In this document: one piece after another, positions 1 through 64,000 of the stretch
Layout: every line of letters begins with the position of its first letter
Position numbering within the stretch: the first letter of the stretch is position 1
Virus record (IMG/VR): IMGVR_UViG_2693429827_000001
Location: 4,085 to 68,084 of that record
DNA from: a virus
Lineage: Duplodnaviria > Caudoviricetes
Length of the DNA: 64,000 nucleotides
Reading direction: 5' to 3' (one strand)
Made by a program: the position numbers and the translations under genes
The notes under the pieces: model-generated
The model's input: only the letters and a program-made list of their open reading frames with translations
Database searches by the model: none
Told to the model about the DNA's origin: nothing

Positions 1-35
1 GCCATTTTCTTAAGTAGCGTTTTGCTCATCGTCAT
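1..35 (-). CDS. 5' fragment of a gene running off the window (MTMSKTLLKKM...)
   Basis: ATG at 35 preceded by AGGAGG; open to the window edge. Confidence 0.6.
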   Translation of the reverse strand, partial: MTMSKTLLKKM

Positions 36-69
36 GTTGCGATCGCCTCCTACGTTTTACGTATGTTTG

Positions 70-100
70 ATGTTATGGCGGACCGCTTGACCAAAATGAC
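70..100 (-). promoter_or_regulatory. Candidate sigmaE-like sporulation promoter
   Basis: Minus strand gtcATT-N17-CATAACAT resembles the B. subtilis sigmaE consensus ATa-N16/18-CATAcanT. Confidence 0.4.
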
Positions 101-161
101 CACAGTTTTGAATTAATTTTCATAGAGTTGTCCACACTTACTAGTAAAGGAGTGGATAAAC

Positions 162-389
162 ATGGGACTAGGAAAGCCGCGGAGTAAGTTGGGCACGTAT
201 ATTGATAAGCGTGGAATTAAACAGAAGGATCTCGAAGAGTGGACGGGCCTGAGCCGCAATGAGGTCGGTAAGTTATGCGCTGGAAATGGGCGCGAGGTTA
301 ACCCGTATCCGAATACGATGGTCAAGGTAATCAGCGCGCTCAGAAAACGTGGACATGACGTGAAAGCTGCGGACTTCTGGACGTTGTAG
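162..389 (+). CDS. XRE-family HTH protein
   Basis: RSKLGTYIDKRGIKQKDLEEWTGLSRNEVGKLC HTH pattern; AAGGAG RBS. Confidence 0.8.
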   Translation: MGLGKPRSKLGTYIDKRGIKQKDLEEWTGLSRNEVGKLCAGNGREVNPYPNTMVKVISALRKRGHDVKAADFWTL

Positions 390-405
390 CCGTCCTTAAA
401 CGACG

Positions 406-438
406 AAAAGGGAGCCACCCGTTTCCAGGTCGCTCCCT
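406..438 (-). terminator. Intrinsic terminator
   Basis: AGGGAGC...GCTCCCT stem followed by UUUU on the minus strand. Confidence 0.6.
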
Positions 439-469
439 AGCGCAATCGCGTAGGCGATCGCTTTACCCC

Positions 470-499
470 AGCGTATGCATCCGGGCTTGTATTAAATGC
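470..499 (-). promoter_or_regulatory. Candidate sigmaE-like promoter
   Basis: Minus strand gcATT-N17-CATACGCT. Confidence 0.4.
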
Positions 500-513
500 G
501 TGTCCGAATAAAT

Positions 514-786
514 TTAGAAGAATCCGCCTGCAGCGGAAATAATCATAATGACGATGCCTTGTATCTCGCGCTTCTCCAATTTGTACGATAAGAACCCGAA
601 GACGATACCGAGCGCAGCAATAAACGCGGTAAACGGTAAGAACGAGATAAGTGCACAGACCCAGCCGATAAGTGCGAATATAAAACCGCCCGCGTACCCT
701 TTACGCTTGTTAGTCGGTTCGCTCTCTACTTTATCTTTTGTTATGCTTACGTCATTTTTGACTTCCCAATCTTTTCCGATACCCAT
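514..786 (-). CDS. Small membrane protein (DUF4190-like)
   Basis: Charged N-terminus followed by 2-3 hydrophobic helices. Confidence 0.6.
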   Translation of the reverse strand: MGIGKDWEVKNDVSITKDKVESEPTNKRKGYAGGFIFALIGWVCALISFLPFTAFIAALGIVFGFLSYKLEKREIQGIVIMIISAAGGFF

Positions 787-835
787 CGCTGATCACCGCC
801 CATTTAATGTATACAAATTGTAACATTTATCCTAT

Positions 836-898
836 AAAAAGAAAATAGCCCACCTACGATAGTCCTACGTTATTATAAGCAAGACTCCGCTGGTGGGC
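836..898 (-). terminator. Probable terminator of the lysis operon (long loop)
   Basis: GCCCACC/GGTGGGC inverted repeat with a U-rich tail on the minus strand, directly after the holin. Confidence 0.45.
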
Positions 899-906
899 GT
901 CATTAT

Positions 907-1146
907 TTATTCGGTTTTCACCTTACTGAACGTGCCTTTACCGATATCGTACAGTTTACACGCAGCAAGACCCGCCATAATTCCGGTCATAACTCCGTCC
1001 GCAACCGTCTCATGCGGAATATACAAAAGCCCCGCAACTAGGCCGAGCGCCATCGATAATAGCGGAATCCATTTCGCGTCAACGTACATTTTCGCAAACT
1101 CTCCGATCGCAATAATTACCGCTACAACTACGCCAATTTCGTACAT
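907..1146 (-). CDS. Holin
   Basis: 79 aa from the ATG at 1146 (MYEIGVVVAVII...); three TM segments, KWIPLLS motif, basic tail; adjacent to amidase. Confidence 0.8.
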   Translation of the reverse strand: MYEIGVVVAVIIAIGEFAKMYVDAKWIPLLSMALGLVAGLLYIPHETVADGVMTGIMAGLAACKLYDIGKGTFSKVKTE

Positions 1147-1147
1147 A

Positions 1148-1888
1148 TTAACGTGCCCCTTTCGTCGTAATAGTCGCTGTCTTCGTTTTGTTATCCCACG
1201 CGATATCTGCGCTGTAATACTCCGCAACTTCGCGCAAGGGTACGTAGACTGTTCCGTCAATTAATACGCCGTCCTTCGCTTTCTTCGCGTCGATGACTAC
1301 GTTCGCTTTATCTACGCGCACATCATCCGCCTCCTTTAATCCGTAAACTTCAACGATGCCTGCAACGATTGCCTCCGCACATTTTCGGCGGTAAGCATCC
1401 GTTTTAAGTAGCGCGGCTTCTTCGCGATTATCCATAAAGCCGCACTCGACGAGGATTGCCGGCATCTTCGTTTCGCGTACCATGTGCAAGTCGCCCGTCT
1501 TAACTCCGCGATTACGGCGCCCTGTTTTCGCAATGAGTTGCGCCTGGACTGCGTTCGCGAGTTTAACAGACGCGGTCGATTTCGTGGAGTAAATGAATGT
1601 CTCGATTCCTTCCGCGATTCCCCACGTTCCAGCCGCTGCGTTCGCGTGGATAGATACGAGAATATCCGCGCCCCAAGCGTTAGCGGTTTTAGTCCGCGTA
1701 CTCAATAGAACATCCGTTTTACCCGTTACATCGTGCGTAAATTTCGTTTCGACACCGTCATATGCCGCGAGCATTTGCGCAACATAATTCGCAACGACTG
1801 CGTTAAATTCCCATTCGCGCATGGAACCGTCGGGGCAGCGCTTGCCTAGCGTGAAGTAGCCGTGGCCGGCGTCGATTACGATTTTCAT
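1148..1888 (-). CDS. Endolysin, N-acetylmuramoyl-L-alanine amidase (Amidase_3) with C-terminal copper-amine-oxidase-N-like binding domain
   Basis: IDAGHG, REWE, SIHANA and ILVECGFMDN motifs; C-terminal DGTVYVPLR...WD motif. Confidence 0.92.
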   Translation of the reverse strand: MKIVIDAGHGYFTLGKRCPDGSMREWEFNAVVANYVAQMLAAYDGVETKFTHDVTGKTDVLLSTRTKTANAWGADILVSIHANAAAGTWGIAEGIETFIYSTKSTASVKLANAVQAQLIAKTGRRNRGVKTGDLHMVRETKMPAILVECGFMDNREEAALLKTDAYRRKCAEAIVAGIVEVYGLKEADDVRVDKANVVIDAKKAKDGVLIDGTVYVPLREVAEYYSADIAWDNKTKTATITTKGAR

Positions 1889-2202
1889 CGCGTTCCCTCC
1901 CTTCCGTTTACTACCGATTTGATATCGTGAACATCGAGCGCCAAAGTTTCGTACTGACTTGCGAGTGTTTCAAAGCGTGCCGTTAAGTCTTCCGCGAGCG
2001 TCATTAAGCGGTCCTCGCGATCTTTTGCTTCGTCTTGGATGCGGACCTCACGTTCGCGTGCTTCCGATTGAATGCGTTCTTCGCGCGCTTTCGCTTCGTC
2101 TGACAAGCGGCGTGCTTCGCGTAGTTGATACAAAAAGAGCGCAACAAAAAGGACGGCGAATATACCGTCCTTAAGAGCAGCGTTTATGAGTGCGGTATCC
2201 AG
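1885..2202 (-). CDS. BhlA/UviB-like holin, probable CTG start
   Basis: Frame extends upstream as LDTALINAALKDGIFAVLFVALFLYQLRE; GGAGG 8 nt before the CTG at 2202; in-frame stop immediately upstream. Confidence 0.7.
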   Translation of the reverse strand: MDTALINAALKDGIFAVLFVALFLYQLREARRLSDEAKAREERIQSEAREREVRIQDEAKDREDRLMTLAEDLTARFETLASQYETLALDVHDIKSVVNGREGTR

Positions 2203-2205
2203 CGT

Positions 2206-2502
2206 CTACACCTCCTCTAATATGTTATCCACTACATGCCACAGATCAGCTTCCCTATATTCGTTAGCGGGCTTGCCTGGAGCAAACTTAGGGGATTCGG
2301 ACATTAATAGCATATAATTATCACCTGAAATTGTAATGCTTTGAGTCCTTAATAGCTCACCATTTTCGCTATAGTATCCGATCCTCACATCGATCCTGGA
2401 TGATGGCTTTGATTCATATATTTCTTCTAAAGTTTCGTAAGATACAACTACGTTGCTTTGAACTGACTTAGTCACTAAAATTGATTTGTTTGAAGTCCGC
2501 AC
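2206..2502 (-). CDS. Hypothetical protein, possible tail-spike chaperone
   Basis: 98 aa, RBS, follows the tail spike, same AT-rich composition. Confidence 0.6.
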   Translation of the reverse strand: MRTSNKSILVTKSVQSNVVVSYETLEEIYESKPSSRIDVRIGYYSENGELLRTQSITISGDNYMLLMSESPKFAPGKPANEYREADLWHVVDNILEEV

Positions 2503-2521
2503 TAAGAATCACCCTCCATCT

Positions 2522-4549
2522 TTAGATTTTTTCGACAGCAACCCAGGTAATAACGGTATTTGGCTCCGATGATTTTATTTGGAACGAGTTAGAAGATAAT
2601 TCAGCAAAAGTGATTATTGCTGATTTTCCCATTGGTGTCGCTACTATATTCGGTATATTAGCACCAAAGGGTTTCGGGAAAGTGATTGTTGTGAAAGTGT
2701 CTGCCGATCCAGTTGTAACAGTATTGCTTTGGACCATTGGTTTATAAGCTTCAGCAGAGATATAGTCTATCATCGTCACTGCTGTATACGGTACGACAAT
2801 ACTTAGAGCATCTGCTCCCGATTTAGGTACGGAAACACTTACTGTCTGATAAACACCTCCATCACCGGATAAAGGAATGTTTAAATTTTTCAGTACTCCC
2901 CCGACTATATCTAAAATGCGCACTTGTAAAACCGTATCACTTGATTTGATCCTCAAGTTTACCTGGAGATCTTCCTTGTATTTAAATCTAAACAAAGTCA
3001 TAAAATCATTTGCTGTTCGTTTAAATACATAGCCTCCGGTGATAGAGTCTGGATCATAGGCGGCGGTGAATGATGTTTTGACTCCTTGACAATTCTTTAC
3101 TAAATCAGAACCCGAGTATAATTTTCCCGGTATTAAGTACGGTGTTTCATAAAGAGTGTAGCTATTTGAGTCGATCTCCACAGAGCCTAATGCGGTAGCT
3201 GCAATCATTTGTAGTTTAGGGGATGGGACCGTACCATCTTGGAACAGTCTATTTTTGAAAGATGAGGTTACAGAAGAGATGCGGAGTATGGAATGTGCCG
3301 CACCAGGCCCATCAGAAACCTGAAAGAATGCACCTGAATCATTTACGTTAACCAACGAAACACTTATGTTATAAAACCCATTAAAACGAAATAATGAATC
3401 TGTAAATGTCGTTACTCCGTCAGTGAATTTGTGTTTACTCATTCCATGCAAATTCATTTGCCCGATAGTTAATCCATCAATATATCCTAGACTGAACAAA
3501 GGGATTTTTGTTAGTCCGTCAAACTCAGACTTAGTTTTGATGTGTGTTCCGATATTAGAATAGGCATGTGTAAAATTATGTTCATAACTCATGGATACAA
3601 TAATGATGTTAGATGCTAGTGCTCCGTTTGATGTCTCCAAAATCGTGCCGCTAACGCCTTCTACATCTAAATCTTGAATCAAGATACGAGAAGTATTTGA
3701 CATGTTGTCTTGCATTACTGTATCGATGTAGATCATTGAATTTTTCGTATAACTATCTCGGATGTACAAACGACTAATGTCTATCTCCCATATATTCTTA
3801 GCATATATTCCTCTACTTTGTGCGTTATAGAAGCCAATATCAAAAGTAGCCCCATATACGTACTCAAGACACAATTGAGCGACAGAAGTCGGCTTGCCCG
3901 TATCATCAAACCCGATATCTATTAAGCTCGAATTGTATATTTCATCAGTAACAGCATTAGGCGGTTCTGAGAAATCCTGTCTTCCTCCCATTTTGAGCGT
4001 GAATCTTTGTCCTGTCTCATATGGCGATAGATAAGTTCTAAAACGACCGCCGTAACCAAATGAAATTTTGGATGCACCAACTAATTTAATACTATCTTTG
4101 TTGATAAACCCCTCTTTCATCTCGTACTTACCTTCTTGAAATTCAATGATTTTAATATCCACATCAGTTTGTGCTATAGCTAGAATAGGGGCATTATCAA
4201 AATGAAAGTCACTCCGCATACCAATTTGTTCTGCCAATACTCTCCCATTGTGGATAAGAACAGCTTTTAAACCATCCTTAATATCGAATATCGTAGCACC
4301 ATTGCTGACTCTTCCGGCATCCGATACTATTTTGTAGCTTGCCGCACCTCCATCGCCAGGAGTGTAAAATCCATTAGTATGCATAACACTACCCGATCTC
4401 GGCTTACTGTAAGATAACATTGCATTAATATTTTCTAAGGGAATAGCAGAATCGATAAGGTCGAAATTTTCATTAAACTCATTAAATTTCACTCTGTCAA
4501 CCTGAGACCAAGTGTGCAACCCTAGGTTACTTGTTTTTCCGCCGCTCAA
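2522..4549 (-). CDS. Tail spike/fibre receptor-binding protein (probable beta-helix depolymerase)
   Basis: N-terminal KTSNLGLHTW...FNENFDLID anchor, GFYTPGDGGAA spike motif, long beta-rich centre, C-terminal TITFPKPF domain; last tail gene; AT-rich. Confidence 0.8.
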   Translation of the reverse strand: MSGGKTSNLGLHTWSQVDRVKFNEFNENFDLIDSAIPLENINAMLSYSKPRSGSVMHTNGFYTPGDGGAASYKIVSDAGRVSNGATIFDIKDGLKAVLIHNGRVLAEQIGMRSDFHFDNAPILAIAQTDVDIKIIEFQEGKYEMKEGFINKDSIKLVGASKISFGYGGRFRTYLSPYETGQRFTLKMGGRQDFSEPPNAVTDEIYNSSLIDIGFDDTGKPTSVAQLCLEYVYGATFDIGFYNAQSRGIYAKNIWEIDISRLYIRDSYTKNSMIYIDTVMQDNMSNTSRILIQDLDVEGVSGTILETSNGALASNIIIVSMSYEHNFTHAYSNIGTHIKTKSEFDGLTKIPLFSLGYIDGLTIGQMNLHGMSKHKFTDGVTTFTDSLFRFNGFYNISVSLVNVNDSGAFFQVSDGPGAAHSILRISSVTSSFKNRLFQDGTVPSPKLQMIAATALGSVEIDSNSYTLYETPYLIPGKLYSGSDLVKNCQGVKTSFTAAYDPDSITGGYVFKRTANDFMTLFRFKYKEDLQVNLRIKSSDTVLQVRILDIVGGVLKNLNIPLSGDGGVYQTVSVSVPKSGADALSIVVPYTAVTMIDYISAEAYKPMVQSNTVTTGSADTFTTITFPKPFGANIPNIVATPMGKSAIITFAELSSNSFQIKSSEPNTVITWVAVEKI

Positions 4550-5432
4550 ATGAGTCCCCTCCTTCGTAAGGTATTAGGAATGATTCCTCTAACTCTCTGC
4601 ATGTAAATTGTTCAGCCTGTTCCCAAGTTAAATCGGAGAGTTCAACTTCCTCCCACGGTAGATAAGTCGGAACGAACTCGTGCTCAAGATGCGCCGGCAG
4701 CACCGCGTTAACTTCCCGTTCCATCTCGCTGATATTATCCGGCACTCCGCGCCTACTCCATATCGTAGTTGCCACGCGAAATTCATTCGGTTTCTCCTCG
4801 ACCGTGCAATCGTAAAACTCGTTAACGATCTCGGTAAACTTCGGCAATGTTACGGTTCCGATTCCGCGTCTACGCTTAATCACTTCGGCCCGGCGCGCTT
4901 CAAGCGATTTGGTCCGGTCCGTGACGATTCCGCACTCCGCTTCAAACCGCGTAATACCGATGTCCGTCGCAGTCTCCGGATAAAACTCGAACACCAACGC
5001 TTCAACTAGCGCATGTAGGCGCGTCGCCTCGCTTGCTTCCGCCTGGATCATTGCGCTGACTACCGGAAAATCACCGTAATATCGCGGCAAATAATCGGTC
5101 ATTTCGGCGCGTATATCACGGTCAGTACGATACGCTTCCATCCGAGTACTAACGGTTATTTTCGCGCTAATCGTGCGGTATTTCTTAACGTCAAGAACCG
5201 CGGCCTTGGATGCGGATGTATTCGCGGAAGCAATGCGCACAACTCTCGTCTGTTTAGCGCTGATAGATGCAGCGGTGATAACGCTTGACTTCGCGAATTG
5301 ACGCTTAATAGCGGTTGAATCCGCTACTGTTCCCGAAGATATTGCCGCGGCAGTTGTGGACGTAACGCGAATAAGGCGACCGCTTAAAGTCGCCTCTGAT
5401 ACGCTATTACTTGCGATAGTAATTTCCGCCAA
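4527..5432 (-). CDS. Baseplate wedge protein (XkdU/YmfQ, DUF2313-like) with Ala/Ser/Thr-rich N-extension
   Basis: DYLPRYY, FYPETAT, LEARR and VLPAHL motifs; follows baseplate J. Confidence 0.8.
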   Translation of the reverse strand: MAEITIASNSVSEATLSGRLIRVTSTTAAAISSGTVADSTAIKRQFAKSSVITAASISAKQTRVVRIASANTSASKAAVLDVKKYRTISAKITVSTRMEAYRTDRDIRAEMTDYLPRYYGDFPVVSAMIQAEASEATRLHALVEALVFEFYPETATDIGITRFEAECGIVTDRTKSLEARRAEVIKRRRGIGTVTLPKFTEIVNEFYDCTVEEKPNEFRVATTIWSRRGVPDNISEMEREVNAVLPAHLEHEFVPTYLPWEEVELSDLTWEQAEQFTCRELEESFLIPYEGGDSFERRKNK

Positions 5433-5445
5433 CTATAACGCCCCC

Positions 5446-5832
5446 TTAGTCGAGCGTCACCGTGATATCGCCCGCGTTTATCTTAATCTGATCGCCGGCC
5501 GGTACGGATTTACTCGTAGTCAGCACGGACGAAAATAAGAGATTGCCGCCAGTTACCGCGTCAAAAAGACCGATATGCGTAACCGTTCCCCACGCGGCAG
5601 TAGCTACCGGAAACAATACGTCGGCCGCCGTTGCTGTCGCTCCGATTGTCGCGGTATTAAACGTAACGGCTTGCCTTGCGTATGCTCCTCCGCTTACTTC
5701 CGTTCCCGTACCGGCGTCAGTTGGATCAGACGTAAAAAGCGCAACGTAAATTCCAGCCGGAACCGTGTACGCTGTGCCTTTCAAAACGTGATTAAGGATT
5801 CTATTTTCAAGATAATCGGACATTCCCGGCAT
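5446..5832 (-). CDS. Minor tail/baseplate protein
   Basis: MSDYLENRIL...YVALFT.DP...EVSGGAYARQ...WGTVTH.GLFDA.TGGNLL pattern common in phage tail modules. Confidence 0.75.
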   Translation of the reverse strand: MPGMSDYLENRILNHVLKGTAYTVPAGIYVALFTSDPTDAGTGTEVSGGAYARQAVTFNTATIGATATAADVLFPVATAAWGTVTHIGLFDAVTGGNLLFSSVLTTSKSVPAGDQIKINAGDITVTLD

Positions 5833-5843
5833 CTTATTTCCCC

Positions 5844-6905
5844 CTATTCGGACACGACAATAGCGCCCATAACCGCGACTTGATCCTCGTCGATTAGGAC
5901 GTTACCCGTTCCGTTATTTATCGTTAGATTCTCGTAATCGATTACGTCTTCCGCATTAAGTATCGCCTCGCCCACTTTCGAATACCGGACAACTCGATCG
6001 TTAAACGCGAGCCCTTCGAGATAAGCGCGCACATTCGACCGGACCTGCTCAACGGTGGTATTAACGTCTGCTCCGTCTCTTAGCGTAAGGACCATCCGCA
6101 AGTTAACGAGCACTTCTTCAACGCCAACGACCGTAACCGCTGCGTTAAGTGGACGCTGACTCTCGATATACGCGGCTGCTTCGTCAATAACGTTCTGACT
6201 CGGCGCGGTCTTGTCGTCCGCAAGTAGCGATACTTTAACGGTGCCAGGACCATTCCATGCTCGGAATATACGCGCATCAAATACGCCGGCAATTTGTTTC
6301 GCCCACCGACGATAATCCGCTTCGTTGCCGGTTGTGGCCGGCGTCTGTACATCTTCGAGATAGCGCTGTAAAAACGCTTCGTCCGTCTCCTCATCGAATC
6401 CACCGCTAAGTGGTTGCGGATTATTTACCGCGATAATTCCGTTAAGCTCGCCATTAACAAGCGTGATTGTTCCGGGACCGACGTTACCGGACACGCCGCC
6501 TATCTGCGCTTGGATCATTACGGTAACTGCGCCGCTACTTCCGATCGTTGCCGCTTCCGTTGTCTCAAACGCGACAGGCGTTTCGCCTCCGGTTGATAGC
6601 GTTGTTCCCTCCGGAATCTCCGTGCCTTCCGGACCCGTAAACGCAACAAAACCAACGGCAACAACCGCTGGCTTCTTCGTCAGGCCACGTTCCCTCGCGC
6701 GCATTTCGAGGTAAGGACCGTATGATGTTTGGGCGAATCCGAGATTAAGCACAGTATCCAATGCGATATAGGCTCGCGCTAATTCAATCGTCATTTTCGA
6801 TTGCATATCGTACACAACCGAGCCCTGACGCTTATCAAACTCGTCGCCATACGAGGAAAGAATCCTCGCTAAAATTTCCGAATTAGTTTCCGATTCGAAA
6901 GCCAA
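5844..6905 (-). CDS. Baseplate J/gp47 protein (XkdT-like)
   Basis: DKRQGS, GGFDEETDE, GNEADYRRWA, WNGPGTVKV motifs. Confidence 0.9.
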   Translation of the reverse strand: MAFESETNSEILARILSSYGDEFDKRQGSVVYDMQSKMTIELARAYIALDTVLNLGFAQTSYGPYLEMRARERGLTKKPAVVAVGFVAFTGPEGTEIPEGTTLSTGGETPVAFETTEAATIGSSGAVTVMIQAQIGGVSGNVGPGTITLVNGELNGIIAVNNPQPLSGGFDEETDEAFLQRYLEDVQTPATTGNEADYRRWAKQIAGVFDARIFRAWNGPGTVKVSLLADDKTAPSQNVIDEAAAYIESQRPLNAAVTVVGVEEVLVNLRMVLTLRDGADVNTTVEQVRSNVRAYLEGLAFNDRVVRYSKVGEAILNAEDVIDYENLTINNGTGNVLIDEDQVAVMGAIVVSE

Positions 6906-7331
6906 TTATAACGTCACCTCCATGCCGAACGCGCCGAGAACGGAAGTTACCGTAAACTCAACGTACACGGCGTCGCCTTCCTGCGTTATTACAAAATCAT
7001 CCACCGCGCTAATTCGCTCATCGTATATTAACGCCTCCGTTATTGCGCGTGGTATTTCCGCAGCTAGTAATTCAAACGATGAATCACCGCCGAGCACGTC
7101 TTCGAGTTCAGATCCGTAATCGTCGTCGTAAATTAAAAAGCGACCACGCGCAGTGCGGATCGCTTTGAGTATGAATTGTTTGAGCGCTTCGATTCCGTCA
7201 ACCATTCCGCCAATATTTCCGTTCGAAAAGTCGAGCGAATACGTCTTTGACGGAGCTTTTGTCTGGACTATCGTAGAGCTCTCCGTTTCTAACGCCGTAA
7301 CCGCAGTTTCCGCGATTGGACTAAGCGCCAT
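6906..7331 (-). CDS. Baseplate protein (XkdS/DUF2634-like)
   Basis: ALKQFILKAIRTARGRFLIYDDDYGSEL...EALIYDERI. Confidence 0.85.
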   Translation of the reverse strand: MALSPIAETAVTALETESSTIVQTKAPSKTYSLDFSNGNIGGMVDGIEALKQFILKAIRTARGRFLIYDDDYGSELEDVLGGDSSFELLAAEIPRAITEALIYDERISAVDDFVITQEGDAVYVEFTVTSVLGAFGMEVTL

Positions 7332-7731
7332 TTAAGATCACCGCCTTATCGAGTACAACGTAAGATTGGCCGGCCTTTATTGACGCTACGATAACGCGAT
7401 CTCCGGCTTTAAGCGGAGACTTAACGGTGACTTTAACGGAAGATGCCGCGATGTTCCCGAGTCCGTGAGAGTGAGACGGCGAACCTGCGCTTGTGGTGCT
7501 TCCGCTAACCGGAATGCTGAACGATATCTCGCGTTCAATGTCGGTTAAGTGTTCAGCGATAATCACGTCGTCCGCTTCGAGTTCAATCTTCATGTTGTCG
7601 ATTTGAATGCGCAGATTCGGAAGCGGCGCGATTACCGTTGCGAGTTCGATATCTACGTCCTTGTTGTAGCCAAGCGTTTTAATTACGCCGCTGAGCTTCG
7701 CAAATCCGGAACCTTCGATTATTTCGTTCAA
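7321..7731 (-). CDS. Baseplate spike protein (XkdR/DUF2577-like)
   Basis: LKAGDRVIV...YVVLDK motif, HSH tip motif, synteny. Confidence 0.8.
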   Translation of the reverse strand: MNEIIEGSGFAKLSGVIKTLGYNKDVDIELATVIAPLPNLRIQIDNMKIELEADDVIIAEHLTDIEREISFSIPVSGSTTSAGSPSHSHGLGNIAASSVKVTVKSPLKAGDRVIVASIKAGQSYVVLDKAVILNGA

Positions 7732-8726
7732 TCCTCCGTCACCTCCACGTAATCAAGTTGCGGTAAGTCATCCGTTTTCGATATCGTAACGTCCATCAAG
7801 TGCGTGCCGTTTTCGAACGTATGTGTATCAGCCGTTACGTAAAAGCCGCCGATAAGCTTCGTCATATCTTCGAGTACATAAACGGATGAGCCCGTTACCA
7901 CATCGATAAGTCCGAGCGCCGTTACCGTTGCCTCTTCGTTCGGTTTGCTGAGTTCCTTTAATTTCTGCGCTGCGAGCTGGTTGATCTGCGACTGGTTCGA
8001 GTCCGAATCGGCCGTTTCCGGATGCTGCATCGTTCCGTACAACTTAACCGCGCTATCGTTTTTAACCGTAGCTGTCAGCGGTTTATCTTTATCGCCGCCC
8101 GTAACCTTAACGACGGTACGCGTCTCCTCTATCGATTGAGTCCGTGAGGCACCCGTTATATTAACGCCGTTTTCGAGTATCCAACGGACAATAATGTCCT
8201 TGCGCTCGGCCATGTAGAGTTTGCCTTTACGCGAGTACACGTATAGACGCTTGCCGTTCTGCTTACGTGTCTCTGTAAACGCAGTAACGAGCATATCCCA
8301 TAACGTCATGTCACGTAGAATCAGCTTCGGAATAACGTAGCCGGACGCTGCGAAAGTACCCGCGCTAATATCAAACGCCTGACACAACTGCTTTGCGATA
8401 GCCGTCGCCGTCATCTTCGTAAACTTGCGCGTATCCGAGTTCTTCGTAAGATACACGTTCTCATCGTACGCGGTAATCGACATGCGTCCGGAATGGTCAA
8501 TCGTAGTACTAAAAATAACGCCCCGGAAGACCTCCGCGCCGTTTACGTGAAATCGTATTTCCTTGCCGAGCTCGAACGTTACCGCCTGCATTTTACCGTT
8601 AATCGTATTAGATAACGTAACGATAAGCGTACGATAAGGAAGCGGAATGTCGCCCGACCACTTGACGCTCTGAACGATGGGATCGATGTAGCGACCGCCG
8701 TATTCAATGTTATATTCCGTTGCCAT
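7728..8726 (-). CDS. Baseplate hub protein (XkdQ-like)
   Basis: VKWSG, VFRGVIF, ITAYD..YL.KN motifs; synteny. Confidence 0.85.
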   Translation of the reverse strand: MATEYNIEYGGRYIDPIVQSVKWSGDIPLPYRTLIVTLSNTINGKMQAVTFELGKEIRFHVNGAEVFRGVIFSTTIDHSGRMSITAYDENVYLTKNSDTRKFTKMTATAIAKQLCQAFDISAGTFAASGYVIPKLILRDMTLWDMLVTAFTETRKQNGKRLYVYSRKGKLYMAERKDIIVRWILENGVNITGASRTQSIEETRTVVKVTGGDKDKPLTATVKNDSAVKLYGTMQHPETADSDSNQSQINQLAAQKLKELSKPNEEATVTALGLIDVVTGSSVYVLEDMTKLIGGFYVTADTHTFENGTHLMDVTISKTDDLPQLDYVEVTED

Positions 8727-9400
8727 TACGGGATCACCAGCTTCGTTCCGACTTTCAGCGCGTTAGGATTCGGGCCGATTGCGGATTTATTAGCGTCGTA
8801 AATCTTGCGCCAGTCGTCTCCGTTCTTATAGACTTTCTGCGCGATTTTCCACAGTGAGTCACCGGACTTAATCGTATACGACTTCGGCGTCGTCTTCTCG
8901 TTAGGACGCTGCTTCTCCGCTTTCTTCGCGGCGGAAGACGTTGACTGAGCCGTACTATCCGAAGTCTTACGGAACGATACGAATACGTACTCTTTCAACG
9001 TTAACGTATAGTAGATATCGCCAGGCTCACCGCCGCGTTCTTCGTATGTGAAACTCCGAATAGTGACCGCGAGATTTATCGGCGTATTCGTTACGATGAA
9101 GCGCACCGGTTTACCTGACCGTTGCCAACGTTCGATCATCTTAACGGTCTCCCACGGATCTTTTAAACGCGGATGCTCGCAGAAGGACGGATTATAATCG
9201 CGTGGGAATAACGAAGAAAACGAGTATTCGCGCAATCGGTTATTTCCGATAACGGTATACTCGCCTAGTTGCGTAACGTCTATGTCCGTGAATCCGTGCG
9301 TTGATGTTGCGGATAGTGACCGGGGATTAACCGGCAACCAAAATACTTCTGCGTTATTATTAAACTTGAGCCAAAACTGCGGCCGCTGTCTTACCGTCAT
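8726..9400 (-). CDS. LysM tail protein (XkdP-like)
   Basis: LPVNP, GDIYYTLTLKEY, C-terminal LysM YTIKSGDSLWKIA. Confidence 0.9.
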   Translation of the reverse strand: MTVRQRPQFWLKFNNNAEVFWLPVNPRSLSATSTHGFTDIDVTQLGEYTVIGNNRLREYSFSSLFPRDYNPSFCEHPRLKDPWETVKMIERWQRSGKPVRFIVTNTPINLAVTIRSFTYEERGGEPGDIYYTLTLKEYVFVSFRKTSDSTAQSTSSAAKKAEKQRPNEKTTPKSYTIKSGDSLWKIAQKVYKNGDDWRKIYDANKSAIGPNPNALKVGTKLVIP

Positions 9401-9413
9401 TTACCGTCCTCCT

Positions 9414-11480
9414 TTACACTGCGAGTTTTCGTGCGATTGCGTCAGCCAGTCGTTCGGCGTCCGCTTCCTCGCGAATAACCGTTCCGTACATATTAACGAC
9501 AACGCCTCCACCATGACCCGAACCTGCGCCACCGTCACCGCGATATTTGCGCGCTTCGGTTGCGTTAAGTACCGTTTCATCCTTGTGTAATAACGCTGGA
9601 TAACGGTGATAGGGAACGCGGTCAAGTCCGCCGGAATGCGGTATTGCATTTTTCATAAAATTCAAGTTCGACTTAGTGATCTGTTGGGCCGATGGCTCTG
9701 AAAGCATGTTGAGTGGTGTGCCGCTCTTATTACCGAGTTTATTTCTACGCTCAGCTTTAAGACGAGCGCTGTCTTCTTCTGCGTAACCGCCCATCCATTC
9801 AGGTAGCACGTCACCAGTGAAGTCAAAGACCTTATTAACTACGTCGGTCTTGAGTGTGCTCTCTACAGCAGTAATAGGTGCTTGACCAATCCCATCCAAT
9901 ATGCCCTTTACGAGCGCAGTACCCATGCTTACACCGATAGCTGCAATTCGAGGAACCGCCGCTTCAAGTGTTGAAAGCATAAAGCTTGTCACATCACCAG
10001 TAAGTTCTCTAACTCCTGCCTTACCGCTAGATGCCCACCAGTCGTCAAATAAGTCTTTGATCTTACCAAAAGTAAAATCAACCTTTGCTGAAAGTGTAGG
10101 CAAATTACGGAACTCAGGGTTATCAATAAAGTTTTCCATTAGATATCTCTTAGCGCCATTGACCGCATCTTCCATTGCCTTAGTAATCGCGGGCGAATAT
10201 TTGTTAATGAAGTCTGCCGCTGCATTAGCGAGATCCTTAACGATCGGTAATGTTGGAAGCATAGCGGAAATTTGTAACGTTTCCCATGCGCCCTTAAACT
10301 GTTCAACCGCACCGGCTGCGTTATTCATTTTCTCTCTCGCGACATCGAGCGCAGTTACCTTAAGCATCTCGTCGTAGAACTTTTTAACGCCCGCCGCACC
10401 TTCTTTATAAAGGATATTTGCTGCACGAATACCGTCAGTTCCGAACAAATCGCGCAATGCGTCTTGGCGTTCACGTGCGGTTAGATCGCTTAAAGTGGTA
10501 CGCAAAACTCCGGCAATTTCGTCAAGCGACTTAAGCTCGTCGGAAGCGTTGTAAAACAGGTTAGCGCCCTTATTCGTCATGATGCCGAGATCCATCATAG
10601 CCTCGCGCGCTCTCTTCGTAGCCGGCGATAAATTCAGGAGCATCGACTTAAGCGACGTACCCGCGTCCGATCCCTTGAGACCGTTATTAGCAAACAATCC
10701 AAACGCTGTATTCGTATCCTTAAACGACATCCCGACGCCATCGGCGACCGCACCGACTGCCGCAAGTGAATAGCGCAGTTCGTGTACGCCTGTTGCCGAC
10801 GCATTCGCCGTTCCCGCGAGAATATCCGATGCTTGGGCCGCAGTTAATCCGTCCTTCTTAAACGCGTTAAGTGACGTCGACATAATCTCCGCGGCTTCCG
10901 CAAGTTCGAGACCGCCCGCCGTTGCGAGGTTTAGCGCAGCATTAAGAGCGCCCGCTTGAACTTGCGCCGGCGTTATTCCCGCTTTTAATAGTTCCTCAAT
11001 ACCTTTCGCAGCCTCTAGCGCTGAGTACTTCGTTTGCGCGCCTTGTTCGAGTGCGAGCGCCTGCATCTTCTTCATTTCCGCCTGAGTCGCGCCAGTTAAC
11101 GCCTTAATCGTAGACATTTGCGCTTCAAAATCCATCGCCTTATTTAACGATGAATAACCGAGGTAACCGGCAGCTCCGACGCCGATAGCTCCGATACCTA
11201 ACGCGCCGCCTGCCGCCATTTTCGATAAGCGTCCGAGCATGCCAAGCGCGTTTTTACCTGCGTTACCGAGTCCATCGAGTGCAGCTTTTTGTTTGTTGAT
11301 CGCGTTAACGGATCTACTCGTATCCTGCGTGAGACGAGCGTTAGAATCACGTAATTTATCAGTTGTATTACGGTAATTATCTGTCGATTGTTTAACTTGG
11401 CGGAGTTGCCGTTCAACGTCTTTAAGCGGAGAAGTCATTTCGTCCTTAAGCTTGAGTTTCGCAATCAGATCAAATGCTAT
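9414..11480 (-). CDS. Tail tape measure protein, probable ATA start
   Basis: TP901-type core (AMDFEAQMS, TKYSALEAA, GLKGSDAGTSLK). Frame extends to the ATA at 11480 ([M]AFDLIAKLKLKDEM) with AGGAGG 8 nt upstream; next ATG is 11438. Confidence 0.88.
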   Translation of the reverse strand: MAFDLIAKLKLKDEMTSPLKDVERQLRQVKQSTDNYRNTTDKLRDSNARLTQDTSRSVNAINKQKAALDGLGNAGKNALGMLGRLSKMAAGGALGIGAIGVGAAGYLGYSSLNKAMDFEAQMSTIKALTGATQAEMKKMQALALEQGAQTKYSALEAAKGIEELLKAGITPAQVQAGALNAALNLATAGGLELAEAAEIMSTSLNAFKKDGLTAAQASDILAGTANASATGVHELRYSLAAVGAVADGVGMSFKDTNTAFGLFANNGLKGSDAGTSLKSMLLNLSPATKRAREAMMDLGIMTNKGANLFYNASDELKSLDEIAGVLRTTLSDLTARERQDALRDLFGTDGIRAANILYKEGAAGVKKFYDEMLKVTALDVAREKMNNAAGAVEQFKGAWETLQISAMLPTLPIVKDLANAAADFINKYSPAITKAMEDAVNGAKRYLMENFIDNPEFRNLPTLSAKVDFTFGKIKDLFDDWWASSGKAGVRELTGDVTSFMLSTLEAAVPRIAAIGVSMGTALVKGILDGIGQAPITAVESTLKTDVVNKVFDFTGDVLPEWMGGYAEEDSARLKAERRNKLGNKSGTPLNMLSEPSAQQITKSNLNFMKNAIPHSGGLDRVPYHRYPALLHKDETVLNATEARKYRGDGGAGSGHGGGVVVNMYGTVIREEADAERLADAIARKLAV

Positions 11481-11665
11481 TGTTGTCTCCTCCTTTCCAC
11501 ATCAATTCGTCGCGCTTCTGCCTCTTCTTCTTCAAAAATCAACTGCATTGACGCAAACATAAAGAGTTGGTGCCGGCGATCCTTTGAATAAACTTCATCC
11601 GGCGGAATATGATGACGCTGGAATATTGCGTGCAACAGTCCGGCCTCACCTCCCGCCTTGATTAG
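11477..11665 (-). CDS. -1 frameshift extension of the tail assembly chaperone (gpGT-like)
   Basis: Open -1 frame LIKAGGEAGLLHAIFQRHHIPPDEVY...RRRQQ* reached via slippery A AAA AAC at 11665-11671. Confidence 0.75.
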   Translation of the reverse strand, partial: LIKAGGEAGLLHAIFQRHHIPPDEVYSKDRRHQLFMFASMQLIFEEEEAEARRIDVERRRQQ

Positions 11666-12030
11666 TTTTTTACATCTTCAATTGTCTCTTCTTCTTTTCC
11701 GTAGCCGGACAACGCTAGAATCTTTCCGACAAGTCTCGTAACTTCACCGGGCATTAACGCTTTGATTACGCAATCCGCCGAATCAGTCGCTTCGTAATGT
11801 TCGCGAAGGCTCTTATCGTTGAATGCCGGATCAACGCAACCTAGTGCAATTATTGCGGCGTTATGAAGCTGATCGTCGAGCTTATCGCCAATTGTTGCCT
11901 GATCTCCAGCGCGCTTAATTTCCTCAAAAGATAACGGACGAATCGTGAACTTAACGCCTAACCGCTTCATGTTTACCTCTTCTTTAATGTCCTTACTTGC
12001 GCCTAGTAGCGCCTGTAATGCTGATGCCAT
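11662..12030 (-). CDS. Tail assembly chaperone (XkdN-like)
   Basis: Between tube and tape measure; LMPGE...LSGY...VKN ending. Confidence 0.85.
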   Translation of the reverse strand: MASALQALLGASKDIKEEVNMKRLGVKFTIRPLSFEEIKRAGDQATIGDKLDDQLHNAAIIALGCVDPAFNDKSLREHYEATDSADCVIKALMPGEVTRLVGKILALSGYGKEEETIEDVKN

Positions 12031-12062
12031 CTATAATCAACCTCCCGGTTATTTTCGAAATT

Positions 12063-12085
12063 AAAAAGGCGAGCCGAAGCCCGCC
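12063..12085 (-). terminator. Intrinsic terminator after tail tube gene
   Basis: GGCGGGC-UUCG-GCUCGCC hairpin plus U5. Confidence 0.75.
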
Positions 12086-12092
12086 GCGTAGA

Positions 12093-12527
12093 TTAAGCGT
12101 TGATTTTATCGAGTAGCTCAGAGCCCGAGAAAACAAACGTGAGCTCTTGTTTTACGGTTGTTCCGTGTTCGTATCCCGCGAGCGGAATCTTGTCGAATGT
12201 GACGTTTTTCAGGCGAGCACGGTAGGCACCGTAAGCGGCCGGATCATCGAGTGTAACGATTAGCTCGGTAAAGAATGGCGCGCTCCGATTATTTGTAATT
12301 GCCATGATTTTCTCCATGAATGTCGTCGTTACTAGGAATCCATTAATTGAACCTGAGCCTTTAAGAGTCGTCGGCTTGTGTCCTAACCAACGATCTCCGG
12401 CAATCGGAATCTCTTCCATGCCGATAGCAACGTCAGCGGTAACACCCGTCACGTTTGTCATCCAGTTACCGTCAGCATCCAGGAGTTTCCCGTAGCTGCC
12501 GTCAATAGTTTTAGATGGGTCCAGCAT
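12093..12527 (-). CDS. Tail tube protein (XkdM-like)
   Basis: TIDGSYG, GHK...KGSG, LDDP.AYG, NVTFDKIPL motifs. Confidence 0.88.
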   Translation of the reverse strand: MLDPSKTIDGSYGKLLDADGNWMTNVTGVTADVAIGMEEIPIAGDRWLGHKPTTLKGSGSINGFLVTTTFMEKIMAITNNRSAPFFTELIVTLDDPAAYGAYRARLKNVTFDKIPLAGYEHGTTVKQELTFVFSGSELLDKINA

Positions 12528-12538
12528 CTAATCACTCC

Positions 12539-13579
12539 TTAAATGTTGATAGTGAGGAAAATACGTTCCATCGAATCAATCTCAACGTAACTAAGTGCAA
12601 GGAACACGGAGTCGCCAACGCTCGGACGTTGCGGATCAAGCGTTACAACTGGATCTGCGAGTACGCCTTCGCGCTCAAGCGTTTCGAGGTACGCTTTAAT
12701 CGCGACGATTAACGTTGCCTGACCGTCTGCGTTGTTGTTGAGTTTGCCGATGTAACTATCCGCAGCCGTTTTTGCAATGTCCGTTAGGATCGCTTGGCGT
12801 GCGCGAATTGTGCGGATTTTCTTCTTCGATGTGGTCAGTCCTTGCTCGACTTTGACTTTCTCGCCGTCATGAACCAACACCAAAGAACCCGCCTGCAGAG
12901 CCGAGTTGATTTGCGCATTTGTCAGACGCTTGTTGACGTCATCGAGCGGTGCTTGCTTATACGTAATGGCCGCATTAATCGCTGTGCCTGCGATGGCGCC
13001 CGCAAGCCATGGCGCATATTTAGCGGATTCGTACGTTACGCCGTTAACTACGCCGCCAACGATTTGATTAACGATGTAATCATCCGCATTCAGCGTTGTG
13101 CGCGCGTTGCCCGCCGTTGGGTCAGCGTCATTAGCTGCCGTTCCGCCGATTACCGCCATGAAGTGTTTACCTTCGTCGCGATTGCGGATTACCCACGTCT
13201 TCGTCGCCGCCTGTTCCGATACGGTCGATTCGCCATCGAACACGAATACGTTGAACGGTCGCGTGTCAAAAGCGTCGCGCATTGCGGTGTAGTCCGCAGT
13301 CGCCGGTGACGCCGGCATCGTATAAACGAGAACTTCCTTAGCGCCGCCTTGTAGCGCGAGTAGAATCGAGCCGATATTCGCAGAGCCGAACAATTCAGTC
13401 GCTTCCGCTTCCGTTGAAACCGTGAAGAACGCCTTCTTCGTAGCTGAGCCGCTATTTAACAGCGGAATTGCGACTGTACCACGTGCTCCTCCGCTGATTT
13501 GCGCTGCCGCTGCGGATTTAAAGATCGCGTAAATACCTGGGCGAATCGGTAGTGCCGTTGGGTCCCAAGTTCCTGCCAT
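12539..13579 (-). CDS. Tail sheath protein (short XkdK-like)
   Basis: MAGTW...IRPGIY, VKVEQGLTT, KIRTIR, YIGKLNNNADGQ, DSMERIF; ATG at 13579 with GGAGG. Confidence 0.88.
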   Translation of the reverse strand: MAGTWDPTALPIRPGIYAIFKSAAAAQISGGARGTVAIPLLNSGSATKKAFFTVSTEAEATELFGSANIGSILLALQGGAKEVLVYTMPASPATADYTAMRDAFDTRPFNVFVFDGESTVSEQAATKTWVIRNRDEGKHFMAVIGGTAANDADPTAGNARTTLNADDYIVNQIVGGVVNGVTYESAKYAPWLAGAIAGTAINAAITYKQAPLDDVNKRLTNAQINSALQAGSLVLVHDGEKVKVEQGLTTSKKKIRTIRARQAILTDIAKTAADSYIGKLNNNADGQATLIVAIKAYLETLEREGVLADPVVTLDPQRPSVGDSVFLALSYVEIDSMERIFLTINI

Positions 13580-13598
13580 TCGTTTCCCTCCCAAAATT

Positions 13599-13630
13599 AA
13601 AAAGAGCGCCCATGATGGACGCCCTCTTTT
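13599..13630. terminator. Intrinsic terminator-like hairpin
   Basis: AAAAGAG...CTCTTTT flanked GC stem. Confidence 0.55.
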
Positions 13631-13634
13631 CTGT

Positions 13635-14066
13635 CTATTCAAATCTTGTGTCTATGTGGTTGATCTTCTGCCACGATTTCTGCGGTATTGCCTCGCGCAC
13701 ATTGCCGGTTAATATCCCGATACACGCGTGCATTCCGCTCTCCATCTTAAAAGGCTGCGAATAAGCGAAGGACTCTACGCGGAAAGCTCCGATAGAGTCC
13801 GTTTCATAAACGTATTTACTTAGCGCATCCATCACCGGTAATATCGCCTGCGGAGTCTGCGCGAAATAGATGACTTGATACTCGCGATCAATCCGGTAAT
13901 GTACACCGGTCTCCTTCTCGCGGTCATCGTCAAGGAACCGTATGACGAACGTATCATTAACGGGTTTGTCCGGCACCGTTTGCTTCTCGTACTTTGCCGC
14001 CGGATACTTCGCTTTAATAAACGTTTCAATCGCGACTATTTCATCGAGTAATGCCACCGCTACCAC
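13635..14066 (-). CDS. Tail terminator/completion protein
   Basis: Position between the gp10-like and sheath genes; 143 aa. Confidence 0.65.
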   Translation of the reverse strand: MVAVALLDEIVAIETFIKAKYPAAKYEKQTVPDKPVNDTFVIRFLDDDREKETGVHYRIDREYQVIYFAQTPQAILPVMDALSKYVYETDSIGAFRVESFAYSQPFKMESGMHACIGILTGNVREAIPQKSWQKINHIDTRFE

Positions 14067-14485
14067 CCCGCCTTATCAAGACCGTCGCGTATTTCCTTTT
14101 CGATATCCGCGGACCACTTACGCTCGTTCTTCTTGCCCGGAATCTCCAGGAACTTCTTCTCCGTGCCCGGCGTTAGAAGATTCTTACCGCCCGCATCATG
14201 TTCGTGAATATAGTACGCATAGTTAAAGCGTCCGCTCTTCGACTGGACCGTAGCGTTCGCGCTAATCTCGCCCGTCATGTTGAGGCCGCCTTCTTCCGTA
14301 ATGTCCCCGACCGTAATCGAACGGCGTAACGTCGCTTCGTCAATTGGCGCGATATCAACGGATTCCGCTCTCCATTCGTCGAGTGCGTCGTGTAATCCGA
14401 TGCGCGCAGCATTAGCGGCAACTTCCGGAGACTTCTCGATAAGTTCCGCGAGCTTCGAAATATCAAACTCGAAGGATAACGACAT
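14060..14485 (-). CDS. HK97 gp10-like tail-component protein
   Basis: APID.ATLRRSI, NYAYYIHE, KFLE motifs. Confidence 0.8.
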   Translation of the reverse strand: MSLSFEFDISKLAELIEKSPEVAANAARIGLHDALDEWRAESVDIAPIDEATLRRSITVGDITEEGGLNMTGEISANATVQSKSGRFNYAYYIHEHDAGGKNLLTPGTEKKFLEIPGKKNERKWSADIEKEIRDGLDKAGW

Positions 14486-14802
14486 TACACGTACACCTCC
14501 GTAATAATCGGCTTACCGTTTAGCATGCGTTTTGGTTCGATAGCCAGCGGACTCCGTTCGATCGTATCGCCCAACTCGTTCGTATACGTAATGACGTCGT
14601 CGTAACGTACGTCCGGAAGCTTATCGAATATAATCGTCATGCTTGATACGGCCTCTTCGCCGACTTGATTCTTTACGATTTCAGTGCGTTCAGATACGCG
14701 CACCTTATACGTAATACTCACGCCTGGGACCGAACCGCCCCAACCGTCTGACGTGCCCGGCTTCGTAACGATAACCGTTTGTTTCAGCGGTATAATCGCC
14801 AT
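14485..14802 (-). CDS. Head closure/completion protein
   Basis: Neck-module synteny; DGWG and GEEAVS motifs. Confidence 0.65.
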   Translation of the reverse strand: MAIIPLKQTVIVTKPGTSDGWGGSVPGVSITYKVRVSERTEIVKNQVGEEAVSSMTIIFDKLPDVRYDDVITYTNELGDTIERSPLAIEPKRMLNGKPIITEVYV

Positions 14803-15197
14803 TACATCACCGTCCATTTAGGCGCGCGCTTATTTAGCTTAACTCCGTTTTCCGCTCCGATAATGTCGTAGGCCGTCTGCGGAATAAGTTTAGACAAGTC
14901 GCGATCCGGTCGGGATACTGTCGAGTCTTTATAGTCAAAACTGCCGACTTTATCAATCGTAAACCCCGTAATGCCATGCTGCGCCAACCGATTCGTATCG
15001 TTAAACACAATCGCGAGCACATTCGCAAATTCGTATACAGCCGCGTCAGGAATCGTATAGCTCGGATATTTCACGGCAAGCGTGCGAGATGCGACGTTAA
15101 CTATCCGTTGTTTTTTCGCCTCGTCTGCGTCCGTCCAATCCTCGATATCGATACAATTCGCGCTGATATAATCGTTTGCGTCTGCTACGTTAACCAT
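14802..15197 (-). CDS. Head-tail adaptor protein
   Basis: VADANDYI...W...KKQR...A.R.L, DAAVYE; follows the capsid genes. Confidence 0.65.
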   Translation of the reverse strand: MVNVADANDYISANCIDIEDWTDADEAKKQRIVNVASRTLAVKYPSYTIPDAAVYEFANVLAIVFNDTNRLAQHGITGFTIDKVGSFDYKDSTVSRPDRDLSKLIPQTAYDIIGAENGVKLNKRAPKWTVM

Positions 15198-15221
15198 CGC
15201 CTATCACCGTTCCCTCCGTTA

Positions 15222-15449
15222 TTATTCGGAGGCTTTGGCGGCGCCTTTACGCGGTTGTTTGGCGGCGGGCTTAACCGTTTCCTCCGGTTGTTCTTGCGGT
15301 TCGTCTACCGGCACTGCGTCGGACAATACGTCAAGTACCACGATTTCTTCCGGTGTTTTCGCTGCGTATACGCCATCCTTAAACTTGCGCTCAACGCCGT
15401 CAACGTAAAACGATAACTCGGCATAGCGCGAAGTATAATTCTTTGACAT
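15222..15449 (-). CDS. Small hypothetical head-associated protein
   Basis: 75 aa directly after the MCP, RBS GGAGG. Confidence 0.65.
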   Translation of the reverse strand: MSKNYTSRYAELSFYVDGVERKFKDGVYAAKTPEEIVVLDVLSDAVPVDEPQEQPEETVKPAAKQPRKGAAKASE

Positions 15450-15467
15450 CCGTGTTACCTCCGTTAT

Positions 15468-15501
15468 AAAAAGAAGCCCGGCGCAGTTAAGCGCTAGGCT
15501 C
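15468..15501 (-). terminator. Intrinsic terminator after major capsid gene
   Basis: AGCC-GCGC...GCGC-GGCT stem, U tract on the minus strand. Confidence 0.65.
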
Positions 15502-15519
15502 CGGTTATTTGCGGTCGGC

Positions 15520-16611
15520 TTACGCCAAACCTTTGATACGTGCGTGCGCTTGCTCTTGGTGGAGCTCGATAGTGTATTCGCCGACGATCATACCTTGGTA
15601 GTAGTCACCTTTCTTGCCGAGGTATTCATGCGCGAAGTCACGACCGCTCAAGGCTTTGATCTCTGTGCGGTTTTTATCCAGGATAAGAGCTTCGCCGGAA
15701 GCGAGGTTGTCATTAATGGAAACAGGGAACTCACCGAAATCCGTAGTCAATCGGGATACAACAGTACCGCGACGCGGATCGTTTTGGTCGATGCGCACCA
15801 AAGCTTCCCCAAAGCTAGACACGATGCGTTTTTGCTTCGCCGGAACAATGATCTCATAATTACCGCCAGTTGCAAATCCACCTTTAGTGTAGATGGCCTG
15901 CAGACTATCATTGATCATTCCAAGGGTAAGTGCCGCACCAAATGCATCCTTGACATTGGTTTGAATCAAGGAACGTACGCCGCCCATTTGACGGATCGCG
16001 CCGTTTTCGTATTTGATACCACCGATAACAGCTTTCTCCAACTGCAGAGCCAACTCCAACAGCTTTTTGGATTTTTCGTACTCGTAAATGTCATCAATAC
16101 CGTAGTTGTTAACCGCTGCAGCAGTGCCCGTGATTTCTACAGTGTCAGTAAAGATTTGCGTCAGGTTGGATTTACGTACGCGTGCCTTGTAACGAGCGTC
16201 ACGAGCATCCGCGCCTTCAACGCCTTCTGTAAATTGGAAGGACACAGTTGAACCGGACGGGATAACAGTCGCTGTAGTTCCGGCATATCCACGAGTTACT
16301 GTAAGAGTCTTAGTTCCGGAATTAATAGCTGTAACCTTAAGCAGCTCTTCTCCAACTTTAATCACGTCATTAACGCGGAATGGTTCTACGGAAGCAACAA
16401 CGACCGCTGTTCCTGCCGCAGTGACTTCCGCACCGGATACGGACTCAGTTGCGAACATAGAATCTTCGAACCATACATGCTCAACTTGGCTTACTGGATT
16501 AGAAAATCCAAGCATAGAAAGCATTGGCGTCTGATAAGGATTAAGGAGCAATAGCTCGTCTGTTACGGACTCGCGTTTACCAATCAAATCGTTATTAAAA
16601 ATTTTAGACAT
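15520..16611 (-). CDS. Major capsid protein (SU10/DUF5309-like) with beta-rich insertion domain
   Basis: TPMLSM, HVWFED, NLTQIF, YEKSKKL.EL..QLEKA, GEYTIEL motifs; follows the scaffold. Confidence 0.85.
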   Translation of the reverse strand: MSKIFNNDLIGKRESVTDELLLLNPYQTPMLSMLGFSNPVSQVEHVWFEDSMFATESVSGAEVTAAGTAVVVASVEPFRVNDVIKVGEELLKVTAINSGTKTLTVTRGYAGTTATVIPSGSTVSFQFTEGVEGADARDARYKARVRKSNLTQIFTDTVEITGTAAAVNNYGIDDIYEYEKSKKLLELALQLEKAVIGGIKYENGAIRQMGGVRSLIQTNVKDAFGAALTLGMINDSLQAIYTKGGFATGGNYEIIVPAKQKRIVSSFGEALVRIDQNDPRRGTVVSRLTTDFGEFPVSINDNLASGEALILDKNRTEIKALSGRDFAHEYLGKKGDYYQGMIVGEYTIELHQEQAHARIKGLA

Positions 16612-16647
16612 TCTCTTATTCCCCCATTAGGTAAGTTTTTGGGCATT

Positions 16648-16710
16648 AAAAAAGCGCCTCCGGTTTCGGAAGCGCAAAATAAAAAGGACACTCAATTTTA
16701 AAAGTGTCCT
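16648..16710 (-). terminator. Two tandem terminator-like hairpins between scaffold and MCP
   Basis: AGGACACT...AGTGTCCT plus U5, and GCGC.TCCG...CGGA.GCGC plus U6. Confidence 0.6.
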
Positions 16711-16714
16711 CGTG

Positions 16715-17401
16715 TTACTTATTTAGTTCACGTTTAAGCTGCGTAAACTTAGCGATGTTGCCCGGTGTCGGATTCGCCTTAACTTTCTCGGCCATCTCCG
16801 CAAGTAATTGATCCTTCGTTTTCTCCGGTTTCTGTTCGCCACCGCTTGCTCCACCGATCGGGTCCGGCTTCGACTTCGTTTGCTCCACGAGAAACGGTTT
16901 ATTTTCGATCAGCGCCTTAACTACGTCTTCTACGCCGACTGCGTTACCCTCGTCATCGACCGTTACCGCGGATAGGTCGGCGAGTTTCAACGCGTCATCG
17001 ATCGCATCTTTACGTACGTTCAGTTCGCGAGCGAGCGCTCGGAACTCCGCTTTAATCAAGCGCTGGTTAGCGGCTGTTAACGCCTGGTCACGCTCGGCTT
17101 TCGCTTCATCTGCGGCCTTAAGCGCTTCGGCTTTCTCGGCTTCGAGTCGTTCATGTGCGGACATCTCCGCTTTCTTACGCTCCTCTTCCGCCTGTTCAAA
17201 TTCCGTAAGCTTCGTTTTCAAATCGTCATAGTCTCCGTATTTCTTCCGTTCGCGCGATAATCTATCGGTAATCAACCGGTCAACTTCGTCCTGCGTAAAT
17301 GTCTTCGGTGGCTGCGGATCAGCCGGCGGATCTAGTGGCGGAGTCGGGTCCGGTTCGCCTGCGAACAATTGAAGATTAAGCGGAAATCTAACGTTTTTCA
17401 T
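16715..17401 (-). CDS. Capsid scaffolding protein
   Basis: LNLQLFA Prp-cleavage motif, KTFTQDEVD...RL.RE, coiled coil. Confidence 0.9.
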   Translation of the reverse strand: MKNVRFPLNLQLFAGEPDPTPPLDPPADPQPPKTFTQDEVDRLITDRLSRERKKYGDYDDLKTKLTEFEQAEEERKKAEMSAHERLEAEKAEALKAADEAKAERDQALTAANQRLIKAEFRALARELNVRKDAIDDALKLADLSAVTVDDEGNAVGVEDVVKALIENKPFLVEQTKSKPDPIGGASGGEQKPEKTKDQLLAEMAEKVKANPTPGNIAKFTQLKRELNK

Positions 17402-17462
17402 CGTATATCCTCCCGTTTAAAGCCCGTCGGCTATCGATTAGCAAACCGCTTAGTTTAACGTC

Positions 17463-19688
17463 TTAGCGTACGGACCTATTAGTATAAAGAAGAATTTCAT
17501 CCAAGACTAATTCACAGACAATTTGACACTCAATACTTACTGACGACTCTTGATTCGGCTTCCACCCGTCAAGTGGGTATTCATGGTACCCATTCGGGTA
17601 GCACCTACTAATTACGTGCTCTAGTATCGCACAGGATTGTTGTAGACTTGAGATTGTGCCCGCCCTATACAGGACAACCGCTGAATAAAAAGCTGTATGA
17701 ACAAATCCCCATCTTGAGTTGATATAGTTATATCCGACCTCTTTTATGAACCCGGCAGGCGTAGAGTAATCGAGTAAGTAATTATAAATATGAAACGAAG
17801 GTATAGATACAGCTTTGGTGTAATCAAATAAACTAAAACCGTGGTAATGAGAGAGCTGTTGTGTGAATACTTCTTGCCCAATAGCGTAAGGAAGGATATT
17901 TTTATAGAGAGGCCCACTCTCAAATCTCACCTTAACTCTATTGTAGGCAGCCTCCCTGGTTGGATTCTTCTGGAGGTTCAAACTACTCTTTAGATACCTC
18001 AGTGCACAAGCTTCTGCATTCATGTTATCCGATACCAAAGTGCTGAGCGTGATTTTACCATTTCCCCCACTAAACTCTTCCATCAGGACGATTGCGTCTG
18101 CCAAAGCGTGAATAACACTTTCTACAAATTCTAGCTCCTTAACTTTTCCTTTTTGAGCGCATTTAGCTCTAAAGTACTCAAGGGCGCTCATATCTCTCCC
18201 AATGTACTCAAGACCTCGATTTGGATAAACACCGAAAATCCCCGTTACTGTACCGCCTCCATAGGTAACATCTAGTGCGGATTTAAACAGACCCCATGAA
18301 GTATCAAAGTTGTCTATTCCGTTTATCTCAGCGTACGCCAAATGAATAAGAGATCTTAGCAGAGGGAAGTTTGTCTCGGTCAAGGCTTTTTCAGCATTTA
18401 AGTTTATGAACACTTTAGAAAGTGCAATAGCTTTTCGTCTAAGAACTTCTTTAGATTCCTTTGTTGCAACACTTCTTGGTGTATTCATAAGCCTATTAAC
18501 CGTGTCAGTTACATTTTTACTTACAGCTACATCAGTCCCTGTAGTAAAATGAAATTTCGCACTGTAATAGCTACCGTTAGGAATATTCATGGTTTTAGGA
18601 GAAGTGTTGTACCATGTTGCATTCATATAAGTAAAGCCCGCATCGTTAGAACTAAGTACCTGCGCGGAGTATCTATTCTCTGCCGGGTTATTGTCTGGTA
18701 TATATTGAAAATATTTAATTTGAGTTAGAAGAGACGTATCCCCGACTTTTATACCTTTGTATCCTTCCCCACTGACTTCACCCGATTTTTGCATCGCTAG
18801 TTTGAATGCAACCCCATTTAGAACTCCGGCAGCAATATCGGCATCTGCTCTTACAAAGAAATGCATATCAAACTTTCCATTAGCCCACAATCGGACAGTT
18901 GATGTGACAGTAATTCCTTCGTTGTACTTATACTTGAACGAAGAAATATAATCCTTAAAAACCACACCGGACCCACTTACGGTCCTATTGATGTTAGTTG
19001 TTTCAGTGGTTACATTGGAATTGATATCGGAATAAGTATTGTTTTTTATTGCCACTCTTTGGAGTACTGTCCCGCCTACCAAGTCTATACCATTTACAAA
19101 AACATGCCTCAGTAAGAAACCAAGATCCTCATGGAACCTTAACCCAACGTTATTAGCTATTAATTCCTCGCGAACTGTACCTGGAGTTGACTGAATGACG
19201 TTGTGGAGCACTCTTTCAGGGTACGTATTTAAACGCTCTTTGTCATAGACCCTGATTGTAAACACCTTAGATTCCCCCGGACTTAAAGAAGCTATAAGCC
19301 AAAGATATCCACATTTCAGTGATCCATCGTCGTAACTTCCAAAGTCATCGTCTATACTAGGATTAGGGTGCTTGTCAGCTTCCCATTGAAAAGGTACTAG
19401 ATCGTTGTTACTATCGTAAACCTCTATATAGTTTGTGGTTGCACACTCACCCTTTTTAAATACAATATAAATTGCCATTTGCTCCTGCACCATTGGGATG
19501 TCCAATGGATTTTGAAGCACCGCTTGGTATAGCCTATAGTCAATTCGGTTTATCTCCAAACTCTCATTAAATGTGTTTAACTTTGCTTCCTGCCTATCCT
19601 CATTTAGTAAAGATAGATCTAGCTGTTGCTGGAAAAGTTGAGGATTCTCTGGAATAGTTATGTCATAATATGAGATCTTTTTAGTCAC
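17463..19688 (-). CDS. 741-aa protein with YetA/PcRGLX (PL26)-like N-terminal domain
   Basis: VFKKGE...VYD.NNDLVPFQ...YDDGSLK...L.PGESK pattern recalled from YetA-like proteins; beta centre, helical C-terminus; AT-rich; GGAGG RBS. Confidence 0.6.
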   Translation of the reverse strand: MTKKISYYDITIPENPQLFQQQLDLSLLNEDRQEAKLNTFNESLEINRIDYRLYQAVLQNPLDIPMVQEQMAIYIVFKKGECATTNYIEVYDSNNDLVPFQWEADKHPNPSIDDDFGSYDDGSLKCGYLWLIASLSPGESKVFTIRVYDKERLNTYPERVLHNVIQSTPGTVREELIANNVGLRFHEDLGFLLRHVFVNGIDLVGGTVLQRVAIKNNTYSDINSNVTTETTNINRTVSGSGVVFKDYISSFKYKYNEGITVTSTVRLWANGKFDMHFFVRADADIAAGVLNGVAFKLAMQKSGEVSGEGYKGIKVGDTSLLTQIKYFQYIPDNNPAENRYSAQVLSSNDAGFTYMNATWYNTSPKTMNIPNGSYYSAKFHFTTGTDVAVSKNVTDTVNRLMNTPRSVATKESKEVLRRKAIALSKVFINLNAEKALTETNFPLLRSLIHLAYAEINGIDNFDTSWGLFKSALDVTYGGGTVTGIFGVYPNRGLEYIGRDMSALEYFRAKCAQKGKVKELEFVESVIHALADAIVLMEEFSGGNGKITLSTLVSDNMNAEACALRYLKSSLNLQKNPTREAAYNRVKVRFESGPLYKNILPYAIGQEVFTQQLSHYHGFSLFDYTKAVSIPSFHIYNYLLDYSTPAGFIKEVGYNYINSRWGFVHTAFYSAVVLYRAGTISSLQQSCAILEHVISRCYPNGYHEYPLDGWKPNQESSVSIECQIVCELVLDEILLYTNRSVR

Positions 19689-19709
19689 TCTTTCTAACCT
19701 CCCTCTCTA

Positions 19710-20528
19710 TTAATCTGGACGCCTCACCGGACTCACTACGTGCTTACAACGCGGATGAAATATCTCGCGCCTCGGTAACGCACCAATCTCCGGATAATCT
19801 CCCGGAGCGTCCGGCGTTAATTTCACGATACGCCCTTCCCAATTGCGGCACGCATCCTTTGCGCCATGGCTCGATATCCGCCCGTACATCACATCACGGT
19901 CGAGCGCTTCGTTAATCGTTCCGTCTATCTGTGCGCGCATCATCTTCGTTCGCACAACGGTCTCAACGTAAACTTCCGGCTTCCAACGCCGGCCCGCTGC
20001 ATCGATAATCCCCGTTTCAACCGCACCGTTCAACGTTGTTCTCATCCGCTGCAGAATGTCGGCGCTTATCGTTCGTCGTCCGTTTATTCCCGCGGCCATG
20101 TTCGCGCGCATTGCGTCGGCTGTCGCTTGGCGCACCGCTTGTCTAACGCGACGGTCCACGTTTTGTGTCACCGCGAGCAAATCGGACTGAGTATCCGCAA
20201 TGGCCGCCGCAACCATCTCGCGATTAGTCCGATTAAACTTAACGATGTCGCGCGCTTCCTCAACCGTTGCGACTACGCCGAGGTCGACGATGGTCCGCGT
20301 TACGCCATCCGTTACGGCAATCGGAATATTGGCGGAAACCCATTCCGCTGACTCTTCGTTAAGTGCGGTTAAGATGGCGGCGACCTCTGCGAGTGCTGCC
20401 GTTGTCTGTGCGCGAGACATATCGGTTAGGTCCAGACGCGATAATTCGGCGGTAATATCACGTACTGCCCGTTTGTATGCGGCGATAAGGCGTTCAATGT
20501 CGCGGTCGTAATTCGGCTCCGGAAACAT
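19710..20528 (-). CDS. Minor capsid/head morphogenesis protein
   Basis: DAAGRRW..EVY..TVVRT, ISSHGA.D.C..WEG, FHPRCKH motifs. Confidence 0.88.
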   Translation of the reverse strand: MFPEPNYDRDIERLIAAYKRAVRDITAELSRLDLTDMSRAQTTAALAEVAAILTALNEESAEWVSANIPIAVTDGVTRTIVDLGVVATVEEARDIVKFNRTNREMVAAAIADTQSDLLAVTQNVDRRVRQAVRQATADAMRANMAAGINGRRTISADILQRMRTTLNGAVETGIIDAAGRRWKPEVYVETVVRTKMMRAQIDGTINEALDRDVMYGRISSHGAKDACRNWEGRIVKLTPDAPGDYPEIGALPRREIFHPRCKHVVSPVRRPD

Positions 20529-21493
20529 TACGCTGCACTCCTCTCCCCGAGGTTGTCCGCTTTACTTAGAAGCCGATCAAATTCAGCGATGTAGTGAGTA
20601 AGTCCGGCATCTTCCAACTCTCCGTAATACTGACTTACATGACGTAACTTTAGTCGTGGCGTATCGTGCTGAATATCACTCCCACGTAAATAAACTACAA
20701 TTAACTCGTCACAATGAGGAAGATACTTTTCTATTGATGAAGAACAAAAAACTGTCCAAGAGGACAGTTTCGCGTCAATAAATATGTTATTATCCTCATC
20801 GTAAAAGTCTGGCATAATTGTGTTATTACACAGTCTCTTTTGGTATGAGAAATTATATCCGAGATCCTGATACATTTGCCAAAGCAATCGCTCAAATGAT
20901 TTTCCTAAATGAGAATCGTATTTCATCGCACATATATGATCATCCAGTTTCTCACCTACAGAAGACAACGCATTCTCATAACTACCGAAACAACGAACGG
21001 CGACCTCATGAACCGTGGGAAAGCGGGTCTTCACACTTGTTATATTAAGTGGCCCTCCATCGTCTCTTATCTCACGCAACACATCCAGTAAATCCTCTCC
21101 GGCCCACTCACGCACCTGCCGTTTTATGACACTAACATCCATACCTAAATCATCACAGAGAGCGTCGTATGAACCGTAGTGCTTTCGTATTGCGTGATCC
21201 AACTTTTTATGCTTTCGGGACAGCTCAGAGATTGAGGATACGTCTTCTAACGCAACTAGGAATTCTCTCTTTATCATATCCCGATCCCAAAAGGTGAGTG
21301 GAGAGACATTCTCTTTGGTTAGCCCGATTTCAGCTAAGGCTTTGTAATGACTCCCGAAATAAGTCTCCATAGCGCCACGTAATGACTGGTCTTCTTTTCG
21401 AATAGCAGAAGATGTCATTGACTTTCCTTGTTTGTGTCGCTCAGCTAAAGCTGAAATTACTAGTTCTCTGCTCCATTTATTCTTTCTAGCCAT
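20528..21493 (-). CDS. Putative free-standing endonuclease: three helical repeats plus PD-(D/E)XK domain
   Basis: Repeats W.RE...(Y/F)GS(H/Y)..AL; C-terminal PDFY...IDAK. Confidence 0.65.
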   Translation of the reverse strand: MARKNKWSRELVISALAERHKQGKSMTSSAIRKEDQSLRGAMETYFGSHYKALAEIGLTKENVSPLTFWDRDMIKREFLVALEDVSSISELSRKHKKLDHAIRKHYGSYDALCDDLGMDVSVIKRQVREWAGEDLLDVLREIRDDGGPLNITSVKTRFPTVHEVAVRCFGSYENALSSVGEKLDDHICAMKYDSHLGKSFERLLWQMYQDLGYNFSYQKRLCNNTIMPDFYDEDNNIFIDAKLSSWTVFCSSSIEKYLPHCDELIVVYLRGSDIQHDTPRLKLRHVSQYYGELEDAGLTHYIAEFDRLLSKADNLGERSAA

Positions 21494-21496
21494 TTA

Positions 21497-23077
21497 TCAG
21501 ACCTCCGGAGCGTTGAATATACTTGCATCTACTGTCCCACTAACACGTGCCTCGTCCTCATCGATTCTACGCGCGATCTCATCTGCCTCATCGTCGTTAG
21601 TGCTGTCAAGCCGCTTAATTGCACTCCGCACATCTAAAGTGGGTTTTCCTCCAGTTCGTATCTGCGCCGCCTCAGCTTCCGCTTTGGGGTCCGTAGGAAC
21701 GCCGTCCCTCCAACTGATCTTCGGATAGACCGCTTCATAAGCTTCGAATCCCTCTACGTCTCTATTCGCGAAGTTTTCGAGTTTCATCGCCTTCCAGAGC
21801 GCATTACGAATCGCACGGTCAACATGCGTACGAATCCGTTTTACTTTCGAAAGGATCGGCATGAAGCGCGCTTTAATTGCGCCGGCATCCGTATGAGACG
21901 TACCTGTTCCGCCTTTATCCGCGGCGAGCGTTGTACCGAATAACCATTGCGGCGTTTCGCTAATCTGATAAACGAGTCCTAGTAATATATCGAGTTCCTT
22001 AAACGCGCCTTCTAATTGCGAGTCCCACGTCATATAACCCGGCGTCGGGTCGTCTTTTTCGAGCGGAATATAACGGCCACCGAATCGCGCCGTACTCTCA
22101 TCGTCTGACCAGTCCGGACCGTACGCTGTCGGGTCGCTGTGCTTCCATAAGATATAATCGATTTGCACCATGCGGTCGTTAATCGCGGCCAGCACGCTCT
22201 CCAACTTCTCAACTCCGCTCTCACCACGCCAGTCATCATCCGTTGTCTTATACGGAATGTGCTCGACGAGCATTTCGGGCATCCCCGTTGGCTCAATTTC
22301 CGCTTTCTTGTTCGTAGGTACGCGTTCACCAATCGTATAAAGCGAAATCGGCACGCCCCAATCCGTATCTACTCCGTTTTCCGTAAGCTTATAACGCTCA
22401 TGCAGTATATAGCCGGGTATATGACGCTCAACGTTTAAGTACGCCGTTTCCGTCGTTGGAATACCGCTGAAAAACGACCTAATCGCGCTAGATGATTCGA
22501 CTTCCCATTCGACCCATGCGATATTAATCGCTTTGAACCGTTTCTTTGAACCGCGTGATAACTCCGGAAACACAATCGAAGCGTCTACGGATTCGATAAT
22601 CGGTTCAAGCGTCACTTCCGGCGCTGTAAGTCCGAGTTGTTCGACCTCACTAACGTCAGCACGCGCGGCATAATACGTTTTGATAAACGAGTCGCCACGG
22701 TAGCCGCCGCCGATAGTGGATTCGTGTACGAGCTGCGTTAAATCGTTCTCTTCGACAATCGAGTTTAACCGTTTCTGTTCGCGTGATTCCGGTCCCTTGC
22801 CGCTCTCGTATGTCGGAGGCTCACCGACCATCAAGTCCGCCGGCTTCGTAAGTAGCGCGTCCATAACGTTGACTGCGATAAATAGCGTTTTGAGCTGCGG
22901 TGCGAATGGCGTATCTTTCAAAAGTGAGGACGCACGATCGTATATCTCAACGTGTCGTCCGGAATATATCGCTTTGCCGCGTTTATACTTCGCTAATCGC
23001 GGAATATCTTGCGGCGGCGGGAATTGAGCGCCTGGATAAAACAACTTCGTTTCCTTGATATCGTAAAATTCCGTCAT
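21497..23077 (-). CDS. Portal protein (SPP1-like)
   Basis: Follows terL; HIPY...WRG.S, YMTWD.QL, SETPQWLFG, I.W.DG.P.D. Confidence 0.9.
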   Translation of the reverse strand: MTEFYDIKETKLFYPGAQFPPPQDIPRLAKYKRGKAIYSGRHVEIYDRASSLLKDTPFAPQLKTLFIAVNVMDALLTKPADLMVGEPPTYESGKGPESREQKRLNSIVEENDLTQLVHESTIGGGYRGDSFIKTYYAARADVSEVEQLGLTAPEVTLEPIIESVDASIVFPELSRGSKKRFKAINIAWVEWEVESSSAIRSFFSGIPTTETAYLNVERHIPGYILHERYKLTENGVDTDWGVPISLYTIGERVPTNKKAEIEPTGMPEMLVEHIPYKTTDDDWRGESGVEKLESVLAAINDRMVQIDYILWKHSDPTAYGPDWSDDESTARFGGRYIPLEKDDPTPGYMTWDSQLEGAFKELDILLGLVYQISETPQWLFGTTLAADKGGTGTSHTDAGAIKARFMPILSKVKRIRTHVDRAIRNALWKAMKLENFANRDVEGFEAYEAVYPKISWRDGVPTDPKAEAEAAQIRTGGKPTLDVRSAIKRLDSTNDDEADEIARRIDEDEARVSGTVDASIFNAPEV

Positions 23078-23094
23078 TTGCGGACCTCCTTTCG

Positions 23095-24852
23095 TTAATA
23101 CATCCACGCCGGCTTATTGCGAATCTGTTTCCTCGCTTTAGCCACGTTCTCAACCGCTAGCTGCAAGGCGTCGGCAGAGTCAACGTAGTCTCCGTGCGGA
23201 TATTGCGCTAATTGATCGATAAGCATCGTATGAGAAGCGTTAAGGATAAGCGTTTTGTTATGAAAAAGAGGCTCCAACGATTCAATCCGTTCCTCCTTCG
23301 AGGATTTGTAGGATTTGATATCGTTGAGCCTCGTTCTGTGTATGCCGCTGATTCTCATTCGGTCCTGCAGCTGTCGATAAAATTCATGTTGCGCGTTAAT
23401 CGTTTCTACGCTGAAAACGTTGTGCTTCCACTCTTTCATCTTCTCGATAATCAAGTCGATGTACTTGTGCGGCTGCTCTTTCGACGCGTACTCGTCCAAG
23501 ACGAAAATGTGACCGGTCTTCTCATGTCGACCAACCGTAATTACTGCGTTATAGCACGACCGCGCATTCTTTCCCTGCGCTATATCCCACGCGCCACTTA
23601 TCGTTAATTCTTCAACGGGAATCCTCATGTCTTCATACCGAATGTAGCGACGCCCGTGCTCGTATTCAAAACGAAAGTAACCGTATGTGTCCGGGAAGAA
23701 GAATTGCTCGTCCTCACTAAACGCCAGATTACGAAACTCCGAGTTATATGCGCGCGTTCCCATATTGACTTTCTCATGCATTAGCGCGCGATAAGTCCAG
23801 CGCCAAGGCCACGCAAGTTCTACGCCTTCCTCTAGCGCTTCTTTATTCGCTCCGTAAAACGCGTCCGCTTCCGCCATATCTTCGGATCGTGCGTATATCT
23901 CGCAATACTGATCCCATAGCTGCGGATTCGACGGTTCGGATACGACCGCACCGTGAAACGACGATTCAAAGTCTCTCCGCTTGAGAACGTGATTAAGTAG
24001 ACCTGTCGCGCTGACCATCGTACCGACGAGAATAATCGCTGTCGACTTCGTACCAATCGGCACGACTACGGAATTAAACCAGTGAATCAGCTTTTCCCGC
24101 GCTTCCTTCGTACCTTCGTTATTCGTTGACGATGGATCATCGACTATAACGAGGTCAGGCCGATAAGAACCGTGACGCTTACCGCGGAGTTGCTTACCGG
24201 ACGATGACGCCTCGACAAGCGTGCCTGACGCGGTGATAAACGCCTCTTCGTTGTCCTTCTCGTTCAAGTTGTTCCGTTCGTTTAGTAGATTACCGAAGTC
24301 TTCGCGTAATTTCTCGTTGAACTTAAGCTGCTTATTAACCCACCCGATAAGCTTCTTAGAGAGCGAGTCCGTTTCGGAAATAACTAGGATGTATTTGCGC
24401 TTTCGATATACGATCTGATGCAACGGAAATCCGTTCGAGAACTTACCGGATTTGGAGTGTCCCCGCGCTGCAGCAATCGCAAGCCGCGCATTTCTAACTA
24501 CGTGATCTACGTGGTTACATAAGTTAAAGAATTCGCGGTGAATCGGCGCTATCTCTTCGAGTGGATCGTGCGGCGTTCCGTCCTCCGCGTTACGAACAAT
24601 GTTATCCTCGTTCTCTGGATTGCCGCCGTCCGACAGGTATTCGTACGTAAAAAACGCGACGTCGTCCTCAGCGCGGTCAATACGCTTTAACCGTTTCAGC
24701 TCCGCCACATCTGCGCGAAATCCCTCTTGATGATACGTTGTTGCTCGTCCGGCTTCGATTAATGCGCGTAATTTCTTCGCCCGTTCACTAACGATTCGGA
24801 TACGTTCTGTTCGCGCAGTCTTATCGAGCCATTCACCGTTAACATACGCCAT
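23095..24852 (-). CDS. terL: Terminase large subunit
   Basis: Walker A variant AARGHSKS, LRG...RPDLVIVDD, VGT, nuclease WDIA and D.VDSADA. Confidence 0.93.
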   Translation of the reverse strand: MAYVNGEWLDKTARTERIRIVSERAKKLRALIEAGRATTYHQEGFRADVAELKRLKRIDRAEDDVAFFTYEYLSDGGNPENEDNIVRNAEDGTPHDPLEEIAPIHREFFNLCNHVDHVVRNARLAIAAARGHSKSGKFSNGFPLHQIVYRKRKYILVISETDSLSKKLIGWVNKQLKFNEKLREDFGNLLNERNNLNEKDNEEAFITASGTLVEASSSGKQLRGKRHGSYRPDLVIVDDPSSTNNEGTKEAREKLIHWFNSVVVPIGTKSTAIILVGTMVSATGLLNHVLKRRDFESSFHGAVVSEPSNPQLWDQYCEIYARSEDMAEADAFYGANKEALEEGVELAWPWRWTYRALMHEKVNMGTRAYNSEFRNLAFSEDEQFFFPDTYGYFRFEYEHGRRYIRYEDMRIPVEELTISGAWDIAQGKNARSCYNAVITVGRHEKTGHIFVLDEYASKEQPHKYIDLIIEKMKEWKHNVFSVETINAQHEFYRQLQDRMRISGIHRTRLNDIKSYKSSKEERIESLEPLFHNKTLILNASHTMLIDQLAQYPHGDYVDSADALQLAVENVAKARKQIRNKPAWMY

Positions 24853-24870
24853 TAGAACGCACCTCCTCCG

Positions 24871-25305
24871 TTAGTTTTCGTCGTTTAATAGCTCGTCTAG
24901 CTCCGCGATTTCTTGCGCGATATCTTCGTTCGTACGCGCTGATCCGGCTTCCTTCGTCTCTACCGAAACATTCTGCGTAATAAGTCCGTGACGCTTAAAG
25001 TACAAATCGATACCTTTAATCGACGGTTGCGATCCGCTTATCGTCTTCATGAGCTGCCGATATACATACGCGCGCTCAGATTCGAGGAACTCGTCCGCCA
25101 AGTAATTAACGTAATCAATGAATGCGCGATTCTGCGTGCGCCACTTATATAGTGACTGGCGCGATACGCCGACCTCGTCCGCAATCTCATCAAAACTTAC
25201 GCGCTCATTCTCCGCTGTAAATTCGCGTTCTACGCATTTTAGCGCTGCAATAATTTGGCGCGGGTCTAACTTCGCTTCGAGCGTTGCTTTTCGTTTATCC
25301 GCCAT
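24871..25305 (-). CDS. terS: Terminase small subunit (HTH)
   Basis: EIADEVGVSRQSLYKWR HTH; immediately upstream of terL. Confidence 0.8.
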   Translation of the reverse strand: MADKRKATLEAKLDPRQIIAALKCVEREFTAENERVSFDEIADEVGVSRQSLYKWRTQNRAFIDYVNYLADEFLESERAYVYRQLMKTISGSQPSIKGIDLYFKRHGLITQNVSVETKEAGSARTNEDIAQEIAELDELLNDEN

Positions 25306-25532
25306 ACTTGCGTTCTCCTTTCGTTTTCACGTGAAATTAGCGCGTATCAGCGCGTATCACACGCAAGGGGTACGTTTGCCCCATTCGCCTATGAAACGCG
25401 CTAATTTAACGGTAATTCTACGTCATTTTACGTGCTGATTCCGCTACCCGAGTTCAAAATTTTGCTCGCGAATTGTATACAGCTGTCGGGGCCGTTTACG
25501 CTACCGGCTTGGGGGGGCCGCGGATTATCGTA

Positions 25533-25605
25533 GTCATAACTTAAAAGTATTGACACCGATCATTAATACGCGTAGAATCAAGGCATCAAACGGTGTCATA
25601 ACTTA
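25533..25605 (+). promoter_or_regulatory. sigmaA promoter and probable res/binding sites of the serine recombinase
   Basis: TTGACA(25550)-N17-TAGAAT(25573); direct repeat GTCATAACTTA at 25533 and 25595; inverted TGACACCG/CGGTGTCA. Confidence 0.65.
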
Positions 25606-25631
25606 TATTCTAAATCAACGGAGGGATATGT

Positions 25632-26198
25632 ATGATATACGGCTATGCTCGCGTCTCAACAATCGGCCAGGACTTAAACTCGCAGATAGAAGCGCTTAAG
25701 GCTAACGGCGCTAACGTTATATACTCGGAAAAGTTTACCGGTACCAAGAAGGACCGCCCGGAGTTCATCCGCCTACTGAGCGTTCTTCAATCCGGAGATA
25801 CGCTTATCGTCACGAAGCTGGACCGTTTCGCACGTTCGACAGTGGACGCTATTACTACGGTAAAGGAGCTATTTAATCGCGGCGTTAAAATACACGTACT
25901 CAATATGGGCGTTATCGAAGACACCGTAACTGGCCGCCTAATCCTTACGATATTCTCCGGATTCGCCGAGTTTGAGCGCGATATGATCGTAGAACGTACG
26001 CAAGAAGGCAAGGCTATTGCGCGCCAGAAGGACGGATTCACCGAAGGGCGACCGCGTGCCTATACGAAGAAACAGCTCGATCACGCGATTGCGCTATTAA
26101 ACGATAATTCATATAACGAAGTAGCCGCGAAAATGGGTATTAGCAAATCTACGCTGATTCGCGAAGTTAGACGGAGGCGAGCGGCTGAGACCCCGTGA
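25632..26198 (+). CDS. Small serine recombinase (resolvase/invertase family)
   Basis: [33 protein letters not shown]-terminal HTH. Confidence 0.95.
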
Positions 26199-26367
26199 GT
26201 TTAGGCGGGCGTCTCCGGTCCGAGTCGCTAGTAGCTGAAATGCGCTATCAACGTAAACACGCGCAAACCCTTCCGCTAAACTTTCGCTTCATATAATAGC
26301 GCGCATTCCATACGCTAAATTAACGGTTTACATTAACGCGATTAATACGTCTAGGCATAACGTTTAA

Positions 26368-26574
26368 TCAACGCCTCCATTCGTCAAACTGATCGATCCT
26401 ATACGCAATAATAAATAACGCAGGAACATACGGTATTACCGCCATTAACGCGAGACTCTTCGCTACCTCTACGAATCCACTACGCGATTGAATAGCGTAA
26501 GGAATATAATGCGTAAGAACTACGAGTATTAACGTAACATGAACGCCTAATATAACGAATAGAACGTTTATCAT
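26368..26574 (-). CDS. Small membrane protein
   Basis: Two hydrophobic helices; GGAGG RBS. Confidence 0.6.
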   Translation of the reverse strand: MINVLFVILGVHVTLILVVLTHYIPYAIQSRSGFVEVAKSLALMAVIPYVPALFIIAYRIDQFDEWRR

Positions 26575-26990
26575 TACGCATTCCCTCCGCTCACTGTACG
26601 TTCGCTTAACGCTTTAAATCCGTTAATCCGCGCCATTTAACGCTATAGATATAAACGCTTAATACTAACGCTATTAACGCGTTATTGATACGTTTTAACA
26701 TGCGCTTATCCTCGCCTTCATGAGATACTTCGTTTTGAATATGCTTCTTGTATCTAACAAACAAAAAGAGATAAGCTTCGGGCTTTCGCCCTTGCCGTCG
26801 CCTTTCGGCTCCGACTTATCTATACGCGAATAGAAATATGTGCACAAGGACCATGTTCTTTGGTCCGCAGTGTCGGGCCGCTTTTGCCCGTTTTATTCCG
26901 TATCTTGTTACGGAGTTATACAAGATAAAGAGTTGCTCAAGCCCTAAAACGCCGAAATCCCGCGCCGCTCTAAGGCTCAAGCCACTTTTG

Positions 26991-27041
26991 AACTATGCAA
27001 TATTTGATAGGTAAAACGCTCTAACTATGCAATATTTGATA
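26991..27041. repeat. Two perfect 19-bp direct repeats (iteron-like)
   Basis: AACTATGCAATATTTGATA at 26991-27009 and 27023-27041 (32-bp period). Confidence 0.9.
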
Positions 27042-27046
27042 CCCCT

Positions 27047-27928
27047 CTAAAACGGAAGATCCGCGTCATCCAGTCCGTGTCCACTTTCGGAAGCCTTCCG
27101 GTGCTGTTCGAAGTCATAGCGCAAAGCCTGCGTATACTCGTCGTTATCGAACTTCTGGCGGTACATTACGTCCGGATTAACTTTGATCACGGTAACTCCT
27201 AACGATTCGGAACGCATAATAAAGCCGTTCTTACTTAGCTCCCGTAACCCTCTCCGCACCGTCTGATCGTCAACGCCAAGAAAACGCGCGAGTGACGCTT
27301 GTGTGATAACGTCGAGTCTGTCCGCTCTCCTCTCGTCCGGATTCGTACATAAGTAGCAGAGCCGGTAGTGGAAAAACGGAATCATACAATATAAAAGGCC
27401 TGCCGCTTGAATCGAAAGATTCTTTACGTCAGACCTCGTTTTCATTTGATATATCTTCGTAAATGACTCGCCCTGTTTAAGTGCGCGTCCGATCGTGTGA
27501 TACTCCGGATGGATTGCGTACACCTTACGCCTGCCATCCTTATCTTCCGTAAGTATTCCGTATTTGACTAGTGAGTTGACGATAGTGGCGGTCATACGCG
27601 CAGCCTTTCCGATTACTTTCGATATCTCCGCGGAGCCCATGCGCTTCCCGTTAAGGTACAAGTCACCCGCGTTATCCATGTGCATATACGGTATCAGCTT
27701 CATAACCGCGCCCAGCTCGTTAAGAGAGAGCATCGTTGTTAAGCCGCGTACAGGTTCGTGGTAAGACGTTACGTAGTACTTCGTATTCCGTTTGCGCGCG
27801 TCCTCACGCTGTGCGTACTCTCGTTTGCGTGCGATATCCTCTTCGGACTCTATACGAAAGCCGTCGACGGGAACTTCGTGAACCCAATGTCCCTCAGCGT
27901 TTTTGTGCGTTCTAATTTCCGGATGCAT
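27047..27928 (-). CDS. Tandem winged-helix protein, RepL-like replication/maintenance protein
   Basis: Two wHTH units each ending Y.I(H/N)P-type motif (YAIHPEY, IKVNPDVMY); ATG at 27928 with GGAGG; repeats directly downstream. Confidence 0.65.
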   Translation of the reverse strand: MHPEIRTHKNAEGHWVHEVPVDGFRIESEEDIARKREYAQREDARKRNTKYYVTSYHEPVRGLTTMLSLNELGAVMKLIPYMHMDNAGDLYLNGKRMGSAEISKVIGKAARMTATIVNSLVKYGILTEDKDGRRKVYAIHPEYHTIGRALKQGESFTKIYQMKTRSDVKNLSIQAAGLLYCMIPFFHYRLCYLCTNPDERRADRLDVITQASLARFLGVDDQTVRRGLRELSKNGFIMRSESLGVTVIKVNPDVMYRQKFDNDEYTQALRYDFEQHRKASESGHGLDDADLPF

Positions 27929-28214
27929 GGCGCACCTCCTCCGGCATGTTATCGACGGAATCTTTAAGCGTTTCGTAACCGAATATATTTGATAAAGCGC
28001 GAATATGTCTAGCAAGCGGCATCGATAGTCTAACGTAATCCGCCTCGTTCTCAGCATAAACAACGATAGTTACTGTGTCAGTCGCCGCATAAGGCTCATC
28101 CGTTATGATTACGTCGCCGTCAGTAGTCGTGAATACTTCGCCTTTTCTATCGTGTAAAGAGCGCCCCGCTCTCGCGTTACTTCCCCATTTACCGTTAAGT
28201 GCGTTACTCATCAA
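27912..28214 (-). CDS. Hypothetical protein
   Basis: RBS; coupled to flanking genes. Confidence 0.55.
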   Translation of the reverse strand: MMSNALNGKWGSNARAGRSLHDRKGEVFTTTDGDVIITDEPYAATDTVTIVVYAENEADYVRLSMPLARHIRALSNIFGYETLKDSVDNMPEEVRHASGN

Positions 28215-28354
28215 TCGCGCACCTCCCGTTGTGCAGCTTCAAGTTCGCGCAATGCCTGCGTAGCTTTCTTCGCTTCGCGCTGGATCGCTTTAAGTCCGGT
28301 TAGTGCTTCGGATACGTCAACGTTAATTCGCACGGTAAGGTCTTTACCCGCCAT
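28211..28354 (-). CDS. Small hypothetical protein (47 aa, MAGKDLTVRINVDVSEALTGLKAIQREAKKA...)
   Basis: Read manually; AGGGG RBS; stop overlaps the next start. Confidence 0.65.
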   Translation of the reverse strand: MAGKDLTVRINVDVSEALTGLKAIQREAKKATQALRELEAAQREVRD

Positions 28355-28540
28355 ATAATCGTCCCCTTTTCGGTTGTATTTTCGTTCCCAAACGGGAATA
28401 AGCCGCTATAAAAGCGGCCTTTCATTTACGTAGGTACATTTTGGTGTGAAATATACGGTGGAAACGGAAAATATTTAAAGGAAAATTCCGCCAATTTGTC
28501 GAAGTGAATACGCAGCCTACTACGAAAGGACTACGTTTAT

Positions 28541-28732
28541 ATGAAGTTTATGAGACCGTTGACCTCCGATATCCACTTTTACACCGCGAAAATGGAGCGT
28601 GCGCCCATCGTCGTGTTTATTGAGCGCGAATTAGTCGGCAGCGGCGTAATCGAGGATATAACGGAGACTAGCGTTAAGATAAGCGGTGAGCGTTTTATGC
28701 GCGGAGTTTGTACGTTTAAATATGCGGTATAA
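28541..28732 (+). CDS. Small hypothetical protein
   Basis: AAAGGA RBS; followed by a bidirectional terminator. Confidence 0.65.
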   Translation: MKFMRPLTSDIHFYTAKMERAPIVVFIERELVGSGVIEDITETSVKISGERFMRGVCTFKYAV

Positions 28733-28737
28733 CGACG

Positions 28738-28772
28738 AAAACCGCTAATTCCACGAAGGGCAAGCGGTTTTT
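28738..28772. terminator. Bidirectional terminator
   Basis: AAAACCGCT...AGCGGTTTTT between convergent genes. Confidence 0.7.
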
Positions 28773-28777
28773 AACCG

Positions 28778-28879
28778 TTACGAAACGTTTAATAACGATT
28801 GAATCGCGATCCAGTTGCCGCCCGCAGTCCGCACATACAAGCGGCCGCCCATCCGTTTGCCTGCATATATTAGAGTCAT
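28778..28879 (-). CDS. Small hypothetical protein (33 aa)
   Basis: ATGA overlap with the upstream ORF; GAAGGAG RBS. Confidence 0.45.
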   Translation of the reverse strand: MTLIYAGKRMGGRLYVRTAGGNWIAIQSLLNVS

Positions 28880-29022
28880 TTATTTAGTGCTCCTTCCACT
28901 TCGGATTCTTTCGCGAGCCTTACCGCAAATACGCGTCCATCTACGAGGAATAACAACTCGTCGTAAGCGCCCATCTTCGCCATGTCGCGCTTCATAGCGC
29001 AATTACACGTCAGTTTGCTCAT
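28876..29022 (-). CDS. Small hypothetical protein (48 aa)
   Basis: GGAGG RBS; coupled to neighbours. Confidence 0.5.
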   Translation of the reverse strand: MSKLTCNCAMKRDMAKMGAYDELLFLVDGRVFAVRLAKESEVEGALNK

Positions 29023-29158
29023 CGTCTTTAACCTCCCCTTTAGCTGGTTCCAGACAATCGTCTTTTACATCTTCCCAACATCCAGAACAATAGCCTTTAC
29101 GGTTTACTAATTCTGCATCAAGGCAAGCTTTACATATAGCAAGTACGTTGTATTTCAT
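29003..29158 (-). CDS. Small CxxC...CxxC protein
   Basis: CKAC and CSGC pairs; AAGGAG RBS. Confidence 0.5.
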   Translation of the reverse strand: MKYNVLAICKACLDAELVNRKGYCSGCWEDVKDDCLEPAKGEVKDDEQTDV

Positions 29159-29183
29159 CCCTGTTATCTCTCCCTTACTTGGA

Positions 29184-29474
29184 TTATGGCTTCTCCGCAA
29201 AATATTCGTCTATTGTAACCGTCCGCAAATCCGCGCTGCGCCCCGTCCGCTTATTTACGAGGCGTTCTCGTGGCTCATCGGTAATCAGCGCCGGACTCGT
29301 TGGTCGTGAGAAGCAACGGTCGCCCTCGTTAAATCCGTATTTAGCGAAGTCCTTAACGCAAGTTAGCGCACGATACTTACGTGAGCCCGGCGTATGCTGA
29401 CCGCTACCTTCGCAGGTATAACACTTTGACCCGTTACGATAGCGGCCGGTTCCGTTACAGCGTGCGCAAGTCAT
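29184..29474 (-). CDS. Hypothetical protein with DnaJ-type zinc finger
   Basis: CARCNGTG...CYTCEGSG (CxxCxGxG twice). Confidence 0.65.
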   Translation of the reverse strand: MTCARCNGTGRYRNGSKCYTCEGSGQHTPGSRKYRALTCVKDFAKYGFNEGDRCFSRPTSPALITDEPRERLVNKRTGRSADLRTVTIDEYFAEKP

Positions 29475-29727
29475 GGGCGGTCACCAAACGTTGAAGTAGC
29501 GCGAGCATTTCGTCGAGTTCGTCGTCTACGAACGCCTGTTTAACGAAGATCCGCCTATTCATGATCTCCACGCGATTTGCGCTAATATTCTTATCGCTGA
29601 GTATGCGCAACGATAGTAAGTTAACATGACCGTGAAAGTCGAAGAACAGCGCCAGATCCGTGCCGGCGTTTAAATCGTAACTAAGCGACATGATTTCGAT
29701 AAGCTTTCGTTTAATTTGCGTGGTCAT
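29455..29727 (-). CDS. Hypothetical protein
   Basis: AGGAGG RBS; first gene after a sigmaA promoter. Confidence 0.7.
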   Translation of the reverse strand: MTTQIKRKLIEIMSLSYDLNAGTDLALFFDFHGHVNLLSLRILSDKNISANRVEIMNRRIFVKQAFVDDELDEMLALLQRLVTAHDLRTL

Positions 29728-29746
29728 TTTCTTTTCCGCCTCCTGT

Positions 29747-29853
29747 TATCGTTACGTTTAGCGTATCACTTGTTATCCTTATAATATATCGTTACGTTTA
29801 ACGTGTCAATATCTTTTTGATACTTTTAACGTAACAACTTATGCGCTATACTA
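29747..29853. promoter_or_regulatory. Divergent promoter region with repeated operators
   Basis: Leftward TTGACA-N17-TATTAT (29809-29781); TATCGTTACGTTTARCGTRTCA at 29747 and 29787; inverted partial copy TTAACGTAAC at about 29826. Confidence 0.7.
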
Positions 29854-29874
29854 AACGTTAGGAGGTGGCGTAAT

Positions 29875-30099
29875 ATGACCACGTATAAAGTCCGCCTCAA
29901 GCTCGACGATCTATTAAAAGAGCGCGGCATAGGCGATCGCGAATTCGGACGCATGACCGGAATACGTTATCCATCTATCGGAGAGATGCGGGCAAACAAG
30001 ACGGTGCGGCTCCCGCTTGATAATCTCGCGAAAATATGCGAAGTGCTCAACGTTGAGATTACGGACGTACTCACGCTAGAAAAAGAGCCGCGCGATTAA
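29875..30099 (+). CDS. Cro/C1-type HTH regulator
   Basis: LDDLLKERG...EFGRMTGIRYPSI...LAKICEVLNVEITDVL. Confidence 0.85.
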   Translation: MTTYKVRLKLDDLLKERGIGDREFGRMTGIRYPSIGEMRANKTVRLPLDNLAKICEVLNVEITDVLTLEKEPRD

Positions 30100-30812
30100 G
30101 CTGCGGCCTTTTCTTCGTTATTACCCGGTATAATCTCCGTCTCGTTTACCGCACTCATTTCGTCGAACCAACGCTTGCCTAACCCGCTGCAGTCAACGAA
30201 CTCGTCCGATAGTACACCGCCTGTATCGTATAAATTGTACGTAACGACCGCGCCCGGCGACGTATCCTTAAGGTACTGAGCTTTCCTAGCGCGGTTTTTT
30301 GTGCGCGCTTCTTTTTCTACGAATCGATTATCGCGTTCTGTACGGTGGCGACGTTCGGGCTTCGCTTGATTTACACCGTTAGAGTCGTATGAATCCGCGA
30401 GTACTTCAGCATACTCGCTATCACGACGACGGTTCTCTTGATGTTCCGACATTATCGGATATTCTTCACGCGTCATCTTATTCTTTGAGGTATCCGTCAA
30501 CTCTTCGTATAATAAGATATCAGATAATCGGTCAAGTAACGCGGAATCAACCGGAACAGTTACAGGTCCTTCACCGCCTCCACCACCTGAGTAATAAGCG
30601 GCTTTAACTGTATGGTTAAACTCGGCGTGATGCCATGCATAATCATCAGAGATGAGACCGGCCACAGTGACTCGCGCTTGCCTATTACGCAGGTCATATG
30701 TTTGGACTCCATAAGTAAATGAGATTGGCGTTTCATTTGCTTTGAAGTTATCGCGCATTAGTCTCTCAATAGTTTCGACGGACTTTACTAATTTCTCTCT
30801 ATAATTAGTCAA
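30096..30812 (-). CDS. Conserved phage hypothetical protein
   Basis: LLDRLSDILLYEELTD...KMTREEYPIMS domain. Confidence 0.7.
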   Translation of the reverse strand: MTNYREKLVKSVETIERLMRDNFKANETPISFTYGVQTYDLRNRQARVTVAGLISDDYAWHHAEFNHTVKAAYYSGGGGGEGPVTVPVDSALLDRLSDILLYEELTDTSKNKMTREEYPIMSEHQENRRRDSEYAEVLADSYDSNGVNQAKPERRHRTERDNRFVEKEARTKNRARKAQYLKDTSPGAVVTYNLYDTGGVLSDEFVDCSGLGKRWFDEMSAVNETEIIPGNNEEKAAA

Positions 30813-31548
30813 TGATCATTTCCCCTCTCATCCATTCGTTTAATTGCCTCCGGTTATTTCCACCGTACCCATATATAGAATGAAATTCACTATGACACCT
30901 TTTACATAGAGTTATTCCGTTATCGATATCGTACCTGAGGTCTATAGCTGTATCGTACGACTCAATGTGATGTGCGTGTAGCCCTACCCTCTTTTGTTTG
31001 CCACATTGTTGACAAGTGAAACTATCCCTTCTCCGGACATCTAAAGACCACTCCGCATGATCTCTACCTCGGAAACCTATAAACTTGGGCATAGGTAGTT
31101 CCCTATAATACGCGAGTTCATCAGCCTCCAGTTTGTAAGAAATTACTGGCTGCTTGCTGTTTAAGTCACTGTAGTGATTGACTTCTCTGCGTATTTTTAA
31201 CGCTAAGTCTTCCCGGGGATTTGCATATCTGTAGAGTGTTGTATCGCTTAATCTCAGTTCATCTTCTACTTGATGAAGAGGAAGCTCAGAGGAAAACCGA
31301 AACTTGACCTGGCTTTTACTTAGAATGGGATACTCAGTATGGAATACCTTGTGTGGGTTTGAATCACTCAAATCGTCATAGAGTATATAATCCGCCGCCT
31401 TCTCTAATACACGAGAGTCGGGCGTTTGCCCGGAACTCTCAATGTACTGGGAAATCAAGGCGGAGACCGTTTGAATACGTTCGTCGCAACTAAGATCCTT
31501 TTGTTTTGCGAGGCGTTTAGTCAACAACTCCAGCTTCTCCTCAGTCAT
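30805..31548 (-). CDS. HNH endonuclease fused to an N-terminal domain paralogous to the neighbouring gene
   Basis: RDSFTCQQCG, LHAHHI, NGITLCKRCHSEFH. Confidence 0.85.
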   Translation of the reverse strand: MTEEKLELLTKRLAKQKDLSCDERIQTVSALISQYIESSGQTPDSRVLEKAADYILYDDLSDSNPHKVFHTEYPILSKSQVKFRFSSELPLHQVEDELRLSDTTLYRYANPREDLALKIRREVNHYSDLNSKQPVISYKLEADELAYYRELPMPKFIGFRGRDHAEWSLDVRRRDSFTCQQCGKQKRVGLHAHHIESYDTAIDLRYDIDNGITLCKRCHSEFHSIYGYGGNNRRQLNEWMRGEMIID

Positions 31549-31949
31549 GCCGCGTGCGCCTCCTCTTCGATATCTTGCGTGTACTCAACCGTAACGTCTT
31601 CGTATTCCCATTTGCGATAAACAGCCGCGATACTTTCCGTTGCGCGATCAATCGTTTCGCTTACGTTCTTTTGCGCGATTCCCATAACGGTAGCGGCCTG
31701 CGCCTGAGTTACGTCGAACCCGTATACTAACGCGATGGCTTCCGTTTGGCGTTCCGTGAGGCCAGCGTTGTAGATTGCGGAGTTGAGATCGATGAGCAGG
31801 CAACTTGCATCTGTGTCGCCTTTGTACCTTGCCGATGATATCTTGTGCCGATCTCTCAACAAAGACTTAACTCCCGCGACGTCGTTTAGACAATATTTCA
31901 CTAGATACTTGCGACTTGTTTTATCGACATCTATCTTAACTGAACCCAT
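31545..31949 (-). CDS. Sigma-70 region 4-like HTH regulator
   Basis: LTERQTEAIALVY...TQAQAATVMGIAQKNVS. Confidence 0.8.
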   Translation of the reverse strand: MGSVKIDVDKTSRKYLVKYCLNDVAGVKSLLRDRHKISSARYKGDTDASCLLIDLNSAIYNAGLTERQTEAIALVYGFDVTQAQAATVMGIAQKNVSETIDRATESIAAVYRKWEYEDVTVEYTQDIEEEAHAA

Positions 31950-31977
31950 CCGATCCCCACCTCTCAACTATTTCGAA

Positions 31978-32199
31978 TTATTCAAACGTTGACATTTGCG
32001 AATATCCAGACGCAATAACCCGTTCGATACCGAGTTCTGCCTTCACGTACTCGTTCTCGCAATGTCCATCATGCGTCTTGTCTCCGTTACTGTACGTCGT
32101 CATCTCGCTACCTTCGTATATCTCAACGCCGCAATACGCGCACCAAGATACGATAATTTCAGGCTCATCCGGTGGCTTGAAACGGTCGAGGTCGATCAT
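31978..32199 (-). CDS. Small zinc-binding hypothetical protein
   Basis: CAYCG...H..HC; GGAGG RBS. Confidence 0.65.
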   Translation of the reverse strand: MIDLDRFKPPDEPEIIVSWCAYCGVEIYEGSEMTTYSNGDKTHDGHCENEYVKAELGIERVIASGYSQMSTFE

Positions 32200-33396
32200 T
32201 CACGCCGCCTCCTCTAACGCAGATCCTGCGTAATACTCCGCAACGATCCGGTCTTGCCACTCGAAATCGAACGTACTCACTCCGTCAATTTCAGATCCGG
32301 CACCGAGCGTCAATTCGTTCCAGCGGTAGGGCCCGTCAGCGTACACATGCGAAGCTTCACGATACCCGTCTCCGGAATCGTTAGCATGCTGAAACATGAA
32401 CGCACTAACGTCTTTTATCGAATGCCACGAAGGAATGTGCGGATATAAATTCTCACGCATAAGTGTGTCCGTTAGATCGTCGAGTAACTCGTCTAATTGT
32501 GTTGAGCCGTCGCCCCATTTATCCGTCGATTTTCCGTCCTTGTCGTAGCCGATGTCCGTAACTTTCGCGAAATAGGCCGGCGTTTGGCCGAGTAAGAATC
32601 TCGCATTAAATTCCGTTATATCGTCGTATCCGCCGCGCTTAAAATTCGATCCCCAACGTTTCTCTACCGTTGGTACGAGCGGAGTTCCTGGCGGCGCCTT
32701 TCTAACGATAAGTATTTGCGTCGCTATCGTTGTTCCGGTTAGTGCGAATGTCTCGCCGGGCAGTCCGATAGTAGCTACGTGCCAACACGTTTCGTAAAGC
32801 ATGCGCCTAACCTTCTCCGCATAGTTTGCGTACGCGAGTCCCAACGGAAGCACAAACGCGATGTATCCGCCAGGCTTAACGGTTTTAATCGCGAGTTCAA
32901 TAAACGCAACTTCCGACTTCCCTTTTGCGCGTCCTTTCGTAATCCTTAACGTATCAAAACTGTCCGGAAGCTCCGCCGCGTCAATATCGAGGTTGACTCC
33001 GTACGGCGGATTGCCGATCACGTAATCGTAATAATCGCGCCGATCATGCCGGAAGGCGTCACCGGTAATCACGTTAGCATGCGGGTAAATTAGCGATGTA
33101 ACTTTCGCACTGGTCTCATCGAGTTCGAGCGCCGTAACTTCGCTATCTTGCGGTAGATGTTCGATGAACACTCCGCTGCCTGCAGACGGTTCTAGGAAAC
33201 GTGAGCCCGGCGCAAATGCTCCGCCTGATAGCCCGCGCAGTGCCTCGATAACAAAACGCGCAACGTGCGTCGGTGTATAGAACGCGCCTCCAGCGTAAGC
33301 ATTCGGTAGAAGTCCGCCAGTTGACGTATAGTTCTCACGTAAGAATGCGATATCTTCTTCCGTTATTTCCTCGCGTGGCTTTGCGACGATTGCCAT
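32200..33396 (-). CDS. Orphan N6-adenine DNA methyltransferase
   Basis: GAFYTP, LEPSAGSG (motif I), IGNPPYG (motif IV). Confidence 0.9.
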   Translation of the reverse strand: MAIVAKPREEITEEDIAFLRENYTSTGGLLPNAYAGGAFYTPTHVARFVIEALRGLSGGAFAPGSRFLEPSAGSGVFIEHLPQDSEVTALELDETSAKVTSLIYPHANVITGDAFRHDRRDYYDYVIGNPPYGVNLDIDAAELPDSFDTLRITKGRAKGKSEVAFIELAIKTVKPGGYIAFVLPLGLAYANYAEKVRRMLYETCWHVATIGLPGETFALTGTTIATQILIVRKAPPGTPLVPTVEKRWGSNFKRGGYDDITEFNARFLLGQTPAYFAKVTDIGYDKDGKSTDKWGDGSTQLDELLDDLTDTLMRENLYPHIPSWHSIKDVSAFMFQHANDSGDGYREASHVYADGPYRWNELTLGAGSEIDGVSTFDFEWQDRIVAEYYAGSALEEAA

Positions 33397-33581
33397 TGAG
33401 CGGACGTTTCCGTCCCATCGTTTACGGTCAGCCTTTCCGATAAAGCATCGCCTCCTTCCGCTTCCTTACGCTTAGTTAACGGTGTCCGGTCATCATACGG
33501 ACAGCCCATCGCTTGGTCGAAACGCCCCGCCATGTAACCGGCTTCGTACGCCATCTTATACGTGTCCGCCGCCTCACTCAC
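33363..33581 (-). CDS. Hypothetical protein
   Basis: Coupled to neighbours; YEAGY..G motif. Confidence 0.55.
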   Translation of the reverse strand: MSEAADTYKMAYEAGYMAGRFDQAMGCPYDDRTPLTKRKEAEGGDALSERLTVNDGTETSAQWQSSQSHARK

Positions 33582-34177
33582 GCAGCCTCACCGCCTTCCC
33601 TAAGCGCAGCTACTACCGCATCAACCTTCGCGTACAACTCGTCCAGGCTGCAGTCATTCGCGATCGTATAATCCGCCGGCCAATCGTCGAGCTCCGTTTC
33701 CGTTCCGTGCATGAGGTCGGCGTAATCGAACCTGTCGCCCGATTTAACGGCGCGGTCGATGCGGATAGCGTCCGGCGCTTCGACGCGAATGAGTACGTAG
33801 CCTTCCGACTGCAGGCGCCAGGCTTCGTTTAGCTGGCGGACGTCGGAGATCACGGCGCGGAAAGGTATCACCGGAAAATGCGGCGCATGTACCCGTAAAT
33901 AAGCGTTATACGCAGCACGATCCATCGCGTACCAATCGACGTTAGTGAGACATTTGCGTAGCCAGATATCCGGATCGCGTTCACGCATCGTCTGGCCGAA
34001 CCACTGGTATCCTTCGCGCGGCTTTGCGTCAGTCTCGCCGAACAACTCGTGATAATAACGTTTGAGTTCATCGCCGAATGCGAATTGAGTGTAACCGTAT
34101 TTTGACGCTAGGTAATCGCCGGCGGCGGACTTCCCACTACGCAACTTGCCGATTAATCCGATGTTAGGTAACGTCAT
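33578..34177 (-). CDS. Deoxynucleotide monophosphate kinase
   Basis: GKLRSGKS P-loop, AFGDELK, ISDVR..NE, H.TE..LD. Confidence 0.85.
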   Translation of the reverse strand: MTLPNIGLIGKLRSGKSAAGDYLASKYGYTQFAFGDELKRYYHELFGETDAKPREGYQWFGQTMRERDPDIWLRKCLTNVDWYAMDRAAYNAYLRVHAPHFPVIPFRAVISDVRQLNEAWRLQSEGYVLIRVEAPDAIRIDRAVKSGDRFDYADLMHGTETELDDWPADYTIANDCSLDELYAKVDAVVAALREGGEAA

Positions 34178-34389
34178 TCAGCGCTCACCTCCGCTTTTGT
34201 ATACGCCTCAACCGAGAACCGCGCACGAGCCGCCGCTTTGACTTCCGCACGCGCTCCGTACCCTACGATTGCCTCGACCGAACGAGTTACCGCGGCGGTT
34301 GCGTCACCTCGCGAATAATAAGCGGCTCGCGGAGTTGAGAACGGCTTGCCGTCGCGGTACACTACGTATACTGCGTGTTGTTCCGCCAT
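34174..34389 (-). CDS. Hypothetical protein
   Basis: GGAGG RBS; coupled. Confidence 0.6.
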   Translation of the reverse strand: MAEQHAVYVVYRDGKPFSTPRAAYYSRGDATAAVTRSVEAIVGYGARAEVKAAARARFSVEAYTKAEVSAE

Positions 34390-35069
34390 TAGGCCGCCAC
34401 CTCCTCGCGTGTGTCGTCAATAATACGTGGACTACCGTATTCTGTGTTCGCTGTAAGCACTCCGTAAGCCAGTACGCTAATTGTTTTCGTGTTAATGTCC
34501 GTTTTATCCGCGACAGTCATGTTTCCGTAATCGCATGCCGTGTACACGACGTCGCCCACGCGCACCTCCGTCGGACTCGGCACGCTCAAGTATTCCGCCG
34601 GCACGTCTAGGTCGAACATCCGATAAGCCGCTATTGCTTTGCCGATCCACGCGTTAAACACGTCACCTGGCACGCACTTCGCAACTCCTCGTGATATCAC
34701 ACGTTTGTTAGAACGATTCCTGCGCAAAACTACTACTGTACGTTTGTCTTTATTAACGATGAACTCGACGTTATCTTCCGCAAAAGCCTTAACGTCAGCC
34801 TTCGCACGCTCAACGATCCTGTCACGTTTTCTCTGGCGCGATTCCTTAGCGTAGGTCTGCAAGTCCGCGTTAACTTCCGCTGCTGTAATACCGCGCTTAA
34901 CCTTACGGACAGCTTGCGCCACCTCTGCGTCAGTTGCCGGGCGTACCTTTGCGCCAGCCTCAAGCGCAGACACACGTTTCTTAAGCGATTCGACTTCCGC
35001 GGTTAATGTTGCGATAATCTCAGCGGATTGTTCCGCTGCTGGGCGTGAGGATAGTTCTTGTTTAGCCAT
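34389..35069 (-). CDS. Hypothetical protein (paralog of 38618-39499)
   Basis: EFIVNKDKRTVV...AKCVPGDVFNAWIGKAIA motif. Confidence 0.7.
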   Translation of the reverse strand: MAKQELSSRPAAEQSAEIIATLTAEVESLKKRVSALEAGAKVRPATDAEVAQAVRKVKRGITAAEVNADLQTYAKESRQRKRDRIVERAKADVKAFAEDNVEFIVNKDKRTVVVLRRNRSNKRVISRGVAKCVPGDVFNAWIGKAIAAYRMFDLDVPAEYLSVPSPTEVRVGDVVYTACDYGNMTVADKTDINTKTISVLAYGVLTANTEYGSPRIIDDTREEVAA

Positions 35070-35586
35070 TTGTCAATTCCTCCTTGTGTAATTTTCTAGC
35101 GGCTCTGATCGCTTCTATTGCTTCTTGCTCGGATTTGTGGTATCCGATACTAACGCGTTTCTTATTACAGTAGAACGAGCCAGTCCAACGGTTATGGTGT
35201 TTACTGAAGGATACACCGCGCTCTTTGCTGTATTTTCCGGACCCGCCCTTAGTTATGTTCTGCATGTTTTCAAGTTGAGTACAAACCCGAAGATTCTCCC
35301 GACGATTGTCTAGTCCATTGCCGTTGATGTGATCAACAACCATACCATCCGGACAATCAGTGATAACGCGATGAAGATGTACCTTTAGAGCATTTCGACC
35401 AGACCCTGTTTGGTATCCACGAGCATAACTACCGTAAGGTGTCTTTCTCTCTGACCACTTACACCCAAAAGTCAGCAACTTTGGTAGATCTGACAAAGAG
35501 ACTAACGCATGTACTCCGTACTCCTCATCTATAGAATTAAGACGAATGAGGACCGTATCATCGACAATCTTATAGGCGTTTTTCAC
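35062..35586 (-). CDS. HNH endonuclease with AP2-like domain
   Basis: VVDHINGNGLDNRRENLR, RGVS...W...IG; GTG at 35586 with AGGAGG. Confidence 0.88.
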   Translation of the reverse strand: MKNAYKIVDDTVLIRLNSIDEEYGVHALVSLSDLPKLLTFGCKWSERKTPYGSYARGYQTGSGRNALKVHLHRVITDCPDGMVVDHINGNGLDNRRENLRVCTQLENMQNITKGGSGKYSKERGVSFSKHHNRWTGSFYCNKKRVSIGYHKSEQEAIEAIRAARKLHKEELTNG

Positions 35587-35998
35587 GGAATGCCCCTCCT
35601 TCTTGGGTTCCACACGAACACCTATTACGTTGCCTATGTGATGTTCGCGATGACCGTTCCCGAATTATTTGCGAACGCTTCTCTCTTTCAGCGAGAGCTT
35701 CCGGATACTTGGCGTAAAATACATCCGGGTCATCGATAGGCACTTTGACGCTATACGTGCGGCTCTTTCCGTTTGGTAGGAACGACTTTATGAGTTCGTA
35801 TTTCCGCAGCGTTTTAATTGCCGAAGTTGCCGTCGTCTCCCCTACGCCAGCCTCCATTTGGATATCACCCATCGACGGCCAAGCGTATCCGCACTTTAGG
35901 TAGTGCAGTAGTACGTCATAGACCGCTATGTGGTTGTTGTTGAAGTCCGGCAGATTTAGGTATAGTGTACGTAGAGCGCGTGATGGCGTTGTGTTCAT
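35570..35998 (-). CDS. Winged-HTH protein (HTH_36/initiator-like)
   Basis: GYAWPS..DI..EAGVG.TT...AIKTL..YELI. Confidence 0.65.
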   Translation of the reverse strand: MNTTPSRALRTLYLNLPDFNNNHIAVYDVLLHYLKCGYAWPSMGDIQMEAGVGETTATSAIKTLRKYELIKSFLPNGKSRTYSVKVPIDDPDVFYAKYPEALAEREKRSQIIRERSSRTSHRQRNRCSCGTQEGGAFREKRL

Positions 35999-36105
35999 TT
36001 AATCCGCTCCCTTATTGTTTAATTTTCGTGTGGCTCACGCGTCATTTCTACCGTTGGCGCGGCGGCCCTCGTTCTCGATCCGGTGATTGCCTATGTCATC
36101 GGATA

Positions 36106-36384
36106 CTACAGTTCGTACTCGTGCATTTCCGTTAACTCGCCGAGCATTACGACGCGCTCACGATACGACACGCCGGCATAGTCCGCATGAATATCGCCAT
36201 CAATGACGCCGGACTCCGTTTTGGCTGCGATGATTACGCCGGTTATCGCGCCCTCACGCGCCATCTCCGCGAACGATTCGAGTAGTTCGATGACAGCGTC
36301 CTGGCGGAGTTGTTCCGGTGACTTGCGTAGAGTGAACGGTAATATTTCCGCCAAATGCGGTTCTTGCGTATGTTGATCGCTCAT
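36106..36384 (-). CDS. Hypothetical protein
   Basis: AGGAGG RBS; follows thyX. Confidence 0.65.
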   Translation of the reverse strand: MSDQHTQEPHLAEILPFTLRKSPEQLRQDAVIELLESFAEMAREGAITGVIIAAKTESGVIDGDIHADYAGVSYRERVVMLGELTEMHEYEL

Positions 36385-36385
36385 A

Positions 36386-37108
36386 TTACGCCTCCTTTAC
36401 CGGAATTAATTCGCCAATTGATACGGGGAACTTCGATTCAATCAGCGTTAGAACCGCCTTTGCGTAAAGTTGTATTTCAACCTGCGCGTCGTGTTCGAGT
36501 CGTTGCGCGAGAAAGTGACATACGGATTGAAGCGATGCGGTCCAGTACCAACGGACGTACATTCCGTAAGCGGGCAAGAATAGGCGCGCTTGTTCTGCGC
36601 AGATTCCGTACTCAATTGCGTGTGCGTAAAGCCCCTCGCCTTGCTTAATGTAATCTTCGAGTTGAAGCGAGAAAGCATAAGCGTCATCACGGTTAATCGG
36701 ATCGCCCGACCCCTGCTTACTGTTCGCAGGTGCGCTACGCCACTCGTCCGGATTAGGAATATAAAACGCTGGCTCCTCGGTAATATAACGGCGGCTCGAC
36801 TCGTTCCATGCGTTCATACTGTCTCCAACCGCTTCCTGATGCGAAGATCCGATAATATACTTGTGCCACTGCCGGGCCACCATTAGTGGCGCATAAATCT
36901 CAAATTGGGCGAGCGCATGTCTAAACGGGGACGAATGTCCTTCACGTGCTAAGAACTTAATCAGACGAACATCCCGTTCAGTTAACTCCTTCGACTCCTT
37001 CGAGTAGCTAACTCTGGCCGCGTTTACTACGGTCAAGTCAGAGCCCATAACATCAACAAGCCTAACGTACCCCTCGTCTAGCACGGTGATCCTATGCATA
37101 TCTACCAA
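36386..37108 (-). CDS. thyX: FAD-dependent thymidylate synthase
   Basis: VVNAARVS, GHSSPF, VARQW, NESSRRY, AEQAR..LP, AQ.EI; start may be the ATG at 37099. Confidence 0.9.
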   Translation of the reverse strand: MVDMHRITVLDEGYVRLVDVMGSDLTVVNAARVSYSKESKELTERDVRLIKFLAREGHSSPFRHALAQFEIYAPLMVARQWHKYIIGSSHQEAVGDSMNAWNESSRRYITEEPAFYIPNPDEWRSAPANSKQGSGDPINRDDAYAFSLQLEDYIKQGEGLYAHAIEYGICAEQARLFLPAYGMYVRWYWTASLQSVCHFLAQRLEHDAQVEIQLYAKAVLTLIESKFPVSIGELIPVKEA

Positions 37109-37508
37109 GGCAATCCCTCCTACGTTTTTCGGTATTCAATAAGGCATGGTGCCTCATGTGCTCGGTTCTAACTAGAACCTTCAAGTTTTCAATACGATTA
37201 TTGTTCTTGTTTCCGTCGATGTGATGAACATCTTCGTAGCTTAGAAGTTTTCTTCCTAAGAATCTTTCCATTACTAGGCGGTGACCTAAGGTATATCCGT
37301 CACTCCTAGTTGAAGCTGGGTCCTTAACGAGAACATACCCTTGTGTACTTAGTTTAACGCCGCCTTTCCAATTGGGGTTTTGAGATCCAGGTAACTTCCC
37401 CGCTCCTAACGCCGCCCTTCTACAAGAGGCGCAGAGATATCTACGGTCTCGTCTATTTGAAAACAACTGAAACTCGTCTCCACACTCCCTACAGGCTCGA
37501 CACCTCAT
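37092..37508 (-). CDS. HNH endonuclease
   Basis: NPNWKGG, HRLVME..LGR.L...EDVHHIDGNKNNNRIENL. Confidence 0.88.
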   Translation of the reverse strand: MRCRACRECGDEFQLFSNRRDRRYLCASCRRAALGAGKLPGSQNPNWKGGVKLSTQGYVLVKDPASTRSDGYTLGHRLVMERFLGRKLLSYEDVHHIDGNKNNNRIENLKVLVRTEHMRHHALLNTEKRRRDCLGRYA

Positions 37509-37529
37509 CGACCTACACCTTCTTCCTTC

Positions 37530-37616
37530 TTAGTTCGCAAACAGCGCAATCACTACGACCCAAAACGTTAAGCAATACGTCAGGACTGCGGTCCATATTA
37601 GCGCGGATTTATTCAT
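37530..37616 (-). CDS. 28-aa single-helix membrane peptide (MNKSALIWTAVLTYCLTFWVVVIALFAN)
   Basis: ATGA overlap with the dut stop; GGAG RBS; fills the gap between genes. Confidence 0.5.
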   Translation of the reverse strand: MNKSALIWTAVLTYCLTFWVVVIALFAN

Positions 37617-38131
37617 GCGCTCACTCCCGTATGCCCGAAGCCGCCCGATCCTCGCTCAGTATCCGCAAGCTCACCGTCTGTCTCTTCAAGATTAGCGCGT
37701 ACTACCGGTGCGATCACGCCTTGTGCGATGCGGTCGCCGGCGCGGATAAGGTACGTCCCGTAGGGACATTCTTGAGCGCCGTTATCAATCGGTTGGATGG
37801 TGGCATCAATAAACGTCCAGTAATACGATAGTTCGTCAAGCTGCGCAATGTTATCGATGATCACCTTAACCTCGCCTCGGTACGAACTATCTACGGTGCC
37901 TGGCGTATTAGCTACGCGCAGTTTAGTGCGCAAGCTCACACCGGATCGCGGACGTATCTGCAGCTCGTAGCCATCCGGAATCTCGAACGCAAGGCCCGTC
38001 GGTACTAACGCGGTCTCACCAGGCGCGATGATTACGTCTTCGGTCGCGACTAAATCGAATCCACTATCCTGTGGGTTCGCGTACCTTGGGATACAGGCTT
38101 CAGAATGTAGCTTTTTCACTCTAACTCTCAA
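37613..38131 (-). CDS. dut: Trimeric dUTPase
   Basis: SGFDL, RPRSG, GTVDSSYRGE, DRIAQ, RGSGGFGHTG (motifs I-V). Confidence 0.95.
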   Translation of the reverse strand: MRVRVKKLHSEACIPRYANPQDSGFDLVATEDVIIAPGETALVPTGLAFEIPDGYELQIRPRSGVSLRTKLRVANTPGTVDSSYRGEVKVIIDNIAQLDELSYYWTFIDATIQPIDNGAQECPYGTYLIRAGDRIAQGVIAPVVRANLEETDGELADTERGSGGFGHTGVSA

Positions 38132-38617
38132 TTACTTTCCCTCCTTTATTTTATTGATTCTGGCTAAATCTCCGTGAAGATCAACTGCCGCCTTGTTGTA
38201 TGCCACTGCGGCTTCCTCAGCAGTTGAGTGTCTGCCTAAACTTTTCCGAACCCCGTGATTAGTGATATATGCCTCCCAGTTGCCTCTACTCTTACAAAAA
38301 CTCACCCCAAGATACCCTGACGTATTGTTAGATGGAATTCCTCTATTCAGGTTATTTTCTCGATTATTTACCACGCGAAGATTGCTTCTCCTGTTATCTA
38401 ATCTGTTCATGTTAATGTGATCGCCTTGAATATTACTCCCCTTGCCGTGTATACCTAACAACTGTCTATGCATGAGAATTATCTTTCCAGATTCTCTCCT
38501 TGCAGCATAACCACTAGAAGTTAGATGCCAACTATATTTACTGATGGCGTCAAAATCCTCATTGTCTATAAGAGAGACAGCTCCCTTGGTTAGAGAAATT
38601 GACTTAACGGCGCTCAC
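38132..38617 (-). CDS. HNH endonuclease with AP2 domain
   Basis: DHINMNRLDNRRSNLR, NTSGYLGVS, EEAAVAYNKAA..LHG. Confidence 0.9.
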   Translation of the reverse strand: MSAVKSISLTKGAVSLIDNEDFDAISKYSWHLTSSGYAARRESGKIILMHRQLLGIHGKGSNIQGDHINMNRLDNRRSNLRVVNNRENNLNRGIPSNNTSGYLGVSFCKSRGNWEAYITNHGVRKSLGRHSTAEEAAVAYNKAAVDLHGDLARINKIKEGK

Positions 38618-39499
38618 TTACGCAGCCACCTCCGTTCCATCCGCATAGTCAACGTCCGTGTCGTCGATGATCTCGATTTGATTTTCGCCAACCCAACCGC
38701 TGCCGTAAGTATGCTTCCACGCTTTACCGTATCTCGTTCCGTCGTAATATGCTTCTCTCTTCTTAAGCGCAGACGTCCACGTTAAGCCCGTCTTCTTCGG
38801 CGTAAATACCGCACCCACTCGTGGCTCATCCGGTTGCGGCGCGTTTAGATACTCGTTAGGCACCGTTAATCCGAGTGCGCGACGTAGTGCGATCGCTTTA
38901 CCGATAGCAGCGTTGAACACTTCGCCCGGCGCGCATTTTGCGGTGTTCTTTCCGAAGTTACGCGCCGTTATCACTCCGTTGTATTTAGTCCGGTGAACTA
39001 ACGCCGTTACCGCTCTCTTCTCGCGATTTACGTGGAACTCAACGCGGTAGAACATCGTGTGAAACGGTGAATCCTCCGGAAGTCTCGCGTCGATATCGCG
39101 CCCAATCCGCTCCAACTCGGCAACGTCCGCCTTAGCCTGCGCGATTACCTTTGCGCGAGTTAATACGTTGTTAGGCGTAGTTACGACGGGTTCGACCTGC
39201 GATTCCTCTTCGATGATCTTGCGCACCTCATCCGCATTATCACGTAGGAACTGCGCGAACTTTTCGAAGATTGGCGTTGAGAAGAAGGATTGCGGTGCGA
39301 CCGATTCAAGTACGACGTATTCGCGATAGGATACGTACGTTGTACCACTGCCGATACGCACCGTTACGCTGCCGTTACCGTGCACACGTACAACTGTAAG
39401 TACGTCTCCGGTCTTATACCCATCCGCTCCCCAAGCGTTTACGATTTTAATACGTTCACCTACGTTTGCTGTGCGCGATACCTCTACGAATTGACTCAT
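38618..39499 (-). CDS. Modular hypothetical protein
   Basis: N-domain shared with 48861-50306, C-domain shared with 34389-35069. Confidence 0.7.
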   Translation of the reverse strand: MSQFVEVSRTANVGERIKIVNAWGADGYKTGDVLTVVRVHGNGSVTVRIGSGTTYVSYREYVVLESVAPQSFFSTPIFEKFAQFLRDNADEVRKIIEEESQVEPVVTTPNNVLTRAKVIAQAKADVAELERIGRDIDARLPEDSPFHTMFYRVEFHVNREKRAVTALVHRTKYNGVITARNFGKNTAKCAPGEVFNAAIGKAIALRRALGLTVPNEYLNAPQPDEPRVGAVFTPKKTGLTWTSALKKREAYYDGTRYGKAWKHTYGSGWVGENQIEIIDDTDVDYADGTEVAA

Positions 39500-39522
39500 A
39501 CAATCGCCTCCGTTTAAATTAG

Positions 39523-40176
39523 TTACCACGCGAGTTTATCAGCGTGAGTTGATATTTCGCCGCGGAAGTTAACGGTTAGTTCGCATACGTTAACGTACGG
39601 CTGGCTGCGGAAGTGTTCGAGATACGGAACGAATCCGGACTTTTTCGGATCGGGCAAATCGCACTGTAGCGCATGCCCCTCGACTATTACCGTACAGTCA
39701 TCGTGCAAACGCGTTAATACCTTTTTGAGCTCGCCGCGCGTAAAGTTCTGCGCTTCCGAAATGATGACCGTTTTGCCCTTTACGTTAGTTCCGCGTACAT
39801 AAACGTGTGACTTCGGATATACCCAAACGTCGCCGCGTTTCTGCGTTTCGAGATTATCTTCGTTGTAAATCGCTTTGCGCGGGTCCTCGCCGATCTCGTA
39901 TAGCGCGTCCTCTAACGGCGTGAAATATACGGACTCTTTCGCCTTAACTCCGCCGGGCAGAAAGCCCATGCGCTTCTCTTCGACCGGACTGATTACGTAG
40001 ACTAGCGGCTTATTTAGCAATTTCGCTACCGCAACCGCGAGCGTAGTCTTTCCGGTGCCTGCAGCCGCGTTTACGAATGTTACGCGATTATCGAAAATCG
40101 AATCGACATATATGCGCTGTTCTGGCGTCAGCTTATCGGCGAATCCGAAGAACATCGAGTCTTTAGGTAGCGGCAT
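39523..40176 (-). CDS. phoH: PhoH-family ATPase
   Basis: AAGTGKT, GFLPG, RGT, EAQN, LTR, QCD, R..IS. Confidence 0.9.
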   Translation of the reverse strand: MPLPKDSMFFGFADKLTPEQRIYVDSIFDNRVTFVNAAAGTGKTTLAVAVAKLLNKPLVYVISPVEEKRMGFLPGGVKAKESVYFTPLEDALYEIGEDPRKAIYNEDNLETQKRGDVWVYPKSHVYVRGTNVKGKTVIISEAQNFTRGELKKVLTRLHDDCTVIVEGHALQCDLPDPKKSGFVPYLEHFRSQPYVNVCELTVNFRGEISTHADKLAW

Positions 40177-40178
40177 GA

Positions 40179-40331
40179 TTAGCGGCCTCCTTTGCGTTCT
40201 AGTGATTCCGTGTAAAATATAATCGCCAGCAATACGCAGAGTAGCGTTGAGCTTAACGGTGTTGGTTCGAGTACACCAACCGCGAGTAATACTGCGTTGA
40301 CTGCGTACCAAATTGCGAAAAACTTAAACAT
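40179..40331 (-). CDS. Small membrane protein (50 aa)
   Basis: Read manually; AAGGAGGTG RBS; two hydrophobic stretches. Confidence 0.6.
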   Translation of the reverse strand: MFKFFAIWYAVNAVLLAVGVLEPTPLSSTLLCVLLAIIFYTESLERKGGR

Positions 40332-40352
40332 CCGCTCACCTCCTTCGTTTGG

Positions 40353-40392
40353 CTTATACTTAAATATTTATCGCTACTTTTCGATTCGTACA
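40353..40392 (-). promoter_or_regulatory. Conserved 40-bp phage promoter-like motif, copy 1
   Basis: TGTACGAA-tcg-AAAAGTAGCGATAAATA-tttaa-GTATAAG. Confidence 0.75.
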
Positions 40393-40410
40393 AATTTGGC
40401 GCAATTTTTC

Positions 40411-40444
40411 AAAAAAAAACGGAGAAGCCCCGAAAGGCCCTCCG
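40411..40444 (-). terminator. Intrinsic terminator after nrdB
   Basis: CGGAG...CTCCG stem with UUCG-type loop and U9. Confidence 0.8.
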
Positions 40445-40445
40445 C

Positions 40446-41477
40446 TTATAGGTCGTCAAATCCGTTATCCTCCGATACTTTCCCGTAGTTACGCGATTTC
40501 CCTTCGAAGAAATCTGTTTTAGTCGCGTTGAGCGCTTCGTCTGAAAACGGTCGTATCCACGGCATCGGATTCGTATCCACGCCGACATACGCCTTGTCAA
40601 GCCCCATCAAACGTAAGCGCATATTCGCCATATACTTGATGTACGAAGACAGCTCGGACAGGTCGATACCTCGCACGTTAGATAACGTATAGTACGCCCA
40701 ATTCGTCTCAAGTTGGACCGCTCGGTCAATCGTTGCGTAAACGTAGTCGGCGTTCTCTTGCGTATTGAGTTCCGGGAAGTCTGCGCGTAGCTGCTTGAAT
40801 ACTTCCGCGAAAAAGTAACAGTGCTGGTTCTCATCCCTTTGTATATAGCTGATCATTTGCGAGGTACCGAGCATCTTCTGATCTCGCGCTAAGTTATAGA
40901 AGAATGCGAACGTACTGTAGAAGAAAATACCTTCGAGGATGAGGTCGGCAACCATCGCTTTGAAGAACGTCTGCGGACACGGATTGTCACGAAACTCCTG
41001 ATAGATATCCGCAATAAACGTATTCCGTTCGAGTAGGACCGGATCGTGCTTCCAGTATTCGAATATTTCGTTCTGTTCCTGGCGCGAGACAAGCGATGAC
41101 AACACGTACGAATACGACTGATTGTGTACGACTTCTTGTTGCGCGATGATTGCGGATACCGCTTCGAGTGAGCTGTCCGTGAAATAACGCTTAACGTCAC
41201 CGACGAACATCGTTTGCATCGAATCGAGAACCGCGAGAAGTCCGATATTAATCTTAAACGTGCGCTGCTCTTCCGAATCTAATAGCGGAAATTGCTGCGC
41301 GTCTTTACTCATCGGGATTTCGTCCGCGATCCAATAGTTGAGTAGTAGTACTTTGTAGAGCTTATACATATGCGGCATGCGGATGTCGTCCCAATTGAGG
41401 ATGCCGGACGATTCGCCCTCGATAATTCGCGTCGATTTATTCGGTGCTTCCGTATTGAATATCTTTTGTAACTGCAA
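40446..41477 (-). CDS. nrdB: Ribonucleotide reductase class I beta subunit
   Basis: LD..Q, EVVHNQSY, LEGIFFY, RDENQH ligands; DFFE...Y tail. Confidence 0.93.
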   Translation of the reverse strand: MQLQKIFNTEAPNKSTRIIEGESSGILNWDDIRMPHMYKLYKVLLLNYWIADEIPMSKDAQQFPLLDSEEQRTFKINIGLLAVLDSMQTMFVGDVKRYFTDSSLEAVSAIIAQQEVVHNQSYSYVLSSLVSRQEQNEIFEYWKHDPVLLERNTFIADIYQEFRDNPCPQTFFKAMVADLILEGIFFYSTFAFFYNLARDQKMLGTSQMISYIQRDENQHCYFFAEVFKQLRADFPELNTQENADYVYATIDRAVQLETNWAYYTLSNVRGIDLSELSSYIKYMANMRLRLMGLDKAYVGVDTNPMPWIRPFSDEALNATKTDFFEGKSRNYGKVSEDNGFDDL

Positions 41478-41525
41478 GTAATCACGCTCCTTAATCGTAT
41501 ATGTTAAACGTAAAGCCGGCGCCCA

Positions 41526-43835
41526 TTAGGACGCGCAGCTCTCGCATTCATCAATCGTAAGCGCGCGGCTCCGAATATAATACGTACTCTTTATTCCGCT
41601 CTTCCACGCGTCGATATGTAGCGCTAGGAATGTGGACGCCTTAATATCCGGCGTTACGTACAAATTGAATGATTGCGCTTGGTCTACGTGACGCTGACGA
41701 GCGCCTGCTGCTTTAATCGACCAGTGCTGATCGATAGTGAACGCGGTCTTGTAAAACGGAAATGTACGCGGCGATAAGTCCGGAACAGGATTCGCAATCT
41801 TATACGTTGTCTTCTCCTCGTACGCGAGCTGTTCGTATATCGGATCGATACTTGCGGTAGATCCGGCGATAATGGACGTGGAGGCGTTAGGTGCAATCGC
41901 CATGAGGTAGCCGTTGCGAATACCCGTCGTTTGAATCTGCATACACAGCGCGTTCCACTCGTTTGGCACGTAGCGATCCGCATAGCCACGTTGAAAGAAG
42001 TATTCGCCCGTATGCCAATCGGAGCCTTCAAACGCTGGGTAAGCGCCTTTTTCAACCGCTAGGTCAGCGCTTGCCTTAATCGCGAGATAATTAATTCGCT
42101 CGTACAACTCGTCGTTATAGCGGACAGCCTCTTCGGATTCCCATCGGATACCTTCTAGCGCGAGCAAGTGGTGCAGTCCGAACGTACCGAGTCCGACCGC
42201 GCGATATTGTTGATTCGTATACTGCGCCTGCAGAACCTCGATAGTATTGATATCGATGACGTTATCGAGCATTCGCACCTGAATCGGAATAAGACGTTCG
42301 AGTACTTGATCCGGAACAGCGCGCGCCAAGTTAATCGAGTTCAGGTTACACACGACGAAATCGCCGGGCACCTTCGTAACGATAATGCGCGTCTTCCCGT
42401 CTTTCGTAACGAGCTCTTCCGATTCGATAACGGTTGGTGATTGGTTCTGACAGATTTCTGTACATAAGTTTGACGAATACACCATTCCGCGATGACTATT
42501 CGGATTAGCGCGGTTAACCGTATCCCGATAGAACATATACGGCGTTCCCGTTTCAAGCTGCGATTTCATTACGCGCTTCATAATATCGATGGCCGGCACA
42601 GTGATTCGCGGCAATAACGGATGAGCCACCGCCTCGGCATAACGGTCACGGAACGATCCATATCCGACTTTCTCATCGTAGAAATCTTCGAGTCCGAGCG
42701 CTCGTCCGTTATCATCCGTCCAACCCATTACGGACTTAACTTCGTGCGGACAAAATAGCGACCAATCTCCGCGCGCTTCTACCGTCTCCATAAACAGATC
42801 CGGTAAGCAAACGCCGTGAAAGATATCGTGCGCTCTTAAACGCTCGTCACCGTTATTCAGCTTCAAGTCAAGGAACGCGAGTATATCCTTATGGAATACG
42901 TCGAGATATACGGCGATTGCGCCTTTACGCGTGCCGAGCTGATCAACGCTAACGGCCGTATTATTGAGCTGGCGAATCCACGGAATAACGCCGCTACTCG
43001 TATTCTTATGGCCGCGGATATCCGATCCCCTTGCGCGCACCTTTCCGAGATAGACGCCGATTCCGCCACCGCCTTTGCTCAAACGCGCGACATCCGTATT
43101 GGAATCGAATATTCCTTCGAGCGAATCGTCAACGGTATCGATAAAGCACGATGATAGCTGACCGCCCGTCGCCTTGCCTGCGTTCGATAACGTCGGTGTA
43201 GCCGCGGTCATATATAAGTTACTCATCGCCCAATACGCCTCTTTAACGAGTTCGACGCGCTTATCGGCCGGCTCCTTATGCATGAGGTACATCGCGATTA
43301 TCATATAGCGTTCTTGCGGAAGCTCGACCGTTCTCCTATCGAGATCCGTCGTAAGGTAACGTTCGGTCAGCGTCAACAGTCCGATATAATCGAATAGTAA
43401 ATCGCGCGATGGATCGATCACTGCGCCGAGTTCTTCGATTTGCTCCTTCGTATAAAATTCCGTTAATTCCTTGCGATAGAGGCCACGATTAACCAAGTCC
43501 GCAACCATCGGATAGAAGGCACCGTATGGACGGTCAATATACGATTTATAGCGCCGACTAACCGCAGCCTTCTTATATAACGACGTCAACAAAGCGCGAG
43601 CTGCAGCGTATTTCCATTCTGGTTCCTCGCGTGTTACGAGTTCTAGCGCTGACATAATGAATGCTTGCGTAATGTCTTCGGCTGATACCGTTTCATGGCG
43701 CAACTTCGATGTGACTCCGCGAACGAGACGGTCGTGGGTGACTCCGTTCAGACCGGAAAGAACACGGTCAGCATATGCGGTAATTCTCTCGGGTTCGAAC
43801 ACCATACGGCGGTTATTCGGTTTATTTACGGTCAT
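41526..43835 (-). CDS. nrdA: Ribonucleotide reductase class I alpha subunit
   Basis: ATPT..NAG, LSSC, SNLCTEI, CNL.S, APNAS, STYY, C-terminal CESC; degenerate ATP cone. Confidence 0.95.
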   Translation of the reverse strand: MTVNKPNNRRMVFEPERITAYADRVLSGLNGVTHDRLVRGVTSKLRHETVSAEDITQAFIMSALELVTREEPEWKYAAARALLTSLYKKAAVSRRYKSYIDRPYGAFYPMVADLVNRGLYRKELTEFYTKEQIEELGAVIDPSRDLLFDYIGLLTLTERYLTTDLDRRTVELPQERYMIIAMYLMHKEPADKRVELVKEAYWAMSNLYMTAATPTLSNAGKATGGQLSSCFIDTVDDSLEGIFDSNTDVARLSKGGGGIGVYLGKVRARGSDIRGHKNTSSGVIPWIRQLNNTAVSVDQLGTRKGAIAVYLDVFHKDILAFLDLKLNNGDERLRAHDIFHGVCLPDLFMETVEARGDWSLFCPHEVKSVMGWTDDNGRALGLEDFYDEKVGYGSFRDRYAEAVAHPLLPRITVPAIDIMKRVMKSQLETGTPYMFYRDTVNRANPNSHRGMVYSSNLCTEICQNQSPTVIESEELVTKDGKTRIIVTKVPGDFVVCNLNSINLARAVPDQVLERLIPIQVRMLDNVIDINTIEVLQAQYTNQQYRAVGLGTFGLHHLLALEGIRWESEEAVRYNDELYERINYLAIKASADLAVEKGAYPAFEGSDWHTGEYFFQRGYADRYVPNEWNALCMQIQTTGIRNGYLMAIAPNASTSIIAGSTASIDPIYEQLAYEEKTTYKIANPVPDLSPRTFPFYKTAFTIDQHWSIKAAGARQRHVDQAQSFNLYVTPDIKASTFLALHIDAWKSGIKSTYYIRSRALTIDECESCAS

Positions 43836-43843
43836 AGTCGTAT

Positions 43844-44014
43844 TTATAAGTCATCGCTCCGTTTCTCTTCGTGTTCGGATAGCCGGCGTTCGGCTTCCGT
43901 TAGTTTCCGTTCATATTCATTCGTAAGACCGCGGAATATATCGACCGATCGTTGTAAGGACGCGACTTCTCTGCGCAAGTGTTCGTGGAGGCGGCGTTCC
44001 GTATCGGGCGTCAT
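43844..44014 (-). CDS. Small coiled-coil hypothetical protein (56 aa)
   Basis: Read manually; ATGA overlap. Confidence 0.5.
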   Translation of the reverse strand: MTPDTERRLHEHLRREVASLQRSVDIFRGLTNEYERKLTEAERRLSEHEEKRSDDL

Positions 44015-44178
44015 AACTCGTCGTCTTCTACGCGCACTGAGTCATACGTTATAATGCCGCCGGCTACTAGAGCATTAAGTACGTCTGTCGCGGATAACTG
44101 CTGGCCGTCAATATACGTTTTTCCGTCTATTCGTATACGCTGGACAATATCGCTGTGTTCGTACACAACTCGTTTCAT
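44011..44178 (-). CDS. Small hypothetical protein
   Basis: ATGA overlap with ruvC; GGAGG RBS. Confidence 0.55.
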   Translation of the reverse strand: MKRVVYEHSDIVQRIRIDGKTYIDGQQLSATDVLNALVAGGIITYDSVRVEDDEL

Positions 44179-44720
44179 ACCACAACCTCCCCGATTAGTT
44201 TTTCGCGTATCGCATACGCAAGACACACCGCTAACGCATCGCTATCATCGTAGCCAGGACGGAACGCGTAATCGTCAGATAGGCGCAGTAGCTTACGTAC
44301 GCTTGCCGCAACAACGTCCTTTTCCGCCTTACCGTTGCCCGTAACGAGCTTCTTAACGGAGGTCGGCGACAACGCCGGCTTTAAGTCCTCCGCTTTATAT
44401 CCGAACTCATGTAGCGCTTTATCCGCAGCTGCCCATGCGCTGAATACCGTTTGAGTTGCGCGTTTATTACGGCCTGACGTAAAATCCTCGCGTACAACGA
44501 TATCGAACGGTCGGTGCTCGCGAACAAACGTGGAGACGAAGGACTCTACGATATAATTGCGGAGCGCGTCCGGATCTTCCGTTGTGGTGGCGACGGAGTT
44601 GCATGCGACGAGGTACGGTTGCCTATTACGTACCTCAATCGCTGCGATGCCGGGACTTAACGATAAGTCGAGTCCGAGTATGCGGTAAGTTGGCGTCTTA
44701 CTGCGTGTTGATTTCGTCAG
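44175..44720 (-). CDS. ruvC: RuvC-like Holliday junction resolvase, probable CTG start
   Basis: Frame reads RILGLDLSLSPG...VVRED...PTSVKKLVTGNGKAEK...DDSDALAV; no ATG/GTG/TTG before the catalytic Asp; AAGGAGGTG upstream of the CTG at 44720. Confidence 0.85.
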   Translation of the reverse strand: MTKSTRSKTPTYRILGLDLSLSPGIAAIEVRNRQPYLVACNSVATTTEDPDALRNYIVESFVSTFVREHRPFDIVVREDFTSGRNKRATQTVFSAWAAADKALHEFGYKAEDLKPALSPTSVKKLVTGNGKAEKDVVAASVRKLLRLSDDYAFRPGYDDSDALAVCLAYAIREKLIGEVVV

Positions 44721-44922
44721 AGTCGCGCACCTCCTTTTCGGAAAAGTATCCGACTAAGAACATATAAAGCGCCGCAGCCCCGATAAGTAGACGCGTTATA
44801 ACCGGATGGTCAGAAAAGAATAGTTGAAAAACAACATACATAAGTCCAATAGCTACGGCAGTTCCTATCCCTAAAAAGGTCAAACCTACAAGTACTCTAT
44901 GGATAAAATTAATCATACTCAC
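44698..44922 (-). CDS. Small membrane protein
   Basis: Two TM helices; AT-rich. Confidence 0.6.
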   Translation of the reverse strand: MSMINFIHRVLVGLTFLGIGTAVAIGLMYVVFQLFFSDHPVITRLLIGAAALYMFLVGYFSEKEVRDSDEINTQ

Positions 44923-45962
44923 GCAGCCCCCTTCGCTTGTTCTAATAATCGCGTAGACTCGATGTAATCTAGCGCACCGGCCGCTGTCCTTTTCGTCGTG
45001 TCCGGTAGGTTCGACCGCAGAATAGCCGCAACTTTCTTCCGTAACGCCGCTAGTTCATCTTCGGAAAGTGACAACGCAATCGCTCGTTTGAAGTCGTTGA
45101 ACGTCCACTTATCGAGGTCAAGCGCAGGCGGCTCGCCTTTATTCGCCATGTCTACGATATCCGCGAAACGATCGAGCACTTCTTCGCGCATTTCGTCCGT
45201 AATGTACAGGCCGAACGCCAGGATATCCGGATTCTTATCGAACTCTTCCTCCGTCATATTCCACGCCTTCTTCGAACCGTTAACGTAGAGGATAACGTAG
45301 TAGTCAACGCCATACATAACGGAGTAACAGACGCACTGCTTAACGTGATCTTCCTTCGGTCCCTTTCGCGCAGAGAAACCGGACGTTTGAGAATACGTTC
45401 CTTGCTTCGATTTAATTTCGAGCCCGATGCGGACTTCACGGCCAAGCTCCGGCACATAAACGCGCATGATTCCGTCGCCGGTTCCGTACAGAGCGAAGGA
45501 CTGTCCGTTATGTTCGATGATCTTCGCAACTTTCGCAAAGTCTTCGAATACTGGCTCGCCGAGGTCATTGCGGTCAAACCTAAACGGCGGATTCTCTCCG
45601 TTATGTCTGGCGTAATGTTTCTCCGCAAAGAGGATATCGCGTTGGATTAGGTCGCCTATTGACGTCCCCAAACGGGTCCAGCGCCCTTGATGCGGAGGTC
45701 GTGACGTAATTTCCTTCTTAGCGCCGCGCATCTTTTCGTACAGACCACGCGCATCCGAATTAGCTGCAGACGGTGAGAAGTACGGTACGTTTCGCGGCGG
45801 CCAGACTTTGCGTTTAGGGTCCGTAAGGAAATCGTAGTACCACTTATGGATCTGCGCGTCGAGAGCGTCGTCATACACTTCTGGCGCGGAGTGCCAAGCG
45901 TTAAGGAATTGCGTAAATTGCTCCGCGATCCTATTTGCGATTAGTCGGTTAGTGTCCGTAAT
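44919..45962 (-). CDS. PD-(D/E)XK (Cas4/RecB-like) exonuclease, probable ATT start
   Basis: FSPS, GT..GD, GTGDG, LEIKS, Q...Y motifs; AAGGAGG 8 nt before the ATT at 45962; alternative GTG at 45878 lacks an RBS. Confidence 0.75.
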   Translation of the reverse strand: MTDTNRLIANRIAEQFTQFLNAWHSAPEVYDDALDAQIHKWYYDFLTDPKRKVWPPRNVPYFSPSAANSDARGLYEKMRGAKKEITSRPPHQGRWTRLGTSIGDLIQRDILFAEKHYARHNGENPPFRFDRNDLGEPVFEDFAKVAKIIEHNGQSFALYGTGDGIMRVYVPELGREVRIGLEIKSKQGTYSQTSGFSARKGPKEDHVKQCVCYSVMYGVDYYVILYVNGSKKAWNMTEEEFDKNPDILAFGLYITDEMREEVLDRFADIVDMANKGEPPALDLDKWTFNDFKRAIALSLSEDELAALRKKVAAILRSNLPDTTKRTAAGALDYIESTRLLEQAKGAA

Positions 45963-46583
45963 TTAAACCGCCTCCTTAGTTTTCATAATCGTCCGTACAA
46001 TTGCGCCAGGTGGCGTATAAGTAAGCGGTCGCTCCGGACTATCAACGACGACATTGCGGTAGGTGATTCCGTTAACTTCCGCCTTCTCCTTAAGGACAGC
46101 GTAAAGCTGCAGCGTAGCTTCCACGTCGTTCATAGCACGGTGGTGTCCGTTAAGCTGAATTCCGTAACGCTCACACGACGGCGCAAGACTTGCGTTCTCG
46201 TCCGGATCGATTAGGCGTGACATGGCGCGAGTACATGCGAATCCTAACGTGAACAAAGGTAATGGAATAAACGATAGATCAAACGGAGCATTGTGAGCGA
46301 CGACCGTTGATTCAAGTGAGAATCTACGGAGTGAAGTCTTTGCGCTTGCAATGTGAGGAGCACCGCGCAAGTCCTCCGCCTTAATCCCGGTCAGCTCCGT
46401 AATAAACTCCGGAATCTCTACGCCCGGTGGCAACGAAACGTATGTCTGGAACCGCCCAATCTCGCGTATATAACCACCCGGACCAACTTCCGCACGGATG
46501 GCGGCTATTTCCGTAATGTGATCATGCTGCGGATCAAGTCCGGTTGTTTCGATGTCAATTACCGTTACGATTTCGTTCTCCAT
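45963..46583 (-). CDS. DEDDh 3'-5' exonuclease (DnaQ-like)
   Basis: DIETTG, AHNAPFD, HHRAMND. Confidence 0.92.
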   Translation of the reverse strand: MENEIVTVIDIETTGLDPQHDHITEIAAIRAEVGPGGYIREIGRFQTYVSLPPGVEIPEFITELTGIKAEDLRGAPHIASAKTSLRRFSLESTVVAHNAPFDLSFIPLPLFTLGFACTRAMSRLIDPDENASLAPSCERYGIQLNGHHRAMNDVEATLQLYAVLKEKAEVNGITYRNVVVDSPERPLTYTPPGAIVRTIMKTKEAV

Positions 46584-48848
46584 TTACGCAGCCTCCTCCG
46601 TTTTATTAGCGAACCATTCCTCCGGCGTTACTCCCTTGCCCCAACGCCGCATGATCGCGATATCCGTACCGTTAGCGACGCTGCCCCACGAATAGGATTG
46701 CGTCATAATCCGCTCAATGACCGCAATATCTTCACGCGTAAAGTTCTCGGGAATCTCGAATACTAACTCGTCGTGTATCGTTCCCCATAGCGCCCAACCT
46801 TCGCGCTTGCGGCACTCTTCGTGCGCCTTGATCATCGTTACTTTCGTCTGGACGGCGGAACTCCCTTGTACGCGAGCATTCGTACCCTGACGCATCGCCC
46901 GGTTTATCTTCGCGTTATGCTTGCGCAGCTCATCGTATTTGGGATCGTTCCACTTACCGTACGGTATCTCTTTGCGCTTAAGTTTTCCGTCAGGCAACCG
47001 CCGTTTACGCTGCTGCTTATCCGCCCATACGAATCCGTACTTAGCGACGTGTTCCTCATTCGTCTTAAGCCAAGCGGATAACTTAGGCATGCCGCCGAAC
47101 AACTCTTCCTTAAACGCGGTCGCTTCCGCTTTCGATAAACCGAGCATTTCCGCGAGAGAATAATCACTCATTCCGTAAAGTGTCGCGAGCCAGACAACCT
47201 TCATCGCTTTACGTTCAGGCGTGTCCTCACCGTTCGGAAGCTTATTAACTTCGTGATACGGTCGTTTGTAGTACATGCTCGCCATGTTTGCGTACGGATC
47301 GATTCCCTTTTCAAAGGCTTCGATTAGGACCGGTTCTCCGGATAGGTAAGCGGTACAACGTATTTCCTGCGCTTTAAAGTCCGCGGATATCAAGACTTTA
47401 CCGTCGGGAGCCACGAACATTTTACGCGCATCCTCCGGCTGATTCTGAACGTTAAACTGGTTGGAATCCGCAGCGTCCTCGTCCTTGCCCGAACTGAAAC
47501 GCCCCGTAACGGTTCCAATCGGATTGAATCGCGAGTGCCAGCGCTTAGTCGTCGGATTCTGTTTCGTGGGCAACGCGTCAATGTAAGTTCCGCTCAACTT
47601 CGTTATCTTCCGGTATTCCAGTAGGTCCGCGATTACTTCGTATTGTTTGGCGAGAGGCTTTAACGTCTTCTTCGCGTCCATATTCGGAAGTTCCTTACCG
47701 ATTAATTTCGATAAAGCCGCCTTCATTTGTGGCGTAGAGTTGAGATTGATTTCGCCGTCACCGTCGTGGTATTTCGCTAATATTCCGATAAGCTTCGCAT
47801 GCAGCTCTTTGGCCCGAGCGTTCAGTTGCTCACCGTATTCCTTCGCGAAATCTAAATCGAGAATGTATCCGTTGGCCTCCAAATCCACGATTACGTAGAG
47901 AAGCGGAACTTCGACCTTTTCGTAATATTCGAGCACGGTCGGAAGCTCCGCGAAGTGCCTACGTTGGAACTGATATAGACGCCAGGTTAAATCCGTATCC
48001 TTTGCCGCATATGCCAACGCGATGTCTAGCGGTATTTGATTAAACGGTGTCTTTCCGAATAACTCCGCGAATGTGTCCGACTCCACTCCGAGATATAGTG
48101 GCGCTAAGTCTTTCAAGCGGAACGACGGTTCATTTTCGTTGAGCAAATGCATCGCAACCATCGTGTCCCACGTTACGCCGCGCAGATCGTAACCGTGCCG
48201 CCTAAACATCGCTATATCGAATATCGCGTTATGGAGAACCTTGCCGATGTCCTCGCTATATAGGAACCAACGCAATTCAGATAGAACGTAATCACGCGAT
48301 AGTTGTTCGCCATCTTCGTGCATGACCGGAATATACACGTGCATGCCTTTTTCGGTTAAAGGCGGAATGCTTACGGATGGCAACGTTAATGACAAGCCGA
48401 CAATCTCGTCGGTATAAACGTCAACTCCGGTGGTCTCGGTATCGACAGCGACTTCGGTTTCGTTACGCAGCCTTACGATGAGACGCGATAGTAGCTTCTC
48501 GTTATTAATTAGGAAGAAGTTTTTCGGCGTGTCTTCGACCATCCTACGTAAAGTCTCCGATTTATTACGTTCTTGCAATTCCGTATATAAGCGCATAGCC
48601 TCCGCTTTACTGAACCGCTTGCCCGCATCGGACGGGTGTCTGCCTATTACACCCGTCTCCATTGCGGACTTAACTGCGAGTAACCTTTCGCGATCCGTGT
48701 CCGTATTCTTCATCGCTAAGATGCGCGTCCACGACTCGGCCACAGTTTCATTCGCGGCTTTCTTGCGTTTAACTGCGGCGGCTACACGCTCAGTTGCGTC
48801 GGTATCCGTGGTAGGTTGACGTATATTTAACGTGAGTTTTACGTCCAA
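46584..48848 (-). CDS. polA: Family A DNA polymerase with 3'-5' exonuclease
   Basis: DTETTG, HNAIFD, YAAKD, TVTGRFSS, ADFKAQEIR, RKAMK....LYG, VQGSSA, IHDE. Confidence 0.95.
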   Translation of the reverse strand: MDVKLTLNIRQPTTDTDATERVAAAVKRKKAANETVAESWTRILAMKNTDTDRERLLAVKSAMETGVIGRHPSDAGKRFSKAEAMRLYTELQERNKSETLRRMVEDTPKNFFLINNEKLLSRLIVRLRNETEVAVDTETTGVDVYTDEIVGLSLTLPSVSIPPLTEKGMHVYIPVMHEDGEQLSRDYVLSELRWFLYSEDIGKVLHNAIFDIAMFRRHGYDLRGVTWDTMVAMHLLNENEPSFRLKDLAPLYLGVESDTFAELFGKTPFNQIPLDIALAYAAKDTDLTWRLYQFQRRHFAELPTVLEYYEKVEVPLLYVIVDLEANGYILDLDFAKEYGEQLNARAKELHAKLIGILAKYHDGDGEINLNSTPQMKAALSKLIGKELPNMDAKKTLKPLAKQYEVIADLLEYRKITKLSGTYIDALPTKQNPTTKRWHSRFNPIGTVTGRFSSGKDEDAADSNQFNVQNQPEDARKMFVAPDGKVLISADFKAQEIRCTAYLSGEPVLIEAFEKGIDPYANMASMYYKRPYHEVNKLPNGEDTPERKAMKVVWLATLYGMSDYSLAEMLGLSKAEATAFKEELFGGMPKLSAWLKTNEEHVAKYGFVWADKQQRKRRLPDGKLKRKEIPYGKWNDPKYDELRKHNAKINRAMRQGTNARVQGSSAVQTKVTMIKAHEECRKREGWALWGTIHDELVFEIPENFTREDIAVIERIMTQSYSWGSVANGTDIAIMRRWGKGVTPEEWFANKTEEAA

Positions 48849-48860
48849 ATAACCGCCTCC

Positions 48861-50306
48861 TTACGCCGACTGGTCGAACCGTTGCTCGACCGGTACGACT
48901 AGTTTTACGCGCCTCGACACAATCCACGGACAAGTTCTATCTGTTCCCGTTGACAAACGTAGAACATCATCATCACCATGTGTCACCACGTCAACCAGTC
49001 CTACACGATAACCGCTACTACCGCTCTCCATTACCTCAACGATATCGCCGCGCTTAAACTCGTTAACCTCGCGTCCAATCTTCGCCCATTTAGCGCGCTC
49101 GGCTTCCCGCGCAGCTTCTTCCGCTTTATTGCGTTCGATTTCCGCTGATTCCTCCGCAGTCAGCTTCGTTAGTTCGTTTGGCTTCGCGCTCCATCCGGAT
49201 TGAGACGGGAAGTCCACCGTGATTAACGAATTAGACACGCTGGCTACCTTACCGATATCACCGTTCTCTACCTCACCGAATCCGTGTTTCGGACGCTGCC
49301 CTTCAGTGAGCGAAAGTTTAACGGTGTCGCCGACTTCAAACGTTGGCTTAGGCGCAGTGGCAGCGTCAAACTCCTCTTTCGTAACCTTGCGCAAGGCGTC
49401 CGCATTTGCGAATCCAAGTGTGGTGCTATCCGGATTTTCAATCGTAAGTGCGCGTACTCCTTCCGGACCAAATTCGGATACTATGACGTATTTACCTTTG
49501 CTCAACCTCACGCCGGTACTTGCGTTGTCATCCGAAGGGTTCTCGATCACCGCGTAGCCGCCGCCCTTAAAATCGCCGAGTTTTAACGCGTATTTGGCTG
49601 CGGCGACCTCATCGTCAGTTGCTCGGACAAATCGCTCCGCCTTGAACCATGCGGTTTCTCCGCTAAGTACCTGCTTACCGCGGAAAGGTGTCGAGCTCCC
49701 GTCGTCCGTGGTAATCTCAAAAACATCCCCTACTTTTACCCATGACTCCGGTGTAGAGTCGTCGATAACTCCCACGCTAATTACCTTCGCATACTCTCCG
49801 ACTCTCAGGCGTTCAGGCTGCGCAGGTTGCGTTGCAGTCTCCGCGGCTACCGGTTCGAGTACGACGTATTCGCGGTACAAAACGAATTGCGTATCGTTTA
49901 CGTACAGGTCGCCGCCGTAATACGCGTCAGTAACCGTAAACTCTGCGCCATTTTCGTAGCCGTCTTCGCTGCGATCTTTATCGACGATACGGATGCGTTC
50001 ACCAACTGTCGCCTTCCGTTTAACCTCGCGATATTGTTGCGGCGCCAGTTCCGTCACCTTCTCGTAGACTTCGAAGGACAGATTACAAGTATCGCAACCA
50101 TCTCCGTCTTCATCCGTAATCTGCGCGTCCCCGCAGCTATCTACTTCGTCAACCGCATAAAACGCACCATTGACTACGTATCTAGGCGCATCCTCATCGG
50201 TAATACGGATAACGTCGCCCTCTTGCGCACTACGGTCAACCTTACGGTATTTCGCACCGTTAATCTCTACGTCTGCCACCGGAATAATTACGTTCAATTT
50301 CGCCAT
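48861..50306 (-). CDS. Hypothetical protein of tandem SH3/KOW-like repeats
   Basis: About six units beginning (V/E)G(D/E)..(R/K)(I/V). Confidence 0.7.
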   Translation of the reverse strand: MAKLNVIIPVADVEINGAKYRKVDRSAQEGDVIRITDEDAPRYVVNGAFYAVDEVDSCGDAQITDEDGDGCDTCNLSFEVYEKVTELAPQQYREVKRKATVGERIRIVDKDRSEDGYENGAEFTVTDAYYGGDLYVNDTQFVLYREYVVLEPVAAETATQPAQPERLRVGEYAKVISVGVIDDSTPESWVKVGDVFEITTDDGSSTPFRGKQVLSGETAWFKAERFVRATDDEVAAAKYALKLGDFKGGGYAVIENPSDDNASTGVRLSKGKYVIVSEFGPEGVRALTIENPDSTTLGFANADALRKVTKEEFDAATAPKPTFEVGDTVKLSLTEGQRPKHGFGEVENGDIGKVASVSNSLITVDFPSQSGWSAKPNELTKLTAEESAEIERNKAEEAAREAERAKWAKIGREVNEFKRGDIVEVMESGSSGYRVGLVDVVTHGDDDVLRLSTGTDRTCPWIVSRRVKLVVPVEQRFDQSA

Positions 50307-50358
50307 ATATAATCGTCTCCTTTTATATTCGAATTGGACTTGCGTAAAACTCAGTTAA

Positions 50359-50784
50359 TTAGGCGGCTACAGCAGCGGTAGTACTAAAAGCTTCGCGGTC
50401 TAGTGAAATACTTAGCTCCACCCAACGTTTAGCCGCCGATGCTTCGGACGCCCAGTACTCTCCGTAACCTTTGTTCTCGAACATGTACACGCGCGGAACC
50501 TCGCCATTTTGCGCCCAGACGCCAACAATGTAGCCAGCATCGGATTTAGCGTAAGGCTCTCCGTTCCCTTTCTTCGCGTACACAACGAGTTCGTTATTGC
50601 GGTCGGACCGTTGCCTAATGGTCTTCACTTGAATCTTAACGTACGCTCCGGACAGCGGATCTTGCGCAAGGATATCGTGCGCTTCGGCCGTCTCCGATTC
50701 GTACACCGTCCATCCATTCGCGAGTAACGCAGCTCGTGCGATTAGCTCGGAATAGGTACCCGTAATTTCCGTAATATGCGCCAT
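50359..50784 (-). CDS. PD-(D/E)XK endonuclease-like protein
   Basis: G..SE, HDIL, KIQVKT. Confidence 0.7.
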   Translation of the reverse strand: MAHITEITGTYSELIARAALLANGWTVYESETAEAHDILAQDPLSGAYVKIQVKTIRQRSDRNNELVVYAKKGNGEPYAKSDAGYIVGVWAQNGEVPRVYMFENKGYGEYWASEASAAKRWVELSISLDREAFSTTAAVAA

Positions 50785-51057
50785 TCATTCGCCCTCCTTT
50801 TCGGGTATAAATACGATTTCCATTTCGCCGGGTCCGCCGTCAGTCTTCGGATACTCTATCGGTCCGATCGCGCTGGCCTCGGTAGGCTCAACGCTGACCG
50901 CGATATTTACCGTGAAGAGTCCGTGTTGATCGGTTAGATTCGTTAGGAACTTCGCTACATATTCGCCGACTTTCGGAAGCTTATTCGCAGCGTCTACGTT
51001 AATGCCGATGGAAAGCGTGCGTCCTTCGGGTCCTAGCGGAAATCCTGGATCGCTCAT
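50785..51057 (-). CDS. Hypothetical protein
   Basis: GGAGGTG RBS before the ATG at 51057. Confidence 0.6.
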   Translation of the reverse strand: MSDPGFPLGPEGRTLSIGINVDAANKLPKVGEYVAKFLTNLTDQHGLFTVNIAVSVEPTEASAIGPIEYPKTDGGPGEMEIVFIPEKEGE

Positions 51058-51073
51058 GCCGCGACACCTCCGT

Positions 51074-51262
51074 TTAGTTAGTTGCGGTTCTTGCGGCCGC
51101 ACCGCCCAGTATCGATACGATAACGATAAGGGCAGCCGCTTTAATAAGACCGAAGTCCACCTCGAATACGAACGTAATCAATAGCGATAGCACATACGAT
51201 ACGGCCGCGAAGAAGCCGGCGTATAAGACCAGGTAAAGTAACGCGGTAAGTGCGTTTTTCAT
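51074..51262 (-). CDS. Small membrane protein
   Basis: Two TM helices; GGAGG RBS. Confidence 0.65.
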   Translation of the reverse strand: MKNALTALLYLVLYAGFFAAVSYVLSLLITFVFEVDFGLIKAAALIVIVSILGGAAARTATN

Positions 51263-51283
51263 GCGCAGTCCCTCCCTTCGTTA

Positions 51284-52081
51284 TTAAAACGGCAGTTCTT
51301 CGTCGCTGATATCGATTGGTGCGTCATCACCTGCGGGTTCCGGCGCGTTGTTAGTAGCGTTAGCTCCGATTGATAATCCGAGGCGCGCGATATCGAATCC
51401 GGCGATTACGAGGTTCTTGATTTGCTCGTCCTCGTCCGCAATGAATAAGCACGATTCGAACGATTCCATATCGAACGGTTTCTCGCCGAGTTTAGCGAAG
51501 TTCTTGCGTTCGGCATCCGATAAGTCTTCGTCCATATCGATGATCGGTGATAGCGCGACGACTGCGTTTGTGCCGGTACCAGACTTCGAAAGTTCGAACG
51601 CCAGGCTATCGAGTTTCTTCGCGTACTTTTCGATGACGGCCTTGAGCGTCTTCTCTTGCTTAGGCGAGAGGTCCACTACGATGTCCTTACCGGTCTCTAA
51701 GTCGAAGAATGCGCGTAAGAAACGTTGCTTGCCGCGGTACAAATACGCTTCGTCCGTGATTTCTTTGACTGCGTCTTCACTGGCGCCGGCTTCCTTCGCT
51801 TTCTTAGCGTCGGCATAAAGGAGCTCAGATGCGCGGTCCCATACGGACGGGTCGGACTCAACGAAGCCGCGAGCGTTACGTTTAGCCTGCACCGTCGGAA
51901 CAAACGTGTTTACTTTCTTGTAGATGCTGTATCCGTAGTACTCAGCGACATCGAACACGGATTTAACGCCGACCTTAAACGTGCTGCCCGACTTGAACGA
52001 TACGATCGGACTTTCTTGCGCCCCTCCGTCATTGTTAGAAGCCTGGACCGCTGCTTGCCCTTTACTCGCGAAGATTGACAT
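51284..52081 (-). CDS. Putative single-stranded DNA-binding protein (gp32-like position)
   Basis: Acidic tail DISDEELPF; upstream of the polymerase block; ATG at 52081 with GAGGAG. Confidence 0.65.
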   Translation of the reverse strand: MSIFASKGQAAVQASNNDGGAQESPIVSFKSGSTFKVGVKSVFDVAEYYGYSIYKKVNTFVPTVQAKRNARGFVESDPSVWDRASELLYADAKKAKEAGASEDAVKEITDEAYLYRGKQRFLRAFFDLETGKDIVVDLSPKQEKTLKAVIEKYAKKLDSLAFELSKSGTGTNAVVALSPIIDMDEDLSDAERKNFAKLGEKPFDMESFESCLFIADEDEQIKNLVIAGFDIARLGLSIGANATNNAPEPAGDDAPIDISDEELPF

Positions 52082-52109
52082 TAACACAACACTCTCCTCG
52101 GTTTTAATG

Positions 52110-52240
52110 TTCGAGCGTGGATTGCGTATCGGATACGTGTGCACTCCGTATCGTCTACGACTTACGTTTAGTTCCTACGCTCGCGGCACGGCACTAACGG
52201 TCAAGTTCACGTTAACACCGCGCAGCCGGCGTAGGAGGAC
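52110..52240 (-). ncRNA. Candidate structured leader RNA of the SSB gene
   Basis: Outer stem UCCUACGC/GCGUAGGA; inner 14-bp stem with four G-U pairs on the minus strand; second hairpin GAUACG/CGUAUC. Confidence 0.55.
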
Positions 52241-52266
52241 CGGCATTATAATAGGAAACGATTAGT

Positions 52267-52833
52267 TCACACGTAAGCTACAACGCTTTTCATTACGTTC
52301 GTTTTCTCGCGCTGAACGTGGATCAATTCCGCGTCTAAAGCGCTAATTTCACGGTCAATCTCCGCAATGCGTGCGGCCATTTCCGATACAACACGATTGG
52401 ATTCCGATTTAGCTCGGCGCAACTCCGCCTGGGCGCGCTCAACACTGAGCTCGGCTTTGCGTATATTAATGCGTTTAATCTCGCGTTTCTCTTTTCGTTC
52501 AGCCGCGTTAATGGCGCGCTGAATAATGCGCTCAATCGGATTGCGTACGATTTCGTTCGCTTTATGCTGCGGATACAGCGTATAAACGGTCGATTCGGTC
52601 GGATGAACGATGAATACCGTGCGTCTGTACGCGAACATGCGGCCGGGTTTGCCCTCTTCGTCGATGACGTGCGCAGATACTAGCGATGCTTTACGCAACA
52701 AATCCATTACGTACATTGGCGCCTTGCTGCGTTCGACGCCGAAATGTTCCGTAGCGCGATCGCAAGCGTGAGGGGAAACGAATATCTTACCGACAAAGTG
52801 CGTGCCGGCCTTCGGGTCGATTGCGCAACTCAT
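52267..52833 (-). CDS. Hypothetical protein with C-terminal coiled coil
   Basis: VSPHACDR N-domain; coupled to the upstream ORF. Confidence 0.7.
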   Translation of the reverse strand: MSCAIDPKAGTHFVGKIFVSPHACDRATEHFGVERSKAPMYVMDLLRKASLVSAHVIDEEGKPGRMFAYRRTVFIVHPTESTVYTLYPQHKANEIVRNPIERIIQRAINAAERKEKREIKRINIRKAELSVERAQAELRRAKSESNRVVSEMAARIAEIDREISALDAELIHVQREKTNVMKSVVAYV

Positions 52834-53021
52834 GCGAGACGCACCGCCTTTGCCAGCGATTTGGTAACGATATAGTCAGCGGAGTCCTCGTACGGCTCGA
52901 CTGCTCCGTCGTAAAAGTAATTCGCTTGATTGCGGTGATAATTGTTACTTTTATAATAAAAACGCGAAACCTCGTTGTTATTTGAACGTAAAATACCGTA
53001 AATGTAACGTGCCATGGGCAT
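52830..53021 (-). CDS. Small Tyr/Asn-rich hypothetical protein
   Basis: AGGAGG RBS before the ATG at 53021. Confidence 0.6.
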   Translation of the reverse strand: MPMARYIYGILRSNNNEVSRFYYKSNNYHRNQANYFYDGAVEPYEDSADYIVTKSLAKAVRLA

Positions 53022-53051
53022 AATCCTCCTAAAAAATATTGGCAAAAGCGG

Positions 53052-53112
53052 TTGTAACGTGTTACAATTCACGTTGTGAGCGATTAAATGTAATGCGTTA
53101 CAAAACGTTACG
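53052..53112. promoter_or_regulatory. Palindromic operator array
   Basis: TTGTAAC-GT-GTTACAA (53052), TGTAAT-GC-GTTACA (53089), further half site CGTTAC. Confidence 0.6.
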
Positions 53113-53263
53113 CCAGTGAATTTGCATTTTCACAAAAATAATACATAAAATGGTTAATAAGTAACTGCATGTTAGATTGACACCTATGTTAAAATGTATA
53201 TAGAGGCTGTTAGTCGGACTTCATGCCTAAAAGCCCGACTTACGATCTCTATAATTTTCAAAA

Positions 53264-53950
53264 TTAAGAAGCTGTAGTTACAAATTCGCGTTTAACTTCT
53301 ACTCCATTGGGTAAGTAATGTAATAAGTCTCCATGTTGGGTAGAGTTAAAATGGCGAGCAAGACTGCGGAGCTTGCGGTCAACTGAGTTGCGGTGTACTC
53401 CTAACACTTTGGCGAGTGTTCCGAGTTTAACATCCTCATTCTCAGCAATTTCTTCAAACCCTTTGATGACGGACATCATCACTGGGTCATTATGGATCTT
53501 CGCGGATTCTAGAATGAAGGCGATCAATTGGCGTTGATCGTCTTTATTCTTTTTACAGATACTTTCAACTACGTCTGATTCGAACTGGGCTTCGGTTCCC
53601 CGTTCTTGATTCAGTTTAAGTTCAATGAGAGTTGGCGTGCTCTCTTCGCCTTCTGAATCCCGGGATGGCGGCTGCAGTTTGACTCGTCGCGCATAGGTTC
53701 CTTCTCGTCGTTTAGTGATTCGTGATGCTTTCGATCTAAGCGTTTTGTTTAACCAAGTTGTTAGGCTCGCTCCTTTGGTCGGGTCATATTTTCCGTACTG
53801 TATCCAGAACTCTTCACTTAATTGACTTTCAAACTCCTGGATTGGGATGAAGCTCCTTCGGCTAAACTCTTTCGAAATTGCGAGGATTAAGAATCTGTGT
53901 TGTCGGTAAGCTTCACTGAATTTTTGCTGTTCGTCAATTGTTTGTTGCAT
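53264..53950 (-). CDS. Phage-encoded sigma-factor-like protein
   Basis: Region 2-like KYDPTKGASLTTWL; C-terminal HTH LAKVLGVHRNSVDRKL. Confidence 0.75.
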   Translation of the reverse strand: MQQTIDEQQKFSEAYRQHRFLILAISKEFSRRSFIPIQEFESQLSEEFWIQYGKYDPTKGASLTTWLNKTLRSKASRITKRREGTYARRVKLQPPSRDSEGEESTPTLIELKLNQERGTEAQFESDVVESICKKNKDDQRQLIAFILESAKIHNDPVMMSVIKGFEEIAENEDVKLGTLAKVLGVHRNSVDRKLRSLARHFNSTQHGDLLHYLPNGVEVKREFVTTAS

Positions 53951-53969
53951 TCATTTACCTCCTCATGTG

Positions 53970-54009
53970 CTTATACTTATTTATTTACCGCTACTTTTTA
54001 GTTCGTACA
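53970..54009 (-). promoter_or_regulatory. Conserved 40-bp phage promoter-like motif, copy 2
   Basis: TGTACGAA-cta-AAAAGTAGCGGTAAATA-aataa-GTATAAG, directly before the sigma gene RBS. Confidence 0.75.
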
Positions 54010-54051
54010 CTTTTGGTAGAAAATTTTATAAAAATAATTTCGGAGGCATTT

Positions 54052-54270
54052 ATGGCTTATACAGTCACTAAATGCCTGCTCGGAGAGATACTTGCTGAAA
54101 AGAAAATGACAAAAGCTGAACTGTCCCGACGCACTGGGATAGGAGAGACTATGATTCACGACTACATATCTCTGCGGAACATAATGGGGCTAGACAAAGC
54201 TAAGATAATAGCAGAGGTACTTGAACTTGAATCACCTTTTATGTTGTATAAGTGGAAGAAAATTAGGTAG
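54052..54270 (+). CDS. XRE-family HTH regulator
   Basis: MTKAELSRRTGIGETMIHDY; GGAGG RBS. Confidence 0.85.
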   Translation: MAYTVTKCLLGEILAEKKMTKAELSRRTGIGETMIHDYISLRNIMGLDKAKIIAEVLELESPFMLYKWKKIR

Positions 54271-54308
54271 ACCCCGAGCAGGTGCGCGTTGGCTTAGCCC
54301 TCGTGCCC

Positions 54309-55277
54309 TTAAACCCTCGGGAATTCCCGAATGTTTAGACGGACTGTATCCTCGATTAGTTGCGCTTGTCCGCAAATACTCCGAACTTTTTCCGCATCTC
54401 TTATCTCGTTGAAATCCTTATACTCGCGCGGTATCTCCACGTCATACTGAGCGCAATATCCTCGCATCTTCTCGCTAATCTGTCGCTTAAGCTTGGCGCC
54501 AGCCGCATCGTTATCCTCACCGTGTAGTAGTTCTTCGATCGGACTCCGCTTCAACATATCCGCACGCTCGTCCGTAAACTCTGCGCCGCCTACCGCAATC
54601 GCCGGTACTCCGCATGACCAAAGATACATAGCGTCAATCTCGGCTTCGACTACGGCGGCCCTCTTAATTCCTTGCGCATAGATTACGTCGATACCGAATA
54701 TCATCGATTTAACGGGCGCCCCTCGCGTACTGTACCAAAAAGCCTTCCCCCACGTTGCGCGAAACTTTGCGTTTAAGACGTCCCCTTGCGGAGATTTCCA
54801 CGGCATAACTGCGGCCTTTCGTTTAGCATCGTGACCAACTCCGAACATGCGCTGTATTTCCGGCGAGATTCCGCGTCCGGTTAGATACGAAACCTCACCG
54901 TTAAGATATTCGGTTATGTCAATCGGCTTCGGACGTGAGAGCGCCTGAGTTTCCGTTAGCTTTATACGTATGCGCGGCTGTTCTTCCGCGACTTCTTCGG
55001 ACGATAATTTCTCGCGTGCTTCTTCGTATGTAATGTCCAAAATATACGCGGCTAACTTCGTCGGCCCTCCGCTTGCCCAATCCGGATCTATCGCTCCCTT
55101 ATCGGACCAACAACCGAAGTATTCTGACGTTGTATCTAAATTTATGTAAAACGATGGTGTTTCGTCAGGCCGATCGCGGAAGGGCGAACTCGCTATCAGT
55201 TTCGTTGGATGTGCGCGCCTATTTCGCCAGTCATGTGATTCGACTGTGCTCAAAAACGCATCAACGTTAACCTCCAT
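54309..55277 (-). CDS. DNA primase (TOPRIM)
   Basis: YL..RGI, VVEAEIDAM, EDNDAAG, KDFNE; degenerate zinc-finger region. Confidence 0.88.
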   Translation of the reverse strand: MEVNVDAFLSTVESHDWRNRRAHPTKLIASSPFRDRPDETPSFYINLDTTSEYFGCWSDKGAIDPDWASGGPTKLAAYILDITYEEAREKLSSEEVAEEQPRIRIKLTETQALSRPKPIDITEYLNGEVSYLTGRGISPEIQRMFGVGHDAKRKAAVMPWKSPQGDVLNAKFRATWGKAFWYSTRGAPVKSMIFGIDVIYAQGIKRAAVVEAEIDAMYLWSCGVPAIAVGGAEFTDERADMLKRSPIEELLHGEDNDAAGAKLKRQISEKMRGYCAQYDVEIPREYKDFNEIRDAEKVRSICGQAQLIEDTVRLNIREFPRV

Positions 55278-55358
55278 GTATTACCACCTCCCTATTGATT
55301 TCTATAATGAGTGTTGGTATGATTCAAAGTATACATATTGTATCATGTCATATATTGG

Positions 55359-55387
55359 ATGATAGTACACAAATCGTTTACTGTCAA
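55359..55387 (-). promoter_or_regulatory. sigmaA promoter for primase
   Basis: TTGACA-N17-TATCAT. Confidence 0.7.
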
Positions 55388-55426
55388 TATAAAGAATGTT
55401 CGCTATTATTTGGGGAGGAATACATA

Positions 55427-55654
55427 GTGCCTTACAGCGAAATTTTGGCTTTAAACATTAAGAAATATAGAGAATTAAGAGGACTGGAACAACAAGCATT
55501 AGCAGATACAATTAATGTAACTAAGCAAGCTTTAAACAATTATGAGACAAAGAGAAGAAAAGTTCCTGTAGATTTAGTACCTTTAATTGCAGACGCACTC
55601 AGTGTGTCAATTGAGACATTGTACGGAAGATCAGACGAGAGTGAGCAAGTTTAA
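55427..55654 (+). CDS. XRE-family HTH repressor (75 aa, no peptidase domain)
   Basis: IKKYRELRGLEQQALADTINVTKQALNNYET..R; GTG start with GGAGG. Confidence 0.85.
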   Translation: MPYSEILALNIKKYRELRGLEQQALADTINVTKQALNNYETKRRKVPVDLVPLIADALSVSIETLYGRSDESEQV

Positions 55655-57003
55655 AACCCACTCACGTCCGCAAATTGTTGAGCCTCTTCACGCATACATA
55701 ACTCGCGCAACACCCCGTAATCTAGGAGAGCGATAAGGTCTACGGTAAAGCCTTCGCCACCATTTCTGCCCTTTTCAACGCCGATCTTTCCATTACCGTT
55801 TACGGCGTCGAACACGAATAGGTTAGTCGCTATCTCTAATACCGCTTTCGTCGTTTTGACTTGGTCGCGTTTGGGCAGTTTAATCTCGCGTTGCTGCCCG
55901 TCTTCAACCTCCTGGCGTTCGGTATGCGCCTGTATCGTAAACATCCCGACAACATCGTGCTTACCGATTATCGCCTCGAACCTACGCGCGGCTTGTTCCG
56001 CAGCTCCACCCGTTGTCTTATTCGAGTTACGGCCGTATACATCCGAAAGTCCGTAGAACGGATCAACGAGCACGGCATCCACGTTGCCTATGGCGTGCAG
56101 CTCTCGGTCTAAATCGTCGAGCGTTCGCGTTAAGTCCGCATCCCCTTTCGCCTGCAGAATCAGCGTACCCGGATAGTACTCGTTAAGCTTATCGACGATA
56201 TCGAATAAATACGTTTCAAGCTCGTCGGCTAATCGTCCGGACAATATCGCTTTGTTCGGCAGCCCTACTTTAACCTCGAACTCGTCGGAACTAATCGCCT
56301 CTTCTCGCGCAGTAATTATCGAGATCAAGCGGCTGATCCACGGATACCATTTCACCTCGTACGACTTAACGAGTACTTTCGCACCCTGGCGTAGTAATTC
56401 GTCCACGATCACTTCGGACAAATACGTCTTGCCGCGACCACTCTCCGCCATAATTCCGTAAATGTCGCCGGAATAGAGACCGCCTATTTCTTCGTTAAGT
56501 GACGGGAAAGGAGTGCGCCACAGTTTGAACGATGTTCCGGCTTTACGTTTCTCGTATTCTTCACGGAACCTGTTCGGGATCGTTACGAGTGCGTTCGTAT
56601 TTTTGCGAACACTTGTTCCGGTAACTTCCATTTTAATCCCATCGAGCGTTTCCGTCAATGATTCGATAAAACTTGCGGAGTTTTTCTCTTGGAATTGAGC
56701 GTCAAGTCCGTTGATGGTCTCCGCGATGCGCCGTTTGCCCCACTCGTCCTTAAGTTTGCCGGCCAGATATTCGACAGAATCGGATACGTCCGGTACGTAC
56801 ACAATGTCCGGATGCTCTGCGGCAAGTATAGCGTAAGATGGCGTGCACCCCTCGTTTGAGTCTGCGTATCTCTGGATGGCCTGGACACATTTGCGCTCTG
56901 CTTCCGTGGCGAAGTCCGTTGGTTTGATGTTATACGTTATTAGATCGGTGGCGTTGCCTGCGTTGATGATTTTCGATATTAAAAGTTGACCAGTTGCACT
57001 CAA
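55651..57003 (-). CDS. dnaB: Replicative DNA helicase (DnaB-like)
   Basis: AESGRGKT Walker A, SYE, VLVDPFY, IQA, EKGRNG. Confidence 0.9.
   Translation of the reverse strand: MSATGQLLISKIINAGNATDLITYNIKPTDFATEAERKCVQAIQRYADSNEGCTPSYAILAAEHPDIVYVPDVSDSVEYLAGKLKDEWGKRRIAETINGLDAQFQEKNSASFIESLTETLDGIKMEVTGTSVRKNTNALVTIPNRFREEYEKRKAGTSFKLWRTPFPSLNEEIGGLYSGDIYGIMAESGRGKTYLSEVIVDELLRQGAKVLVKSYEVKWYPWISRLISIITAREEAISSDEFEVKVGLPNKAILSGRLADELETYLFDIVDKLNEYYPGTLILQAKGDADLTRTLDDLDRELHAIGNVDAVLVDPFYGLSDVYGRNSNKTTGGAAEQAARRFEAIIGKHDVVGMFTIQAHTERQEVEDGQQREIKLPKRDQVKTTKAVLEIATNLFVFDAVNGNGKIGVEKGRNGGEGFTVDLIALLDYGVLRELCMREEAQQFADVSGF
56606..56658 (-). promoter_or_regulatory. Intragenic sigmaA promoter with downstream LexA (Cheo) box
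   Basis: TTGACG(56658-53)-N17-TAAAAT(56635-30); CGAAC-ACTT-GTTCC at 56606-56619. Confidence 0.6.
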
Positions 57004-57059
57004 GTTGTTTCACCCTCTCAAGTGCCATGATACCCTCTGTATCATCTTCTACAGACAGC

Positions 57060-57151
57060 ATCATAACACAACGTAATAGTAATAACAATAAAAATACCAC
57101 AATATATTGATTTTTCTTACGTTTCAGGCGTTAAAATACTACATATAGTGA
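57060..57151 (-). promoter_or_regulatory. Helicase sigmaA promoter with two NrdR-like boxes
   Basis: TTGTTA-N17-TATGAT with TGn extension; ccaCAATATATTGatt (57097) and ataCTACATATAGtga (57136). Confidence 0.55.
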
Positions 57152-57180
57152 TTAACAATCAGTACGCGACTGATTAAGAA

Positions 57181-57951
57181 TCAGGAAGCAGATCTCCTTA
57201 GTCCCCGTTTACTCCCGCCTTTAAACTCGATCGTTATACACATATCGCGCACTCTATCCGCTAACCTCGCGTCAAATACCGACGCAAGCTCCTCGATCTT
57301 AACGTTAGACGTGTATACGGTTGGCAGTCCGCTCGTTACACGCTCGTTAATCACCGCATGCATATCCGCACGAAACGCTTCGCTCGCACTCCTAACGCCT
57401 ATATCATCGAGTACAGCGAACGGGGCCGATTTAGCCTGCGCTTCCATCGCGTAATAACGAGCGGCTAGGGGTTCCGCTGTTTCTCTCGGCACGTTGGCGC
57501 GATTAAATCCGAGGAACAACGTCTGCCACGCGTTTACATCGAGAAAGTATGCCGGACGCTCCAACGGTTGCCTATTCCGTTGGATACTTCCGATATAATG
57601 GCGGATCATATAATCGTTCAGAACCGCGGCAGCCGACGTTGTTTTGCCGGTGCCGGGACTGTCCGAGTAGAGGTACAGCGATTTGATACGTTCACCCTCT
57701 TCGTCAAATTGGCGTTTGAACGTGGTAACGTATTTATCTATTAAAGCATAGGCCTCCGGTTGATCCCCGCGGGCTGGCGAGTTCTGCAGCGTAACCATCC
57801 GATAGTCAGCCGGAACGCCTGCGGTTGTCGTGCGGCCTCCTGCTCCGTTATGGCCGTGTAGCGCGATGTACGATCCGCAAATTGCGTTACACTTCGGTCC
57901 GTTGGCGAGCGAACAGTGTTGCGATAATATGCATTTGTCAGCGTGGGACAT
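57181..57951 (-). CDS. DnaC/IstB-like ATPase (helicase loader)
   Basis: PGTGKT, VLDDIG, YTSN, RLADR, G.SKR. Confidence 0.88.
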   Translation of the reverse strand: MSHADKCILSQHCSLANGPKCNAICGSYIALHGHNGAGGRTTTAGVPADYRMVTLQNSPARGDQPEAYALIDKYVTTFKRQFDEEGERIKSLYLYSDSPGTGKTTSAAAVLNDYMIRHYIGSIQRNRQPLERPAYFLDVNAWQTLFLGFNRANVPRETAEPLAARYYAMEAQAKSAPFAVLDDIGVRSASEAFRADMHAVINERVTSGLPTVYTSNVKIEELASVFDARLADRVRDMCITIEFKGGSKRGLRRSAS

Positions 57952-58029
57952 TGCGTACCTCCTTATTTAGAATATAGACTATAAAAAACATTAAAAGTGT
58001 GATTTTCCGATTTATTTTTTAAAACTTTT

Positions 58030-58425
58030 TTACAGCCATTCCGCAAGCTCCTCCGCAGTCATCCCGCTGTTATCCGGCGTCTGCTTCGCTCTCTCTTGAC
58101 GCTGCCTATCCGCCAAGAGTCGCGGCATAACCGTGTTCAACCGGTAGCTTATCGCAAAGCCCGCCGTTAGGATCGGATACTGCTCGTTCGGCCGGTACTC
58201 CCTAAATATCTGCGTAAATGCTTCGTGTAATAGTTCCGCGCCGTACTCGTCTAGCGCCCGTTTGATCATGCCGCGTTCGGCCGCCCAATTGCGCATCGGC
58301 AAGTACGTTTCCACTCCGTAATGTTCTCTGTTTAGGTCTGCAAACATCTGCAGTACCGTCGCGGTGTTCCACTTGTCATACGGTAGATTGCGCCAGTCCT
58401 TGCGGTCAACCTTCGGCTTTGGCAT
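58030..58425 (-). CDS. Hypothetical replication-associated protein
   Basis: Directly upstream of the loader; GGAGG RBS. Confidence 0.65.
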   Translation of the reverse strand: MPKPKVDRKDWRNLPYDKWNTATVLQMFADLNREHYGVETYLPMRNWAAERGMIKRALDEYGAELLHEAFTQIFREYRPNEQYPILTAGFAISYRLNTVMPRLLADRQRQERAKQTPDNSGMTAEELAEWL

Positions 58426-58906
58426 TTCGCAGTGCCTCCCTTGCTTTGTAAATAGCGTTATCAACTCCGATGGACATTTTCGTTGAATGTAAACGGCCGT
58501 GATCGAATAATCCGATAATACCCGCGAGTGCTCCGCTTAATTCGAATACCGTACCTACGTTCCGCGCATTCTCCGCCTTCAAACGTTCAATTTCTAACGT
58601 AACGTCAATCGCAACCTCCGATTCATGTTCGATGAACGCATGTAACCGTTCGACCTCCGCCTCAGCTTCGATTGCCCTCCGCACTGCTTCCGGCCAACCT
58701 TCGCGTGCTTGAGCGATGAACTCTGCGTCTGCTTCTTCCGGCCAATATTCCGCGTAATTAGTTCCGTGTTTCGGCGCTTTGATAAGTTGCATAACGCCGA
58801 GAGTACCGCCGAATAACTGCCAAGTATCTGCGTTGTTCTGTGCGAACCATGGCCCGGGCGTTGCCGCTTCGCATAGCGTAAAGTCAGCGTGTAAGTTTCG
58901 TTTCAT
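58406..58906 (-). CDS. Ea22/Ead-like hypothetical protein
   Basis: AATPGPW...DAEFIA.AR motif. Confidence 0.7.
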   Translation of the reverse strand: MKRNLHADFTLCEAATPGPWFAQNNADTWQLFGGTLGVMQLIKAPKHGTNYAEYWPEEADAEFIAQAREGWPEAVRRAIEAEAEVERLHAFIEHESEVAIDVTLEIERLKAENARNVGTVFELSGALAGIIGLFDHGRLHSTKMSIGVDNAIYKAREALRNAKAEG

Positions 58907-59031
58907 TTGTCCGCCTCCTCTTTTAGTGTAATACCTCAATAATCAAAAGTAAATGTTCGTATTTGACACGAACACAAGATGACAATTATGTGAATATTAA
59001 CATCTTATACTTGACAATTTTAACTGGTTAT

Positions 59032-59370
59032 TTATGCATTCACCCCTTCGATTTGGATTCCGAGTTCCGTAAGCACGAATTCTATTCCGTCCGCGTAACC
59101 GTCGTCATACTGGAAACAGCGGTCATTGTCGCGAACCAGCCACGCTTCCTTAATAGTCGCAATCTTCCGTTCCTCTTCGGTCATTTCGCGCTCATACCCG
59201 TTAACCAGCGCTGCGAGCAATGTGTCGAACGGAATTGACTTAAGTGTACCGCTAGGCGCTGAGTGTAGCGTGCTTCGTATAATACTGGCGTTATCTTCGC
59301 CGAGACTTCGGTACCGTTCGATAACTTCCGCAACTTCTGCGGGTATAACCGGTTTATTAACGTTACTCAT
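59032..59370 (-). CDS. Hypothetical protein (DUF1642-like)
   Basis: KPVIP.EVA..IE...AL.NGYE. Confidence 0.65.
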   Translation of the reverse strand: MSNVNKPVIPAEVAEVIERYRSLGEDNASIIRSTLHSAPSGTLKSIPFDTLLAALVNGYEREMTEEERKIATIKEAWLVRDNDRCFQYDDGYADGIEFVLTELGIQIEGVNA

Positions 59371-59470
59371 TCCGCTCACCCTTTCCGTAATATTCGATGA
59401 TATCGTCAACTGTTACGAGTTCCATTCCGTAAAACCTCCGCTTATATAGATATACGGGACTAGCGCGAAA

Positions 59471-59879
59471 TCACACGCTATCCGTTAATTTTGCGATAAT
59501 TGCAGCGAGACATATCGCTTCTGGCGCCGTTTTTGCTTGCGTGACTTCATGTCCGTGCGCGTACTCTACGTTATAACCATCTGCGGTTGGGTATATCGCC
59601 CATATTGGCGTTAGTCCTCCGGAATCCAGCTTTTCGAGAACCTTCCACGCCCACCGTATATCAACTGACGGACGGAACCAATCCTGCGGACCAGTATGTA
59701 GCGAACAATCCGATTCCAAAGCAACAACTAGCCCATCCGTGTCCATCCAGACAACGTCACCCTCCTCCTCCTCCAGGTCGCGAAATTCTGCGCCAGCCCA
59801 TGACCTCTCTAGCAACCCACGCGTCACGTTCACGCGGAGACATTCCGTTCCACTTAGCGATAATCTGATTGCGATCCAT
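59471..59879 (-). pseudogene. Frameshifted BC1872/ABA-sandwich-like gene
   Basis: ATG at 59879 gives MDRNQ...ERDAWVAREVMGW...PGGGGG*; the C-half (PSVDIRWAWKVLEK...TAPEAICLAA) is in another frame; junction at (GGA)4GGG. Confidence 0.7.
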
Positions 59880-59937
59880 CGAAAAACCTCCTATATATAT
59901 AGATATGGACAAGCGAGGTAAAATCCCACACTAATCG

Positions 59938-60237
59938 TTAATTTATTTTTTCGATAACGTAGATGTCACCGCGCGATTTGACTACTTCGTACTTGGTCGC
60001 GTCGATAACGTGGCCCGGTTGCAGAGTGACCTCATGGCGGATGGTTATATCTAAATTCGCGTGTAAGATAAACGCCATGAATGCGAACCAAGCTGCACCG
60101 GCTAACCCTTGAAGAACGTGCTTAAATTCAGACTGGAGTATGCTGATAAAGAACATAAACACCGCCGCTATACTCGCGACCCAAACGAATATGATTCCGA
60201 CCGTATCCGCTACCTCGTACGTATTCAAAACATTCAC
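59938..60237 (-). CDS. Membrane-anchored hypothetical protein
   Basis: Two TM helices plus a small beta domain. Confidence 0.65.
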   Translation of the reverse strand: MNVLNTYEVADTVGIIFVWVASIAAVFMFFISILQSEFKHVLQGLAGAAWFAFMAFILHANLDITIRHEVTLQPGHVIDATKYEVVKSRGDIYVIEKIN

Positions 60238-60463
60238 TTTGCGATCTCTCCCCTCGTATGCTTACGATTAGATTCGACATAGACACCGACTCGCCATCGA
60301 CATGCAACTCGCCCGTTTCAGCGGTCAAATATTTACGCCTTAACACTTCGTCAATCAAATGGATAGCGTTTCTCGGTCCGATAAATCCTCCGATACATTT
60401 AGAGGTTATTTGCGTAATCTCGCTAAGTCGGCGTTCGTTAATCTCCGCCTGCATTCCGTCCAT
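60128..60463 (-). CDS. Hypothetical protein
   Basis: AAGGAG RBS; 3' end overlaps the next gene by 110 nt. Confidence 0.5.
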   Translation of the reverse strand: MDGMQAEINERRLSEITQITSKCIGGFIGPRNAIHLIDEVLRRKYLTAETGELHVDGESVSMSNLIVSIRGERSQSECFEYVRGSGYGRNHIRLGREYSGGVYVLYQHTPV

Positions 60464-60531
60464 TTTACCGTCTCCTTTACGTTAAATTATCGCCTTACTC
60501 GCCGACCCCTCCGTTAACCCTACCGCACGCC

Positions 60532-60879
60532 TTAAGCGCCTATTTTCACGGTAATTTCCGGCAATTTCGCGGCGTTAATCGCGTCGACTAATCGTTCGGT
60601 CTCAGCGGACAATGCCGCCATCAATTCGGTGAGCGTCGTCGCGTTCGATAGGGCAGCCGACTTCATGCGGACACGGTCGAGCGCTGCGGTTAGGCCGGTG
60701 GATGTGAGCGGATAGTAGCCGGCGTCGTCCCAGCGTTCTTTTAATTCCGGAGTCGATGCGTTTTCCTCCGGTTTGTAGCCGGGCGCTTTCGTGGGATCGA
60801 CGAGTTTGCGTTGCTTGACGATGAATTGCGCGCTGTCTGCGGTTAAGCGGAAATTTTCGTTTAGTTGAATAGCGTTCAT
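60532..60879 (-). CDS. Hypothetical protein
   Basis: AGGAGG RBS; ATGA coupling. Confidence 0.7.
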   Translation of the reverse strand: MNAIQLNENFRLTADSAQFIVKQRKLVDPTKAPGYKPEENASTPELKERWDDAGYYPLTSTGLTAALDRVRMKSAALSNATTLTELMAALSAETERLVDAINAAKLPEITVKIGA

Positions 60880-61292
60880 ATTGCGTCCTCCTTCGCGTCA
60901 ATAGTGATCGTAAGGCTGCCGTCATCATTTAGAACTACGCGCTGATAATCGTTTATATAGTCGTAGTCGCCGCCCCACGGTACGTAAATATACTCGGAAC
61001 TGCCGTCGCGATAACGGATACTTAACGCTGTGATATCGCTGTGCTCTGTTAAACGTCCGAATGGGGAAGCAGTATCTCCGCTCCAAAACGTATACGCCGT
61101 TCCTACGTTTGCCTGCGGTTCAATTGTTGCGAAAAAATGTTCGCAAACGACCGTTTCACTAACGCTATTACATGCGATTCTACGGATTGAGCGTGTAATA
61201 TCGGAAATACGGACCTCACGCATATGCTCCGCTACAATTTCAATTGATTCGCAATTTTCGAGGACTAACTCGATAAAAACTACGTCTTTCAT
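60876..61292 (-). CDS. Hypothetical protein
   Basis: GGAGGTG RBS before the ATG at 61292. Confidence 0.7.
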   Translation of the reverse strand: MKDVVFIELVLENCESIEIVAEHMREVRISDITRSIRRIACNSVSETVVCEHFFATIEPQANVGTAYTFWSGDTASPFGRLTEHSDITALSIRYRDGSSEYIYVPWGGDYDYINDYQRVVLNDDGSLTITIDAKEDAI

Positions 61293-61510
61293 ATAAACAC
61301 CTCCGAATATTCTATTTGCTTTGTTTATAAGCTCGTGATTCGCTTCGCTCATTCTCGCCGTCACTATCGTTCCGTTGTATCTATTTATACGCGTTAATAG
61401 ATATTTAGATATTGATACGCGCACTAGGAATGAGGTACGAATGACGACGTGCAATGTTTTATCTAGTTATTAATGGCTCTTGTTAAAGATGGTTATAGTT
61501 AGTGTGCATA

Positions 61511-61555
61511 TAACCATGTTGGCATCTACCATGTTGAAGGTTGCAGACATGGTTA
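61511..61555. repeat. Short direct and inverted repeats, candidate phage replication origin
   Basis: ACCATGTTG at 61513 and 61528; inverted TAACCATGT/ACATGGTTA; AT-rich flank; directly after the HTH initiator. Confidence 0.55.
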
Positions 61556-61975
61556 CTATCCGCTATCTAACGTATCTGGCTCCGCATCAAATATCGCAAG
61601 TTGACTGATCGGAAGTACCGTGTACCGCGTATTCTGCCACGTACCTTTGGGCGCCCTATCTTTTATTGCGTGTATCACCGGACGCCCGTTCCAGCGATAT
61701 TCCGTTAACCGCCTTACGTACTTGTTCGCAGTCGTGCGGTTGACTCCGAGGTACTTCGCGATCTGATCTTGCGTAGGATAGCAATTACCTTGCGCGTCCA
61801 TAAACGAAGCGATAACGCAAAGTGTCGCCCAGTTCTGCGCTCCCATATCCGCTATAAGTCCGGCCTTAGCGGCATCGACGTACATTTTAACGAAGATGCG
61901 CGTTTCGGTAGCGCCTGACGTTACGGAATATTCCGTTTGGGACTCTACGCTGACGAGACGTTGATGATCGGTCAT
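61556..61975 (-). CDS. HTH replication-initiator-like protein
   Basis: CYPTQDQIAKYLGVNRTTANKYVRRL...NTRY. Confidence 0.75.
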   Translation of the reverse strand: MTDHQRLVSVESQTEYSVTSGATETRIFVKMYVDAAKAGLIADMGAQNWATLCVIASFMDAQGNCYPTQDQIAKYLGVNRTTANKYVRRLTEYRWNGRPVIHAIKDRAPKGTWQNTRYTVLPISQLAIFDAEPDTLDSG

Positions 61976-62862
61976 GCTGCGTCCTCCTTCGCTGGGTTAT
62001 CATGACACCAGTAAACGTATTCGCGATACTCTTCGGTGGTCATGTCGTTTTGTTCCGCTAATTTGGCGATTAGCGAGTCAAACCGAGATTGATCAAGTTC
62101 AAAGCGTTGCCTATTCGCTTCGAACCATTCGAAGATGTTTTTATCGTTCTTGGAGGAGTTTAGGTCTTTCCTCAATGGTATCAAGTTACCGTAGTAAGTT
62201 CCTCCGTGACCCGATACAACTGGGATGACGTGGTCTAAAGCGTACTTTAACGATCCGGTGAATACACATCTTCCTCCGAAATCGCTACGAAGCTTAAGTG
62301 CATCCTCCGGAGAGAAGTCATCTCGCAAGAAATTAATTCGAGTCCTACGTCTCTGAGCGGCTGCGATTGTGATGTGTCTACTGCATTCTGTACATTTAGC
62401 TCGAATACCGAGTCGACTATCGATATTTCCGTGGAAATCACTTAAAGGGAGATCACGCCGGCACACCGAACATTGACTATAAACATGCTCGTAGGCAAAC
62501 GTTGCCTTTTTAAATCTAAGATATCTTTTGAGAGTTTTATACTTATCTCGGACATACGCCGAGAGTCGATGAACTTCGTCGTATTCGTTCAGGTGCACTT
62601 TTTCAAAAAGAAAAGATCTGCGTACGATATCATCTAAAGCGTCCTCGCAATCCCACTCGTCGTACGGCACTAGTCGTATGTCACACGATTCTACTTTGTC
62701 GAGTAGTTCATCAAAAGGCACATAAATCTCTAATTTGCACCTTTTAATAGCCCTATCAACATACATATGGTGAATACCCATTTTCGAAGCTACCTTGCTC
62801 GGGGAGTATCCTGCATCAAGTAATTCCTGCATTTCCTCTAACCTACTTGCTGGCTTCTTCAT
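61972..62862 (-). CDS. HNH endonuclease with N-terminal HTH and zinc-finger
   Basis: CSVC...CTEC, LDHVIPV..G.GG...GNLIPL...LNSSK. Confidence 0.85.
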   Translation of the reverse strand: MKKPASRLEEMQELLDAGYSPSKVASKMGIHHMYVDRAIKRCKLEIYVPFDELLDKVESCDIRLVPYDEWDCEDALDDIVRRSFLFEKVHLNEYDEVHRLSAYVRDKYKTLKRYLRFKKATFAYEHVYSQCSVCRRDLPLSDFHGNIDSRLGIRAKCTECSRHITIAAAQRRRTRINFLRDDFSPEDALKLRSDFGGRCVFTGSLKYALDHVIPVVSGHGGTYYGNLIPLRKDLNSSKNDKNIFEWFEANRQRFELDQSRFDSLIAKLAEQNDMTTEEYREYVYWCHDNPAKEDAA

Positions 62863-62910
62863 TCCGTTACCTCCTTCCGTCTTTGTCTTTTGCGCAAATA
62901 TTTTTCGGCG

Positions 62911-62950
62911 CCTATACCGATATATTTACCGTTACTTTTCCGTTCGTACA
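62911..62950 (-). promoter_or_regulatory. Conserved 40-bp phage promoter-like motif, copy 3
   Basis: TGTACGAA-cgg-AAAAGTAACGGTAAATA-tatcg-GTATAGG. Confidence 0.75.
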
Positions 62951-62970
62951 ATTTTCTGCGGATTCAACGC

Positions 62971-63007
62971 AAAAAAAATAACGCCCACCTCCGTAGAGAT
63001 GAGCGTT
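62971..63007 (-). terminator. Intrinsic terminator after integrase
   Basis: AACGCUCAUCUC...GAGGUGGGCGUU stem plus U8. Confidence 0.8.
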
Positions 63008-63016
63008 TGTATTCCG

Positions 63017-64000
63017 TTAATCTATATCGTCTAACCGTTCAAGCGGCGAAAACTTGCGGTGTTGCTTAGCGATATCCGTTCCGAATATGGATACGTAAGT
63101 CTGCGCCATTTCCAGCGTAGTATGGCCGAGTATCTTCTGTAGAGTAAACGCATCCCCACCGTTCATGATATAAAACTTCGCGAACGTATGGCGCATTGTG
63201 TGCGGTGACACGCGAACTCCCCGTATTTGGGCCGCGATACCGTAACGTTGCATATTCTGCTGCATCGTGCGTTTCTTCATCGGACTATTATCGATATTAA
63301 CGAATAATGCGTCATGATCGAGTAAGCCGCGATATTGAACGTATTTTTTAAGCTCTTTTTCCAACGTAGATTGAAACGGAACATAACGCTCTTTCCGCCC
63401 TTTACCCATAACTTTTATGACGCGCTCTTTCCATTTAATATCCGATACATTTACGTTTTCAATCTCGGAAATCCGTATGCCCGTTTCCAATAACGTCAGC
63501 AAGAATACGTAATCGCGGAATCCTGTAAACGTAGATAAATCCGGCTGCGATAACAATAACTTGATCTGCTCACGCGTAAACGTCGGAATGATATGGCGCT
63601 CCGTTTTAAGTAACCGTACATTCTCCGCCGGGTTCGTCGGCAAGTATCCCTCTTCGTTTAAATGGCGCAGAAACGTTCGCCACCCTTTAAGATTCGTATT
63701 CACCGTCGAGTCTAAAACTCCGCTATCTTGCTTCGCCAGTATGCACGCTTTAAAATTATCCTCCGTTATATCTATCGGACGTTGTACGCCAACTATGCGT
63801 AGGAACTTAACGAGTTCCTTAAGCGAATTAGAGTAATACGTTATCGACGCGCGACTCAAATTCTTCACGCGGCAATCGCGCAGAAACGTCTCAATCGCGA
63901 CGTCATAATCTAGCGCCTCTAACGGATATTTACTTTCGCCGTCCAACGCTACCTCAGCGCGGATAATATTCGGACGTCTTGTCCGCTTGCCATTCGTCAC
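63017..64000 (-). CDS. int: Tyrosine recombinase/integrase
   Basis: TGIRISE, GKGRKER, HTMRH, LGH...Y catalytic set. Confidence 0.95.
   Translation of the reverse strand: MTNGKRTRRPNIIRAEVALDGESKYPLEALDYDVAIETFLRDCRVKNLSRASITYYSNSLKELVKFLRIVGVQRPIDITEDNFKACILAKQDSGVLDSTVNTNLKGWRTFLRHLNEEGYLPTNPAENVRLLKTERHIIPTFTREQIKLLLSQPDLSTFTGFRDYVFLLTLLETGIRISEIENVNVSDIKWKERVIKVMGKGRKERYVPFQSTLEKELKKYVQYRGLLDHDALFVNIDNSPMKKRTMQQNMQRYGIAAQIRGVRVSPHTMRHTFAKFYIMNGGDAFTLQKILGHTTLEMAQTYVSIFGTDIAKQHRKFSPLERLDDID

Follow-up and report, generated by a model that had tools for sequence, protein, structure and literature searches.

The window, i.e. the whole 64,000-nt stretch analysed here, encodes between positions 53264 and 57003 a replicative helicase, a primase, a sigma-like factor and two small XRE-type proteins, and a putative LexA-controlled promoter lies inside the helicase gene. 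The features are as follows.

55651-57003, minus strand: DnaB-like replicative helicase of 450 aa (PHROG 19, E 3.1e-31).
56658-56653, minus strand: putative -35 hexamer TTGACG, in the helicase codons Leu116-Thr117.
56635-56630, minus strand: putative -10 hexamer TAAAAT, within the codons of Ile-Lys-Met 123-125, separated from the -35 by a 17-nt spacer.
56623, minus strand: predicted transcription start, placed by the promoter geometry 7 nt past the -10.
56619-56606, minus-strand reading: putative LexA (Cheo-type) operator GGAAC-AAGT-GTTCG, which reads CGAACACTTGTTCC on the plus strand (56606-56619).
56618-56607, minus strand: core palindrome of the box, GAAC-AAGT-GTTC (GAAC-N4-GTTC).
55632-55670, minus strand: 14-bp hairpin with no U tract, across the stop codons of the helicase and XRE1 genes.
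55427-55654, plus strand: XRE1 of 75 aa (HTH_3, E 2.6e-12), with no peptidase domain and convergent with the helicase gene.
55359-55387, minus strand: candidate primase promoter TTGACA-17-TATCAT, scoring 11/12 in a consensus scan.
55281-55323, plus strand: candidate XRE1 promoters, facing the candidate primase promoter.
54309-55277, minus strand: DnaG-like primase (Toprim_2, E 1.1e-11; PHROG 47).
54052-54270, plus strand: XRE2, a small HTH_26/HTH_3 protein, its likely start being the ATG at 54052 behind GGAGG.
53264-53950, minus strand: gene of an ECF-like sigma factor (TIGR02937, E 4.9e-8), the proposed downstream target.

The helicase has relatives in 131 phage records, and its matches to the Pfam families DnaB_C and AAA_25 are weak. 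Its Walker A sequence GRGKT occupies residues 189-193, of which G189, R190, G191 and K192 are invariant. The AlphaFold2 model, built from a 17-row alignment (mean pLDDT 67), has a helical N-terminal domain up to residue 127, a coil at residues 128-141 with pLDDT below 50 at 130-136, and then a RecA-like domain. The modelled protein is thus organised as a DnaB-like helicase, i.e. N-terminal helical domain, linker and RecA-like ATPase. The box encodes G-T-S-V-R, residues 129-133, and falls in this model into the linker between the two domains, where a sequence-only reading of this DNA had placed it.

That reading had also claimed a LexA-boxed promoter inside the helicase gene, and we find the motifs on the minus strand as listed. 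The LexA (DinR) operator of the Bacillota, known as the 'Cheo box', is the palindrome GAAC-N4-GTTC, ideally CGAAC-N4-GTTCG, and the sequence at the locus fits nine of the 10 specified positions of the latter. The internal promoter matches the sigma-A consensus at 10 of 12 positions with a spacer of 17 nt, and the 14-nt box, 11 nt past the -10, would cover about +5 to +18 relative to the predicted start. We infer both LexA binding and promoter activity from these motifs.

The box by itself is not enriched in the window. GAACNNNNGTTC occurs twice, against 1.26 occurrences expected, and 31 of 100 shuffles reach two, as would suit a motif arisen by chance; promoter-like sites within 50000-64000 number 23, against 19.0 +/- 5.2. 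A promoter of at least 10/12 within the 14 nt upstream is available to only 272 of 127,840 positions, hence promoter and box together are expected about 0.005 times per window, by a post hoc estimate. The comparison with relatives decides. The window's second box, at 48120, was rejected: it encodes N-E-P-S-F, within a motif conserved in DNA polymerase, and lacks a good promoter, and its being shared with the record of one relative (L002) is uninformative because the entire stretch is ~90% identical there. We also rejected ATGATAC as a shared operator, as its seven matches in the window against 8.0 expected show no enrichment; three of the seven fall in the two regulatory gaps, an observation kept as a lead only. 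No Rfam family reached its gathering score in the whole window, and megablast of 54300-57100 against phages gave no match. The contigs of four runs over 55200-57100 represent close relatives only, one of them being ~97% identical with 53 differences.

Fifteen of the 28 helicase lineages (30-66% protein identity) share the promoter and the box at the corresponding position, i.e. 11 of 20 clusters and four of eight further phage records. Counted over aligned helicase rows, the box is present in 19 of 36. Among the box-bearing lineages are phages whose names refer to Bacillus and Sporosarcina hosts as well as relatives in Paenibacillaceae genomes. All 15 have a perfect GAAC-N4-GTTC core, and the codons at this place are always nGA ACn nnn GTT Cnn. 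Around the helicase the box is unique within ~6-9 kb in all 14 other box-bearing loci, and it is unique in the whole record in three of the five box-bearing records searched.

We resampled the codons given each protein, using the gene's own codon usage. The probability of the box given the protein is 0.005-0.114 per lineage, with a product of 5.2e-14 over the 10 non-window lineages, and the product for the -10 is 3.4e-10 over 10 lineages. Codon identity at identical residues is 0.29-0.66 between lineages, which means that most synonymous positions have been randomised. In windows of eight codons, third-position identity across 11 box-bearing lineages peaks at residues 122-129 with 0.754, compared with a gene mean of 0.393 (sd 0.077), and the box region is the strongest peak in the gene. 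The top seven windows all begin between residues 118 and 125, and nine lineages without the box have no third-position peak at that place.

The promoters were assigned across lineages by a joint search for the -35 and the -10. They score 8-11 of 12 in all 15 box-bearing lineages, the spacer is 17 nt in 14 of them, and 11 of the 15 genes contain no equally good promoter elsewhere. The information is concentrated in the -35 (mean 1.39 bits), the -10 (1.68 bits) and the half-sites of the box, and not in the spacer (0.72 bits). The TTG of the -35 is kept in 14 of the 15 lineages (2.0, 2.0 and 1.6 bits), and the T-A-n-A-n-T of the -10 is kept although the encoded residues vary (IKM, IRM, IRL, IKL, IKI, AIM, LKM, LKI, SIM and VKL). 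The box follows the -10 at a distance of 2 nt in nine lineages, 8 nt in three and 11 nt in three, the window being among the last. At these distances the operator abuts the promoter as would be needed for bound LexA to block initiation.

The residues at the box, [GR]-T-[SNG]-V-[RP], are themselves conserved, and the motif could be a by-product of this conservation together with codon bias, if not plain chance. A natural control comes from three lineages (L028, L029 and L037), which keep G-T-E-I-R with the codons GGC ACG GAG ATT CGG and have neither box nor -10. This same-residue control, the codon resampling, the third-position peak and the low joint expectation all contradict such an origin, which we consider negligible. 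The check named in the sequence-only reading, i.e. whether synonymous sites of the -35, the -10 and the box are conserved to excess among orthologous helicase genes, is clearly positive. The excess seems best explained by selection acting on the promoter and operator DNA itself, in poorly constrained linker codons. In the helicase tree both branches of the deepest split contain the box, and the box-less clades are nested among box-bearing ones; the box has been lost at least four times and hence is dispensable in some contexts.

Host genomes of relatives use the identical box. The lexA genes of two Paenibacillaceae genomes with relatives of this phage have two GAAC-N4-GTTC boxes each, no more than 150 nt upstream. 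The geometry of -10, 2 nt and box recurs where relatives have ordinary LexA promoters between genes: TATAAT-aa-GAACAAACGTTC precedes a gene pair with YolD in L055, and TTGTCA-17-TAAAAT-aa-GAACAAACGTTCGA is followed by GGAGG and ATG in L006. Alternatively, the conserved DNA could bind a phage protein, signal replication or packaging, encode an RNA structure, or let LexA act as a roadblock to transcription of the helicase. A palindrome alone could indeed bind another dimeric protein, but the conservation tracks the sigma-A hexamers, a fixed 17-nt spacer and half-sites identical to those of the host lexA boxes. The element also holds across very different XRE proteins and recorded hosts of several genera, and the 12-nt palindrome would give a stem of only 4 to 5 bp. 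We regard these possibilities as very improbable.

Lineages without the helicase box often have a LexA-boxed promoter elsewhere in the helicase transcription unit. Three of them (L006, L012 and L015) carry a box 2.0-2.7 kb upstream, before the loader-helicase operon. In L028 a box lies within the spacer of TTGATA-17-TAAAAT at the 3' end of the primase gene, ~100 nt ahead of the next gene, whose product faintly resembles the sigma-like family.

Prophage induction by DNA damage is usually ascribed to repressor self-cleavage, ImmA-type proteases or LexA-controlled antirepressors in intergenic promoters. Self-cleaving S24 repressors and M78 (ImmA-type) proteases are almost absent from this phage family. 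When all six frames of the full 68,084-base record were searched, neither Peptidase_S24 nor Peptidase_M78 turned up; the record ends at an integrase gene, past which a cleavable repressor may lie. Among 21 records, S24 occurs in one (Tripp, which has no helicase box) and M78 in two, one of these matches being below the cut-off. No cleavable repressor was found in five complete-genome phage records and six virus records of at least 96% completeness by CheckV. The Pfam and PHROGs scans of the window ORFs gave no antirepressor of the Ant, Bro, KilAC or Rha families. The earlier claims that the phage has no peptidase-bearing repressor or ImmA-like protease and no recognised antirepressor hold in these searches. 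AimR is present in L009, L027 and L030; a gene of phi18-2 is also annotated as AimR.

A LexA-controlled promoter in the helicase gene could be real and yet not trigger induction, e.g. as a secondary promoter silenced in lysogens or as a damage-dependent boost of the primase and other replication genes. The primase gene is the only gene that always follows, relatives have LexA-boxed accessory genes (YolD-like) with no induction role, and one record (that of L032) has the helicase box together with an M78 protease. But other known damage sensors are almost wholly missing from the family, and the LexA promoter reappears in the helicase transcription unit where the helicase box was lost. We therefore think a role outside induction improbable.

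The predicted transcript opens with ~970 nt of helicase coding sequence. In the 3' half of the helicase gene, past the box, neither an internal start codon nor a Shine-Dalgarno site is conserved and synonymous constraint does not peak a second time, so that this part would be a long untranslated leader. We rejected a shortened helicase made from an internal start, since Met185 is not kept in L047-L050 and no Shine-Dalgarno site is conserved, and also an overlapping gene in the 3' half, for lack of the second peak. Directly after the LexA-boxed promoter there is likewise no antirepressor ORF, with neither a conserved in-frame start nor an overlapping-ORF signal.

Downstream of the internal promoter, the primase gene comes first among the genes that are complete and in sense orientation. 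It follows the helicase gene in each of the other 19 lineages of the initial set, as well as in Mgbh1, phi18-2, KLEB27-1 and Lietuvens. XRE2, with homologs in L002, L010, L030, L009, L020, L027 and L005, runs antisense to the unit and diverges from the sigma-like gene. The TIGR02937 match of the sigma-like protein covers residues 10-197 and is below the curated cut-off, and four of six homologs match; Sigma70_r2 gives E 0.0047 in the window and 1.9e-5 for the L002 homolog. A search of the family profile against PDB sequences was discarded, the best match (E 0.04) being an unrelated protein.

In the window, the transcript may read through as far as the sigma-like gene. The minus strand from the box to that gene contains no hairpin with a U tract, and neither does the corresponding interval in L002, L016-L019 and L050. 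To this extent the earlier statement that no terminator is evident stands, but it overlooked the 14-bp hairpin that spans the two stop codons and could stop part of the transcription. This hairpin, which has a similar counterpart in L010 and one of only 5 bp in L002, is possibly a weak two-way terminator or an RNA end. AimR-bearing relatives have terminator-like sites after aimR, ahead of the sigma gene, and hence read-through to sigma cannot be the universal output.

The sequence-only reading had the released transcript silence XRE1 by antisense or collision and thereby start a sigma feedback loop. In such a model RNA pairing or collision would be the chief action of the transcript, and would derepress the primase and sigma promoters. 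The arrangement in the window suits it: XRE1 is convergent with the helicase gene, their stop codons (55653-55651 for the helicase) overlap by 2 nt with no U-tract terminator, and the candidate primase promoter (11/12) sits in the upstream region of XRE1, facing the candidate promoters of the latter. The searches gave no S24 or M78 peptidase in the record and no antirepressor among the window ORFs, and the small sense ORFs antisense to XRE1 include none that is convincing and has a ribosome-binding site. We rejected an AimX-like ORF there, as only frame-mirror ORFs without a ribosome-binding site occur and none in L010; the mirror ORFs of the window and L002 are alike because the XRE genes are homologous. 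A small antisense ORF exists somewhere downstream in 11 of the 15 box-bearing lineages, with an HTH domain in nine. That of Mgbh1 is annotated merely as hypothetical, and that of L016, between helicase and primase, has no Pfam match. However, a convergent XRE gene at the helicase end is found in only three of the 15 lineages (the window, L010 and L002), the XRE1 homologs at the equivalent place being limited to L002 (58%) and L010 (36%). The 2.4 to 3.5 kb examined downstream of the helicase contain no antisense ORF in L017, L018 and L019, and the junction hairpin may terminate the transcript. Furthermore, the antisense model for phage phi106 is called 'most likely not consequential' in a recent preprint (bioRxiv 10.1101/2025.11.23.689978). 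Antisense silencing of XRE1 is possible, yet it is not the conserved feature, and as the chief action of the transcript we find it unlikely. The earlier proposal thus stands for the LexA-boxed promoter in the helicase ORF and for XRE repressors that do not self-cleave, and falls short on the silencing of XRE with the ensuing sigma loop, an output that is hypothetical and not conserved.

Our analysis suggests that an SOS-derepressed internal promoter in the helicase ORF is the DNA-damage input of this phage family, with a probability of about 0.62. In a lysogen, host LexA would keep this sigma-A-type promoter closed. DNA damage would lead to RecA-stimulated cleavage of LexA and open it, and sense transcription would run through the 3' half of the helicase gene into the primase gene. 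Past the primase gene the transcript would enter the lysis-lysogeny switch, i.e. the antisense XRE gene(s) and the ECF-like sigma gene in the window, and AimR or Agr-like modules in relatives. As a LexA-gated transcript entering the switch region, the element would be a damage input for phages whose XRE repressors cannot self-cleave. We speculate further, and only tentatively, that LexA is the sole damage sensing of these phages and that the opening of the intragenic promoter is both necessary and sufficient for induction, via the antisense XRE genes into the sigma or quorum-sensing genes. The same entry point would then link the SOS response to arbitrium, Agr-like and XRE/sigma switches.

It is known that LexA can control prophage induction directly, and the description of this locus as an undescribed regulatory system was too strong. 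In the Bacillus thuringiensis tectivirus GIL01, LexA, aided by the phage protein gp7, represses the lytic promoter. GIL01 is likewise a temperate phage of the Bacillota with no CI-type cleavable repressor, in which host LexA represses a promoter of replication and regulatory genes. It differs in its intergenic boxes, its small linear plasmid-prophage and its need for a phage co-factor, whereas the prophage in the window has several XRE genes. Coliphage 186 has a LexA-controlled antirepressor, tum, and face-to-face pR/pL promoters with transcriptional interference, and Gifsy and N15-type phages also have LexA-controlled antirepressors. In all of these the SOS signal comes in by way of a phage promoter that LexA represses, with no cleavage of the repressor, and 186 illustrates that a lysis-lysogeny switch can be set by convergent transcription. 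Their promoters are intergenic and make a recognisable antirepressor, whereas none was recognised in the window. Bacillus prophages such as SPbeta have accessory genes of the yolD/uvrX type with a LexA box. These share the identical operator and -10-to-box geometry, and relatives of the phage in the window carry YolD-like genes behind the box. The promoters of such repair accessories are intergenic, while the element in the window lies in an essential replication gene and faces a regulatory region.

The closest comparison is with arbitrium phages of the phi106 type, for which two preprints describe a LexA site ahead of aimX and, convergent with it, the gene of AimC, a small repressor that cannot be cleaved (bioRxiv 10.1101/2021.09.20.460909; bioRxiv 10.1101/2025.11.23.689978). 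The effect of aimX on aimC is now ascribed, in the later one, to a small antirepressor protein and not to antisense RNA (bioRxiv 10.1101/2025.11.23.689978). Both are temperate phages of the Bacillota that would sense damage without repressor self-cleavage, LexA directly gating a phage transcript that heads for, or lies antisense to, the gene of a short HTH repressor with no cleavage domain. The box of phi106 is intergenic, within an aimR-aimP-aimX module, and the effector is an antirepressor ORF of 29-80 aa. In the window, by contrast, the helicase ORF contains both promoter and box, with the switch genes 1.3 to 2.7 kb away, no AimR match was found among the ORFs scanned, and no candidate AimX-like ORF has a ribosome-binding site. 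AimR-bearing relatives have XRE genes upstream of aimR and the sigma gene downstream.

The new part is the intragenic placement of a LexA-boxed promoter, apparently maintained by selection. We found no paper on such a promoter inside a phage helicase gene among the full texts covered. Regulatory DNA can evidently persist inside phage coding sequence across protein divergence to ~30% identity. The likely sensor escapes gene-based annotation, being inside an essential ORF and visible only as synonymous-site constraint. The element is present in about half of the helicase lineages examined, and another recognisable sensor in almost none of these phages. The hypothesis is cheaply testable in the culturable B. 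subtilis phages 268TH002 and phi18-2, both of which have the promoter and box. The later preprint leaves open how damage is sensed by arbitrium phages whose aimX has no LexA site (bioRxiv 10.1101/2025.11.23.689978). If the tentative speculation above is true, the hidden helicase promoter would explain damage sensing by these phages.

The window covers bases 4085-68084 of a 68,084-base IMG/VR provirus, complete according to CheckV, and its genes lie nearly throughout on the minus strand. The closest named relatives of its helicase are those of the Paenibacillus larvae phages Tripp and Halcyone (51-53% protein identity); the helicase of Bacillus phage 268TH002 shares 46.5%. The host is most likely a Paenibacillus, since related loci are also present in Paenibacillus motobuensis and one Paenibacillaceae genome.

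Main features of the window in the order of transcription
63017-64000: tyrosine integrase, first in order, with DNA-binding and replication-initiation proteins
57181-57951: DnaC-like loader
55651-57003, minus: DnaB-like helicase
55427-55654, plus: small XRE gene (XRE1)
54309-55277, minus: primase
about 54052-54270, plus: second XRE gene
53264-53950, minus: ECF-like sigma gene
after the ECF-like sigma gene: DNA polymerase A, ribonucleotide reductase, nucleotide-metabolism genes and many HNH endonucleases
31545-31967: second small sigma-like gene
29875-30099, plus: third XRE gene
last in order: terminase, head, contractile-tail and lysis genes

Four of the HNH endonuclease genes lie within the nucleotide-metabolism block (30805-31548, 35062-35613, 37092-37508 and 38132-38617). 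Besides the tyrosine integrase, which lies at one end of the prophage, there is a serine recombinase/invertase gene (25632-26198; Resolvase, E 3.1e-40). It is encoded on the plus strand, opposite to most genes, and is located between the regulatory region and the gene for the small terminase.

The -35, the -10 and the GAAC-N4-GTTC box that the sequence-only reading had reported inside the helicase gene are all present there. GAAC-N4-GTTC is the LexA site of Bacillota. An AlphaFold2 model places the box in coil of low confidence (residues 128-141), which links the N-terminal helical domain to the ATPase domain; the -35 and -10 map to the end of the last N-terminal helix. Taken by itself, the window shows no enrichment of the box or of promoter-like sites. 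By a post hoc estimate, a box joined to a promoter would be expected about 0.005 times per window. A second GAAC-N4-GTTC (48120-48131) falls within the DNA polymerase gene, where it encodes N-E-P-S-F, part of a conserved exonuclease motif; no good promoter accompanies it. Its 12 letters are identical in the record of the related locus L002, where the entire stretch is ~90% identical.

We collected helicase relatives with their DNA from three viral contigs found by protein search, 31 found by profile search, two bacterial contigs, and three phage records followed later by eight more. The codon alignment has 36 rows, leaving out L011, L013 and L014 (same contigs as L002-L004) and L039 (region absent). 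The box is found at the homologous helicase position in 19 of the 36 rows, or 11 of 20 lineages after clustering by codon identity. Four of the eight further phage records carry it as well (Bacillus phages Mgbh1, phi18-2 and KLEB27-1, and Sporosarcina phage Lietuvens). The other four, Carnobacterium cd4, B. cereus PSYJ-YH, and Enterococcus EC99P1 and EF1c55, lack it and have no primase gene after the helicase. Overall, 15 of 28 helicase lineages have the box. In all 14 box-bearing loci other than the window it is the sole GAAC-N4-GTTC in the 6-9 kb covered, and the sole one of its 54-69 kb record in three of five whole records searched. In the helicase tree, box-bearing lineages fall on either side of the deepest split and box-free clades are nested among them, with at least four forced changes in the presence of the box. 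The simplest reading is an old element lost several times.

The box and the -10 are conserved more than the helicase protein requires, as five lines of evidence indicate. Firstly, codon identity at identical residues between lineages is 0.29-0.66, and synonymous sites are therefore largely randomised. Secondly, we redrew codons by each gene's own usage with the protein sequence fixed, and the probability of the box given the protein was 0.005-0.114 per lineage. The product across the 10 non-window lineages is 5.2e-14, and that for the -10 is 3.4e-10, both somewhat overstated because the lineage pairs L016/L018 and L009/L030 are not fully independent; with half the lineages the product is still about 1e-7. 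Thirdly, when third positions are compared pairwise in 8-codon windows, identity in the 11 box-bearing lineages reaches its single top peak, 0.754, at residues 122-129 (mean across the gene 0.393, sd 0.077), and the seven highest windows all begin between residues 118 and 125. The nine box-free lineages have no peak at residues 122-129. Fourthly, nGA-ACn-nnn-GTT-Cnn and T-A-n-A-n-T stay constant despite variation in the encoded residues (G/R; S/N/G; R/P; IKM, IRM, IRL, AIM and others). Finally, L028, L029 and L037 serve as a natural control, retaining G-T-E-I-R through other codons without box or -10. The excess synonymous-site conservation of promoter and box that the sequence-only reading had named as a test is thus borne out.

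Beside the box, each of the 15 lineages has a -35/-10 pair whose best score is 8-11 of 12; the spacer is 17 nt in 14 of them, and 11 of the 15 genes have no equally good promoter at any other position. The information is mostly in the TTG of the -35 (mean 1.39 bits) and the T-A-n-A-n-T of the -10 (1.68), against 0.72 in the spacer. The box follows the -10 at 2, 8 or 11 nt. The 2-nt geometry matches the ordinary intergenic LexA promoters of relatives, i.e. TATAAT-aa-GAACAAACGTTC ahead of a gene pair with YolD, and, in L006, TTGTCA-17-TAAAAT-aa-GAACAAACGTTCGA followed by GGAGG and ATG. In each of two Paenibacillaceae genomes carrying relatives, lexA has two GAAC-N4-GTTC boxes just upstream. From sequence, a LexA-repressed sigma-A promoter is a well supported prediction because of the quality of the -35/-10 pairs, the short distance from -10 to box and the geometry shared with the intergenic LexA promoters.

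Where the helicase box is lost, another LexA-boxed promoter often lies within the same transcription unit. In L006, L012 and L015 the box is 2.0-2.7 kb upstream, ahead of the genes preceding loader and helicase. In L028 the boxed promoter is at the 3' end of primase, about 100 nt ahead of the next gene, which has only faint likeness to the sigma-like family. This box (L028:2842-2853) occupies the spacer of TTGATA-17-TAAAAT just where the primase ORF ends, and is thus a second boxed promoter that overlaps coding sequence in part. Tripp, without the helicase box, has a UmuD-like (S24) repressor instead. A six-frame search of 21 records detected Peptidase_S24 only in Tripp and Peptidase_M78 in the records of L032 and L028 (the latter below cut-off). 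Neither turned up in the window's record, nor in the five box-bearing phages whose records were deposited as complete genomes. Relatives without the helicase box also carry GAACAAACGTTC in canonical promoters (L055:1472, L056:1033, L057:1030, L044:1277, L045:1303), ahead of YolD-like genes in three IMG/VR proviruses and, in Tripp and Halcyone, ahead of a 128-aa gene (gp30 and gp31) adjoining the integrase. EC99P1, which has no helicase-internal box, carries GGAACAGGTGTTCG within a loader-like gene (L053:2367-2380). The helicase start is 116 nt further on, and the sequence may be a chance match or a further intragenic site.

The common gene order is helicase, variable cassette, primase, antisense XRE gene(s) and a regulator. 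The cassette is an antisense XRE gene in the window, L010 and L002, a sense HTH gene in L019, L012 and L006, an HNH endonuclease gene immediately after the helicase in L009 and L032, and another gene or nothing in the remaining loci. After primase, the window, L002, L010, L005, L012 and L015 have divergent small XRE genes and a sigma-like gene. Five relatives (L009, L027, L030, phi18-2 and KLEB27-1) have AimR there, with terminator-like sites after aimR and, in three of the five, an annotated sigma-factor gene beyond it. In L017 and L019 an unassigned ~225-aa gene follows primase, then an AgrB-like gene and, in L017, also a LytTR regulator (L017:6835-7903, L019:7030-7563). The AgrB-like gene occupies the same place as AimR in other relatives, hence different cell-to-cell signalling systems use the same slot in one phage family.

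Transcription from the helicase-internal promoter would continue into primase and the switch region, a read-through that would deliver the SOS signal. Such a reading is supported by the relocated boxes of L006, L012, L015 and L028, because the DNA downstream of primase is what they have in common. For the window, L002, L016-L019 and L050, no hairpin-plus-U-tract was found from the box to the sigma-like gene. To read the signal out, sigma or AimR might be expressed in the sense direction, the XRE genes might be interfered with, or the two might combine. The sequence-only reading had proposed that the transcript silences XRE1 by antisense or collision. The antisense model fits only the window, L010 and L002, and a 14-bp hairpin at the helicase/XRE1 junction stands in the path of the transcript. 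The observation made in the sequence-only reading is confirmed and its interpretation partly supported.

The three small XRE/Cro-type genes are antisense in an otherwise one-directional genome, and each lies just upstream of a new block, i.e. primase, the sigma-like gene, and the late region (below the second sigma-like gene). They may be checkpoints between temporal classes. Candidate XRE1 promoters (55281-55308 and 55295-55323, plus) face a candidate primase promoter, TTGACA-17-TATCAT (55387-55359, minus), within 55281-55387, which would give transcripts with overlapping 5' ends. This arrangement resembles the face-to-face promoter switch of coliphage 186. In the AT-rich loader-helicase gap (57004-57180, 177 nt) there are a candidate promoter at 57088-57060 (TTGTTA-17-TATGAT) and, at 57027-57045, the inverted repeat TGATAC-N5-GTATCA. 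Its half-site, ATGATAC, is found again between XRE1 and primase, at 55340 (within 55331-55350). The motif may be an operator, but with 7 copies against 8.0 expected the window shows no enrichment of the 7-mer.

GIL01, coliphage 186 and the Gifsy-type antirepressors are systems for comparison. In phi106, the closest studied case, non-cleavable LexA and site mutants were used to verify a LexA site that lies upstream of aimX and is convergent with AimC, a short and non-cleavable repressor (bioRxiv 10.1101/2021.09.20.460909). Later work describes AimX as a small antirepressor protein, and many arbitrium phages as lacking a LexA site at aimX, their damage input being unknown (bioRxiv 10.1101/2025.11.23.689978). 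Passages of the genome announcement of 268TH002 and 268TH007 call them temperate and mention neither LexA nor arbitrium (PMC9476937). Our search of full texts, preprint supplements lying outside it, returned no description of a helicase-internal LexA promoter. The helicase element would be a form of LexA-controlled prophage induction, and what sets it apart is that it is intragenic, kept by synonymous constraint and widespread.
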